64,000 nucleotides of DNA from Octopus bimaculoides (GCF_001194135.2 NC_068981.1:113470789-113534788); one strand, 5' to 3'; positions 1 to 64,000 are shown, counted from the first letter of the stretch. Program-made: numbers and translations. The notes: generated by a model not told the origin, from the sequence alone.

Positions 1-604
1 TATTAAAATCCAAGGGAGAATGCAAATAGGAATAAAGGTGCACCTGGACGTATCAGTTATCGAATCAACTGACATTTTGTACAAAACATAGAGAAAGCCA
101 TCAAAGTTGAAGTCTACAATTTGGAGAGGTTATATTGTTAAGGTTGGTAAAATTTAATCTATTGCTTAGTCTGTCTTTTTCAGCACGAAGTGGTTGTCGC
201 TAAAATACAGCTTCTTTACTACTGGTGCAATCCCCTCAAATGCCGCGTTGTTGGAAGATAATAAACTAAATTATACAATTTGTGTTGATAAAGCCAATAG
301 TTCTTGTTGTTTAGTTTGTACCGACCTTCGTTGAAAAGCAAGCTGATGATATGTTCTTCCGGAGACTGAAACATGAGATGCTGTTTAACAAATTGTCTGT
401 AGTTTGTTGAATGAGATTAGACTAACTATATTACACGCAGTTAGTCTAATGTAGTAAATCTAACTGCATTAAACTAACTTTACACGAGAGACTGTAGAAA
501 CTCCTTTATCATGTATTTTTGAACGATTTTTATTTACTAGTATTACGAGTACCATTTGAGAAATTGTTCTGTATAGTTACCTCACTTTATGTGCTATAAC
601 TACA

Positions 605-900
605 CTCGGTGGCGATTACGGACTTTCATGTCAAAGCGGAAAGAATCATGATCTTTGGAAAAATACAGCTGTTGTTTCATGTTGTCTTCTGCCGTTTATT
701 TGCAGTATATTCTTCCGAGATTACCCTTGAAGCACAGGGATCTGATTCATGTAACATCAAAGTATGTTCACACACCAATGGGTCTGTGTGATATATTTCT
801 AAGAATCAGCCCTCCTCAGAGTCCTGTATGTCTTAGCTATAAGACCATCTCCTGTTTGACTCGTAACTGGAGCCTTAGACAAAGTACTATCACCTAAGTA
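605..900 (+). mobile_element. Degraded LINE RT fragment, CR1-like
   Basis: ITDFHVKAERIM...YISKNQ..SE.CM..L.DHL resembles the CR1 LTSH..K..ERI...NQHGF...C..QLL.H region; interrupted by stops. Confidence 0.35.
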
Positions 901-964
901 AGAGAGTATGTGAGAGCAGTGGTGACAAGCAGGCAACACTATACTCCTAAATTCCCAAGCTAAA

Positions 965-2745
965 TTTTCCATTTTGTAATCATAATTCAATAATGTAGTT
1001 CCCCCATTGCTGTAGTCTATTCGCTGTGTGTATTGACGTTCCTTTTTTTAGAACCGTATATTGAGAATAGTGGGCGATGATCCGTTTGAAGACAGAAACT
1101 TCTTCCATGAATAAATCTATGGAATTTTTTCACACCGAATATGATTATTCACGTTTCTTTTCAATTTGGCAGTTCCTTTCAGCTGGTAATAATGATCGTG
1201 AGGCATGTGCTATTGCCTTTTCGCTCTCATCGTCATATTTGTACAGAAGCACTGCTCCAACACCGCAATCACTCGCATCTGTAGCAAATATGATATCCAA
1301 CTTTGGATCAAAATGCGTTAACGATAAGTTCGATGTTAAAATGTTTTTTTTAATTTGTCAAATGCCTTCCGGTACTTATCAGTCCAGCACCGTTTTGCTG
1401 TTTTCTTTAACAAATCATTTAGCGGGGCCCTTATATTGTGTATATTGGGAATGTAAATTTGGTAGTAATTTACTAAACCCAAGAATGCTTGTAGCATAGT
1501 CCCATTATTCGGCATGGGTATATTTTTTATCGCAGTTTTTCTGGATGGATCCGTTTTCCGTCCGTTTTTATCCATTACCTGGCCCAAATATTTAATTTTT
1601 TTCAGAAAGAACTCGCATTTTTCTTCACTAAACTTAAAACCGTATTCTCTTATCTTTTCGAATACCCTCTTTACGTGTTCTACATGTTGTTCGTGTGATT
1701 CGCTTTTTATTAGGATATCATCTAAATAGGCGATAGCAAAATCACAGTCACCCAGTATTGTATCCAGTATTTGCTGAAATATGGAAGGAGTCACTTTTAC
1801 ACCAAAGAGAGGCCGCTTAAATTTAAATAAGCCACGGTGTATCAATGTTAATAAGTGTGAGCATTCTTTTACTTGGATTTGTAAATATACCTCCGAGAAG
1901 AATTTTGAGAAGAATTTCCCTCCATCTAATTTAGTGAACACTTCCTCAGGGTTCGGAAATAGGTAGTAATGTGAGATTAAGCAATCATTCAACCCTGTTG
2001 AAAAATCTGCACAAACTCTTAACTTATTATCTTTTTTTATGTAGACCGTAGGTGCTGCCCAATCTGAATGGTTCATCTTCTCTATTATTCCCAAGCTTTC
2101 AAGTCTCCCAAGTTCCTTATTTACCTGTTCTAGTGCCGTGAACGGTACATTCCGTTTTGGTTTAAATACAGGTGTTGCACTTTGTTTTACTACAAATTTT
2201 GCCTTCGTTTTTGTGCAGCAGCCCAGTTCATCCGAGAAAACATCTGGAAATGTTTTATTTTTCGTTTCAATCCCTCAGCTGCATTCCAACCGACTATATT
2301 CCTTTGCCGTTTTCCTTTGGTCATGAAATGCCACATTACACACAAATTCATCAACAAAATACAACCTTTTACCCGTAATACCATGTGCTACTTTTGTAGA
2401 TTTACTGAATTTTGGCTTACCATGTTATTTCATTCACAATGGTAATATCAATTCCAGTATTTAATTGTATTTTTACTTTTATATCTTTAATCTTCACATT
2501 TACAAATTTCCTCTTTGTCACATTACCATTTTCTTTCGACGACACCGTGATTTTTCTTTTTCTTTTTCTTTGTTCTAATGTTTTGTTCTTTTGGTTTTAC
2601 AGTGCGCTTTTACATGTCCAATTTTCCACAACGGAAGCATTCCGCTATCTTAAATGGGCAGTTTTTTTTTCCCAGGTGTAGACATTCACATGCAAAACAT
2701 GAATACGATTGCCTGTCATTACTCCTTATGTGTAAATGTACTATC
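965..2745 (-). mobile_element. Ty3/Gypsy LTR-retrotransposon internal remnant (gag knuckle, protease, RT, RNase H)
   Basis: CFRCGKIGHVKAHC near 2600-2640; RT ORF 1336-2094 with WAAPTV, LRVCADF and YLDD; RNase H TDASDCGVGAVL...TDHRPL at about 965-1330; frameshifted; no LTRs or integrase found. Confidence 0.92.
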
Positions 2746-3126
2746 TTTCACTTACCTAAGAAATTAAGAAACGCTGGTGAAAGAGATAAATCCTAATGAT
2801 GCAAACGAATCTATTATTATCCTCGGTCATGGCGATGAAATAAGTACCAGTAGAGGGCTGGAGTTGATGTAATCGACTAGCCCCATCCATAAAAATATCA
2901 TGTCTTGTGCCTATAGTAGAAAGGTTAATGCAGCTTCACTTCTCTTACATCATTAATTGCCCCGAGCAAAACATTTGCGTAATATTTTACAAATCATTTC
3001 TCCCTTTGAATATAGTGATTTTCGCCCAAACAAATAAAATGAATAAATAAATGCTTAAGAATAATAAATAAAATAATACTAGAAGGCCAGACAATTTAAT
3101 TACTTTTATATACCAAAACCACTTAC

Positions 3127-3227
3127 TTGGAATGCTTCTTCAATGGTGTCATCAACTTGCTGTTTAGTAAGATCTGATGTGTATGTTTTAATGTTGTATG
3201 TTAAGTTTGTATACAGCCACCTGGAAC
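3127..3227 (-). CDS. MMP: MMP coding exon 4 (start of catalytic domain)
   Basis: Polypyrimidine tract plus aag acceptor; (G)SRWLYTNLTYNIKTYTSDLTKQQVDDTIEEAFQ; gtaagt donor. Matches the MMP W..TNLTY.I..YT.DL....VD..I..AF motif. Confidence 0.96.
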
Positions 3228-3429
3228 CTTTAATAGGTAAGAAAGAAAAATGAAACAATAAATCAATAGAAAGAATTATGACTATTCTGAAATGAAGTGG
3301 CGAAAGTGCAATTTGACTGAATTGGCAGGGAAAAGGCTATAAAAAGAAGAAATTAAAAGTGCTTGTTAAGCTAGATGTAAGCAATTACAACAAAAGCAAT
3401 GTGATTGCAACAACGAGAGTAATAATGAT

Positions 3430-3640
3430 TTCTAAGGTACTTGGCTAGATACTTGGAGAAGGAGTTAGTTACTTAATCAGCCTCAGTACTGTATTGGTAC
3501 TTTATTTCATCGCCCTTGGAAAGAAGAACGGCAAATTTGACAGGGGTAGAATTCGGACTCGGAACCTAAAGTAGCGAATTAAATACGGAAAGGAATTTAT
3601 CCGACGCTCTAACGGTTATACCTACACACCACCTCACCAT
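3430..3640 (-). mobile_element. SINE copy (same family as 28195-28426); short fragment also at about 2825-2885 (+)
   Basis: Reverse-complement similarity to ...ttctgagttcaaattccgccgaggtcga...aataagtaccag. Confidence 0.65.
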
Positions 3641-4144
3641 AACGACACTAATAATTCAGTAATCATAACGAGAATACTAAAGTTAACAGGACCCTTCTGA
3701 AAAGAGAAGCCACATAAATAATATAGGTTTTTGCAGTCATTTTCGTACGTTTGTCATTCAGTTTGATAATCCGGTCATTCGAGGTCGCGAAAAAATTAGC
3801 GCCATGAAGTTAGTCATTCAGATTCGTTTTTCGATCAATCAATTTCGCACTTCGGTCAAAGAATTTAACATTTACATCATTCAAATTAAAATGCCTGTCG
3901 AGATCATTCAAATTAGTCGGGATGCGAGGAAGCGTCTTTTCGAGAATTCAAATTCGCACGTGAGCATTCGAGTTCGAAATAAGTTTATTCAATTTAGTAC
4001 TAATTTTACATGTGTGTTTTTACTCACATTCTAAGAAGAAAATGTTAACAATGACAAGTTTAAACGACATCTTTTGTCACGCAAATTTTATTATGTTGCT
4101 ATAGATCAAAGAAGAAATAAATTACATGATTCTTCTGTCCACGA

Positions 4145-4430
4145 AAGTTTTTTTCATTGCAACATTCACCCATTCTACCCATGTATCTTGGAAGGAGGAC
4201 ATCCAAGATCAGGGTAGAGGAAATCCCGCCAGATATAGATGTGACATGGGTTGCGGCGGCTGTCCTCCTTGGTAGCGAGGAGAAGGTGGCCGTTCTCCAA
4301 GCTACGGAAACGGAAGAGAGCAAGTGGAAAGGAAAAACATTGGAACTTATTATTCAGGTTGAGGCAGAATCTCTAGAAAATTTGGTGGAGATAGTGACTG
4401 TAGGAGACATAAGCTTAATGATATTACTGC
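4145..4430 (+). mobile_element. Tx1/L1-like ORF1 fragment
   Basis: GRRTSKIRVEEIPPDIDVTWVAAAVL...KWKGKTLELII is homologous to ORF1 of the 30755 element (YDVNWMAAAVI...NWKGQTLELLV). Confidence 0.75.
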
Positions 4431-5075
4431 ATGCACAAGAAGAGGCAGCTTCGGGGATCGGTATTTATGCGATTGCAGGGAAGACTGAATACATATGCTT
4501 TAATCAGAACGGCTTGATCAATTCATTGAGCGATTCAGCTCGGAAGAAAAGCCGAACGCTCCACTTATCTCGGAAATGACATCTCATCCACCGAAAAAGA
4601 TTTATCAATCCACATAGCAAAAGCATATAGTTCACTGGACAAATTAAGAATAATTTGAAAGTTTACACTACCTGACCGGATGAAAAGGGTATTCTACCGA
4701 ACTATAATAGAACCAGTTTTTCTATAGGTTCATCTGTATGGACTCCGACAAAAAAGATAGAAAGCAAGCATCATAGGACCTACATAGGTATGTTGTGCGC
4801 TGTCCTCAACGAATCATGAGAACAACATCCAACGAAGAAGGAGCTTTATGGAAACACCTCTAACTTATCACCGATTATTTGAAAGTGAAGAACAAGATAT
4901 AATGGTCACTGCTATCTAAGAAGAGACGATTTAGTGAGTGAGTCCTGAACCATGAGAATTCTCGTCAGACGACTCAAAATAACATACATTGATCGATTCA
5001 CCCATGATGTCGAGTTACAAAAGGAAGACCTTAAATTTTCATGGAAGATAGGAACGTATGAAGAGAAAGATTGGT
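4430..5075 (+). mobile_element. RTE-clade LINE 3' fragment
   Basis: KTEYICFNQNG...YLGNDISSTEKD...HPTKKELYG...TYID, typical of the RTE RT C-terminus; many stops. Confidence 0.75.
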
Positions 5076-5214
5076 TTTGTTTCGAAGAACCTGTCGAAAA
5101 ACATAGAAACAATAGACAGGTCAGCTTCGTTCATTTTTTTCTATTTCTGCTATGTGTAACTCTGATCGATATTTCTCAATTTCCTTTGTTTACAGAATAG
5201 AACTTCTGGTATTC

Positions 5215-5705
5215 ATGTTCCCTCACTAATATCACCATCCAGTTATTAGTCTTACACAGCCTTCTTCTACCTTCTTTCCTTGGCAGATGGAGGCGGTCTA
5301 AATCTACCTTTGGATGGTGCGTTTTATAAGCAAATTCCTTGAAGATCGGCTAGGTACCGGTTGATGACATTGAAACCATATTGTACAAAAGGTAGTGTTA
5401 AGGTGTTAATAGCTTCTATGCTGTTGTAAGAGTTCAATTCAGTTTTCAGGACCAGCCAATCTCCTCTTCAAGTTTTCTCCATTTGTGTGTGTTGAATAAT
5501 ATCATTCTCATTAATGCCGAGATAAATATAAGTTCACTCTGGATATAGTCATCTTATTGTTGTATCTAGGTCAAGTTAAATAGATGATATGATTTTCAGT
5601 TTTATCGTTTTAAAGGTTGCTTTTTCACATTTATCGAGACCAAAATCCATACTGATATCATTACTGAACTGCTTTACCGTTGATAAGAGTCCTTCAAATA
5701 CTTGG
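5215..5705 (-). mobile_element. R4/Dong-like LINE RT fragment
   Basis: LLSTVKQFSNDISMDFGLDKC...YIYLGI...KTELNS.N.IEAINT motif. Confidence 0.75.
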
Positions 5706-5707
5706 TT

Positions 5708-5800
<93 letters not shown>

Positions 5801-5916
5801 CTTCTTCTTCTTCTTCTTCTTCTTCTTCTTCTTCTTCTTCTTCTTCTTCTTCTTCTTCTTCTTCTTCTTCTTCTTCTTCTTCTTCTTCTTCTTCTTCTTC
5901 TTCTTCTTCTTCTTCT
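5708..5916. repeat. Compound microsatellite (GTC)n(GTT)n(CTT)n, tail of the adjacent LINE
   Basis: Seen directly. Confidence 0.98.
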
Positions 5917-6265
5917 CCTTCTTTATTGCCTTTGCACAGCTTCTAATGCTGGAGATGTACTACAGTGTTAGCTGTTCACTACCAGTGAACTAAGGTAACA
6001 CCTCTTATTTCTCGAGCACCTTCCGGAGTATTCGAGCGGTTCCAAGCAGTGCTGTTTTCTGCTAGTACTCCAGCCTTATTGCAGCCCCTATTTATTCCAC
6101 GTACTTCTCGAAATTTTTGCTCACTGTTCCCAGGGTTTCGACAATTATTGGTACTACTGCTACCTTTTTCATCGACCACAACTGCTTATCTTCCCAAGCT
6201 AACCTGTTATATCTCTCGACTTTTCTTTCTTCCTTATCGCATACCTTGTTGTCAGTTGGGCATGC
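5917..6265 (-). mobile_element. 5'-truncated R4/Dong-like LINE (RLE C-terminus plus 3' UTR)
   Basis: IACPTDNKVCDKEERKVERY...VVPIIVETLGTV...KTALLGTARILRKVLEK*. The same 3' UTR recurs at about 55175-55241 (+). Confidence 0.88.
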
Positions 6266-6323
<58 letters not shown>

Positions 6324-6824
6324 GAGTGAGAGAGCAGTGCATGCCATCAAAGTGGCACTGGGGTAAAATATACGAAGCCCAATATACCCTTCATGACTAT
6401 CTGTCTGATAAGGGTACGCCAGGCACATGCATCACAACCATATGGGCGCATCATGGTGATCTCATATCAAGATAAATAGTGCACGACCTTGCAGGTGAAC
6501 CCCAGTTACAATTTTATTCAGGTCGAGTAGCCCATTCCGCTCAAAAGGTCCCTGAATAAGGGTTGTTTAAGGATGTTGAACGAAACACCCATGTTTCCAA
6601 AGCTGAATTATCCAAACCCCAAAGAATTTATTCCTTTCAACACATGGCTATGATGCTCCTCCACTACGTCTGCTCGTCAACAGAGATGCACATATAGTCA
6701 GCCACTAAGAGACATGCTCAACTGGTTAAGGTCAAACAACTGACAAGCAAATCTGTGGTATTGAACAGAATATTTGCTGTAGCCCATCTTTTATACCAAG
6801 ACAAAGCAAAGTGTAAGATTTTAC
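6324..6824. mobile_element. About 500-bp non-coding interspersed repeat between (TAT)n tracts (6266-6323 and 6825-6891)
   Basis: No ORF; sharply bounded by TAT arrays. Resembles an abundant octopus repeat as recalled (not verified). Confidence 0.5.
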
Positions 6825-6891
<67 letters not shown>

Positions 6892-6904
6892 TTCGTGCTC
6901 TGAA

Positions 6905-7272
6905 TCGGTAGCATAAATGTGAGAGGCCTCGGGTCACCTTGAAAACAAGGTCACCTCTTAAACGACCTGAGATCTTGAGGTCTTACAATGTGGATGTAGT
7001 AGCCATTAGCGAAACTACACTCTCCGATCCGCGGGAACGTGCAGCCCTTTTCGGCGGATACGAGATTTTCTATCTCCGTGTCGGCCGGGAGCGGGTGTTG
7101 GTAGTACTGCGGTACTATTTGGGAAAGGCCTGGATTTGAAAATAAGGACAATCTCCCTGGATCCAGAGGTTAAGTTGGTGGTCCTGGATGTGGACGGTAG
7201 TGACGGTGGTGCCTTCAGACTGCTGGCAGCCTACGCCCCGACAGGAGCAAGGCAGTCGGACTATTTCAAGCG
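6905..7272 (+). mobile_element. Tx1/L1-like AP-endonuclease fragment
   Basis: CINVRGLG...DVVAISET...LDPEVKLVVLDV...FRLLAAYAP. Confidence 0.85.
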
Positions 7273-7273
7273 T

Positions 7274-7527
7274 TCTTGTGTGTCTTCAGCAGGTTGAAAA
7301 CATAAATTTGTCAATCTACAAGATGTCGAAATATCGTTCACTAGATAACAATAGCACTCTTCTTTTAATTTTGACTCTATATCTTCAGGAGGAGTTACCT
7401 CAATCCTTTCTATATTAACCAAAATGAAGTAGATTGACAAATTTATCTTTTAAACCTGTTGAAGACACACAAGATGTCGAAATATCGTTCACTAGATAAC
7501 AATGGCTCTCTTCTTTAATTTTGACTC

Positions 7528-7530
<3 letters not shown>
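7274..7530 (+). mobile_element. Short (about 151-bp unit) non-autonomous PLE/retrozyme-like element with inverted 5' piece and partial tandem
   Basis: About 7274-7318 is an inverted copy of part of the unit; 7319-7380 repeats at 7470-7530; hammerhead-like motif at 7451-7491; second family copy at 63843-64000 (-). Confidence 0.7.
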
Positions 7531-7579
<49 letters not shown>

Positions 7580-7599
7580 TTAAAAAGTATTGACGTAAC

Positions 7600-8734
7600 T
7601 CTTCACAAAGGTAAACAGTCAAGACGAAGAGCGCGATTTGATTATGATAGATATTTGATTGGTTGAACAAGATTTCAACAGTAAGTCTGTCTTCGTCAAG
7701 TTCAAAATAAAAAGTGATAAAAATTCAAAATTATTGAAATTTAAATGTAAAGTATGAACGAGAGCAATCTACGTCCACACGTTAATGGAATGACATCATC
7801 AGTTTTTAAATTTCAATTTTATAACAGGCGAAAAGAAAAAGATAGAAAAAAGAAGACAGAAAAAGAAAGAGGAAGAATAGGAAAGAAAAAAGAAAAAGAA
7901 TATTTACTCAAACAGTTTTGTATAAATTTGAGGATATTCTCCTGGCATTTTATTCATTCTACCAGGGCGTAAACATATTTCGCCTCATGCATTCTGAGAA
8001 GTGAAAGCGAAGCAGATTCAGCATATTTTCTGAGAATATGCACTTTTAAGTCTTCTTCAAAATTGCAGCCGTTTGAAACGAAACGTCCAGCAAGTTCTGT
8101 CAAACTACTATTATTGTGTCTGACGTCGAATCTGTGCCCATTAAACCTTTTGTTTAATTGTTCTGTTGTACAACTAACATAAATCAAGTTGTGTTTCGTG
8201 CACTCTGCTGCCTACACCAAATGAGAATCCCTACATATCCCACCTTCTGTATAAATCATAGTATTTCTGTTATGATTCCTGATGGAATTCACTTCACTCA
8301 TGTTGTTGCACAATGAACAGGGCTTGCCTCTCTTGCGGCTGTTTTTCAAGGTACAACGTGAAAATGTTCCAATGTTCGTTTTCTTGGAGTCAAAAATAGA
8401 GGTCAATAATTTTCTTATATTCTTATTGCGTCAAAAAGCAACAATAGGCGGCTGAGAAAATATCTGTTTGAAACGAGGATATTTTGTCGCCACATGCTGG
8501 TAACTTTCATGCAACACTTTTGAAATGCTAGCGAAATGTCGGTGCCAGTTAATCATTAAAGGAATTCTGTCAGGTATTGTATCGTGTTTGCTATAATTAT
8601 GCATGAAGGTTTGATTATTTCATTTGTTATTTCCTTTAATCGTGATTCACTGTAACCGTGTTTGACATAACGATATACAAAAACATTTGCATGTTTCCAG
8701 TAATCCCCTATGTCAGTACAAATCCGTTTTATCC
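7600..8734 (-). mobile_element. Penelope-like element 3' part (GIY-YIG endonuclease) with degenerate hammerhead at 7663-7705
   Basis: PCSLC...IYV...LNKRFNGHRFDVRH. 3' motif TTGAAC-TTGACGA-A-GACAG..CTGTT-GAAA-TC-TT-GTTCAA. Confidence 0.85.
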
Positions 8735-10335
8735 TCAAAAATCATTATTTTTGTTTCTCAGAACACTCGGTCTTGTTTGTTCTGGCAGATTCTGTGAGTG
8801 TGGACAGCAGCCTGATGTCAGAGGTCTCACAGGGTCTTTTTTCTCACATTATAAGCTTTGATACTTGGTTGTTAATTATCGGGGGAGACATTCAATATCC
8901 AAGTACCAATCTCAAAATCCTAGTTATCCCCAGCAGAGCGGTTTTTTGGGCTTGCTCTGCTCTCATGTCAATTCTGATTTCTCAGACATATTTCTCGAAC
9001 TTGGTTGTTAGTGCTCCGAGTGTCCCTACAACTACTGGAATGACAGAAACTCTCCTCATAGTCCACATTCTTGCAATTTCATCTAGTAGTCTGTATTTTT
9101 CAATTATTTTTAGTTCTTTGTCACTTATGCATGCATCCCCAGGTATTGCAATATCTATAATCTTGGTTTCCGTTTTTTTCCTTTATCTACCACAACAATG
9201 TCTGGTCTCCGAGCATCGATTAGGGAGTCACACTGGATTGTAAAATCCTACAATATCTTATATTCCTTGTTCCTTCTAGTTCATGTTCGTACCATTTCCG
9301 TGCTCCGTTTAGGCTGCACTTTTCACATAGCCACCAGTAGAACTTAGTCACGTTATCGTGCTTCCTTTTGGAGTGCTTTTGGGCCAGCTTGCTACACTCA
9401 CAATATGTGATATTGTTTCGTTTCTGCTGTCACACATCTTACAAAGGGGCAATTTGCTACTCTTATCTATTTGGAACTCGGTATAATTAGTTCTCAGAGC
9501 TTGTTCTTGGGCGTTGCATATCAATGTCTCAGTGCATGCTTTCAGATAATTTTTTCTTAGCCATCTTCAAGTGTTGATTTTGTTTTTTTCTTCGATTTCT
9601 CTGAGGTATTGCCCATGCAGTAATTTCATTTTCCAATTGTTTAATCTTTCTTCTTCATCTTGTTTCTTAAATGTTTGTCAGTGCATCACATTTTCGTTAG
9701 GTATTGTATTGTTAATTCTAACTGCGGCAAGCAAGGATTTGCTCTGCTGTTTAATGTACCATCCCAAACTTTTCTCGTTGACAACACAGATCTTATGAGG
9801 CCTCTTCCTCCCTTGTTCCTAGGTAATACAATCTGTCAGTATCGCTTTTGTTAATTGTCCTTGTTAATTGTCATAACTTTTCTGATTTTCCTGTCCATTT
9901 CCTCAAGCTCGTTCTTTGTCCAGTGCCATATCGCATTAAAGAAACAGCCCATGTGTTCATCGTCCTGATTTTGATTTTTCCATTGAGCCTACTTCCCACA
10001 ATTAATTTTGTTCTTCTGAGATATTCACACCTAAAGCTTTCCTTCATTTCACTTTCTTTGATTTTATCGTATTCCAAAATCCCCAGATATTTATATTCAT
10101 TAGTCTCAATATCCTTAATTTTCCCGCCACTGGGTAGCTCTACACCATCAGACGACACTACTTTGCCTCTTTGTATTAAAAGCATACAACACTTTTTAAT
10201 CTCAAATTCCTTTCCGATATCCTTACTGCATATCTGCACTGTTGAAACTAGGCCATTTATTTCAAGTTCGGTCTTCCCAAAGATCTTTAAGTCATCCTTA
10301 TATAACTGATGGTTTAATTTTCCTTCACTTTTCAA
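8735..10335 (-). mobile_element. R4/Dong-like RLE LINE, 3' half
   Basis: YKDDLKIFGK...FEIKKC...YKYLGI; zinc-knuckle and RRPDIVVVDK RLE region; ends TALLGITRILRLVLGY* plus 3' UTR. Confidence 0.9.
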
Positions 10336-13300
10336 GGTGTACCCCGATGTCTGGGATACATTTTAACCCCACAGTCTCTGTAATTCAATAGCTAGGTCCT
10401 GGAACTTTGCTATTTTTTCTAAACCTCTCATATTGATTTTCTCATCATTTGGGACTGTAAAGTCAATTATCTGTCACTTTCTATTCTCTTTATCTACTAC
10501 TACTAAATCAGGCTCTATCATTCTGTCAGTCTGAATGTTAAAGTCCCACAACATCGTATATTTCTTACTTTCTAGTACTTTACTAGGTTCATGTTCATAC
10601 CATTTGTCAGTATGTTCAAATCCCAGTTTTCTACATAACTCCCAGAGGATTATTCTCCCTAGGTTATCATGTCTTTTCTTTCCTCTTTTGACCTACATTG
10701 GGAATCTACTTGTTTTTTATCGATCTTGGCTTTTATCCAATTAGTCCTCAATGCTTGATCTTCTGCTGCTAACAAACTTCCTGTCTCCCTCTTCAGCATT
10801 CCTTTCTGAAAGCATAACCATGTCTCACTACTACCATTTGCTGCAACTATATTTGGAAATCTACCATGCAAAGCCTTCTCTTGCTTGTCAGATAATCTTT
10901 CACCTTTATCTGGTTTTTAACTTCACTTGGCTTTTTGGCTTCCCTGTCTCCTACTATGACTCTAGTAGCTCTTAATAAACCTTCTTCACTATTACCTACA
11001 TAGGAGGCTATATCTACTTTAGCTAACTCCACGCAGTCTTCTGCTGATATTAATCCTCTTCCACCTTCCTTTCTAGGTAAGTATAAATTTGCCACTCCTG
11101 CCCTTCATTCATATTGAATTCATTCCTAGTTCTTCTGTTTAGCTTTGCTCCCTCTAGTCATTCAGTTTTCGTCCAATCTACAAAAGCTGCTGAGTATCTA
11201 AGTAATGATACTGCCCAAGTATTTACAGCCTTCAATAAATTCGGACCATTTAGCTTTGACTTTATTAACTTCCTCACCTTTCTCATGTACTCCTTCTCAA
11301 TTTTCGTTTTCATTTTTATGGTTAGTACTCTGTCAGATTCTTGATACTTATGACACTCTCCTTCTTTCGATGATTTTAATGTCTGGCCATCTAGTAATTG
11401 AATGCCTTCACTGTTGACAACCTGTCCTCTTCTCATAACTAATATTGCACACTTATCTATGCTAAATTCCATGCCTATATCTTTGCTGAAGAGTTTAACA
11501 GTCTATATTAAGGAATTTATCTTTTTTTCATTCTTACTAAAAAAAACTTGAGATTATCCACGTAGAGCAAAAGGTCAATTTTTCCCTTACTATTTCTGAG
11601 CTGGCTCCCTTCCTTTGCCTTTCTTAATACCAAACTGAGGGAGATCAAACATATGGCAAATATTAAAGTGGATTACGAGTCCCCGTGGAAAATTCCTCTC
11701 TTGATATTAACTTCCCCTTAGAGTGTGTCACCTGAATAGAGACTTTCCATTTCTTCATGCTATAGCAAATGAATTCTCTTATGAATATACTCAAACACCC
11801 TCTTATCCAAGGTGTGGTATCATGTCATAGGCTTTCCTATAATCTATCCATGCTATTGTTAGATTTTTCTTTCTAGCTTTTACTTCATTTAGAACTGCTT
11901 TGTCTATGTATAATAAATCATGCATTCCTCTAGCCTTCTTCCTGCAACCTTTCTATCCTTCTGACAGTAAATTCTGGTTGTCAAGTTGCTCGAAAATGCT
12001 CTCTGAAAATATTCCTGTAAACAGCTTTCACACTAATGTTAAGCAAGTGATTGGTCTACAATTGCTAGCTGTACTACCTTTACTTTTATCTTTCATAAGG
12101 AGTATTGTTCTCCTTCTAGTCATCCAGTCTGGTATTATTCCTCCATTAAAGCAATCCTGAGGTTATTCTCCCACCCTCCCATGTAAACTACTCAATTTTT
12201 TTTAACCAGTACCCTTGAACTAAATCCGGTTCTGGTCCCTTCCAGTTCGGTATTTTTCCTAACACTTTACTCATTAATGCACAGGTTAGTATTAGATCTG
12301 GCTGCTTCTCACTCATTACTTCTTCCCTCACTTTCTTTAACCATCTTGCATCTCTATTATGATTGACTGGCTTATCCCAAATATTACTCCAAAAATGTCT
12401 AGCTTCCCCTGCATTAGGTTTCTCATCTTCAGTACTTCGTTTTCCACTATTTATTTGGTCATAAAATCTCCTCCGGCCTGTCTCAAATAATCTATTCTGT
12501 TGATACTGATCTATTCTTCTCTGATATCCGGAGAGCTTGCCTGCTACTGCTATGATACGCTGTTTCAACTCTTTTATTACTGTCCCAAATCCTTTCTCTT
12601 TGACTAAGTATATTTTCTCGAGGGAAGATTTGCATCTTGTTTCCTATCATTCTTGTTTTCCAGGCTTCTATTCTACTTGGATAATGTCTTAAAGTCTTCA
12701 CTTTATTTTTAGTCTCCTTCTCCACATTTGTTCTTTTTTAGTCTTTCTCTGTGAAATATCTAATCTTCTGGTGACTACTACCCCTCCTGCATAGATCAAT
12801 AAGTTAGTGACTCTTATAAGTTAGTCTCTCCTACTGATAACAGAATCTACTTTCCTAGTAATTTCTGGCGGCTTCCTTCTATTGATACCTTTTAATGCTG
12901 GTAATCTTTTTCTCACTTCTTTACTCATTGCTTCCTGCATTTCATCTAAAATCTAAGTTGTTGGTGCCAGTTGTCCCTTCCTTATTGGTAGCACTATTAT
13001 TATTCTTTCTTTTAGGTTCTTCCTTGGTTTGAGCTGTAACTCTTATGTTGTTGTTTGTCTTTCCTACTGCCTGGTTTTTCTTTTCCAATTCTCTTGTGAT
13101 CTCTTCTACCTTTAATTCTGTCATCTACTTTCTTCGCCTAATAGTATTAGCTAGATCAACTAATCTCTTCTCAGTCACTTTAAACATACCCTTCTCTACC
13201 CGAAGTGTTAGCATCCGTTTTCTATAGCCCCTTCTTTTAGGTTCACTTTCTAAGTAGCACTGCATCACTATCCTGTTTTCTTCGCTGGTCTACTTTCCCC

Positions 13301-13460
13301 TCCTTTCTATATCATCTGCTGATGTTGTATTAGGATAACAGCTTTGGTCAGTTTGCATCTTCCCTTAAAGGTCCAACCTCATTTTCGCTGTTACAATCAG
13401 AGTTCCTTTGGAAACTCTTGTCTCTCATAAACTGAGGCAAGGTAACGTTCATCACCATCG
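10336..13460 (-). mobile_element. R4/Dong-like RLE LINE, near full length, 3'-truncated within the RLE
   Basis: ORF pieces ...RRIDQYQQNRLF...KIPNWKGPEPDLVQGYWLKK; MEFSIDKCAIL; LYLPRKEGGRGL; ETGSLLAAEDQALRTNW; decayed. Confidence 0.9.
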
Positions 13461-13799
13461 CCATCACCGCTATCATTTTTCGACATCTGAAAGGTTCAAG
13501 CAACTTTCTATTGCATCCTTTGTTGCACCTTCGTGCTGGCGGCGTGGTGAGCGCTCGATCTTATTTTTGTTTTTTGTGGGGAGGATATTGTATTGTATCA
13601 GTACGTTTTGTTATAGGGGTTTGGTTTGAGTCTTCTGTTGTATTAGTTTTTAGATTGTGTGTTTTTTGTGCAGCGCAGGTTGTGTTCTTCAGTGGTTAAA
13701 AAAATACATAAAAAATAAAATAAATTTAAAAAATAAAAAAAAATGAAAATTTAATTATTATTTAACTTTACTTAAAAAGAAAAGAAAATTTCAAACAGT

Positions 13800-14036
13800 A
13801 CACCAAATCACTTGTCCAATGGTTATAATGGAAGCGCGCCTGTCAGGAAGCTGTCAGCCTGACGACGAAAAATGTTCAAATGGCAGAATATCTTACCCGA
13901 ATACGAACCTGGAAGGTCACTTAAACGGGATTTGTACCAAATTAAGCCCCCAAAGTTCACCACCACAACGACCACAAAATCAAAAATGTAAAAGAACTAA
14001 ATGGAACCGGGAAGAATATAAAGAAGTAATATACGC
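13800..14036 (+). mobile_element. 5' ORF start of an R4-like LINE, followed by (TCT)n(TAT)n at 14037-14163 and a gap
   Basis: RTKWNREEYKEVIYA resembles the N-terminal R4 ORF motif. Confidence 0.55.
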
Positions 14037-14089
14037 TTCTTCTTCTTCTTCTTCTTCTTCTTCTTCTTCTTCTTCTTCTGCTTCTTCTT

Positions 14090-14163
<74 letters not shown>

Positions 14164-14931
14164 NNNNNNNNNNNNNNNNNNNNNNNNNNNNNNNNNNNNN
14201 NNNNNNNNNNNNNNNNNNNNNNNNNNNNNNNNNNNNNNNNNNNNNNNNNNNNNNNNNNNNNNNNNNNNNNNNNNNNNNNNNNNNNNNNNNNNNNNNNNNN
14301 NNNNNNNNNNNNNNNNNNNNNNNNNNNNNNNNNNNNNNNNNNNNNNNNNNNNNNNNNNNNNNNNNNNNNNNNNNNNNNNNNNNNNNNNNNNNNNNNNNNN
14401 NNNNNNNNNNNNNNNNNNNNNNNNNNNNNNNNNNNNNNNNNNNNNNNNNNNNNNNNNNNNNNNNNNNNNNNNNNNNNNNNNNNNNNNNNNNNNNNNNNNN
14501 NNNNNNNNNNNNNNNNNNNNNNNNNNNNNNNNNNNNNNNNNNNNNNNNNNNNNNNNNNNNNNNNNNNNNNNNNNNNNNNNNNNNNNNNNNNNNNNNNNNN
14601 NNNNNNNNNNNNNNNNNNNNNNNNNNNNNNNNNNNNNNNNNNNNNNNNNNNNNNNNNNNNNNNNNNNNNNNNNNNNNNNNNNNNNNNNNNNNNNNNNNNN
14701 NNNNNNNNNNNNNNNNNNNNNNNNNNNNNNNNNNNNNNNNNNNNNNNNNNNNNNNNNNNNNNNNNNNNNNNNNNNNNNNNNNNNNNNNNNNNNNNNNNNN
14801 NNNNNNNNNNNNNNNNNNNNNNNNNNNNNNNNNNNNNNNNNNNNNNNNNNNNNNNNNNNNNNNNNNNNNNNNNNNNNNNNNNNNNNNNNNNNNNNNNNNN
14901 NNNNNNNNNNNNNNNNNNNNNNNNNNNNNNN
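14164..14931. other. Assembly gap (others at about 16823, 19950, 20621, 26333, 35790, 39080, 44921 and 61086)
   Basis: N runs, mostly abutting microsatellites or inverted repeats. Confidence 1.
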
Positions 14932-15062
14932 TGGTAATTTCTGTTGGGGAGGCTTTGGTCTTGTGCAGCAATTAAAAATCCTTCAGTCTCTGCTTTGAGT
15001 CCTGAGCTTCTCAGCCATTGCTGGGATTTTTCTGTCTATTTCTTTCGCATTTAGTTTAACCC

Positions 15063-15065
<3 letters not shown>
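14932..15065 (-). mobile_element. R4-like LINE fragment
   Basis: One frame reads WLRSSGLKAETEGFLIAAQDQSLPNRNY. Confidence 0.8.
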
Positions 15066-15137
<72 letters not shown>

Positions 15138-16453
15138 GTTATTATTATTATTATCTCTTTATCACAAGCTTTGTTGGAGCTCCTGGAGTCTTACATGCGT
15201 AGCGGGTTTACTACCTGCAGCCTACGGTACCATGCTATTGTTCTTTTCGGCTATCTAATACTTTCCTGATTATTCTGGCCGTGCCTAGGAGGCAAACTTT
15301 TGTAACAATTCTACTGGGCGCTCTATTCCAATTTCCTTTATATTCCCCTTGATGCCTTCTGATACTGTTCCAAGGATTCAACAATAATTGACACTAACTT
15401 CACTTTCTTTATTTTCCAAGCCGGGCTATTTCGTACTTAAGAGGGTTGTATCTATCTACATTTTCGCCTTCTTTCTTGACTTTTCGTGGGTCAAAAGGGC
15501 ATGCAACATCAACTATATAGCATATGTGGTGCACCGTGTCAGCGACCACTAGGTCCGGTCTATTATGCTCTAGCATCTGATCTATTTGGATTGGGAGATT
15601 CCAGAGGATTTTGCTAGACTCTGACTCTGTCACTCTGAGGTTTGTGCTCATACTACGTCTTGCCTCTCTCTAGCCCCCACTTCTCGCACTGTTGTGGCTA
15701 CATGGAATTGATTGTGTAGTCCCTTCTTGCGTAATTCTTCTTCATGCCCGTTTTGTACTTTCTTTGTTTTCCATTTTTTCTCTGCTCTCAATACTCCCCC
15801 GTTCCTGACTGTCACTAGCAAGGTTTCCTTACTTTGGGCTAGGTATCTCATTAAACTCTCGAGTTCGATAGGCACGCAGTCTTCCACGCTTACCAGTCTC
15901 CTTCCTCCATTTGCTCACTTCATACATAGGCGATTAGTGTCTGCACGTGAATGATGAGCTCCATGCATCGTTAGGAACTCTCTTGACTTTCTGTCCATCT
16001 CCTTTAGCTCCTCCTCTGTCCACCTCAGGATTTCAGCTCCATGCCGAGCTACTGCGACTGCGCGCAAGTTTATTGTCGAAATTATGTTTCTGACATTCAG
16101 CTTTGAAGTCAATATTTTTCTCATTCACCGCAGGTTCTCTTTTTTTTTGTCACGGTGTTTGATTCCATCTGCGTCAAGTATTCCCAGGTATTTATAGCTG
16201 GATTGAAGTTGAATTGCCTTCATCAATTCACTACTTGGTAACCATATGCCTTCTATCCTAGCAAGCTTTCCTTGTCTCATCACCATCGTAGCACATTTTG
16301 AGAGTCTAAACTCCATCTTAATATCATTGGAGAAAATCCGCACAGACTGTCCTAGGCTGTTCAGTGTTTGTGAATAGCTTCAGATCGTCCATGAATAGCA
16401 AGTGATTTAATTTTCCCTTACCTCTTCTCAGATCATACCTCAAATTTGTTTTC

Positions 16454-17684
16454 AGTATATAGATATAGGGCAGAGAATTGCCAATTAGTTAATAAAATTA
16501 ATAATTAACAATTTTGCCAAGTAGTTCAGTATGCAAAAAACCTTTATCGGTAAACCATTTATAATTATAAACATATAGGGATCAGCATGAGTTGCTTCAC
16601 CAGCATACTGAAAATTTAGAAATAGCAGTCAAAGAACTACTAATTCTAACTACAATTTTTTCTCCAACAGATGGCGATATTTATGGCACGCATAGAACAA
16701 AACAGAAGAGAAAATAAAACGAAAACAAACCTGCCGTTAGTTAATCATGTACGACGTTTCGTGATTAGAATATAAAATTCTTTTCCACTCATCAGCATGA
16801 TATAAAAAATAAATCTGAAAATNNNNNNNNNNNNNNNNNNNNNNNNNNNNNNNNNNNNNNNNNNNNNNNNNNNNNNNNNNNNNNNNNNNNNNNNNNNNNN
16901 NNNNNNNNNNNNNNNNNNNNNNNNNNNNNNNNNNNNNNNNNNNNNNNNNNNNNNNNNNNNNNNNNNNNNNNNNNNNNNNNNNNNNNNNNNNNNNNNNNNN
17001 NNNNNNNNNNNNNNNNNNNNNNNNNNNNNNNNNNNNNNNNNNNNNNNNNNNNNNNNNNNNNNNNNNNNNNAGTATATAGATATAGGGCAGAGAATTGCCA
17101 ATTAGTTAATAAAATTAATAATTAACAATTTTGCCAAGTAGTTCAGTATGCATTTACCGATAAAGGTTTTTTGCATACTGAACTACTTGGCAAAATTGTT
17201 AATTATTAATTTTATTAACTAATTGGCAATTCTCTGCCCTATATCTATATATTGATGGTCTTCTCTTGGATGGTTAAACTGCAGTCTTTTCTGCGGGACT
17301 ATTTGTGACGCACATGGGATAATTTTGAGGAGGGATACGGAACTCACTAGTCGATAAATTTGTGGATGTTTTTTTCTGATGTGATATTTGATGTCGCATG
17401 GTCAGATATGCATGAGTATATTAGCATTTTCAGATTTATTTTTTATATCATGCTGGTGAGAGGAAAAGAATTTTATATTCTAATCACGAAACGTCGTACA
17501 TGATTAACTAACGGCAGGTTTGTTTTCGTTTTATTTTCTCTTCTGTTTTGTTCTATGTGTGCCATAAATATCGCCATCCGTTGGAGAAAAAATTGTAGTT
17601 AGAATTAGTAGTTCTTTGACTGCTATTTCTAAAGTTTCAGTATGTTGGTGAAGCAACTCATGCTGATCCCTATATGTTTATAAT
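16454..17684. mobile_element. Non-autonomous foldback hammerhead element with 13-bp target-site duplication
   Basis: CAAATTTGTTTTC at 16441-16453 and 17685-17697; arm 16564-16822 is inverted at about 17427-17684. Confidence 0.9.
16744..16801 (-). ncRNA. Type I hammerhead ribozyme, intact core
   Basis: ATCATG-CTGATGA-GTGG..AGAAT/ATTCT..TCAC-GAAAC-GTC-GTA^CATGAT. The inverted twin at 17447-17504 (+) has CTGGTGA and a stem II mismatch. Confidence 0.85.
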
Positions 17685-18559
17685 CAAATTTGTTTTCTGT
17701 AGCATTTCACTCAAGGGGATCATTCCCAGCACGAATATCAGTGGGAACATACTGTCTCCCTGGAAGATTCCTCTCTTGATTTTCACCTCTCCTAGTACTC
17801 ACTTCCCTGCTGTCAATTCCGTTCTCCAGTATTTCATGCTATTCCATATAAGGCGTCTCATATTCTCTGCTACGCCATACATTTCCATTGTTCTTATTAT
17901 CCATGAGTGTGGTATCATATGCTTTGCGATAGTCAACCCATACCATGCTCAGATTTCTATGTATTCTCTTGCAGTTTCTGATAAGTAAATTATCAATTAA
18001 GAGCTGATCCTTCGTGTTCTCCGGCTCCTTTTTCGACACCCTTTCTGTTCAATGGGTAGCAGTCCACTTTTTTTAAAGTATCTGTACAACTCACCGGCCA
18101 GAGCAGCTGACATTAGCTTCCACATTAGCGGAAGGCATGTTATTGGCCTAAAGTTGGATGCAACATTTCTCTTTTTAGGATTCTTGGCACATAATGTCTT
18201 TCCCTTTGTCATCCAGTTGGGTATTGTGTCTACCTGCAAGGACTCATCTAGCTGTTGAGCTATTTTTGTCTGGAGCCCTCTCAGCTTCTTCATCAAAATA
18301 ACCTTGGACCCCATCCGGTTCTGGGCTTTTCCAATTTGGGAATTTTCTTAACTGCTTCTTTATCATTTCTGTAGTTATCTTTATGCACGTGGTGTGACGG
18401 TATTCTTGTCTCTTTTGGCAGTATTGATTTTGAATCTTTTTGTTTTGATAATATAAATGTCAAAGATACGAAGTCCAGTATTTAAGCACTTAGTAACTGG
18501 GTGTGCTAACTTTATTTCACTAAAGAATGGAGGTAGGGCTTAAATATTGAACGTTGTAC

Positions 18560-18810
18560 ATTTGACCTTTACATTGTCAAAGCAAAAGGTCTGGTTTTTT
18601 AAGGCGTCTAGAAACTTTCCTCAGAAGGTCCCGCTCTTTAATGCAAGCGGATCACTGGAATTGTATTTTAGAAACAGAACGTTTTTGTGAGGCTAGCGCT
18701 TAAGAGAAGAGAGGGAAGAAGCCTCGAAAACCAGCTCAGAAGTGTTCAACTCTATCACAGGTGCCGGCCGGATTGCTCCAATGTGCCTGTATGGACATGA
18801 AGCAACCGCA
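18560..18810 (+). mobile_element. Tx1/L1-like AP-endonuclease fragment
   Basis: Similar to the reverse complement of 62640-62830. Confidence 0.6.
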
Positions 18811-18867
18811 GTAATATACATGTGTGTGTGTGTATAAACATCTGTGTATATAAACATCTGGGTGCAA

Positions 18868-19460
18868 TATGAAGGAAAAATTTTATCGTCACTAATTGTG
18901 ACTGAGTGTTTCGAAGCACCTACATTGCAAAAAATAAGAGTTAAAAACTTCTAAAGATATAAGAAGCGCGCAAATATCTACTGACATGGGAGATAACCGC
19001 CTCATGGGATCACTAGACTAGACTAGTTTCGCCTATCAGTCGTAGGTTCGTCAGTGGTAACTACTCAAACGTTCGATGGTTTGGCCAAATCAGGTTGTCT
19101 GTATATATATTTTTACCATAAATTTTATGGCTGATTTAGCGAAATGCTAAATCGTATATCAAAAATTATTATAAATAGCTGGGCACTTTATAATACCGTA
19201 AAGGAAAAATTTGATCGTCACAAATTGTGATTGAGGTTGCCGAAGCGCCTATATTGCGAAAAGTAAGTTAAAATCTCTTAATGTTGATAGGCGAAACTAG
19301 TCTAGTCTAGTGATGCTGGAGATGCTCATGGGGCAGTTATCTCTCCTGTCTGTATATATATTGCGTGCTTCTGACAACATTATGTGTTGTTAACTCTTAT
19401 CTTTTGCAATATAGGTGCTTCGGCACTCTAAGTCACAATTAGTGACAATAAAACTTTTCT
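18868..19460 (-). mobile_element. About 330-bp unit hammerhead element: 1.2 tandem copies plus an inverted partial copy
   Basis: 18870-18945 repeats at about 19200-19273; 18870-19038 is inverted at about 19285-19460; HHR CTGACGA-ACCTA..TAGGC-GAAAC-TA-GTC at 19017-19058 with weak stem I. Confidence 0.8.
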
Positions 19461-19466
19461 TGCTTT

Positions 19467-19737
19467 TTTTCTCTCTCTCTGTCTCTCTCCCCCCTCTCTC
19501 TCTCTCTCACACACACACTCACACATGTACTCCATAATTTTGTTACTGCTGTTTTTTTGTAATAGAATAAGGATTTATCTAATATAATAAATGCGGAAAC
19601 TAATTCCTGTGTGTCAGTGTGTCGCACTTCAAGCCCCTTCTCTCACTTTTCCTTGACACTCCTACTATTGCTCTTGTTGAGGTGAGAGTAATAAAGTATA
19701 GAGTAATAGAGCATAAGGACGGTGAGGGTGGTGGTGA

Positions 19738-19771
<34 letters not shown>

Positions 19772-19880
19772 TGAGAGAAAGAAAAAGAGAAGAGGAAGAG
19801 AGACAAAGAAATTTAGGGAAAGTTGAAGATGTTTTTTATTAAAAGTAGTAGTATTGATGGTGGCAGTGCGAGTAATAGTA

Positions 19881-19949
<69 letters not shown>

Positions 19950-19977
19950 NNNNNNNNNNNNNNNNNNNNNNNNNNNN

Positions 19978-20025
<48 letters not shown>
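19467..20025. repeat. CT/CA and (AG)n microsatellite cluster, followed by GGT-rich low-complexity DNA to about 20340
   Basis: Seen directly. Confidence 0.9.
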
Positions 20026-20026
<1 letters not shown>

Positions 20027-21159
20027 AAGAGTGGGTATGTAAGAGAAAGAGGGACTGAACACTGAACTAACATGCTGAAGTAACATAGTGAAAGAACACA
20101 AATTTAGCCTTTTTGTGATGGTAATGAGGTGATAGTAAATAGTATGAGCTGTAGTTGTGATAGAGGCGGCGGTGATGGTGGTGTTTGTGGTGGTGAGGGG
20201 TAAAGTGAGAATAATCGATATGAAAGACAGCAGTGATGGTGATAGAAGGGAAGGCGGCCAAGTCAAAGGTATTGATGGCGGTGGCGATAGAAATCTGAAT
20301 GGTGTGTGTATGGCAGACGTGGTGGCGATGGTGGTGGTACTGTTGTTTATCATGCAGGTTTGCAATAAGTTCAAAGTTGATAAATTATATCATTATTTTG
20401 ATGAAAATTGTTCATTGCTTGAAAAATTTTGTTGAAGTTTAATAAAATTTGATATGTACTCAATGCATGAAGGGTTATTGTTGGGCCCAAGGCCTAATGA
20501 AGAGCCCTCCAAAGGAGCTATCTTAAAAGTCACCCGATAGGGCGGCTTTTAAGCTAGTTCAGTCATAAATACAAATTTAAATGATATTCTTCGATTGAAT
20601 TTGAAGTAACATAACGTATANNNNNNNNNNNNNNNNNNNNNNNNNNNNNNNNNNNNNNNNNNNNNNNNNNNNNNNNNNNNNNNNNNNNNNNNNNNNNNNN
20701 NNNNNNNNNNNNNNNNNNNNNNNNNNNNNNNNNNNNNNNTAACAGAATAAAAGAATATGCATACACACACAAAAACAGACATATCCATTATCCTTAAGCT
20801 TTCTATTTCTGAGAGGGCTGTAGTGATGCTGTTGTGACATATAGCGAGTTTGGGGCATTTAAACCTAGAGGAAACCATCCCTCTCCAGGTCTAAACACGA
20901 CTTATTCTTTCCAGCGAGAAAGAGGGAAAGAGAATATGAATTGGACTACAGCATTTAACACACACTCAGTCCCTTTCTCTTTCTGTATATATGTATAAAG
21001 TGATGGTATGCTGTCAACTTAATGTGACAGTCCCATGAAAGGGAAGAATGATACTGCTATTTAACCCTAGGAAACACCGTTTCCTGTTGGCCATGACATT
21101 TTCTGTGTCCTTATGTTTTCAAAGGGAGTGATAAGCACCTCTACCCAGCAAAGCCAGCA

Positions 21160-21202
21160 TCCAGAGACTAGTTTCAGAGTCATTGCTCATTATCAGTCTG
21201 GA
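21160..21202 (-). ncRNA. Degenerate type I hammerhead (G8A) just downstream of the Tx1 3' end
   Basis: TCCAGA-CTGATAA-TGAG..CTCT-GAAAC-TA-GTC^TCTGGA. Confidence 0.7.
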
Positions 21203-21224
21203 GTAGCATGGCTTGCTAGCTGAA

Positions 21225-24200
21225 TTTTTTTTATTGGGGCAATAAATGTCACACATAGATGGTACGATACAGGACAATACAAAAAAAAAATGTTATGAGA
21301 TCGAATGATGCTTTGTTTTTTTTTAAATTTTAATGAAATAATTAGATTTAATTTATAGTCTTTTTCCTTTTGGGAAGGGGATTATGCCCGGTTGCATCAA
21401 AGGCCCAGCGACGACCCCTTTCCTTTTTTCTTCCAATGCAAATCAAGTAGGGTTACTTTCACCCACCTTTCTTAACACAGCCTTCCATCTTTCCTCAAAC
21501 ACACTTCGCGACAGGATCATCTTCTCCAGCCCTATCTTGCTCTTCAGATGATATCTGAAGAATTGTAGCAAACCAGGGCCAGAGATGAAGGATCCCGTCA
21601 CGAGTCCTTGCATTCTAGTTTTCCACACACATTCTTTCAGTACAGCAACTGTACAGAAAAAACATACCTCACCTTTCTTTGAGAGTTCAGTGGGCGTTAC
21701 AATCTTTATTATAGATTCAGCCGATAGCTGTACTCTTCCTAATGCGACAACACGTGATCGACGTAAATCATCAAGCCTAACAACTCCCGACAATGTACAA
21801 AGGCGTGCTGGACAGTTTCATCGTCCAGCCCATATCTTGGACATATCGTTGGCACTGACATTCCGTGCCTGGATAACTTATCTCGAACAAGTAAAACATT
21901 CCTGTAACACTGCCAGGTCAGGGATTTTTGGTAATTATCCAAATACCCTGGCCCGAAAGTATTTTCGAACAGGTTGGTAAGTTGGTCCTCATCAAACCCC
22001 AGAGCTTCTCCTAGAGCGTCATCGTTTTTATGCTCTCCCATCTCTCTATATAAAACCGAGGTGGTGTTCCCACTACCGACCTTGCCCGTCTTGTGGATAA
22101 GCACGAGTTCCTGTTGACATTCCTTTTGCTATTCAGTCAGATTACGTCTTTTAATGAAACCGGGTTTAAATCGCTCCAAAGAAGCTGGTCGCAGAAGGAG
22201 TTCCTCTGCCAGCGGATTCCACACCTTATCACCTTCTAGGTAAGGTCAGAAATGCCTCAACCTCAACGCATGTCTGTGCATCATTAGCCAGGGCATCCCC
22301 AACCCACCCTTTAGCGGTTCCTGGCAGCAAACGGAGTGCCTCACAAGTGGCTTTCCACAAAAAGCGGAAAAGGAGGCGTTCCAACTTGTTTAACCACGAA
22401 TCGAGGCAAGGGACAACGGTCAGGTGGTAGGTGATTACAGATGCAATAAACATCTGTACCACCTCCGCCCTTCCTTTCAAGAACAGAGCCCTTCCAGACC
22501 AAGTCCGTAGAGCCTCTACCTTGTCTGCCACTCGCTCCAATTCTTCGTCCAGTCCAAATCAAACTCCAAGCAACTTAAAAGGATCATCTGTCCAGTGACC
22601 CACGACACTGGACGATATCGACTTGCTCCTCCAAGTGTCGAGGCGCAAGCCAATGGACTTGTCCCTTTTGTCCCTGCCACTGCTCCGTATCCTTTGATTG
22701 CATCTTCTACACAAGGTAGCTGCGCTTCATTGGACACGATGAAGGTGACGTCATCCGCATAAGCAGAGACCGACTTACCGCATCCAATTTCATTAGGGTT
22801 ACCTCCTAACTTCTCCAGCTTCCACAGCAATGGCTCAAGAGCCAACACATACATGGCGGAGATCCACTTACGGAAATCCGAGCCCATCCCAGGCACTTCG
22901 AAGACCGCCGTCAGGTACTGGTGGTCTACCCTATCAAACGCTTTATTTTGGTTTAAATGGACCATGGCCTCACCTATGCCGGTTAATTTACCCACCCTGT
23001 CTAAGGTGTAGCGGATAAGGTGAAGATTGTCCTAGATTGACCTGCCTGGGATGGCGCATGTCTGCGTCCTCCCTACAAGTTTCTCCACGACACACGTCAA
23101 CGTTTTAGCTAACACCTTGGCCAAAATCTTTAACTCTACATTAAATAGAGTTATGGGCCTGTAATTAATATTATCCCCCTTGCTCGGAACCTTCTGGATC
23201 AGCGTCACTGCTCCCCGACTCACAGAGCTGGGAATCCTCCCATTCTGTTGCCAGTTTGTGTAGACGCTAGCCAGCAGAGCCCTGAACAAGTTCGGCATAC
23301 TACGATAAAACTCATAGGGTAGACTATCCAGCCCAGGTGAATTGTCCCCGGCGCACTCGGCCAACACCTCTTTTACCTCCGCAGGAGTGATCGGTCATTC
23401 ACAGCATTCCGCCTCCCGTGCCGAGAGTCGCGGTCCACCGGCTAGAAAGTCCTTTAACGGCTCCACATGCCCAAGCGTTCCGCTCTCCCCGAACAACTGA
23501 GCGAAACGCCGATGAAAGGTCTTTTGCATAATTTCCTGTCCATAGATCTTGTGCCCCTGTTCGTCAGTTAAAGACTTTATAGAGGCTTTTTGCCCTTCTG
23601 ACTCTCCACACGACTTGCCCATTCGGTAGTGTTAACACCTTCTTGCCCCACTGCACGTAACTTAGCTCTAACTCTGCTGCCTTCGCGTTTGGCTTTGAGG
23701 AGTCCATGGCCTCGCCTAAATTATTAAGTAACTCCCCTTCTATCCTAGATCTATCTAAACTTAGTTGATTGCTAAATCTAATAGACTCTAAACGAATGGC
23801 TCTCCTTAGGGCGTGCCACCATCTATTATTAATGATAGCACCACATAGTGCCCCCTGTACTAACTCTTTAATCCGGGCACGGAAGTCTTTACAAATCAAA
23901 ATAGGCTTGTTCATCTTCCAGTACCCGGGTCCCTGTCTATGACATTTACCTACGCGTTCCTCACACGTCACAAATTTGTGGTCCGTGTAAGGTACAACAA
24001 AAAATCGTGAACAGCTAAAAGTATCCCTATCTCTTTCCCTAACGAATACTTTATCTATGTAAGATCTGCGTGAGCCGTCGTTATTACTCCATGTCTACTG
24101 TGGAACGCTCGGCTCATCTGGTCTGTAACGGTCTACTAGATTATAGCTCTCTAATAGACCCTTAAGTCCAGGATTTCCTTTCTTATCAGTCGAGCCAACA

Positions 24201-24819
24201 CTATCCACTCATGCATCAAGGATAGTGATAAAGTCTCCTAACAGAACAACCGTTTTTGACGTCACTAGAAAGTGTTCTAGGTTTCGAAAAAAAACCAGAC
24301 TGCCCTCGCTCGTTAGGATCGCAGACAGCTACCAGCCTGTAAGACTGTTTACTCACGTGGGTTGCATCCAGGACAACCAGCCTACCTTCTGGGTCCAGAA
24401 ATCAGTACTTATTGTAAGTCCAAGTTCTTCCAGAATAAGATCACCAAGCCCCACTCCTTGTCTGCTAGGAGCGATAAATTTCTCATAGCCATTCAAGAGA
24501 GGCGAGAACACTTGTGGTTCACTCATCTTGGACTCAGTTACAATGCACACATCTATATCATGTGACCTGAGGTCGTCCAGGAAACAAGTTTGTTTCCATT
24601 TCGACCCCAGACCATGCACATTCATGCACCCTAACTTAATCGACATGATAAAAAAAAATTTTAAGGAGTACTTTCAGTTTAAGTTGGGGTAGGGGTTGCA
24701 CAAGTTTTTCTCCCCCACATCTTTCTCTTTGCTTGGTGTAGCAGCTGGGCTTTCTCTAGGTGTGGTAGCCGGGCTTACAGTTAGCTTCCCCTTCCGCCAC
24801 CTCGGAGCTGACGTATTCG
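21225..24819 (-). mobile_element. Tx1/L1-like LINE copy A (end of ORF1, decayed ORF2, 3' UTR, A8 tail)
   Basis: APE MSIKLGCMNVHGLG (24646), PGYWKMN, SPGLDSLPYEFY, NKAFDRVDH, YADD, CPRYG..ETVQHAFVHC, stop at 21443; T8 at 21225-21232. Confidence 0.93.
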
Positions 24820-24821
24820 TA

Positions 24822-26332
24822 CATGTCAAAATTCTTTATTTATTTAATTTCTAATGAACATAAATGGGATATACCAATACTATATTTGCATACACATACA
24901 CAAACTAAGAATATGTAAAAGAAACTAATAAATTATAGTAACTAATGAATTTATATACAAATGTAAATATTTAGAGGTGAAAAAAGTATTCGTACAGAAC
25001 ATAAATAACTGATAATTCTGATTTAATACTTCGTAGCATAACCATTATTCAGTTCCACTTCAACCAATCTCTTCTTGTAGTTCTTAATCAATGACTCGCA
25101 TGTTTCTTTAGGAATTTTTTCCCATTCTTCTTGACAAATTTTCTTCAAATATGGAATGCACATTGGGGCTCTTGAATGAGTTTTAATTTTCAAATAACGC
25201 CACAAATTTTCAATGGGGTTCAAGTCGGGTGACTGGCTTGGCCATTCTAATAATTTTATATTGTGATTGACAATCAATATTTGGTAGGCTTCGCCGTGTG
25301 CTTAGGGTCGTTATCCTGTTGTAAAACCCACCCTTCACAAAGCTGGAGCTTTTCTACAGAGTCCCATAAATTATTGTTCAAATTATTTTGGTACATCTCT
25401 GCATTCATTTTACCATCTATCACATGTAAATTGCCAGTGCCATTTGCAGAGAAACACTCCTACACAATTATGTTGCCACCTCCAAACTTTACAGTAGGAA
25501 TTGTGTTTTTCGTCGAATAGGCGGTACCATCATTCCTCCAAACATGGCTACGCGAATTTCGTCCAAACAATTCAATTTTCGACTCGTCTGTCCAAAGAAC
25601 ATTTTACCAGAATGTATCAGATTTATCTTTATGTTCATAAACAAATTTTAAACGGACATCTCTATGCCTTTTAGTAAACAGTGGAGTTTTTATAGGAGAG
25701 CATGACTTCAGTTCATTCTTATGAAGTTCATTGCTGATTATTCATAGTGTGACACTAGACCCTGAAGCTAACAAATCTTCTTGCAGCTCCTTTCTGGTGA
25801 TCATTGCGTTTATTTTTGATACTTCACTTCATTTTTCTTAAAGATCTAGGGGAAATCATGCGTGGTGCACTGGATTTTATTCTGTTTTCAACAATTGCCG
25901 ATTTTTTATATCTTTGAATAAATGAAGATATAGTAGAAAATGGAATACAAAGGGTCTCTGATATTTTCCTGTAACTTTTACCGGCTTTCCACTGTTCAAC
26001 AATTAAGTTTTTCACTGAATTTGTGAGTTCTTTACTTTTCGCCATTATTAGGACACTACTTTATGTTGTCTCAGTGCTGAATGAAGAAGATAGCATTTTG
26101 ACACTTAAAAATGACTACTGATAAGATTATTGGAACAAACAAGAAAGTTCTAGTTAAAAAAAAAATTTAACAGTAACTCATAAATATTTATAATTGTATA
26201 TAGATTCATTAGTTACTATAATTTATTAGTTTCTTTTGCCTATTCTTAGTTTATGCATGTGTATGCAAATATAATATTGGTATATCCCATTTATATTCAT
26301 TAGAAATTAAATAAATGAAGAATTTTGACATG
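24822..26332 (-). mobile_element. Tc1/mariner DNA transposon with long terminal inverted repeats, decayed DD34E-type transposase
   Basis: TA-CATGTCAAAATTCTT... and ...AAGAATTTTGACATG ends with about 150-bp TIRs; MAKSKELT.. [38 protein letters not shown]. Confidence 0.95.
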
Positions 26333-26956
26333 NNNNNNNNNNNNNNNNNNNNNNNNNNNNNNNNNNNNNNNNNNNNNNNNNNNNNNNNNNNNNNNNNNNN
26401 NNNNNNNNNNNNNNNNNNNNNNNNNNNNNNNNNNNNNNNNNNNNNNNNNNNNNNNNNNNNNNNNNNNNNNNNNNNNNNNNNNNNNNNNNNNNNNNNNNNN
26501 NNNNNNNNNNNNNNNNNNNNNNNNNNNNNNNNNNNNNNNNNNNNNNNNNNNNNNNNNNNNNNNNNNNNNNNNNNNNNNNNNNNNNNNNNNNNNNNNNNNN
26601 NNNNNNNNNNNNNNNNNNNNNNNNNNNNNNNNNNNNNNNNNNNNNNNNNNNNNNNNNNNNNNNNNNNNNNNNNNNNNNNNNNNNNNNNNNNNNNNNNNNN
26701 NNNNNNNNNNNNNNNNNNNNNNNNNNNNNNNNNNNNNATATATATATCCAAATTAAGCAGCCATACATGTAGTAATCGAATCAAACTCAAAGTTGTTTTA
26801 GCCCATTGCAAACACGTTGAACCTAGTGTTGGTTGTTAGGGTGACTTCATATAAAAAGTTTGGAAATTCAATTTACGTTACGTAGGAAAAATAAAACAAA
26901 ATATTCTCGGTAATCTAATTAATTTCGTTATTTGAAACTACAGATTATTAGCTTAC

Positions 26957-27076
26957 CTTGAAGAGCGAAGCGCTTTGAAATTCTAAATTGTATTGGTTCA
27001 CGCCTAGAGGGGATCATATCAAAAACACCACAGCGTTTTTTCTGCATTTGTTTTATAGTAAATCTATCCAACTTTC
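26957..27076 (-). CDS. MMP: MMP coding exon 3 (cysteine switch and activation site)
   Basis: tttttcgcag acceptor; (G)KLDRFTIKQMQKKRCGVFD...RISKRFALQ(G); gtaagc donor, phase 1. Confidence 0.96.
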
Positions 27077-27510
27077 CTGCGAAAAATGAAAATATATAAA
27101 TCCACTATTAAACAATATCATTATTTAGCATATATTTCGCAGTTCTTTTGCATCATCATCATCGTTATCACCCTTTTGATAATAATTCCGTCATACTAAA
27201 GTCATAAGCGAAATTACTAGCAAGTAGTGAAATCCATACAAACAATATAATTATGTATATGTAATAAAATTCTAACGATACAACAATACACACATGCAAA
27301 AAAAAAAATCAAATATTAGTATACAGAAAAAGTACATGGACTATTTTGGAAAGTAAACGTTTGCTCAGTGTACGATTTTTTCAGATAAATAAATGAAAAA
27401 TAACATTACGATAATTTTCTACTGATTTGCAATTTGACACAGATGTAGATAATGGAGCTAAACTCACACACGCGAGCGCGCACATACACATACATACATG
27501 CATGCATGCA

Positions 27511-27544
<34 letters not shown>

Positions 27545-27552
27545 CATACATA

Positions 27553-28115
27553 CAAGACACTATAATGAAATCCGTCGAAAGGATAACTCGGAGAACAAAG
27601 AAATAAAGACCCACAATATGGTAGAAGTCATAGCCACTCATAATAAAAAGGAGTACTGGTGGAATGTCCCAGTGAAGACCTCAATAAAATGTATGCACAA
27701 CAGACCTGATATAATGATTCGGTATAGAGAAGAAAACCTGTGTACAGTTGTGGAAATTAGCTGTCCAGCGGATGTTAACATAAAGCTGAAGATCAGTGAA
27801 AAAGAGAATACCTACGCTGAACTATTGAGAAATCTGCAGTTACTCTATCCAGATTACAAGTTCAGGTTTATACCTGTAATTAATGGGGCCCTGTGATATG
27901 TAACACACTGCCTACATAACTATCTTGAGAAATTTGGCTCCTGAAAACCAAATGTAGAAAGCTAATTCGAAGACTGCAGATACAAACCATCACTGCAACT
28001 GTAAAGATCTGTAAAACTTTTCAGAGGTTTATCATTCAAATATATATGAGCATGTCTAAATATGCAACTATATGCATGAGAATACATACATAAAACAAAA
28101 CATACGAATCTACAC
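27553..28115 (+). mobile_element. 5'-truncated RLE LINE embedded in (CATA)n; relatives at about 42655-42950 (-) and 50060-50625 (-)
   Basis: EYWWNVPVKTSIKCMHNRPDI...VEISCPADVNI..K..EKENTYAELL; (CATA)n on both sides. Confidence 0.9.
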
Positions 28116-28194
28116 ATGTACATACATACATACATACATACATGCACACATGCACACATGCACACATGCATACATGCACACATACAGACATTAA

Positions 28195-28426
28195 TGCGGC
28201 GAGCTGGCAGAAACGTTAGCACACCGGGCGAAATGCTTAGCGGTATTTCGTCTGCCGCTACGTTCTGAGTTCAAATTCCGCCGAGGTCGATTTTGCCTTT
28301 CATCCTTTCGGGGTCGATTAAATAAGTACCAGTTACGCACTGGGGTCGATATAATCGACTTAATCCGTTTGTCTGTCCTTGTTTGTCCCCTCTGTGTGTA
28401 GCCCCTTGTGGGTAGTAAAGAAATAA
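28195..28426 (+). mobile_element. tRNA-derived SINE; related fragment at about 58535-58710 (-)
   Basis: A-box-like GGCAGAAACGTTAG and B-box-like GAGTTCAAATTCC; AT-rich end. Confidence 0.8.
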
Positions 28427-28470
28427 CACATACATACATACATACATACATACATACATACATACATACA

Positions 28471-28580
28471 AAAATATCCTGTTGTTGATGTTGAAATTCT
28501 AAAGAAGGAGCCTTGGATCTAGGTTAGAAACAAGCTCTTTCTCTATTAGCATGAAATCTTGAAATAAAACTGAACAATGA
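28471..28580 (+). mobile_element. 110-bp element flanked by (CATA)n; two tandem copies at 49696-49804 and 49853-49963 (-)
   Basis: Three similar copies, each bounded by CATA/TATG arrays. Confidence 0.8.
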
Positions 28581-28869
28581 CATACATACATGCATGCATA
28601 TAGTAGTAGGCATTTGTCGGTCTCGAGAGACCACGGATCTGCGCCCGAAGAAATCATGTCAGCTGCTGATGGTGGTGCAGCATCTGTTGTGGCTGTACAG
28701 GCCCACAAGGGAGTGACAGTCACGCATACAGCGACTGCATTTGAAGGAGCCTTTTGCCGGCGCTACTGGTTTTTCCTCCCATTGAGTGCGCTTTTCTTTG
28801 GTGGCGAGTTCCTGTTTTTCTTCCGCTTTTCTTGGTGGCGAGTTCCTGTTATACTACCATATTGTGGGT

Positions 28870-29350
28870 TCTTATTTCTTTCACAGTATTTGTCTCCAGT
28901 GTAGGCGATCATTTGCAACCTCCTCCCATCTCAGGACATCCAGATCAAGCGACTTCATATCTCTCTTACAGACATCTTTGAAATAATGATGAGGTCGTCC
29001 TCGTGCTCTTGTGCCGGCCGCCAACTTCCATAAAGGAGGTCTTTTGGGTCCTTCCGTCCGGCATGCGATGTACATGACTGAGCCAGCGCAAACGACGCTG
29101 CTGGAGCAGGGTGAGTATCCTGGTGCACTCCGGATTTTGCTTTCAGCCTCGGCAGACCAAGCAGTTTGCCGCTTGATCTGGTGTGGAGGTAAGCACCATC
29201 AGTTGATGTCCCAAATGCATGTTTCAGTATAATTGCAAAGAAGATGCCAAATAGGCTGGGAGCAAGCACACAGCCCTGTTTCACGCCCCTACGTATGTTG
29301 AAGGCCTCCGAGAAAGAGCCATCAGATTGAACGATGCCTTTCATGTCCGC
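28870..29350 (-). mobile_element. RTE-clade LINE fragment with internal deletion
   Basis: GVKQGCVLAPSLFGIFF...fused to RARGRPHHYFKDVCKRDMK. Confidence 0.85.
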
Positions 29351-30752
29351 GTGAAATGATTGGACAAATGGTGGTGCGCCCTGAAACGAGCTATTCGATT
29401 AGAGTCTCTTACATTTAGTAAAGTGCTAAGTTTAGAGGGGACTAGAATACAAAGGTAGTTAACTAAGGAATTAGAGGAGACCATAGCATCAGGTTCGGCA
29501 TCAAGAGTGTTGGCGGCGAGAACGGTATTATTTCGTCACCTCAAAGCCAAACACGAAGAGTGTAGAGTCAGGGCTAAGTTACGCGCGGTGGGCAGAGAAG
29601 GTATTAACGTTGCCGGATGGACCCGTGGTGTGGAGAGTCGGAGTGGCAGACAAGCCTCTGTACAGTCTTTAATTGACGAAAAGGGGCGTGTGATCGAAGA
29701 ACAGGAGATGCAGAAGGCCTTTCATCAGCATTTCACCCGTTGTTTGGGACGAGTGAGGAGTTGAACCACGGGAGCCCTTAAGGGATTTCCTGGCCGACGA
29801 GCAGCGATTCTCGGCGCGTGAGGCGAAGAGCTGTGAAGGGCCGATCACAGCTGCGGAGGTCGAAGAGGTGCTGGCCGAATGCGTTCGGGACAAGTCGCCA
29901 GGACTGGATGGTCTGCCCTACGAGTAGTATGCCGGACTTGTTCGGACACTTGCTGGCTTGCGTCTACACGAACTGGCAACAGAATGGGAGAATTCCAAGC
30001 TCTGTGAGTCGGGGAGTGGTAATACTGGTCAGAAAAAACCCGAGCAAGGGGGATCATATTAGTAATTTCAGGCCCATAACTCTACTAAATGTAGAGTTAA
30101 AGATTTTGACCAAGGTGTTAACAAAAAGCTTGACGGTTGTCGCGGAGAAACTTGTCGGAAAGGCGCAAAATTCTGCCATCTCTGGCAGGTCGATCCAGGA
30201 CAATCTTCATCTATTACGCAACACCTTAGACAGGGTGGGTAAAGTATCCGGTAAAGGTGAAGCTCTGGTCCATTTAGACCAAAGCAAAGCTTTCGATAGG
30301 GTTGACCATCGGTACCTGGCGGCAGTCCTTGAGGGAGCTGGGCCCAGACTTCCGCGGTAGGATCAAGGCCATTTATGGTGGCATCAAATCCACAGTGCAT
30401 CTGAACGGTTACCTGCCGGAGCCGTTCGAGACCAAGCGTTCAGTTCGTCAAGGGTGCCCCCTATCAAGTTGGTTTGCGGCTTAGCACCTGGAGCAGCAAG
30501 CCGATAACGTTCAGTATCGTAGGGCACTGGACGGATGGTCCTGTTAAGTTGCTCGAAGTTTGGTTTGGTCCGGACTCCCAGACGGAGAAGAATTAGAGTG
30601 AGGTGACGGACAGAGTAGAAGCGCTAACCTGGACCTGGTCCGGAAGAGCTCTGTCCCTGAAAGTGAGGGCGGAGGTGGTGCAGACGTTTATTGCGTCTGT
30701 TATCATTTACCGTCTGACCGTTGTCCCTTGCCCCGATTCGTGGCTATGCAAG
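29350..30752 (+). mobile_element. Tx1-like ORF2 fragment, same family as copy B
   Basis: NFRPITLLNVELKIL, QSKAFDRVDH; close similarity to 32950-34035. Confidence 0.9.
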
Positions 30753-30754
30753 AC

Positions 30755-33700
30755 GACATGGCGACAAGGCTGGACTTCCTTCTCTGCGAGATGGATTTCC
30801 CACTGGTACAGGAAGAAAACCAACAAGTCAACCAAGAAGAAGCGAAGAAAAAAAATATTTTAAGCCGCCGTAGGTGGAAAGTTTTGTGAAATTTAAATAT
30901 CTAAGGAGCAGTTGTTCAAATACAGGACTATGATTAAAAAGTGTGGCAACGAGACGAAACTGTTGCCACCTAAAGAGATAATTCAAAATTTGGCGGAAAA
31001 AACTGTTGTATATAAAATATACAACAGGAAAGATAAGCAGATCATGCCCATGAAAAACGATATTGTTGAGAAACGCCTCGCCCCCATATAGAGAAAAATA
31101 AAATATGTTGGGCGTGGTCCAAGAAATGCGACGGTGGAGGTGCAGTTTGAGAATGCAGACATTGCCAAAGAAATTTCAACTCAAACTCTCAAGACGGACC
31201 AAATAATGTTACTACCAAAATTATAATAGAGAAGATTATGGCCGGGTACGATGTCAATTGGATGGCGGCAGCAGTAATATACGACACAGAGGAGGAGATA
31301 AATATTTTAAGCATGAAGAAGAGAGAGGCAGTGAATTGGAAAGGTCAGACGCTAGAACTATTAGTACAAGCTTCTAACGAAACGCTAGAAGCAAAGCCCG
31401 ACAGAATATTCATAGGGGAGGGAATCAGCGCAAGAGTGTCGGTGGAGGGGCGTCGATCCAGATGCTTCAAATGTGGAGAAAAGGTTCACGTCCGCTCCGA
31501 GTGTGAAAAGGTAAAGAAACCGGCACAAAAAAGAACTGAAGTCCCTCCCCGACAAGAGAAAGACCAACTGGAGAAAGACCAACGGAAGAAGAACAACAAA
31601 GAAAAAGAAGAAGAAAAAGTAGAGAAATCACAAGATAAAGAAAATATGGAAGGAGAAGAAATGGAATTTGCCGTTGTATCACACAAAAGGAAAAAAGCCC
31701 TCACCCCAGACTTCCCTCCCCTGACAAGAAAAAGAAAAGAAACATTACAAAACACACATACATAAAAAAATAACCCCATCCCCTTCCAAACCAAAACCCA
31801 CCCCAACCCTCCCCCAAATCACACAGGGGGAAAAATAGTGTCGTACAGTACGAAAAACACAATCTTACATGGCTTATTAAAAAGAAAAAAAATTATACAA
31901 CATTGGGACCGATAGAAGGCAAACCGCCACATTTGTGGCTAGCTAGAGTGGACATGGAACACTATGAACAATTTAAACAACTATATCCAGAGGATATATT
32001 CGACGTAAGCCAGTACATAGTGAAAGAAAAAATTGTGCTGGCACCAGCGGCTACACCAGAAAAAGAAGAAACGGAAGGAGGGGACGACAAATGTCGTACA
32101 GCCCCTCCTCAAGTTTAAAATGTAAGTATGTTCAACTTTTACAATGGAAATTAAGTTAGGGTGTGTAAATGACGTGGCCTGGGATCGAAATGGAAGCAAA
32201 CCTCAGGTCACAGAAATTAGATATATGTATTGTGACTGAGTCCAAGTAGAACGGGCTACAGGTGTTCTCGCCTCTTCTAAATGACTACAAGAAATTTATT
32301 TCTCCTAGTCGGGGAGGAAGCGGGGGCGTGGTGGTGTTGTTCAGAAAAGCTTCGACGTACAGGTAAGTACAGTCTTTCTGGACCCAGAAGGTAGGTTGGT
32401 CGTCCTAGATGTGACACACGTGAGTAAGCAGTCCTTCAGGCTGGTGGCACTCAACACTCCGCATGAGAGTAGGCAAACGGGTTTTTTTTCGAGATCTGGA
32501 GAACTTTCTAGTAACGTCTACAACTTTAGTTTTAAAAGGAGACTTCAACACTATTCTCGACGCGCGAGTGGGTAGTGTAGGCTCGACCAATAGAAAGGGA
32601 AACCCTGGTCTAAAAAGGCTACTAGCGAGCTATAACCTAGTAGAGCGGTACAGACCGGATAAACCGCTCGTTCCACAGTGGACGTGGTCTAATAACGAAG
32701 GTTCACTCAGATCTTATCTAGATAGGGTAGTTATAAAAGATAGAGATAGAAACACAGTTGTCCACGCTTTTGTTGTACCTCCTACACCGATCACATTTTG
32801 ACTAGTAAAGTCTTCTGTACCCGGGTTAAGGAGTTAATTCAGAGGGCATTATGCGGAGCCATCGTAAATAATAGATGGTGGTGCGCTTTCAAGCGAGCCA
32901 TTAATTCAGAGTCTCTTAGATTTAGTAAAGAGCCAAGTTTAGAGAAGATTAGAATAGAAGGGCAATTAATTAAGGAATTAGAACCCATGGTATCCGGCTC
33001 TGCATCCAGAATACTGGCGGCGAGAACGGTATTACATCGTCACCTCAAAGCCAAACACGAAGGGTGTAGATTCAGGGCTAAGCTACGCGAAGTGGGCAGA
33101 AAAGGTATTAACGTTGCCGGATGGGCCCGTCGTGTGGAGAGTCGAAGAGGCAGACATGCCTCTGTACAGTCTTTAATTGACGAACAGGGGCGTACAATCA
33201 AAGGACAGGAGATGCAGAAGGCCTTTCATCAGCATTTCGCCCAGTTGTTTGGGACGAGCGAGGAGTTGGACAATCTTCATCTCTTACGTTACACTTTAGA
33301 CAGGGTGGGTAAAGTACCCGGTAAAGGTGGCGCTCTGGTCCATTTAGACTAAACTAAAGCTTACGATAGGGTTGACCATCGGTACCTGGCGGCAGTCCTT
33401 GAGGCGGCTGGGCGAGGCCTAGATTGCCACGGTTAGATCAAGGCCATTTATGGTGGCATAAAACTCAGTTCAAATAAACGGTTACTTCTCGGAGCCGTTT
33501 GAGATCAAACACTCGGTTCGTCAAGGGTGCCACCTGTCTTCGCTTCTATATGTATTGACTCTTGAGCCATTGCTGTGGAAGTTGGAGAGTTTGGGGGCAT
33601 CCCAAATGAAATCGAATGTGGTAAGAGTGTCTCTGCGTACACGGATGACGTCACCATCATCGCGTCCAAGATGACTCAGCTACCTCGCGTAGCAGAGGCA

Positions 33701-35190
33701 ATCAGAAGATACGAGACGGTGGCAGGGACAAAAGTTAACATGGACAAGTCCGTCAGTTTGCGGCTCGGCACCTGGAGCAGCAAGCCGATAACGTTCAGTG
33801 TCGTAGGGCACTGGACAGATGATCCTGTTAAGTTGCTCAGAGTTTGGTTTGGTTCGGACTCTCAGACGAAGAAGAATTGGAGTGAGGTGACGGACAGGGT
33901 AGAAGCGCTAACCCGGAATTGGTCCGGAAGAGCGCTGTCCCTGAAAGTGAGGGCGGAGGTGGTGCAGACGTTTATCGCGTCTGTTATCATCTACCGTCTG
34001 ACCGTCGTCCCTTGCCCCGATTCGTGGCTATGCAAGCTGGTAAGGATTCTCTTCCGCTTTTTGTGGAGGGGAAAACCGCTTGTGAGGCGCTCCGTGTACT
34101 GTTAAGAACCGCTAAATGGTGGCTTAGGGATGCAGTGGTTAATGATGTGCAAATATGCACTGAGACTAAGGCATCTCTGGCTCTACCTGGATGGTGGTCA
34201 GGTGTGGAATTCGCTCGCAGGGGAATTCTTTCCACGATCAACCTCCTTGGAGGAATTTAAACCCGGTTTGATTAAAAGACAAAAAACGACTGAATGGCAA
34301 AAGGAATGTCGGCAGGCACTCGCGCTAATCAGCAAGGCGGGCAAGGCCGGCAGCGGGGATACCACCTCTGCATTTTATAAAGGGTTGGTAGAGTACAAAA
34401 GTGACGACGTTCGAGGAGAGACACTGGGACTCGATGAGAACCAGCTATCCAAACTGTTTCAGAACACTTTCAGGGTGGGGTATTTAGATAACTACCAAAG
34501 ATCCCTGACCTGGCAGTGTTTTAGGAATGCGTTTCCTATTCACGAGAAATTGTCCAAGCACGGATTGTCAGTACCACCGGAATGTCCAAGGTGCGGGCAG
34601 GACAAGGAAACTATCCTGCACGCTCTTGTACAGTGCACACAGCTGTCGGAGCTGACAATTTACGTAGAACACGTGTTGTCACACCTAGGGAAAGTACAGC
34701 TATCGGCTGAGTCTGTGATTAAGAGCGTACCGCCCACTGGGCTATCTAAAGAAGGTGAAGCTTGTTTTCTATGTACAGTTGCAGTAATGAAAGAGTGTGC
34801 ATGGAGAACTAGAATACAAGGAATCAAGACAGGAACCTTCATCTCCGGCACTGGAATGCTACTATATTTTAGGTATCACCTGAAAAGCAAGATAGGGCTG
34901 GAGAGAAGGCACCTGTCGAGAATCGTATATGAGAAAAGATGGAAAGGTGTGGCAAAGAAGTTAGGAATAAATGTCCCTTCTTAATCCCCCCCCCATGGTA
35001 AAAACAGGGTGTAGTCGCTGGTCAACCAGCCAAATGTCGAACAAATAAGTTATCCTTTAAAAAAACTATAATTATATATACATTTTTAAAAACGATTTTT
35101 ATATAAACTCGCTGAGCACTTCTCTATGTTTGTAAGGTCCTGTACCGTCCCCTCTATGTCTCGATAATATATTTATCATAATTAAAAAAA
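30755..35190 (+). mobile_element. Tx1/L1-like LINE copy B, near full length (ORF1 from 30758, ORF2 to 34984, A7 tail)
   Basis: ORF1 CFKCGEKVHVRSEC knuckle; APE; RT YTDD; CPRCGQDKETILHALVQC; about 435-bp deletion at 33268/33269. Confidence 0.95.
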
Positions 35191-35201
35191 CAGGTGATTG
35201 T

Positions 35202-35246
35202 CACACGCTGATGACGGGTCAATATACGGAAACTCGGGTCCGTGTG
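35202..35246 (+). ncRNA. Type I hammerhead ribozyme, intact core, 11 nt after the Tx1 A-tail
   Basis: CACACG-CTGATGA-CG..CG-GAAAC-TCGG-GTC^CGTGTG; stem II is only 2 bp. Confidence 0.8.
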
Positions 35247-35474
35247 TATCACGTCAGGTTGAAGATGGGAAGGATGGCTTCCCTTTGCAAATACTGATAG
35301 CACACAGAAAGTGTGTCAATAGACAGCTGGAGGAGGTGTTCTCCTGGGGCTACAAGATACAGTAGCATGCACCCTTAAGGGTTAGCGACATTTAAGTGGC
35401 AAATATACTTCACGATGACGTGCAGCTACTGTTTATACCTCGTTCAGAGATTTATATATATTAGTTTATGTATA

Positions 35475-35789
35475 TATTGATATTATTTCAGTTTAAAAAA
35501 ACCTTGACAATGTAAATCTGTTCATAGTTACCATGGGTAGCAAAAATCACACAAAAAAACAGGGTATCACACCCGTTTTATAGGTAGAGATACCAAATTA
35601 AAGCGATGGATGCATTTTGAGTAGATATGAATAATAACAATAAATGGAGCAAAATGCATATAAATAAAAGTTCCTTTAATTCCTGCATATGTTTCAAAAT
35701 ATATGTGCACTCTACTCCAAAGAAGTAAGTGCTGCTGGAATTGCACATATATTCATCGTCAGGGAACCAACATATGTTGGTTCCCTGAC
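35475..35789 (-). mobile_element. Hammerhead-bearing non-coding repeat; second copy at about 46275-46570
   Basis: Two diverged copies in the same orientation; HHR at 35680-35766 has a GCA cleavage triplet (defective). Confidence 0.8.
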
Positions 35790-36164
35790 NNNNNNNNNNN
35801 NNNNNNNNNNNNNNNNNNNNNNNNNNNNNNNNNNNNNNNNNNNNNNNNNNNNNNNNNNNNNNNNNNNNNNNNNNNNNNNNNNNNNNNNNNNNNNNNNNNN
35901 NNNNNNNNNNNNNNNTATATATATATATATTTAATTGTATCAAGGACCTATAATCCTTTAAGGGATTTTAACATCCTAGTCCTCTGGTTTATACCAGTGT
36001 TCAGTGTAAACGCAATATATTAGTTTTACTTTGATATATATGTAGGTATTTAAAATATTTATGAATGGGAATGTTCAAATCCATATAATTTCATTATATG
36101 GGTTTGCATATTTTTAAATAAACTGATGTCTGCATGACAATTTCTCCATTTTCTTCTTTTGTTC

Positions 36165-36236
<72 letters not shown>

Positions 36237-36240
36237 ATAC
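36165..36240. repeat. (TA)n(TG)n microsatellite; (TCTA)n(TCTG)n(CATA)n at about 36900-37035
   Basis: Seen directly. Confidence 0.95.
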
Positions 36241-36556
36241 GTACATACATACATAAATACACACGCATACATGTATACACACACAAACAACACAAACACA
36301 CACACGCACACACACGTATTTATACACACTCATATATACATTCATATTAAGATATGCACGCTCACGCAAAACATATCAGTCTTTATTTATCAAATTTCAC
36401 ACACAGTACTTCGGTTGACCACAAGCTTTGGTAGTTGAAATTGTTTGGAAGTGTTACGCAGTGGAATTAAGAACCAAATGACTGCAAAAAAACTTTCTTA
36501 ACCACATTGCTGTACCAGCACCAATATGGAACACAAAATTATTTGTTATTAGTTAC

Positions 36557-36671
36557 CTGTAATTTCCAAGTTTGCTCTCATTTGAAATCTCTTCATTGCT
36601 TTGATATACGCTATTTTTGGGTCGTTAAGTGTGTAATCTGGTGTCAGGTAACCATATCGTATGAGATAATT
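36557..36671 (-). CDS. MMP: MMP coding exon 2 (prodomain, PG-binding-like helices)
   Basis: ttttctttcag acceptor; NYLIRYGYL...AMKRFQMRANLEITG; gtaact donor, phase 1. Confidence 0.96.
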
Positions 36672-36904
36672 CTGAAAGAAAACAAATTTCAAATTTTTCA
36701 ATATAAAGTTTTATGGTTGTGCAGAAAAGCAAAAATAGCAGTAATTATGTTTGCATATGAAGAACTCTTTATTTTCCCAATTTCCTCCTTGTAGTTTATA
36801 CACTTGATTGTCTAATTACTGAGATAATTGTTATCAAAAGTAACATTGAACAGTAGTTCAAAGTAATATCCACAAGTGTTCATACATTTATAATTTGATA
36901 TCTG

Positions 36905-37003
<99 letters not shown>

Positions 37004-37329
37004 GCAAATATACATACATACATACATACATACATCCACACTCAACATACAGAAAAGTTCATTAAACCGGCCTAATCAAATATAGAGACAAGCTGTTCAT
37101 GCAGAGATAGCGTCACATGCCCATTAAACGATCAATGTAACACATGAGCTATCTTTTAACACTGTAGTCAACAATTACAAGAGCTCATTTAAAATCCAGG
37201 AGAGATGTAACATCACATTAGTGTGACACATGACAATTGAAAGGAAAGGTACAATCAACTGGATAGTATTGAAAAAGTGCACTTTGTTAAGCTAAGAAAA
37301 GGTTTAATCTAAAGAATTTGTTCTACCCA

Positions 37330-38345
37330 TGGACCCTCACTCAGTCAGTCAGTCACTCACTCACTCAGTCAGTCAGTCAGTCACTCACTCACTCACTCAC
37401 TCCTGCTCCTGCTCGATAGGGCTGATGTCATCCCAGGTTAGTGGCCTTTTTGCATTTTCCAAGATAACGCCGAGCCTCTGGAGAACTTCCTTAATCACGT
37501 CCATACATCTGGTGCAGGACATGTCATGGGGCCTCTTCCAGCCCACAGTTGCTGCGTTGAACGAGAGTAAGGCCCTGGTAGGAAGATCTGGTAGGAAAGA
37601 GGAGTTCTTCCTGCTCATCCGCACGCAGCTCTCGACACTGCTACAGAGCCGTTGGAACAGGGCAGTGAGATTGGGAAGCGCGCTGACGGGTTCGAGAAGT
37701 TTCCAGAGAAATGCGTGGTTGGCCGCGTCGAATGGTGCCTTCAGGTCAACGAAGGCGATGTAGAGGCGGCAATCTTCGCGGAACACCCAAGATCTTTCAA
37801 TAAGGAGAGGAAAGGCAAAAATAATATCGGCAGCAGAACGATTTAGCATGCATCCAATTGCTGTAGGCGGCGTCTGCTTTTAATGGCTGGAAGAGCACGA
37901 CGGAGGAGGTTCCTAGTGAAGAGCTTGCCTGGAATAGAGAGGAAGGTGATGCCTCTGAGGTTGCTGCAGACGAATCTATCGCTCTTCCGTTTCCAGTAGG
38001 GGAGGATGATACCCAGTAATTTGGAGGCTGCTCTGACGCCCTTCTATAGTTGATGATGCGGATGAGCCACTGGGTCATGTTTTCTCTGCGGTGATAGTGT
38101 ATATTTCAGGGGCTTTGCAGTTGTTGAGCTTTTTCAGGGCAGCACTGACTTCGTGAGGGGTGGGGTGACAAGTTCGAGTCTGCAAGTATCGTTGGTTGCG
38201 GCTGTCTGCTGTGATGGTTAGTCTGGAATTGATTGTGACAAGTAGGTGATGAAGGCTGAAGTGATCTTTCCAGCGTTGGAGGCGGAGTTTCCACAGTGAT
38301 GATGTTGCCATTGGTATCCTTCATCAGGTTGTAGATACATTTTAG
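37330..38345 (-). mobile_element. RTE-clade LINE fragment with (GAGT/GACT)n tail
   Basis: CRLYIAFVDLKAPFDAANH..LWKLL; GRPHTSW-like 3' region. Confidence 0.8.
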
Positions 38346-38608
38346 CCAAGGTCCGCCTCTTCTTTCCCCCTCTCTCCCTTTCTCTCCCTGCCGATCTCGT
38401 TCTTACATCCTTTTCATCCCACAATTACAGATACATAAAAAATTGAGTGGACAGTTCCCACACGAATGCTCACATGTAGGACAGTGGCTAAAAGGAAAAA
38501 TATAAGTTTTAATTCCTGGATTTCGTTCCATTTTTCGTTTTACATCTCTGAGTCTCGTAAACTAAATGTAGTGTTTTTAGATTTCCAGTACAGGGGAGTC
38601 CAATTCAA

Positions 38609-38656
38609 TCATGTCTGACGACTATTAGATCAATACGAAACTCTTCGGTAGCATGA
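38609..38656 (+). ncRNA. Type I hammerhead motif, intact core
   Basis: TCATGT-CTGACGA-CTATT..AATAC-GAAAC-TCTTCG-GTA^GCATGA; C.C mismatch at the base of stem II. Confidence 0.7.
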
Positions 38657-38829
38657 AACTAAATATATGTACACATAATTGGTCAGTTTTTCATAAATCC
38701 AAAAGCACATTAAACTTTTTGAGCAGTAATATTTTATGTAGTCGTTGAATATGACCGGTCAAATTACCATTGGTTTGACAGGCCATAACTAACGATTACA
38801 GTATGTATGTATGTATTTATGAATGTATG

Positions 38830-39238
38830 TCAGTGGATAGGGCAGCAGACTCGCGATCATAGGATCGCGGTTTCGATTCCCAGACCGGGCGTTTTGAGTG
38901 TTTATTGAGCGAAAACACCTAATGTTCCACGAGGCTACAGCAGGGGGGGTGGGGTGGCGAACCCTGCTGTACTCTGCCACCACAACTTTCTCTCACTCTT
39001 TCTTCCTGTTTCTGTTGTACCTGTATTTCAAAGGGCCAGCCTTGTCACACTCTGTGTCGCGCTGAATCTTCCCCGAGAANNNNNNNNNNAAGGGCCAGCC
39101 TTGTCACACTCTGTGTCGCGCTGAATCTTCCCCGAGAACTACGTTAAGGGTACACGTGTCTGTAGAGTGCTCAGCCACTTTCACGTTAATTTCACGAGCA
39201 GGCTGTTCCGTTGATTTGATTAACCAAAACCCTCGTTT
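38830..39238 (+). mobile_element. tRNA-derived SINE
   Basis: B-box GGTTTCGATTCCC at about 38868-38880; a 49-bp duplication across the small gap is probably an artefact. Confidence 0.75.
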
Positions 39239-39249
39239 TTAAATCACAT

Positions 39250-42200
39250 ATCGTGCCTTTCTTTATGAATGAGCTACTCCACATCGGTCACCGGAGTGAT
39301 ATTTGATTACTCTATAGAGTGTCTGAGTGTCGGTTTGGTGTATGGAATGGGAGAGCTTAACTCATCGGCAGGTAGAAACTCTTCAACCTTGGTTGGTAAT
39401 CTACCTAGGAGAAGAAAATCTCCGAAACAAAACCTGAGGACTTGGAAGTTCCTAGTTTTGTCAATTTTCATGTCACATCGGCGAAAGTCTTCTCTTCTTA
39501 GGACAATAGGTGGGGTTAGTGCAGTGCAAGCTACACCCACTGAAAATTATTCATATGCACAGGTACTTCCTGTACTCCAAATCTTAGTAAAATCATTCAA
39601 TTGGTTGGTTGGTAGAAACCTAAAAATGCACTTGTAACTTATTCTAAAATGTCTCAAACAGATTCAGTAACTGGCAAAAAAGGCTTGCGAACGTCAGGGA
39701 AACAGGTCTGGCTCGGCAGGTGTCCCAGTGTGTCACAGGCTGGACCCGGTCGTCATCCTGCCACTGTGGTCAAACGATCTTCAAGAAAAAGTAAAAATAA
39801 ACATCTTTTGAATTTCGGTTGTTGGAATGTGTGCACACTTCTTGATGATAATTTCACGAAGAGGCCAGAAAGGTGTACTGTACTTATTGCATGTGAGCTC
39901 AAGAAATATTCCCTTGATATAGTTGCGCCCTCCGACACTCGTCTCTCTGGTGAGGGTCAAGTAAATGGATATACTATCTTTTGGAGAGGTCTACTTAAGG
40001 GTCAGCGTAGAGAATCTGATGTTGGGTTTGCTTACTAGATTACATTAGTATTCTCCATTGCAGAAATTCCAAGTGGTATACCTGAACGGATCATGTCATG
40101 CCGAATTACACTGACAAAAGGTAGGTATCTTACCGTTGCCAGTATTTATGCATCAACAATGTCCCATTCTGATGAATCTAGTACAATTATTGAGGAAAGT
40201 ACCAATTTCTGTCAAGCTGGTCATATTGGTAGATTTCTATACAAGAGTTGGAAAGGGCTATGTTTCATGGCCTGTGTTCGGTCGATATGGTATTGGAAAA
40301 TGTAATAAAAATGGAGTAGCTCTTTTGACGTTTTGTACTGAGAATAATCTGGTTGTCACCAACACTCTGTTTAAGCAGAAAAAAAAATATAAAACCATCT
40401 GGATGCACCCAAGATCTAAGCACTGGCATCTCATAGATTATATTCTGATCAGGAACCGTGATATGGAAGATGTTTCTAGTGTTCGGGTTATGAGAGGGGC
40501 AGAGAGCTGGACTGACCATCATCTAGTGCGTAGAAAAATAGATTTTTCGATAATCGACAATCTGGTCCTTAGGTATCCAAAAAGTTAAATGTTGCAAACT
40601 TTAAATTATCAAGCGACTTGCAGATTCCACGATGTTATAGAAAGTAGCAATATTGACCTCAACAATTTATGGGAAGATTTCAAAACAAAAGTATTTCAGG
40701 CTGCAAGTTCGTCGGTGGGATTTAAATCTCATAAATCCAGTGACTGGCTCTTAGACAGATCAATAGAAATTCATGATCTACTTTTAGAAAAACAAAACTT
40801 GAACCCCAATTCAAACGAAGCTTACAGAAAGCTGAAAAGGAAAGTGCAGACTGCTCTAACGAAAATTAAACAGGAATGATGGAATGATAGAGCAAGAGAG
40901 GCACAAGAAGCAGCTGATAGAGATGATGACAAGGGTTTGTACTCTTATGTTAAAGAGGTATTTGGCCCAAAATCTTCCTCAATAGCTCCAGTGAGAACAG
41001 TAAATGAACGTTTTCTTCTGAGTGACACCGCTTCTATTCATAAGCGTTGGGTAGAACATTTTTCTGCTCTTTAAAATAGACCATCATCCGCTGACATGAG
41101 GATGATAGAAAGAATTGAACACCTAGTTATAGAAGAGATGGCATTTGAACCAACTCTAATGACATTTATTTAGTTGTGAATAAGCTGAATAAGTCTTCAG
41201 TGTTTGATGGAATCTGTGCAGAAGTCTTGAAAGATGGGGGTGACAAAATGTTTGAACTCTTAAATATATTAATTTGTCACTGTTGGAGAACTGAGAAAGT
41301 GCCTCAAGACTAGATTGATGCCATTTTAGTCTCCTTGTATAAAGCAGGACCAAAGGATCTGTGTGGTAATTTTCGTGGGATTTCGCTTTTGTCTGTGGCT
41401 GGAAAGGTACTTGCCCGCATTTTGTTAGAACGTTTAAATACCTTTATAGTTCCAAATATAGTGTCTGAGTCTCAGTGTGGCTTTCGCTCCTCCGGGGGCA
41501 CAGCTGATTGTATTTTTACTGTCATACATACAAGAAAAGTGCATTGAACAGAATCTTGTTCTATACCAATGATTTGTTGATCTGAGCAAAGCATTCGATA
41601 CCGTTAATCGAAAAGGACTGTGGCTAATTCTAAGGAAAATAGGTTGCCCAGAAAAATTTGTAAACATGGTCAGAGCTTTGCATCAAGATTTTGGTGGTAG
41701 GCTCTCTGGATCTTTTGTTGTGGAAAATGGAGTAAAGCAAGGAGACCTGATGCACCCACCTTATTTGCAATATACTTTGTTGTTGTGTTGTCACATGCTT
41801 TTCAAAACTCTGAGGAGGGTATTTACATAAAATATTGAACAACAGGGAACGTTTTTAATCTGACCAGACTGAAATTCAAAACGAAGGTTTTTACTTCATT
41901 CATTAAGGAACTTTTATATGCTGACGATTGCGATCTTGTCAGTCATTCTGGAACAGGTCTGCAATATCTTGCATCTGCATTTGACACAGCTTGTGATGAT
42001 TTTGGCCTGACCATCAATCTGAAAAAAACCCAGTTGTAATGCATCAACCTGCATATGGTTTATAACCCCATTAAAATTTTTGGTAAGGGAAAGTTACTTT
42101 CTTTTACTTCAAACACAGATGTCATTGCATCTGCAGGCTTCACCTCAATTAAAGCTATGATTTTGTGGTACCAATTGAGATGGTGTGACCATATTGTTCG

Positions 42201-42570
42201 AATAGTGGATGAACGCATGCCGAAACAGCTGTTTTATGGTGAGCTTGCAGAGGGGAAATGCTATCGGCGTAAACCTAAAAAAAATTTTAAGGATGGCATA
42301 AAGCCTACTATGAAGTCACTTTGAATGGTTCCAGAAGATATAGAAACTCTTGCTTCGGAGCGAGTTGGATGGCGAACAAAGATGTGGACTGGAGTAAAAG
42401 CATTTGAAGAGGCCAGGGTAACGCAAGTAAGACTCAAAAGACATCTAAGGAAGAATGTTACGATCGAGAAGGTGAATGACAATGACGTTTTTGTGTGTAT
42501 AGTCTGTGATAGACCATGCCTGTCTTTTGCTGGCCTCAAATCTCATCAAAGGACATGTTAAGATCCACAA
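39250..42570 (+). mobile_element. RTE-clade LINE, near full length, decayed
   Basis: APE FGCWNVCTLLD...TWMHPRSKHWHLIDY-like; RT FRGISLLSVAGK, DLSKAFD, YADD; terminal C2H2 CIVCDRPCLSFAGLKSHQRTC*. Confidence 0.93.
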
Positions 42571-43059
42571 AGAGCAGAACTTATCTGTAGGTCTTGATGG
42601 TCCAAATCAGAGGTGCAATCTATGTGGGTGTCTTTTCAGAACATTGTCTGGTTTATATTTAAATGATAAACTTCTGGAAAGTTTTACAGATTTTTACAGT
42701 TCTTGTGATGGACTGGATCTGTAGTCTTCGCATTATCTTTCTCCTTTCTGGCTAGGTATAAACCTGAACTTGTAATCGGGATAGAATAATTGCAGATTAT
42801 TCTCTTTTTCACTGATTATTGTAATCAGGATAGAGTAATTGCAGATTATTCTCTTTTTTATGTCAACATCTGCCGGTCAGCTAATTCTCACAACTGTACA
42901 GCTAATTCCTACAACAGTTTCTCTTCTCTATCACAAAAAATTATATCAGGTTTGTATGTATGTATGTATGTATGTATGTATGTATGTATGTATGTATGCA
43001 TGTATGTATGTATGTATAAAAATCGTCAGTGTATCATATATCAGAAAAAGAAGCACACT

Positions 43060-43870
43060 CTAAGGCATAGAGCAGTAATGTATTTATATGTAGTTAAGTC
43101 TATGTCCGGTCTTAGAGTGACCAATGGTTTCGTATCCTCAAAGGGCTTAGCCTCATAGGAGTCTCGTCAAACTCTAAGCCGAAGACACATGTAACTCTTC
43201 TCTTCTGGGAAGTAGGAATCCGTTACGGTCATTTGGTCGGTCAGTCACCAAAGAATAAATACTCCGGGGTCAGCGAGAACAGGTTACCTCCCTTAGACCA
43301 GTTCATCTGGGCCAAAACAGAGGGAACAGGGGATTTTTCCCTTGATCTGCTTTTAGATCGTAAGGACCCTTCCGGGTCTGATCGGAGAACGGGGAATCCC
43401 ATGCTTGCAGCAGATAGCGTTTGAAATTGATGCAAAGACTACATTTCCTGGCGAGTGTTCAGTGATCCAGGTTTTAGGGAATCTTTGAGTATCCTTGTTT
43501 GCTCAGGTATAGAAAGCTTGCAGCGTTCGCTCCCATTAATGAGAGGACCCGGCCGCTCTTAGATCTCCCACTTAATATCGTCTGGAGTCCTTTCATCTTT
43601 GAGGTGTCACACTTGGTTGGCTAGAGATGTGATGAATCGTCTTTCTGGAATCCTGAAAGTGGGCCTATGGTTGTACAGGCGCCGCTTGAAGGCCATCCTG
43701 GCTGACCCTATATACTTCCAGGCTTTGCTAGCGCATCTCCATTGGCTTCGGATCTGGATATATTGTTGCCGCCGGTGTTACTGGAGCTGCCATCAATGCT
43801 GTTATCATTACCTGGCGTCAGTCCAGCGATATCGCTGCGGCTGTTGTCGTTGCAGCCGTTTTCACAAACT
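43060..43870 (-). mobile_element. Penelope-like element 3' part (GIY-YIG) with hammerhead at 43111-43178
   Basis: YIGSARMAFKRRLYNH...SLAK...DDIKWEI; HHR CTTAGAGT-TTGACGA-...-GAAAC-CATTG-GTC^ACTCTAAG. Confidence 0.88.
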
Positions 43871-45479
43871 CTTGGCTATTTTTCATAGAAGTTGATGTAT
43901 TGTACATGTGTATTTTACACTGTTTTGCTCATGCTCTTTTCTCTCTTTTTATTGCATGTCCTTTATGTACATTTTTGTTCTTACCATTTGTTATACATTA
44001 TTCCTTTTTGCTACAGTTTATTTGTTGTTTTCGCATCTTTCCCTCACAGTCATTCTTCTGGTCCGAGGGTAGTAGTAGTAGAAGCATGTTCACAGTTTGG
44101 CTCTTTACCATATTTTGACTCATCACGTGATGATCGAGTTACCCTATCACGTGACAGACCAGCCAAGCATTTGCTATTTTAGGAAGCCTTTCCCGCTATT
44201 TCTTCAGTGAGGTGGGTTACACGGTGGAGTTCGGATGTTCGGCAGAGAGTAACTTTATTGTCACAGGTATTCTTTGACGCATACGTTGTTCCTATCCTCC
44301 AGCAGAAGTTATGTCTCGTATTTATTTTTCCTGTTCTATCTCGCATACATCATCATTATGTACCAATTGCATGTTAAACTATTGTGTATATATTCTGACC
44401 TTTCTTTCAAAATGTATCTCAACAGCTTTGCCGTCTTAATGCTTTTTAACTGGTTGAATAAATCGTCACATTTAATTCTGGTTTCCTCATCCTTCCATTA
44501 TCTATACATGCAGCCTTACTCAAACCAGCATTATTTATCAACTCAACTTCAGCTGTTAAACCTGCTTATATTTTTTGTATTCTTATATCCTTTTATTACA
44601 TACCCTTATTATATCTTATAGTTTATCTTATATATAGATATTATATTTTTGTTGGTTTTCGTTTCTTTCCTATTCTATAACTTATATCTTTTATTTTTTA
44701 TTTTATATTTTTATTATGTCTTATGATATTTCTTATTGTATTCTTGTTTCTTTGGTTTTAATTTGTCTCGCATTGTCAATCCCAGATTCTTAGGTAAAGA
44801 TATGTATACGATTGTTTCACAAGAGTATTCCGTATATAGGGAATTGTGGTATGCATTGTGTATGTACCTGTGCCTGTATGTATGTGCATATTCATATATG
44901 TGAATATACGTGTATATATANNNNNNNNNNNNNNNNNNNNNNNNNNNNNNNNNNNNNNNNNNNNNNNNNNNNNNNNNNNNNNNNNNNNNNNNNNNNNNNN
45001 NNNNNNNNNNNNNNNNNNNNNNNNNNNNNNNNNNNNNNNNNNNNNNNNNNNNNNNNNNNNNNNNNNNNNNNNNNNNNNNNNNNNNNNNNNNNNNNNNNNN
45101 NNNNNNNNNNNNNNNNNNNNNNNNNNNNNNNNNNNNNNNNNNNNNNNNNNNNNNNNNNNNNNNNNNNNNNNNNNNNNNNNNNNNNNNNNNNNNNNNNNNN
45201 NNNNNNNNNNNNNNNNNNNNNNNNNNNNNNNNNNNNNNNNNNNNNNNNNNNNNNNNNNNNNNNNNNNNNNNNNNNNNNNNNNNNNNNNNNNNNNNNNNNN
45301 NNNNNNNNNNNNNNNNNNNNNNNNNNNNNNNNNNNNNNNNNNNNNNNNNNNNNNNNNNNNNNNNNNNNNNNNNNNNNNNNNNNNNNNNNNNNNNNNNNNN
45401 NGTGGAGGCAAAGATGCGTCTCATTTACTTGACAATTTATGCACCACATTGCAGAAATCACAATGTAAGTATATCTGAA

Positions 45480-46226
45480 AGGGTAGTCTTACACTGTTGT
45501 ACCGTTGAATTACAAATAATGCTCATCTGTTATGTTCAGGTTAAAATTTCATCAACATCAAAAATATATGAATTTTCATGGGAGTTATGGCCGTTATACA
45601 TAGAATATAATTTCCAAATTTCATAAAGATCCGTTCAGTACTTTTGACGTAGTTTTGGATAAGAAAACAAATGACTAATGTGTGTGTTTGTGTGTGATGG
45701 GTGTATATATGTATAGATATCTGTATGCATGTATATATATGTATATATGTGTACATATTACATGTACATCTATATATATCTATATATATATCTACACATG
45801 TGTATACATATATATGTATGCATATAAATCTATATCTATATATATATATATCTATGCATATACGTGTACATATACATGTATATGTATACATATACATCTC
45901 TTTCTCTCTTTCTCTCTCTTTCTCTCTCTTTCTCTCTTTCTCTCTTTCTCTCTCTCTGAAAGTATCTGTCATTACAGTATCGAAATGTGATTGTTTCAGT
46001 TAGTAGAATAGTTTCATTTTTAAAGTGAAATTATTTGACATGAGTGTTTTTGTTTCACTTTTGATACGTAATACTTAAATAGTGGAGGAGATATTATGTT
46101 GCCGTGGGCTCGAACTCTGCAAGAAGTTAAAATTATTTTTACTAAAACACAACTGGAACCCTAAGTAAGGCATCTGTAAAATTTGAATGAAATTGGTTGC
46201 GTAGTTCTCGAGTTTTAGGGATTCAC

Positions 46227-46257
<31 letters not shown>

Positions 46258-46278
46258 TTCTCATTTTTATATATATCG
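45480..46278. mobile_element. Helitron/Helentron-like non-autonomous repeats (about 45480-45960 minus, about 46030-46278 plus); another at about 48530-48925 plus
   Basis: ...aaatttgaatgaaattggttgcgtagttctcgagtttta..(ACAG)n..ttttatatatatcgat and ..attatagtatagat termini are typical of DINE-1/HINE-like repeats. Confidence 0.55.
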
Positions 46279-46476
46279 ATTATCTCAGTTTTAAAAAAAA
46301 CCTTTGATAATGTAAATATGTTAATGGTTGGTTACCAGAGGTAGCAAAATTACACTAGAAACCAAAATATCACAGCCGTTTTACAGGTAGAGATACCAAG
46401 TTAAAGTGATACATTTTGAGAAGATATGAATAATAATAATAAATGGAGCAAAAGGCATATAAATAAAAGTTCCTTT

Positions 46477-46567
46477 AATTCCTACACATGTTTCAAAATA
46501 TATGAGAGCCCTTCCACAAAGAAGTAAGAGCTGCTGGGATTCCTCATATATTCCTCTTCAGGGAATT
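46477..46567 (-). ncRNA. Type I hammerhead ribozyme, intact core, long stem II
   Basis: AATTCC-CTGAAGA-GGAATATATGAG..CTCATATATTTT-GAAAC-ATGT-GTA^GGAATT. Confidence 0.85.
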
Positions 46568-47189
46568 CATAAGCAAACATAAAAGCAAGACAAATACGAA
46601 ATGATGAGGTAACTTACGAGCTAAGATGTTACATGGTCAGTGACCGTTAGAACGTTTGTTTACATAGAGATATAAAGGGATCAATGATATTATTCCATGG
46701 GCTTTAGGAACAAGAACGCTTGTTTATAAAGGGAGGGGGGTTGTAAACGTGATGCTAAAGGTTTAAATTAAGTGAATGATTGAAATAGGGGGAGAAAGAA
46801 CAATATGTAAAAACGCACAGGAGGTTTGTATAATAAAATTTATGCTAATATTAATATCATAATGAAACAAAGAGTTGTATTACGACATTATACGATAAAA
46901 TAAACTGGGAGTACCGGTTTCGCGTCTAACGCTTATCAAACTTCCAAAGTCTCAGTTTTAACTCATGGGGACGCCATTTTTGTTGTTGACAATAACTTTT
47001 GCAGTCAAGAGACGTAACTCTTCAATTTATCTGAAAATTACAAGTTACTTTCAAAGTATTGTAAGGGTCTTTGGACTGATATTCTTAATGTATACAGATA
47101 TGTGAGATATATACAGAAGTTTAGGGGGGTTATTTACAAATATTTCAAGGGTGGAGAGAAGAATTGATTGTTGTTCTGTTCTAGTGGGG

Positions 47190-47495
47190 GTTGGTTGTTA
47201 CTAAAATGAATTAATGTTCAGTTCTGTTCAGATGCACGGGCTGCCAAAAAAGATAATGTCGGAAGTACAGGAAATTCTATCTGCCGCCGCTGTACAGTAC
47301 ACCGGCAACAAACAGCTTCATCACAATATCGCCAGATATATCTCGGCGAAAATATTGGCGTATGTGCTAAACAACTGCAACCACAGTTCTATATATTTCC
47401 TCTGTACAAATTTGCTGACTGGATCTCAATACAAGCTCGTCTTAAAGAAGCCTCATTCATCCAGAAATATAAACCAGAACTGAACATTAATTTGT
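47190..47495 (+). mobile_element. Penelope-like GIY-YIG fragment
   Basis: CTGCQKDNVGSTG...RCTVHRQQ...FYIFPLYK...KEASFIQKYKPELN. Confidence 0.8.
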
Positions 47496-47649
47496 GAACG
47501 GGAATTTTTGAGGGACAGGTTGTTGCCCTTTCTTTTTCTGGGCATAGTGTACCGTTAAAAGCGTGAATATTTATGACAATTATACAGTGAAAGTTTTAAG
47601 ACGATTCAGCAAGTATTTGAGCCAATTTCTCTGAACGGGAAGTTTTCAT

Positions 47650-48110
47650 GGTATTTATTGGGTATTCGTTTACAATTACACCTATCTCGTTAAACACTAT
47701 TTTAATGTACGCTTGAATTGCTCTAAACGAATTTGACCATAAAAATGTCGGAAATTTAGTATTTTTTAAGGTAGTAATAAAATTAGTCGAACCTATTTTC
47801 ATGCAGTCGAATGCGAAAAGTTTCCGAAATTTTCATATTTTTTACGTCTGCTTTTTCAGAATTCTACGCATGCGTGAAACATCAGACGAAAGTACATTCA
47901 ATAACATATTCATACATGAAACAACGTAAACAGGCACAACAATAGCTCCGACGGCCGACGGCATGAACATACTCCCAACAAATTTTATTAATATCTTAAA
48001 AAATACTAAATTTCCAACATTTTTATAGTCAAATTCGTTTAAAGCAATTTAATAACATAAAAACCGCACTTTAAGATAGTGTTTAGTGGGCATGGTGTAA
48101 TTGTAATTTT
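47650..48110. mobile_element. MITE/foldback-like element with diverged inverted arms of about 150 bp
   Basis: The reverse complement of about 47665-47803 aligns with about 47962-48105 (aaaaatactaaatttcc..tcaaattcgttta). Confidence 0.6.
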
Positions 48111-48383
48111 CACCGAAGACTAACAGTGTTTTCATGTTTTTTTTTTTGTTTTTCAAAATGTCTCATTTGAAAGAACGCAAGTATGTGAGACAGAGATAGA
48201 TAGAGAGAGAGAGAGAGAGTTATGAGAGGTAACATTGTATGAGAGAGTAAGTTCAATACGTAATACATATATCTGGGAGAGAGAAACATCAAAGTAACAC
48301 CGAAGGAGACATCAAGAAGAGCGCAACCGGTTAAGTGAGGTTGAATTAAGAGAAGCAGTACATATGTAGGGGGGAGAGAGAGG

Positions 48384-48441
<58 letters not shown>

Positions 48442-51400
48442 AGAGGTAACATTGTATGCAGTTCTGTCAATTACCACTCCTCACACGACAGTTCTCAATA
48501 AGAGAAAAGGTAGTAAGCATGAGGAATAGTAGGAGAGTTATTGAATAGTGAGAGCGGGGTAATTCGTTTTGTCGAATTTTACCAGACTGAAAGCGGACCG
48601 GTTAATTTTCCTGAATCCCATATAGATGTTGACACTCTTTCGGGTACCCACGGTTCCTCATGCCAAGTTTGGTCAAAATCGATTGAGCGGAAGCAAAGTG
48701 GCCACAAAGTCATGGATCAATTTCACATACATTTAGCATTTGAATGCGGTCCCTTCATATTGGAACCGGAGCGTTTAATTTTCGGGAATCCCATATAAAA
48801 GTTGACACTCTCCCGGTACCCACGGTCCCTCATGTCAAGTTTAGTCGAAACCGGTCCAGTGGTTGCGGAGGAGTTTGGTAACAAAATTTTGACACAGACG
48901 TAAATAGCTCAATTATAGTATAGATTGTCGCATACGAAAGCTATAATTTAGCATTAAATTTGTCGGCAATTTTACCTTGTCCTTATACTTCTCAATCCAA
49001 CTCTACCCAATCCAGACACTTCGACGAGTTCCTCTTTATAAACTTGATGCTAATTTAAACTCTTCTCTCGCTGGCCGAATTTTTGTCGGTAGTCATATGG
49101 CACTGTGTACTTGTTCTTGAAAAGTTCTAAATGTTTAATCTTTACCTGTATTCATCTGATGAAAATGTTTGTGCTTTTTTTTTTTTTTGCATGATGTATC
49201 ACTTTTGTTCAACAATAAAAAAAAACACGTCTGAAGCAGCTGTAGTGTCTATGTATGAGCATATGGCCGTATATATACACACATGCAGTTAATCTATCAC
49301 ATCTTATCTCTTTCTTTTTCCTCTTTCTTTCTATTTTCCAGCTGGCTACTAGCTCTAAAAAGATACATTGTCAAAATCGAAATGGTTTCTTTCTTCTTTT
49401 TCTTTTCTTCTCTTTTCTGTTCTTTTTTCCTTCGCCCCCTTGTTTCTTTTTGTTTCCTTCTTCTTTCTTGTTTTTTTCTTCTTCTTTAACTTGCGACGGT
49501 AAATGTTGTGTGTGTGTGTGTATACATGTAAAATTATATATATTTATAGATGTGAATATTTATCAGTGACTATTTGTTAGGCACGTATAATGTATAATGT
49601 GTGTAAGCACATACTTATGCATGGAGCCATATGTATACGTATACGCATGTAAGTATCCATTTATATACGCAAGTATATATACATGTGTATGTCTGTCATT
49701 ATTCAGTTTATTTCAAGATTTCTTGCCAATAGAGAAAGAATCGGTTTCAAACGTAGATCCAACGCTCCTTCATTGGAATTTCAACATAACAACAGGGTGT
49801 TTTTGTTTGTTTGTTTGTATTATGTATGCATGTATGTATATACGTATGTATGTCATTATTCAGTTTATTTCAAGATTTCTTGACAATAGAAGAAGAACCG
49901 GTTTCTAACTTAGATCCAAGCCTCCTTCATTGGAATTTCAACATCAACAACAGAGTATTTTTTGTACATACGTATGTATGTATGTATGTATGTATGTATG
50001 CACGCATGCACGTATGCATGTATGTATGTATGTTTGTATGTATGTGCATATCTGTATATTTTATGTATGTATTCTCATGCATATAATTACATATCTAGAC
50101 ATGCTCATATATATTTAAATGATAAGCTTCTAGAAAGTTTTACTGATTTTTACAGTTCCAGTGATGGATTGGATCTGTAGTTTTCGAATTAGCTTTCACC
50201 TTTCTGGTTTTGAGAAGCCTAATTTCTCGAGATTGGTATTCAAGCAGTGTGTTACGTATCCCAGGGCCCCAATAATTACAGATATAAACCTGAACTTGTA
50301 ACCTGGATAGAGTAACTGCAGATTTCTCAATAGTTCAGCACAGGTGGTTCTCTTCGGCTTTATATCAACATCCGCTGGGCAGCTAATTTCTACAACTGTG
50401 CACAGTTTGTCTTCTCTATCCCAAATCCTTATACCAGGTCTGCTGTGCTTACATTTTATTGAGGTCTTCACTGGGACATTCCACCAGTACTCCTTTTTAT
50501 TGTGAGTGGCTATGGCTTCTACCATATTGTGGGTCTTTATTTCTTTGTCCTCAGGATTATCCTTCTGACGGATTTCATTATAGAGTGTCCTAGCTACAAT
50601 GTCATGTCTCATCGGTCTATTTATATTTTCGCATATACTTCATGTTCCCTTTCAGTGGGCATCTCTGAAATCTAAATGGTAACGCCGTGTGTAAGAAAAT
50701 TTTTTTCATCCTGCCAATATTGCATAAATTGAGATGACCCTACTTTATAAAATGTTCAGATGAGTAGTTCTGTAAAGCGCTTCATTATGTTACTGTACAG
50801 ATATATGTGCATTTATATGTGTGCATTGATGTCTGTTAGGCGTCGTAAAACGTATATATTGTGCAACTCATAATTGGTGTGAATGATGTAACTGAATAAG
50901 GGATATGAAACAGCTGTAAGCATATGGAATAAATACTTTTTATTCCCACTTCTCCTGAATTTTAATTAATTATTATACACTCCAAAATAGTGATCCCTGG
51001 AGTTTCATGAGCTTAGTGACATTAAATTACAATTTAAACTTAATAGCTGTTTCCCGATAGCTGGACCCCATATGGAATGCTTACTGTGAGTTCTGTTTGA
51101 TTCTCTGAATCCCTAATTCTATTCATAATAATTATGTATATAGGCTTCGCACTACTTTGGATAATGTAACCCAGATATACTGGAAATTAATGGATCATGG
51201 TGGTTATCGTTATTTCTCGATTTGAACTATTGTCAAATTAGATGATATTCACATCCTGAGTTACGTTTAACTTTTTTTGTCAATATATCGTTAACGTGTA
51301 TGTCATGATTGTGTTTGAGCCGCTGAGCTACACCAAACAAAACCAGAGAAGATTATGAGTGGGTTATTATCTTCAATGTAGTCATGTTATTGGAAATGAT

Positions 51401-51564
51401 TGCTATTCTATCACTGTTAAGCAATTAATTGTAGTGCTCTCTTCTTTCAGAGGAGCTTCATATTTCTTAAAGTGACAAAATAAAGATTATCGAATAAGCA
51501 GAGATTCAAAAACTTTACACATAAAATCAAGGAAAAATTCATGTTTACACTTGTATGTACATAA

Positions 51565-51794
51565 TTCTTTTATTCTCTTTTACTTTTTTCAGTCATTTGA
51601 CTGCGGCAATGCTGGAGTACCGCCTTTAGTCGAACAAATCGATCCCAGGAGTTATTCTTTGTGAGCCTAGTACTTATTCTATTGGTCGTTTTGCCGAACC
51701 GCTAGGTTACGGAGACGTAGACATACCAGCATCGGTTGTCAAGCGATGGTGGGTGGGGGAACAAACAAACATATATATACATACATGCATACAT

Positions 51795-51852
<58 letters not shown>

Positions 51853-52013
51853 GACAGGCTCCTTTCAGTTTCTGTCTTCCAAATCCACTTGGTCGGCCCG
51901 AGGCTATAGCGGAAGACACTTGCCCAAGGTGCCACGCAGTGGGAGTGAACCCGGAACCATGTAGTTGGGAAGCAAAGAAGCAAGTTTCTTACCACATAAC
52001 CTTGCCTGCTCCT
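51565..52013 (-). mobile_element. tRNA-derived CORE-type SINE; inverted sister copy at 57054-57464 (+)
   Basis: GGTTCAGTCCC/GGTTCACTCCC B-box, CORE-like cttgggcaagtgtctt, internal (TA)n, A-rich tail. Confidence 0.85.
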
Positions 52014-52279
52014 AAATAGAATAAAATACTTATGCAAATATAATTACACACTAGAAACTCTAAACCAAAGCATAAAAAAAAGCTTAATTTAACAAAGAAC
52101 ATAAAAAAACACCACTTTACACATTCGGCACGGTGCCTGGGCTTGAATGTGTCATATCATATCATAAATGATCGCGGCGTATCTGTCAGTACATGCATAC
52201 ATACATACGCACACATATACATACGTACATACATACATACATACATACATACATACATACATACATACATACATACATG

Positions 52280-52420
52280 AAACGACAAGTCGCGTATTTG
52301 GTGTGGGAGACTATCGAAAATACGATGCATACTATTTCCAACTTTGGAGCCAAAACTATCAGCCTTGTTAAATAACTGGTTAATCTTCAGATGAATTAAC
52401 TCAGGGAGATTTTTATTCAC
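52280..52420 (-). mobile_element. CR1 3' fragment; another at about 56565-56665 (-)
   Basis: RIFDSLPHQIRDL and DVEVFKKKLDTLLSTIPDEP are CR1 terminal motifs. Confidence 0.7.
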
Positions 52421-52439
52421 GATCGTAGTGATTTTCGAC

Positions 52440-52881
52440 TGAAACTTGAAATTAGCATGCAGAGAGTTACTACAAACAACATTTTTCTTGGAGTTATGAA
52501 TTGAATAATGATCGATTTAACTGCTACGAAAAAGCGAGACAAAACTCCGCCGTTGGCTATATGAATCGATTGAAATCATATTGGGACGATCTGCATCCAG
52601 AATTAAATCATTTTACTGCGAAGCAACTACGCCAAGAAGCAACATTTGTAGAACATAGAAAGAAGGTTAGTAACTGTAACTGTATTAAAAAATCGAAAAT
52701 TAACCTTCTCAACTCTATAAACAAAAACGAAAACGTGAATGATATAAGACAACTACGTGGTTTCGCATTCCAACAGATTCCATAATGCCTGCCAGCCAAA
52801 CTACATTACTGGCTCAAGTAACTGACCATTGTCCCCCTACTACGACTATGGAAAATAGCAGGCACAACCGCAACGACTATT

Positions 52882-52955
<74 letters not shown>

Positions 52956-54850
52956 CGTGGTAGTCAGGATTATATGCCGTTGAAATGTGCCTTTACTGAA
53001 ATTTTCCGAGAAAAAATAACTTTAGCTTTGAAGGACTCTTTTGAGGAGGGAATATTCTCTACCAAAGTAAGTAAAAACCCACCAGATACGGTATTAAAAG
53101 CTGTTAACGAAATTGGTGATGAGTATTTACAACAGTGTGATGAACCCATATACTGGTGGATTAACGCCTGTCTATATGCACTAGCTACTACTGTAAAACA
53201 GTACATGAAATTCAAAAAGTAAACAAAACCGAAATAACAAAGAAAGTACCATCATGGGTTTTGAAGACAGAGAAAAAGATAACTGATCTACGGAAGACCA
53301 TCAGTCATGTGATAATGCTTATTGCAGAAGAGAATAACCGAGAGAAGTAAAATAAACAAAAAATTTAACCGCAACCAGGCAGCAGTATACAGAGACACGA
53401 GAAGAGGAGCAATAGATATCACGGAAGCTCCTCCACGAAAAGACAAAGACTTCTTCTGGAGGAAAATATGGAGTGAAGGGAAGGAATTTAACCAAGATGC
53501 TCTGTGGCTGGAAGAAGTCCGAAAAAGTTATTGCTCCTGCGTTATATCCAAGACATACAACATTGATGGTGAAACACTTGCATCTGTGATCCAGAAACTC
53601 CAGGATGGAAAAGCACCTGTTTGATATTGGTACAAGAAGCTAACATTCTACCAACCATATCTTATCAATCTGTACCAGCAAGCTTTCATTGGGAACCGTA
53701 GCATAACACTGTGGTTAGCTCTGGCAGAGACAAAATTGACCCCCAAATGCAGAACAACCCACATGGCAAAAAACTACCGGCCAATTGCATGCCAGAACTT
53801 AACGTATACAACATATTTAAACCTCTTCCTCCCAAACCATTGTGAAGTCAATAACATTATTACAGCAGAATAAGCAGCTAAGAAGAAGGGAATCTAGGGA
53901 TGTGTTAATCAACAAAACTGTGATGTCAGAGCATAGGAGGAACCTAGTTTCAGTGTGGCTAGACTACAAGAAAGCCTTTGACTCTGTTCCCCACTCATGG
54001 ATTCTAGAAGCCCTTCAACTTGCTTAAGTTCCAGTGAGAATAGTCAAAGCCATAGCTGACCTAACTTTATCGTGGGCCACCATTTTGAAATTAAACACAA
54101 AGAGTGAGTGTATTATCGGCGATAGAATACAGTAACGCAAAGGCATATTCCAAAGAAACAGCCTTTCTGTGATGTTGTTTATTCTTTCTGCAAACCCTTT
54201 GTCATTCATGTTAAGGAACTCTGGAAAATATCTCACTGGTTCACAAGAAAACAGAAATAGCAAATTTACACACTGTTTCTTTGTGGATGACTTAAAACTT
54301 AATGCAAATAATATGCATGAGATGAAAAGAGCCTTGACCTAGTTCTAACATTCTTAAAGGATGTAGAGTTGGAGTTTGGTCAGGATAAATGTTGTTATAT
54401 GGTTGTGAAAAGAGGGAAAACTTTAAACCAGACTAGTAACATCTCCATCAATGATTTGACTGTTTCCCCTGTATGTTACGAGGAATGTTACAGATATTTA
54501 GGGATGGATGAAAATATGTCTTACAATGGCACTTGTAACAAAACACGTGTCACTAAAGAATATTACAGTCGAGTAAAGCAAATTTGGACTTCAGAACTCT
54601 CTGCATTCAATAAAACAGTGGCCCACAATGTGCTTGCAGTGCCAGTGCTCATACCAACATTTGGGCTGCTTGATTGGACGTTTGAAGAGATCCGAGCCAT
54701 TGATGTGGAAACCAGAAAAATACTAACAAGCACACATAATTTCCACATAAACAGTGACATAGACTGCCTCTGCCTAAAACATAAACAAGGCGGCAGTAGT
54801 TTAAAGATTTTGCTGTTATCTCTAGCATGTGGAAAGACCTTTTAGGCTTA
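52440..54850 (+). mobile_element. R4-like LINE, 5' ORF through RT, decayed, 3'-truncated; internal (AGT)n at 52882-52954
   Basis: MNRLKSYWDDLHPELNH; KNYRPIAC; WLDYKKAFDSVPH; FVDDLKL; EFGQDKC. Confidence 0.9.
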
Positions 54851-55241
54851 ACTATGTGCTTGTGGAAAATCATCTTCAAAAATATTGGATAAAAATTCTT
54901 CGAGGTGATGCCCCAGCATGGTCTCAGTTTAATGACTGCAACAAGTAAAATGAAAATAAAAACGAAATATATCAGAAGTTTTGACCAGGCTAGGCGTCAC
55001 GATATGTGAAAAAAAAAAAAAACGAAAAAAATGACCAAAAAATATAAGCACGGGGCTTTTGTCCACTTTCACACTTTAAGTAGGGGCTTTTGTCCGTACC
55101 CCTGTTCAGTACCCCCAGTTATCAAGATAGCACCCCCAGTTGCAATCGGCTGGCTACGTGGCTAGGTGTTACCTTAGTTCATTGGTAGTGAATAGCTGAC
55201 ACTGTAGTAATCTCCAGCGTTAAAAGCTGTGCAAAGACAGT

Positions 55242-55280
<39 letters not shown>

Positions 55281-55290
55281 AATAATAATA

Positions 55291-55343
<53 letters not shown>
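55242..55343. repeat. Compound microsatellite (AAC)n(AAT)n(GAT)n tailing an R4-type 3' UTR (55175-55241)
   Basis: The 3' UTR matches the one at about 5920-5995 (-). Confidence 0.9.
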
Positions 55344-55346
<3 letters not shown>

Positions 55347-55859
55347 GGCGTCGTATCTGTTGTAAGCTTAGCCTCTAGTATTATATATAATAAAATCATG
55401 GGATATTGAGTTATATGGTGAATTGCATTGCATTGCGTATGTTATAAGCTATATGTTATGATATGTGGTGTGCTATATATTTAATTACTATCCCATGAAA
55501 ACTCCTGCCTAGTTAGTCTGACTTCATCATGTTTTTGGTGATTAAACTATTTGTTCCTTTCTTATGATGTTCTACCCTACTGATCATATTATGTATATTT
55601 GTAATGGCTTTTATGTAAGTAGGTCTCCTAATTATACACCCCCTAGAAACTATAAAATCATATACGTAACAGTACCTGTAACATTGCAACTTATAAAATC
55701 TCTTCGGTCAGAATACCTTCAACTGCTTTCACTACTCCAATACCTACTATCTTCTCTTTTATGGTTATCTTTAACTCTTCCCTACCTCAAATTTTAATAC
55801 CCTGTCTCTTTAAACGTAAGTTATATATATTTCTCATCATTTTCTATAAATTCTTATTT

Positions 55860-56014
55860 TGCAGCGTGGAAGGTGTTTATAAGCTATTTAAAATAACACA
55901 CAAAAACTGTTAGATTCACTTCAACATTTAAATTTAATTTGTCAAAATATTTTCGTCGCTTTGAAACTGCGACCTGTTCATTGTCAAAGGCTTATAAACA
56001 CCTTCCACGCTGCA
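55860..56014. mobile_element. 155-bp element with perfect 25-bp terminal inverted repeats and an internal hammerhead-like fold
   Basis: TGCAGCGTGGAAGGTGTTTATAAGC at 55860-55884, inverted at 55990-56014. Confidence 0.7.
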
Positions 56015-58070
56015 ATTGTTTTCGTTCCCGCACACGATCTCAGATCAGGTCACTTGCTATGCAAGTACATCTCCGTAATTCTTATTATTTTGTTTTCTTA
56101 CTTTGATATGCTTACCTATTAACCTCTTATCCCTTAAAGTTGTTACTGTTCTTGAATAGAGATTTTTCAGCTACTAAGTCTATGCGAGATGGTTATACTA
56201 TATCCATACAAACGGATATTTGTGCAGCTGATGGTAGCCCTGCATTTAAATTGATGTAATGATTGAATTGTTCAGTTAAATGGAGTCGCTTGAAACGGTC
56301 GTATTGCGTAACTTCTTGATATCCTGTTGCTTATTTTGATTTTATTCACCTTACTTCGAGCTGTGCGGATAATACCGGACTGACTTGGGGCTTCAACTTA
56401 AGTACCTAATTCAAATTAATCTCAATTATTTCTTATATATATATATATATTCTTGGAGCACCACGATAATTTTTCACTATTTTTGTATCCTCTCCACAAT
56501 CTTTCCGTGGTTTCTCTCCCCGACTAATGCGATTCCATTAAAATGTTCGATGGCCCATCTAGTGTATAGTGGAATTTGACACTGCTGCCCCCAACTGTGC
56601 CTCATGTCGAGCCATTGGTTCGTCTGGTATTGTGGATAGGAGAGTGTCCAGTTTCTTTTTAAAGACTTCTACATCTATATATATATATATACATACATAC
56701 ACATACATGCGTATACATATACATATATATTCATATATGTATACACACACACACACACACACTCACACTCGCACACACACACTCACACTCGCACACACAC
56801 ACTCACACACACATACGTTGAACAAACTCATACACACGTTATATGCGTGTGTTTGTATGCATCCATACATGTGCATATGTACTTGTGTGTGTGTGAAGGT
56901 ATGCAGCTATGGATGTGTATGTGAGTGATACATAAAGAGTGATACAATAACTCATTCTGATTTCCCTAGTGCCACTCTCAATCCTTTTTTGTGGTTTCAT
57001 CACCTATGCGTTACACAAAATACAAAGAAAAATACACTTAAAAAATTATTATGAGGAGTGGCTGTGTGGTAAGTAGCTTGCTTACCAACCACATGGTCCC
57101 GGGTTCAGTCCCACTGCGTGGCATCTTGGGCAAGTGTCTTCTACTATAGCCTCGGGCCGACCAATGCCTTGTGAGTGGATTTGGTAGACGGAAACTGAAA
57201 GAAGCCTGTCGTATATATGTATATATATATGTATGTGTGTATGTGTTTGTATGTCTGTGTTTGTCCCCCCCCCCAACATCGCTTGACAACCGATGCTGGT
57301 GTGTTTATGTCCCCGTAACTTAGCGGTTCGGCAAAAGAGACCGAAAGAATAAGTACTAGGCTTCCAAAGAATAAGTCCTGGGGTCGATTTGCTCGACTAA
57401 AGGCGGTGCTCCAGCATGGCCACAGTCAAAAGACTGAAACAAGTAAAAGAAAAAAAGAAAGAAAGTCCTCAAATGTGTACCCGGAAGGAAAGTACATAAT
57501 AAAACTTTGTTAAATTACAACCAAATTATACCTTGCGAACCTCATCCCAAGTTACCAAAGAAGGCCACGCTGATCATAAACATGCACAAGGATAAGATGA
57601 AGTGTATTCATATAATATTTTCTCCTTTCTTTTTAATCCTGCGACGGACCCGGGTCTTCTCCGGGTGTAGTTGGAGAGTACGGAATGGATATGCCACAAT
57701 ATCTAGTAAACTGTCCGGGGAGGACCGTTTATTCTTTTGCTTTTGATGTATACAAATGCATGTCTTGTATTTAAATGTTTCAGTACACACACACGCGCGA
57801 TGCACGCACACACACACACACACATGAACACACGCGCACGCACATGCACACACATACATATATTCTTATGAGATGATGCATTAAATACCAAAAAAAAAAG
57901 AACTAAAACAACAAAAAAAAAACCCAGTCATCCACGGTAATTAAGAGCCCAATTTACAATAGGTCGTTAAATTCCAATTGACTAAAATTCTATTGGAAGA
58001 AGTTTGCATGTATACACATGATCGGCTAAAATGATCCTTAATAGTAACGAATATTTAGTTCACACACATG

Positions 58071-58146
<76 letters not shown>

Positions 58147-58211
58147 CATATATGCATACGTATGTATGCATGTATGTATGTATGTATGTATGTATGTATA
58201 GCATAACTTAC

Positions 58212-58298
58212 AGTTGCTTGAAACGCATTTCTTGGCCATTCAGTTCGGATGATTTGTAGGAAGGAAAATATCAGCAAGGCAACTAGTAGCGAACGCAT
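58212..58298 (-). CDS. MMP: MMP coding exon 1 (signal peptide)
   Basis: ccaaaATG then MRSLLVALLIFSFLQIIRTEWPRNAFQAT, followed by a gtaagt donor in phase 0, matching exon 2. Hydrophobic signal-peptide core. Confidence 0.85.
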
Positions 58299-58335
58299 TT
58301 TGGAGAAAACTAATGCTTTTGTCTGCCGTGGTTGC

Positions 58336-58474
58336 TTACGCTTTTTCATGTAAACATTTCCGGATGTTTACGCTTTTTCATGTAAACATTTCCGTATGTT
58401 TACGCTTTTTCATGTAAACATTTCCACACACTTGACCCTAGAGGAAAAGGAGAAATGTCATATTTCCTGTTTAC
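58336..58474 (-). promoter_or_regulatory. 32-bp tandem repeat (about 2.8 copies) with forkhead and ETS motifs, plus a FOX:ETS composite site, upstream of the MMP ATG
   Basis: Unit starts at 58336, 58368 and 58400. The minus strand reads GTAAACAT-CCGGAA-ATGTTTAC. GTAAACAGGAAAT lies at 58462-58474. Function is inferred from motif match only. Confidence 0.5.
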
Positions 58475-59644
58475 ATTTTAAGAGTCTTAGCATTTTCTTT
58501 CTTTCCTTTCTTCCATTAAAAATATATTCCTTTCTACTATAGGCACGAGGCCTGAGATGTCGGGTTAAGTCGATTACATCGGCCCTAGTGTTCAACTGGT
58601 ACTTATTTTATCGACCCAGAAAGATGAAAGGCGAATTTGGTCTCAGAATGTAAAGACGAATGAAATGTTGCTAAGCATTTTGCTTGGCGCATTAACGATT
58701 CATCCAGTAAAGATATATTGCCAAATTAAAATTTCGTTTGCTTGAAAAAAAATTAAGAAATACAAATAGCAATTTTCAGTTTATAATATTTGTATTAGTA
58801 TAAACTAAGTTAAGGTCTCGGGTCGCTCAAAACGTGTTCGCTATAGTCTTGTCGCTAATTCTTTTCTTCTTCCCGAAGGTATGAAAGAGTTTCTTCCTCC
58901 TTAAAAGAAACAGATGTTAGGATATAGACACTTCAGCAAACTTTGTTTTTCATCACATTTTGATGTCACCTATCTTTGTACTTCATTTGTTTGTAGTCGA
59001 TTTAATATACGCAAATATCATACTTGTTTGATTCAGTATACTATATTTTTCTCCACTGAGCATTATGCTTTACCAAAATAAATTAATACTTTAGGAAGTG
59101 GTAAACCGGCGGCTGTTGTATATTAGTGTTCTCAGTGAGTTGAAACTGTGTACAAGTTTTGATTTTCTGTTAAGGAATTTCGTATCAAATACATTCTTTA
59201 AGTCATTAATGTCATTTCCCATATTCCTCCAAATTAAGGTTTTTGTGCTAACTAATAAAAGAGAAAATGTCTCCTCTGTTTCAAATTATTCTTATTGCAG
59301 CTTAGCTGTCTCAAACAGCACAGAAATATTTGTAAAATGATGGCTTGGATAGAATATTGTACCTTCGTGACTTCATATTTACTGCAAGGGTATATTATAT
59401 TCTGAGTACGATTCGTTCATATATCAATAAGTTTGATCACTAACATCTCAGGGCGCAGTTGGCTGAATAATTGGTCATATATAGACCAGTAAATAGAAAT
59501 TTATATTCTTTAATTTAAGCTTATCATTTATTTATTCAATTGTGTGATTTCTCCAACATATAGAGAATTTGTACCAAAATCCGAGGTATTGATCGAATGG
59601 AAAAAAAATTCTGAAGTAGTGATGGTGGCGATCAATGCAAATTA

Positions 59645-60240
59645 ATTTGAGAAATATTTTAAACACCAGATACTTACAAAAGTATTTGTGTTTTGTTAGG
59701 GAGGATAGCAAAATTGGAATACTGTGGGGATGAAGATGGCACGTGTTGTCTTTGTCTTCGGATTTTCTCTTTCTGTTGTTGCTGTTCTTGCTAGTGTTAT
59801 TCAGTTATTGTTATCGCAGCTACTGCATTTGTTATTTTTTTTATTGCTTCTATTGTTTCTTTTGAAAGTCCTTAAGTAGTTGTTGGCACTGTATTTATGT
59901 AGTCTGTGTATCTATCCATCACCACAAACAGCTGCGTGCCGTTTAGCAAGTCGATCATGTCGAGGATTTTCTCCAGGGTTTCCTGATTTGTTTGTGCGTA
60001 GACCTCCATTCCAATCCTCAACTAGCTTTCTTGATGACAAAGCCTAATCCAAATTCATACATAGATTATGTTTTCCTACCTTCTTTGTCTCCTAAAGTAT
60101 CTGCCAACAACCACCATATGTTTATCTCTGGTGGCAAATCCATCTCCTTCACCTTCGACACACGCCGGTATATGAACGAAAAGGTGAAGATAAACTCCTG
60201 GCTAGTGATCAAGTTGATTGAAAGACGCAATAAGACGCAA
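59645..60240 (-). mobile_element. Tx1-like ORF1 fragment
   Basis: YRRVSKVKEMDLPPEINIWWLLADTL is homologous to GRRTSKIRVEEIPPDIDVTWVAAAVL. Confidence 0.65.
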
Positions 60241-60249
60241 TCTAATGAC

Positions 60250-63050
60250 TGAAACAAGAAAAAAAATGAAAGAAAAAAGATGTAATGAATTGATAAAAAA
60301 AAGCAATATACACGGTATACAATAAAACCCAGATGGGAAGAATACAACAGTAAAAAGGAAGAAGGGAAAACAATGATAGTGATGTGGTCCTCCTGATATA
60401 GGAGAACATCTCAGGATAATCGAGGAACCCCACCGTCCAAGATCTTGAACACCCTGGGCAAGTGTCCTCTCCAATTCCAATTCTCCGAGTTACAGGTGTA
60501 CACTTAGAGAAATGCCGTCCACTCTTGCCATTCCTACAACTTTCACCCACCTTCCAGTGAATTCACTCGAGGACAGCACGTCCCTCTCTACCCTCATGTT
60601 CCTTTTCAAGTGAAAGATTGATGAGTGTTCAGACCAAAGAGGAATGTCTTTGTCCTCATGACTTTCAACCTTGGCTACCAGACAAGGAAAATTGCCTTAA
60701 CTGCTCTATTAAATGTAGTGGGCAGGGTAACCATCACTATGGACTCGGCCGTCCCACATTTGAGAAATAAGTAGCTGCGATAACAATAACTGAATAACAC
60801 TAGCAAGAACAGCAACAACAGAAAAAGAAAATCCGAAGACAAAGACAACACGTGCCATCTTCATCCCCACAGTATTCCAATTTTGCTATCCTCCCTAACA
60901 AAACACAAATACTTTTGTAAGTATCTGGTGTTTAAAATATTTCTCAAATGATCGACATAACTCCATAAGCCAACAATGCTCGGACACTGAACGAGTGCGC
61001 GCATAACGTTTTCGTCACTTTGCGCGCACCTCGGACAAGCCCATCTGACAGTACATCTGTGCCAGTAGAGTTTATCTCGAACCAGNNNNNNNNNNNNNNN
61101 NNNNNNNNNNNNNNNNNNNNNNNNNNNNNNNNNNNNNNNNNNNNNNNNNNNNNNNNNNNNNNNNNNNNNNNNNNNNNNNNNNNNNNNNNNNNNNNNNNNN
61201 NNNNNNNNNNNNNNNNNNNNNNNNNNNNNNNNNNNNNNNNNNNNNNNNNNNNNNNNNNNNNNNNNNNNNNNNNNNNNNNNNNNNNNNNNNNNNNNNNNNN
61301 NNNNNNNNNNNNNNNNNNNNNNNNNNNNNNNNNNNNNNNNNNNNNNNNNNNNNNNNNNNNNNNNNNNNNNNNNNNNNNNNNNNNNNNNNNNNNNNNNNNN
61401 NNNNNNNNNNNNNNNNNNNNNNNNNNNNNNNNNNNNNNNNNNNNNNNNNNNNNNNNNNNNNNNNNNNNNNNNNNNNNNNNNNNNNNNNNNNNNNNNNNNN
61501 NNNNNNNNNNNNNNNNNNNNNNNNNNNNNNNNNNNNNNNNNNNNNNNNNNNNNNNNNNNNNNNNNNNNNNGGAATTCGCCATTTCTGCCCTACCTTTCAG
61601 AGACAGCTTCCTCTCAGCTTATTTCTGGGTAAGACTGACCACTCTGTTCGTCACCACGTCCCAGTTTTTATCCCCCTAGAGGACGAAACCCAACCAAACC
61701 TCGAGCAGTTTAACTAGTCCGTCAGTTGAGCGTCTGACAACGCCTCCGACGGTATCAACTCGCCTCTCCAGGTTTCCAGCCGCCTGCCTACCGACTTCGT
61801 CAGCGTTGATGTTGGCCACTGTAACCGATTCGCATTTCTTTAGAATGGTGTCGACCATCTCCACTTCGCGAACGCCGACACGGACCTCCCATATCCCAGT
61901 TCGAAAGGGATGTCCCACAACTGTTCCAGCTTCTGCAACAGTAACTCGAGAGCCAATGCGTACAGAAGAGGCGACGGCGGGTAGCCCTGACGGAACGAGC
62001 GAGCAATGCGAAACGGTTCCGAGAGGTGACCATTTACTTTGACTACCGAGCAGGTGCTGCTACTAGGTTCCGAGCGGAACCTAGTAGCATGCACCCATTC
62101 CAGTCCTTCATAGACCTGACTGTGATTTTGTTGTCTCGTCCTGCCTCCTCTGCTCGGACGGTATGGATTCTTTTGTGTTTGAGCTCGCAAGCTTTGGATC
62201 TGACAAAGTAGCCGTCATATTTCGCCTCGAAGAACTGCGCAAGATCCATTTTTGCCCGTAGCACATCTGTTACGATGCCTTTATTAATCGCCTCTTCTAA
62301 TTTGCTCACTAGTTCTCTCTGATTTGTTTCTTTCTATTCCTAGCTCTATGCTAAACGCAATCAATTCTGCTCTAATTGCCCCTCGGGATGGCTCACCACC
62401 GGTTGTTGGCGATTGCTTCGTCAGCTGTCAATTAACCCGTTCGCTAATCCGGTCCTTGTAATGTTTGCATGCCGGCGAAACTGTGTTCAACATCCAGTAA
62501 CCGGGTTTCTGTTTACGGATCCTATCTAAATCGACTGAGCAGATCACAAATTGTGGTCTGTCTAGCCGACCAGTTTGAACTGCGGACATCCTACGCAATC
62601 CCTATTCATTGACATAAAATGACTCTGCCTAGATACGATCTGGGAACCCGCTCTGTGTCCACATTGACACATCAAAGAAATCCAGCTGGTACCTGTCAGA
62701 GTTTTGGAAACTTTCGTTTCGTGGCTTTTGAACCCTTCTCCTTTGTGCTAGCCTCACACAAACGTTTTGTGTATCTAAAGTCAATTCCATTTCTTCACTT
62801 GTACTAAAGAATGGGACATTCTCAGGAAAATTTCTCGGCACCTGGAGAAATGAGGCTGACTCGCTCCATTTATGGCATAGACACCCATCAGTTTGAAGGC
62901 ATCACCTTCTCAGCTATTCAAATCCGAGACCACCATCTTACCAACTGGTGTAACAATTTCAGATTACTCCCATAATATAATCTCCCGATTATTTGAAAAC
63001 GGATTTCATTCTACTATTTATGATTTCAAATTATTATCCTCAAATTCATC
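60250..63050 (-). mobile_element. Tx1/L1-like LINE copy C (APE to ORF2 C-terminus, internal deletions, gap, 180-bp inverted insert at 60770-60949)
   Basis: GKMVVSDL...GVYA; PGYWMLN; RQGYPPSPLLYALALE; HLKRNMRVERDVLSSSEFTGRWVKV*. Confidence 0.85.
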
Positions 63051-63759
63051 CTCGAATGTTCGTTGCTCAGGTGACAAACAAAAGAATTATTAATATTATT
63101 GTTGTAAATTAAACGCAATGTGTGGTCCCGTCAGTCACGCTGGTGAAAGCAGAGTAAGACAACAAACGGAGTGGAGTGAGTGAGAGTAAGAGATGATGGA
63201 TGTGTGCAAGCGAACCACTTTCAAAGGTCTTGTTCTGAAGACGCTGGTATTATAATTAAAATAAAACTGCAATTTTTTATCGCAAAATTGTATTTAGTTT
63301 ATCAGTTTTGCATGCACAAATATAAGTAAATATATGAAAAACTATATAACAAACAATTTTGTTCACAAAATATCGTTCACATAACACACACACACACATA
63401 CACACACACACACACACAAACATACACACACAAACACACACTCACATAGATGCTATGTGGCTATGTGAACGATAATGTATTTTGCAGTAAATATATTTTG
63501 AAAAATAGTTTATACCTCAGTGCTTTTAGCACAAAAGGTGAAATCAATTAAATAAGAGATATCAGTACTTTACTTTGTGGCTTTTGCAAAGGTATGAAGC
63601 TATTTTTCTTATATTTGCTGCATTTACCGTGCGTTTTTATTTATAGTGAGAAATTTGTGACTTTGGGGGTGTTGTCTCCTATTTCTAGCAAAGCTGGTAC
63701 TTTGGTACTATAAGTTTATATACATATTTTGCCTAGTTTGGTTAAAGCTTGCTGGTTGC

Positions 63760-63842
<83 letters not shown>

Positions 63843-63846
<4 letters not shown>

Positions 63847-64000
63847 ATAGAAAGGATTGAGGTAACTCCTCCTGAAGGTATAGAGTCAAAATTAAAAGAA
63901 GAGTGCCATTTGTTATCTAGTGAACGATATTTCGACATCTCGTGTGTCTTCAACTGGTTCAAAAAATAAATTTGTCAATCTACTTCATTTTGGTTAATAT
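63843..64000 (-). mobile_element. Second copy of the 151-bp hammerhead-like family, next to (TAT)n at about 63762-63843
   Basis: Reverse complement of the 7320-7490 unit; TGAAC-CAGTTGA-A-GACA..TGTC-GAAA-TA-TC-GTTCA at 63921-63961. Confidence 0.8.

Follow-up and report, generated by a model that had tools for sequence, protein, structure and literature searches.

Self-cleaving RNAs are known from LINEs: R2, RTE and L1Tc have HDV-like ribozymes at their 5' ends, and human L1 has a small ribozyme in its 5' UTR. Many LINEs of the Tx1 group are sequence-specific (Tx1L in Tx1D is an example), and either sequence-specific insertion or LINE 3' transduction alone can place the same foreign sequence behind independent LINE copies. 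To our knowledge, the retroelements linked with hammerheads until now are Penelope-like elements and retrozymes, and not LINEs. In metazoan non-LTR retrozymes the repeats that bear type-I hammerheads measure 170-400 nt (Cervera and de la Pena 2020, PMC7229834), and Penelope-like elements bear hammerheads in their pseudo-LTRs (PMC4209133; PMC8557442; PMC11167929).

Here we describe a stretch of 64,000 nt from Octopus bimaculoides (NC_068981.1:113470789-113534788; the window), in which two decayed LINEs, copies A and B, are each followed, just beyond the usual terminus of their family, by a unit of about 210 nt (207-215 nt) that consists of a type-I hammerhead motif and a downstream module (Table 1). 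We tentatively favour the reading that this LINE clade captured a retrozyme-like unit at its 3' end and has passed it on since, although we would give it slightly less than an even chance. The initial annotation of this DNA had offered two readings, a LINE that targets a hammerhead repeat and a module that travels with the LINE, and knew of no description of either; in the literature we searched, no account was found of a hammerhead that follows the 3' end of a LINE.

The unit resembles retrozymes (PMC7229834) in its type-I motif, whose helix I has 6 bp and whose short helix III carries a palindromic loop of 2-4 nt, in its size, in its low GC content and in having no LTR, PBS or PPT; unlike retrozymes, it is single and not tandem, its predicted fold is not rod-like, and it always lies directly behind the terminus of one LINE clade. 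With Penelope-like elements it shares a hammerhead tied to a retroelement of target-primed reverse transcription, a helix III that suggests dimer dependence, and the absence of a poly-A tail at the end of the unit. Penelope-like elements, however, combine RT with GIY-YIG, whereas the adjoining frames here are those of a LINE (AP-type endonuclease, RT and zf-RVT), there is no pseudo-LTR, and the hammerhead is located 3' of the coding region, past the LINE terminus. As with the known LINE ribozymes, a self-cleaving RNA class, here predicted from the motif, forms part of a non-LTR retrotransposon or is co-transcribed with it, but the class is the hammerhead, it is found at the 3' and not the 5' end, and its core would stay on the upstream fragment. 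The same foreign sequence abuts the LINE 3' end in independent copies, as in Tx1-group targeting or 3' transduction; in contrast to these, the partner is a hammerhead unit and the association spans lineages that differ by dS ~0.65, the comparison covering the 3' flank only.

Layout of the locus

Copies A and B contain endonuclease, reverse transcriptase and zf-RVT domains (Pfam Exo_endo_phos, RVT_1 and zf-RVT), which are found together also in a full-length relative (L014). In copy A all three frames are decayed and the 3' UTR is present. ORF1 of copy B (ATG near 30758; 31202-31762) carries a CCHC knuckle, CFKCGEKVHVRSEC, spotted by eye, and further downstream come the endonuclease (32424-32798), the RT, a C-terminal zf-RVT domain (34106-34981), a stop at 34984 and the 3' UTR. 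The Pfam matches and the knuckle bear out the original identification of A and B as LINEs. The hallmarks of the L1/Tx1 group are present, namely AP endonuclease, RT and a C-terminal zinc-binding domain in ORF2 and a CCHC knuckle in ORF1, and judging from these features both copies are compatible with that wider group.

On its 5' side copy A is truncated or interrupted at ~24815 by a Tc1-like transposon, whose inverted-repeat arms (24822-24973 and 26181-26332) are 152 nt long and 93% complementary. An assembly gap (26333-26737) starts within the 5' inverted repeat of this transposon, at its outer end; the gap is more than 5 kb away from both LINE 3' ends, has no bearing on what is found there, and conceals only the 5' junction of copy A. 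Fragment C adjoins the 5' end of copy B in the same orientation and has no 3' end, so it is uninformative about the module.

Table 1. Features of the locus; positions are counted from the first nucleotide of the window.
Feature	Position	Strand	Evidence
LINE copy A	21222-24815	-	RVT_1 and zf-RVT matches; tblastn with P0005 at 23971->21485; blastn against copy B reaches 24748
Copy A canonical 3' terminal block, GTCCTGTATCGTACCATCTATGT...GCCCCAATAAAAAAAATTC	21222-21275	-	alignment with L002, L014, L015 and L001
Copy A spacer, 19 nt, AGCTAGCAAGCCATGCTAC, from LINE terminus to hammerhead	21203-21221	-	sequence inspection
Copy A type-I hammerhead motif	21160-21202	-	sequence inspection, descriptor scan
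Copy A module, ~160 nt 3' of the hammerhead; homology to B ends at ~21000	21000-21159	-	shuffle test
LINE copy B	30753-35191	+	Pfam domains, tblastn, sequence inspection
Copy B canonical 3' terminal block, GTCCTGTACCGTCCCCTCTATGT...ATAATTAAAAAAAC	35137-35191	+	sequence inspection, alignment with relatives
Copy B spacer, 10 nt, AGGTGATTGT	35192-35201	+	sequence inspection
Copy B type-I hammerhead motif	35202-35246	+	sequence inspection, descriptor scan
Copy B module, ~167 nt 3' of the hammerhead; homology to A ends at ~35413	35247-35413	+	shuffle test
LINE fragment C, RT region only	29368-30752	+	blastn, tblastn; 85-93% identity to B
Tc1/mariner-type DNA transposon with long inverted repeats, upstream of copy A	24816-26332	-	transposase frames, DDE_3

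Between copies A and B, dN/dS is 0.25-0.48 (about 0.3) and pS is 0.43-0.45, values which indicate two active lineages separated long ago. Segmental duplication was considered as an origin of the pair and is rejected by the same values.

The LINE terminus and the unit beyond it

Related LINEs from Argonauta and from JGI and ENA contigs terminate with ...GGCCAATAAAGAAATC followed by (ATT)n. According to our alignments, five related termini stop at a homologous ...CCAATAAA(A)GAAATC block: three (L002, L014, L015) read GGCCAATAAA(A/G/T)GAAA(T)C and continue with (ATT)n, while the second copy at locus L001 has the same block and then a short A/T-rich stretch, and the first copy there is decayed. 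Sister lineages finish there with ...CCAATAAAGAAATC plus an (ATT)n tail. At L001, an Argonauta locus, a SINE-like piece separates the LINE tail from the second copy, which consists solely of LINE 3' UTR.

Copies A and B align to this terminal block, yet without (ATT)n, and in both the last C of the block is followed directly by AG; the 23-nt terminal block occurs twice in the window against zero occurrences expected by chance. Since the relatives stop at this block, the A-tract represents the usual terminus of the family, as had been assumed from the start, with the hammerhead unit as an extra segment past it.

The homology between A and B runs unbroken through the A-tract, the hammerhead and ~160 nt further, and stops where the modules end; a single continuous blastn alignment joins A 22851-21006 with B 33549-35408 at 72% identity. 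Against dinucleotide shuffles the post-hammerhead modules align with z = 12.4 (72% identity in aligned columns) and the flanks past 21000 and 35413 with z = 1.2, which upholds the homology of the downstream segments that the initial annotation had claimed. Each locus contains a single unit: the best candidate for another module copy downstream is not significant (z 1.7), and TRF finds no tandem repeat.

Hammerhead motifs in three lineages

The motif reads UCCAGA-CUGAUAA-14 nt-GAAAC-UA-GUC-UCUGGA in copy A and CACACG-CUGAUGA-14 nt-GAAAC-UCGG-GUC-CGUGUG in copy B. It starts 22 nt past a run of eight A (21232-21225) in A and 11 nt past a run of seven A (35184-35190) in B, cleavage is predicted after C 21166 and after C 35240, respectively, and the start of TCCCTTTG lies 38 nt past the GUC in A and 39 nt past it in B. 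The initial coordinates of the motifs, their distances to the A-tracts and the two offsets after the GUC were all verified on the sequence, as was the G8A change that copy A carries in its core CUGAUAA.

Copy A has a helix I of UCCAGA/UCUGGA, a helix II of 3 bp and a palindromic helix III, ACUAGU. Copy B combines helix I CACACG/CGUGUG with an intact core (CUGAUGA...GAAA) and a near-palindromic helix III, ACUCGGGU; its helix II is weak (C-G, G-C, G.A, G-U, with two Watson-Crick pairs only). In both, helix III amounts to 2 bp plus a palindromic loop, and the same design is seen in other metazoan type-I motifs (PMC4209133). Helix I is paired at 6/6 positions in A and in B, and the two copies differ there by four double compensatory changes, with two pairs unchanged and none broken. 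This supports the earlier suggestion that the hammerhead fold has been under selection, and the pairing of stem I claimed with it holds as well, with 4/6 pairs changed.

A Logan contig from public reads (L021/L022) represents a third lineage that shares 68-69% identity with A and B, so that the arrangement is known from n=3 copies, two of them in the window. Its terminus, ...ATATAAAAGAAACAATC, is followed by a spacer of ~18 nt and then by CTGACGA-14 nt-AAAAAC-...-GTC, with helix I paired at 4/6 positions in a sequence different again from those of A and B; the CAGGTGT that precedes this helix resembles the spacer of copy B. Read from its sequence, this is a decayed hammerhead at the equivalent position behind the LINE terminus. 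Beyond the motif, similarity to the A and B units is by itself not significant (z 0.9-1.7) and nhmmer finds nothing. The hammerhead elements come in the right order and with the right spacing in all three lineages; the core is complete in B, altered by G8A in A and by G12A in the third lineage.

We regard it as improbable that the motif is devoid of ribozyme function, that is, a conserved piece of 3' UTR with a chance likeness to a hammerhead, or a dead relic. The core bases are the conserved positions and helix I varies only with compensation, and the descriptor scan returns four type-I hammerheads in the window, compared with an expectation of 0.017 for each shuffled window. Such a negative view could draw on Rfam, in which neither the whole window nor 121-nt pieces of it match a hammerhead, be it at the gathering score or at E <= 10; Rfam, however, likewise misses the two strict-descriptor hammerheads elsewhere in the window, so its silence carries little weight here. 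It could also draw on the defects present in every copy (G8A in A, the weak helix II in B, whose core is full, and G12A plus two helix I mismatches in the third lineage), but the copies are old and decayed, and present-day defects are to be expected. A further point for it is the ordinary folding energy of the unit, with z of -0.25 (A) and -2.7 (B) for linear molecules. For circular molecules z is 0.04 (A) and -2.2 (B), and the predicted structures are branched and not rods, unlike those of a retrozyme, which is weak evidence because of the decay.

Origin of the association

The main rival to capture is target-site specificity, which we consider possible but rather unlikely: the clade would insert precisely and tail-less into a dispersed hammerhead-bearing repeat, at a fixed site that precedes the hammerhead by 10-25 nt, and the spacer, hammerhead and module would be target DNA and not part of the element, as for Tx1L in Tx1D or R1/R2 in rDNA. 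The sequence specificity of many Tx1-group LINEs forms a general background for this, and the junction is tail-less at an identical LINE nucleotide in A and B, where relatives carry (ATT)n, with the conserved terminal block retained just where an RT-binding element is expected. All readable 3' ends of the clade (3/3) precede the motif, as a site-specific element would also give, yet the spacing between LINE end and helix I varies (19 nt, 10 nt and ~18 nt). In A and B the module is followed by no (ATT)n, poly-A or tandem repeat, which again suits a target and, against capture, leaves the supposed new 3' terminus tail-less. If insertion into a target were true, the target hammerhead could trim read-through LINE transcripts, which would then end in a short 3' stretch of target sequence that can base-pair with the next target. 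That cleavage would detach the module from the LINE RNA also speaks for this reading over a travelling module.

What speaks against a target is, in the first place, the lack of an unoccupied one: the window holds two module copies and two 3' ends of this LINE clade, and they coincide, with 2/2 modules following LINE 3' ends and no solo module within the window. Module-like sequence was found neither in the 468 nt that precede the C/B composite nor on the far side of the gap next to A, the flank immediately upstream of A being concealed by the Tc1 element and the gap. In simulations, moreover, the alignment scores fit p ~0.40 for the module and p ~0.44 for the upstream UTR; both are close to pS and match what co-inheritance predicts, whereas under target-site insertion this agreement with neutral divergence of the LINE would be a coincidence.

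The same agreement bears on a further explanation, in our view very improbable, by which a hammerhead-bearing non-autonomous element, such as a retrozyme monomer, a truncated Penelope-like fragment or a SINE-like unit, entered the A/T-rich tails of several LINE copies separately, with the tails as insertion hot spots. This would require three events in the same orientation, with a near-identical start and no (ATT)n left on either side, while the module is absent elsewhere in the window and its divergence follows that of the LINE. The L001 locus does show that tails of this family gather later insertions, Penelope-like elements are reported to prefer microsatellites (PMC8557442) and solo hammerheads are usually taken for truncated Penelope-like elements (PMC4209133); a Pfam scan of ORFs that follow the two modules, however, gave no match and no RT/GIY-YIG frame.

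Between the two initial readings, the evidence leans to a module travelling with the LINE, because of the module divergence close to that of synonymous sites and UTR, the lack of a solo module in the window, the tail-less junction at the same nucleotide in A and B, and the like arrangement in the third lineage. Several points stand against capture. A hammerhead upstream of the last 160 nt would sever the template's own 3' end, no target-site duplication was found in our search, all three hammerheads are defective today and none is recognised by Rfam; the reading rests on n=3 copies, and solo modules may exist elsewhere in the genome.

For the captured unit we propose the following course. A cephalopod L1/Tx1-type LINE clade would carry, just past its usual terminus, a unit whose head has the usual metazoan type-I build (6-bp helix I, 14-nt helix II hairpin, 2-bp helix III), and the short palindromic loop of helix III should require two copies to fold. 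It would have been acquired once, when an ancestral master copy captured it at its 3' end; the source was probably a hammerhead repeat of retrozyme-like or Penelope-derived kind, and the route either insertion into the tail or read-through beyond it. The unit would thereby have replaced the (ATT)n tail and have been reverse-transcribed together with the LINE since then. LINE transcripts would run through the AAUAAA/AUUAAA box into the unit, and the hammerhead, paired with a second copy, may cleave after the GUC, giving a LINE RNA fragment with a terminal 2',3'-cyclic phosphate ~60 nt downstream of the box and a released tail RNA of ~165 nt with a 5'-OH end. Such cleavage would not create the LINE's own template end, and new copies that retain the module would have to derive from uncut RNA; cleavage would thus either limit the LINE or free the tail piece as a small dependent RNA.

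Two LINE lineages and their usual end

The domains RVT_1 and zf-RVT are present in copies A and B, together with an AP-type endonuclease in B, whose ORF1 carries, by eye, a CCHC knuckle; on this domain content both copies are classed as LINEs, as in the initial annotation, which had called them Tx1-like. The 5' end of copy B appears complete, with an ORF1 start near 30758. Fragment C is joined directly to this end (30753) and has no 3' end; the join looks like a template-switch chimera or could be an assembly join. In the 3' UTR of copy D no hammerhead, module, recognisable terminal block or tail was found.

Codon comparison of A with B gave pS of 0.43-0.45, pN of 0.13-0.34 and dN/dS of 0.25-0.48. 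With dN/dS at about 0.3, the two cannot have arisen by segmental duplication of a copy that was already dead; to judge by their codons, A and B represent separate lineages that are old and were once active. The hammerhead unit therefore adjoined the LINE in two lineages which were diverging under purifying selection.

Features discussed in the text (window positions; arrows run in the reading direction)
Feature	Position	Strand	Remarks
Copy A	~24815->21222	minus	decayed LINE
Copy B	30753->35191	plus	decayed LINE
Fragment C	29368-30752	plus, as B	RT region only; both ends truncated; 85-93% identical to B
Copy D	62547->60496	minus	fourth LINE copy; different subfamily, that of L002 and L005
Hammerhead of A	21202->21160	minus	type I
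Hammerhead of B	35202-35246	plus	type I
Hammerhead motif	38609-38656	plus	UCAUGU-CUGACGA-15 nt-GAAAC-UCUUCG-GUA-GCAUGA; antisense to and upstream of the RT frames in the next row
RT frames	38320->37400	minus	decayed, LINE-type
Hammerhead motif	16801-16744	minus	AUCAUG-CUGAUGA-28-nt helix II hairpin-GAAAC-GUC-GUA-CAUGAU; adjoins gap 16823-17070
RT-like frames	18350->17800	minus	~1.4 kb upstream of the preceding motif; RT-like by eye; RVT_1 only at E = 0.03
Hammerhead-like core	~19000-19060	minus	CUGACGA...GAAAC-UAGUC; ACUAGU palindrome as in copy A; helix I does not pair; short TAGTC repeat after the core
Tc1/mariner-type transposon	24816-26332 plus gap		adjoins copy A on its upstream side
Transposase frames	26060->25026	minus	one frame matches DDE_3
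Inverted repeats of the transposon	24822-24973; 26181-26332		at least 152 nt, 93% complementary
Gap	26333-26737		starts within the outer end of the transposon's 5' inverted repeat
Gap	20621-20739		~260 nt past the module of A
Gap	35790-35915		~380 nt past the module of B
RT frame	1336-2094	minus	RVT_1, E = 4e-20
ORF1-like frame	4199-4408	plus	40% identical to ORF1 of B
Weak RT match	41188-41478	plus
tRNA-like segment	~38840-38930	plus	by eye

Argonauta hians and contigs of JGI, ENA and NCBI supplied the best protein relatives, which are 52-53% identical. When 1.84 billion representatives were searched, the C-terminal fragment nearest to the element was A0A0L8HND8 of Octopus bimaculoides (69% identity), so that the element is a cephalopod LINE. 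Three related contigs reach the 3' end (L002, L014 and L015), and each closes with ...GGCCAATAAA(A/G/T)GAAA(T)C and a run of (ATT)n; those of the closer relatives L016 and L017-L020 stop short of the terminus. Directly after ...AATAAAGAAATC the (ATT)n runs are long and perfect in L002 and L014, and L015 holds the first units only. Since the start of L014 has no (ATT)n, the repeat looks like a tail of the element and not like a target microsatellite. The same terminal block, followed by A/T-rich sequence, occurs at the Argonauta hians locus L001. There, at 8014-8670, a LINE with an intact ORF2 C-terminus and a short A/T-rich tail is followed by a SINE-like piece with a terminal A-run and by a second copy represented by the LINE 3' UTR only; the tails of this LINE family seem prone to receive more insertions.

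The terminus of A, GCCCCAATAAAAAAAATTC (ending at 21222), and that of B, ATAATTAAAAAAAC (ending at 35191), align to the block where the relatives end, so that the A-tract is the canonical terminus of the LINE family. At both blocks (ATT)n is absent: the last C is followed by AG, a spacer of 19 nt (A) or 10 nt (B) and then helix I. Only the A/B clade carries the hammerhead unit beyond the canonical end.

The hammerhead motif

The original description holds for the hammerhead strings of A and B, for how far they lie from the A-tract and for the spacing to the first conserved block. Rfam searches for hammerheads in the whole window and in 121-nt pieces, at the gathering score and at E <= 10, returned no match. 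When the descriptor was slightly relaxed, so as to accept 2 bp or more in helix II and either G or A at position 8, four matches were found in the window, A, B and two others, against 0.017 in shuffled windows. The two others, 38609-38656 (plus) and 16801-16744 (minus), are strict type-I motifs which Rfam also missed, and their flanks have no homology to the A/B unit.

A structural alignment was made by hand, because helix III, the 3' strand of helix I and the third copy, on contig L021, were misplaced by MAFFT. In A and B the core is identical at C3-A9 (except position 8), G12-A14, A15.1, C15.2, G16.2, U16.1 and C17; the exception is position 8, where B has G and copy A has an A, the core change noted at the outset. 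Four of the six pairs of helix I have changed, each time in both partners, and all six still pair. The build is that of most metazoan type-I hammerheads: helix I has 6 bp, helix II is short, and the 2 bp of helix III are capped by a palindromic loop of 2-4 nt; such motifs are thought to work as dimers (PMC4209133). The core, identical but for one position, and the compensated changes in helix I indicate that the hammerhead fold has been under selection, as was suggested from the first reading.

Both copies as they stand today are damaged. In A, C3 faces A8, and the known U3-A8 covariant requires U3 (PMC4209133); helix II of B consists of C-G, G-C, G.A and G-U. One may suppose that the motif is a mere relic without activity, which we consider rather improbable; this reading overlaps with the others, as a relic could be found in any of the three arrangements weighed below.

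A third copy

Further sequence came from Logan contigs of runs SRR118693xx. L017, of another lineage, shares 71% identity with A and B and breaks off after 150 nt of UTR. L021 shares 68-69% identity with both copies and reaches the end; L022 is identical to it over that part. In L021, ...GATCATATAAAAGAAACAATC is followed by a spacer of about 18 nt including CAGGTGT (in B, CAGGTGAT) and then by CTGACGA, 14 nt, AAAAAC, AGGAGCA, GTC and CCGCGA, with four of six helix I positions paired in a third sequence. By a rough estimate of our own, and not by a tool, CTGANGA-N14-RAAAC would occur at this spot by chance about once in 100,000.

The contig runs on for 152 nt after the terminus. Past the motif its likeness to A and B is collinear but alone is not significant (z 0.9-1.7), and an nhmmer search found none there; this drop is proportionate to the weaker similarity of its UTR, for which z is 3.2-5.9, while A compared with B gives 11.3. 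We count L021 as a third, decayed instance of a hammerhead behind a LINE terminus.

With three instances at hand, one could think of independent insertions of the unit into LINE tails, given that the tail at the Argonauta locus gathered later insertions and that Penelope-like elements are biased to microsatellites (PMC8557442); but this needs three matching events, each of which removed (ATT)n entirely, and we regard it as very improbable.

Homology across the junction and the origin of the unit

A single blastn alignment (A 22851-21006 with B 33549-35408, 72% identity) crosses the junction. Scored against dinucleotide shuffles, the UTR upstream of the hammerhead is alike in A and B with z 9.0 (71% identity) and the module after it with z 12.4 (72% identity), so the resemblance of the downstream segments, one of the two points on which the initial annotation had let its proposal stand or fall, is significant. 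In the 200 nt past the module z falls to 1.2 with no identity, and with this loss the unit has a defined end at about 21000 (A) and 35413 (B). In simulations of neutral divergence, aligned by the same procedure as the real sequences, the alignment score of the module fits p of about 0.40 and that of the upstream UTR about 0.44, both near pS.

Some other identities of the unit were discarded. It is not a tandem retrozyme array, as there is one unit per locus without tandem copies; a second module copy downstream of A is suggestive by eye and not significant (z 1.7). A rod-like fold did not form when the unit was folded, and a shared SINE/LINE-style tail is rejected because the module is unlike the LINE's own 3' UTR and those of its relatives. 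In the Pfam-scanned ORFs downstream of the modules, which have no Pfam match, there is no Penelope-like reading frame. The module resembles neither the flank upstream of fragment C nor the sequence past gap 26333-26737. In the metagenome, prokaryotic-genome and viral collections nothing was found, either by two locus searches with protein queries or by a search for the pattern GTCCTGTAYCGTNCCNTCTATGT; seven viral matches to a module pattern, which cover that pattern alone, were due to chance.

From these data it would be logical to suggest, tentatively, that the unit was captured once at the LINE end and then copied with the LINE clade. This co-inheritance fits the divergence of the unit, which equals that of the remaining element, as well as the two-out-of-two coincidence in a window where the search for empty modules found no other copy, the identical tail-less junction, and the third lineage. 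It meets a problem in that no tail or tandem repeat follows the module and no target-site duplication was found around B or the C/B composite. Module-bearing copies must, moreover, derive from uncut RNA, since cleavage would cut off the last 160 nt of the template.

The precise junction and the missing tail would also be accounted for if the LINE inserted specifically upstream of a hammerhead repeat; read-through RNA would then be trimmed by the hammerhead, a neat function for it. We consider this less probable: it demands that nearly all nearby targets be occupied, makes the equal divergence a coincidence and has no support from the 5' side. The two mechanisms proposed at first, targeting and travelling, are both kept as interpretations, partly supported, with co-inheritance placed above targeting.

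Relation to known hammerhead systems

In the papers searched, hammerheads are associated with Penelope-like elements, Terminons, retrozymes and the schistosome Sm-alpha element (PMC4209133, PMC7229834, PMC6155905, PMC8557442). As autonomous mobiliser of the abundant animal type-I hammerhead repeats, LINEs or Penelope-like elements were named as candidates in the description of 2020 (PMC7229834), and a 2026 preprint favours Penelope-like elements as retrozyme mobiliser.

Our data point to a hammerhead linked to a retroelement, as read from three decayed copies. In the literature searched we came upon no hammerhead that follows the 3' end of a LINE, in line with the first assessment. Known LINE ribozymes are HDV-like or small 5' motifs; a 3' hammerhead would be added to ribozymes that have so far been of other classes and at the 5' end. 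A hammerhead unit that a LINE clade has kept at its 3' end, in lineages a dS of about 0.65 apart, would be direct evidence of a link to LINEs, as carrier or as dedicated target. Should the association fail genome-wide, the finding would be three chance juxtapositions of decayed repeats.

We may even suggest, although we consider it unlikely as a whole, a LINE-retrozyme partnership in cephalopods, where an L1/Tx1-type LINE, and not a Penelope-like element, would carry and mobilise a type-I hammerhead unit that shares its transcript and 3' end and is set free from read-through RNA through self-cleavage that depends on dimers; the resulting small dependent RNA would owe its origin to a ribozyme and not to a Pol III promoter. 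If true, this would be the first case in which a LINE 3' region has a hammerhead as a stable component.

Surroundings of the copies

The window is AT-rich (GC about 36-38%), filled with repeats and interrupted by nine assembly gaps. As there is no LINE homology in the sequence past gap 26333-26737, this gap conceals the 5' junction of copy A; it lies more than 5 kb from either 3' end and is irrelevant to the observation. The gaps past the two modules restrict the reading of the flanks. The Tc1/mariner-type transposon beside copy A is nearly intact, its transposase having only few stops, and is far younger than the adjoining LINE. Further retroelement remnants of the window are listed in the table. 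ARAGORN reported no tRNA in the window; the tRNA-like segment, which resembles the 3' half of a tRNA (GGTTTCGATTCCCAGACCGGGCG), is possibly a tRNA-derived SINE.
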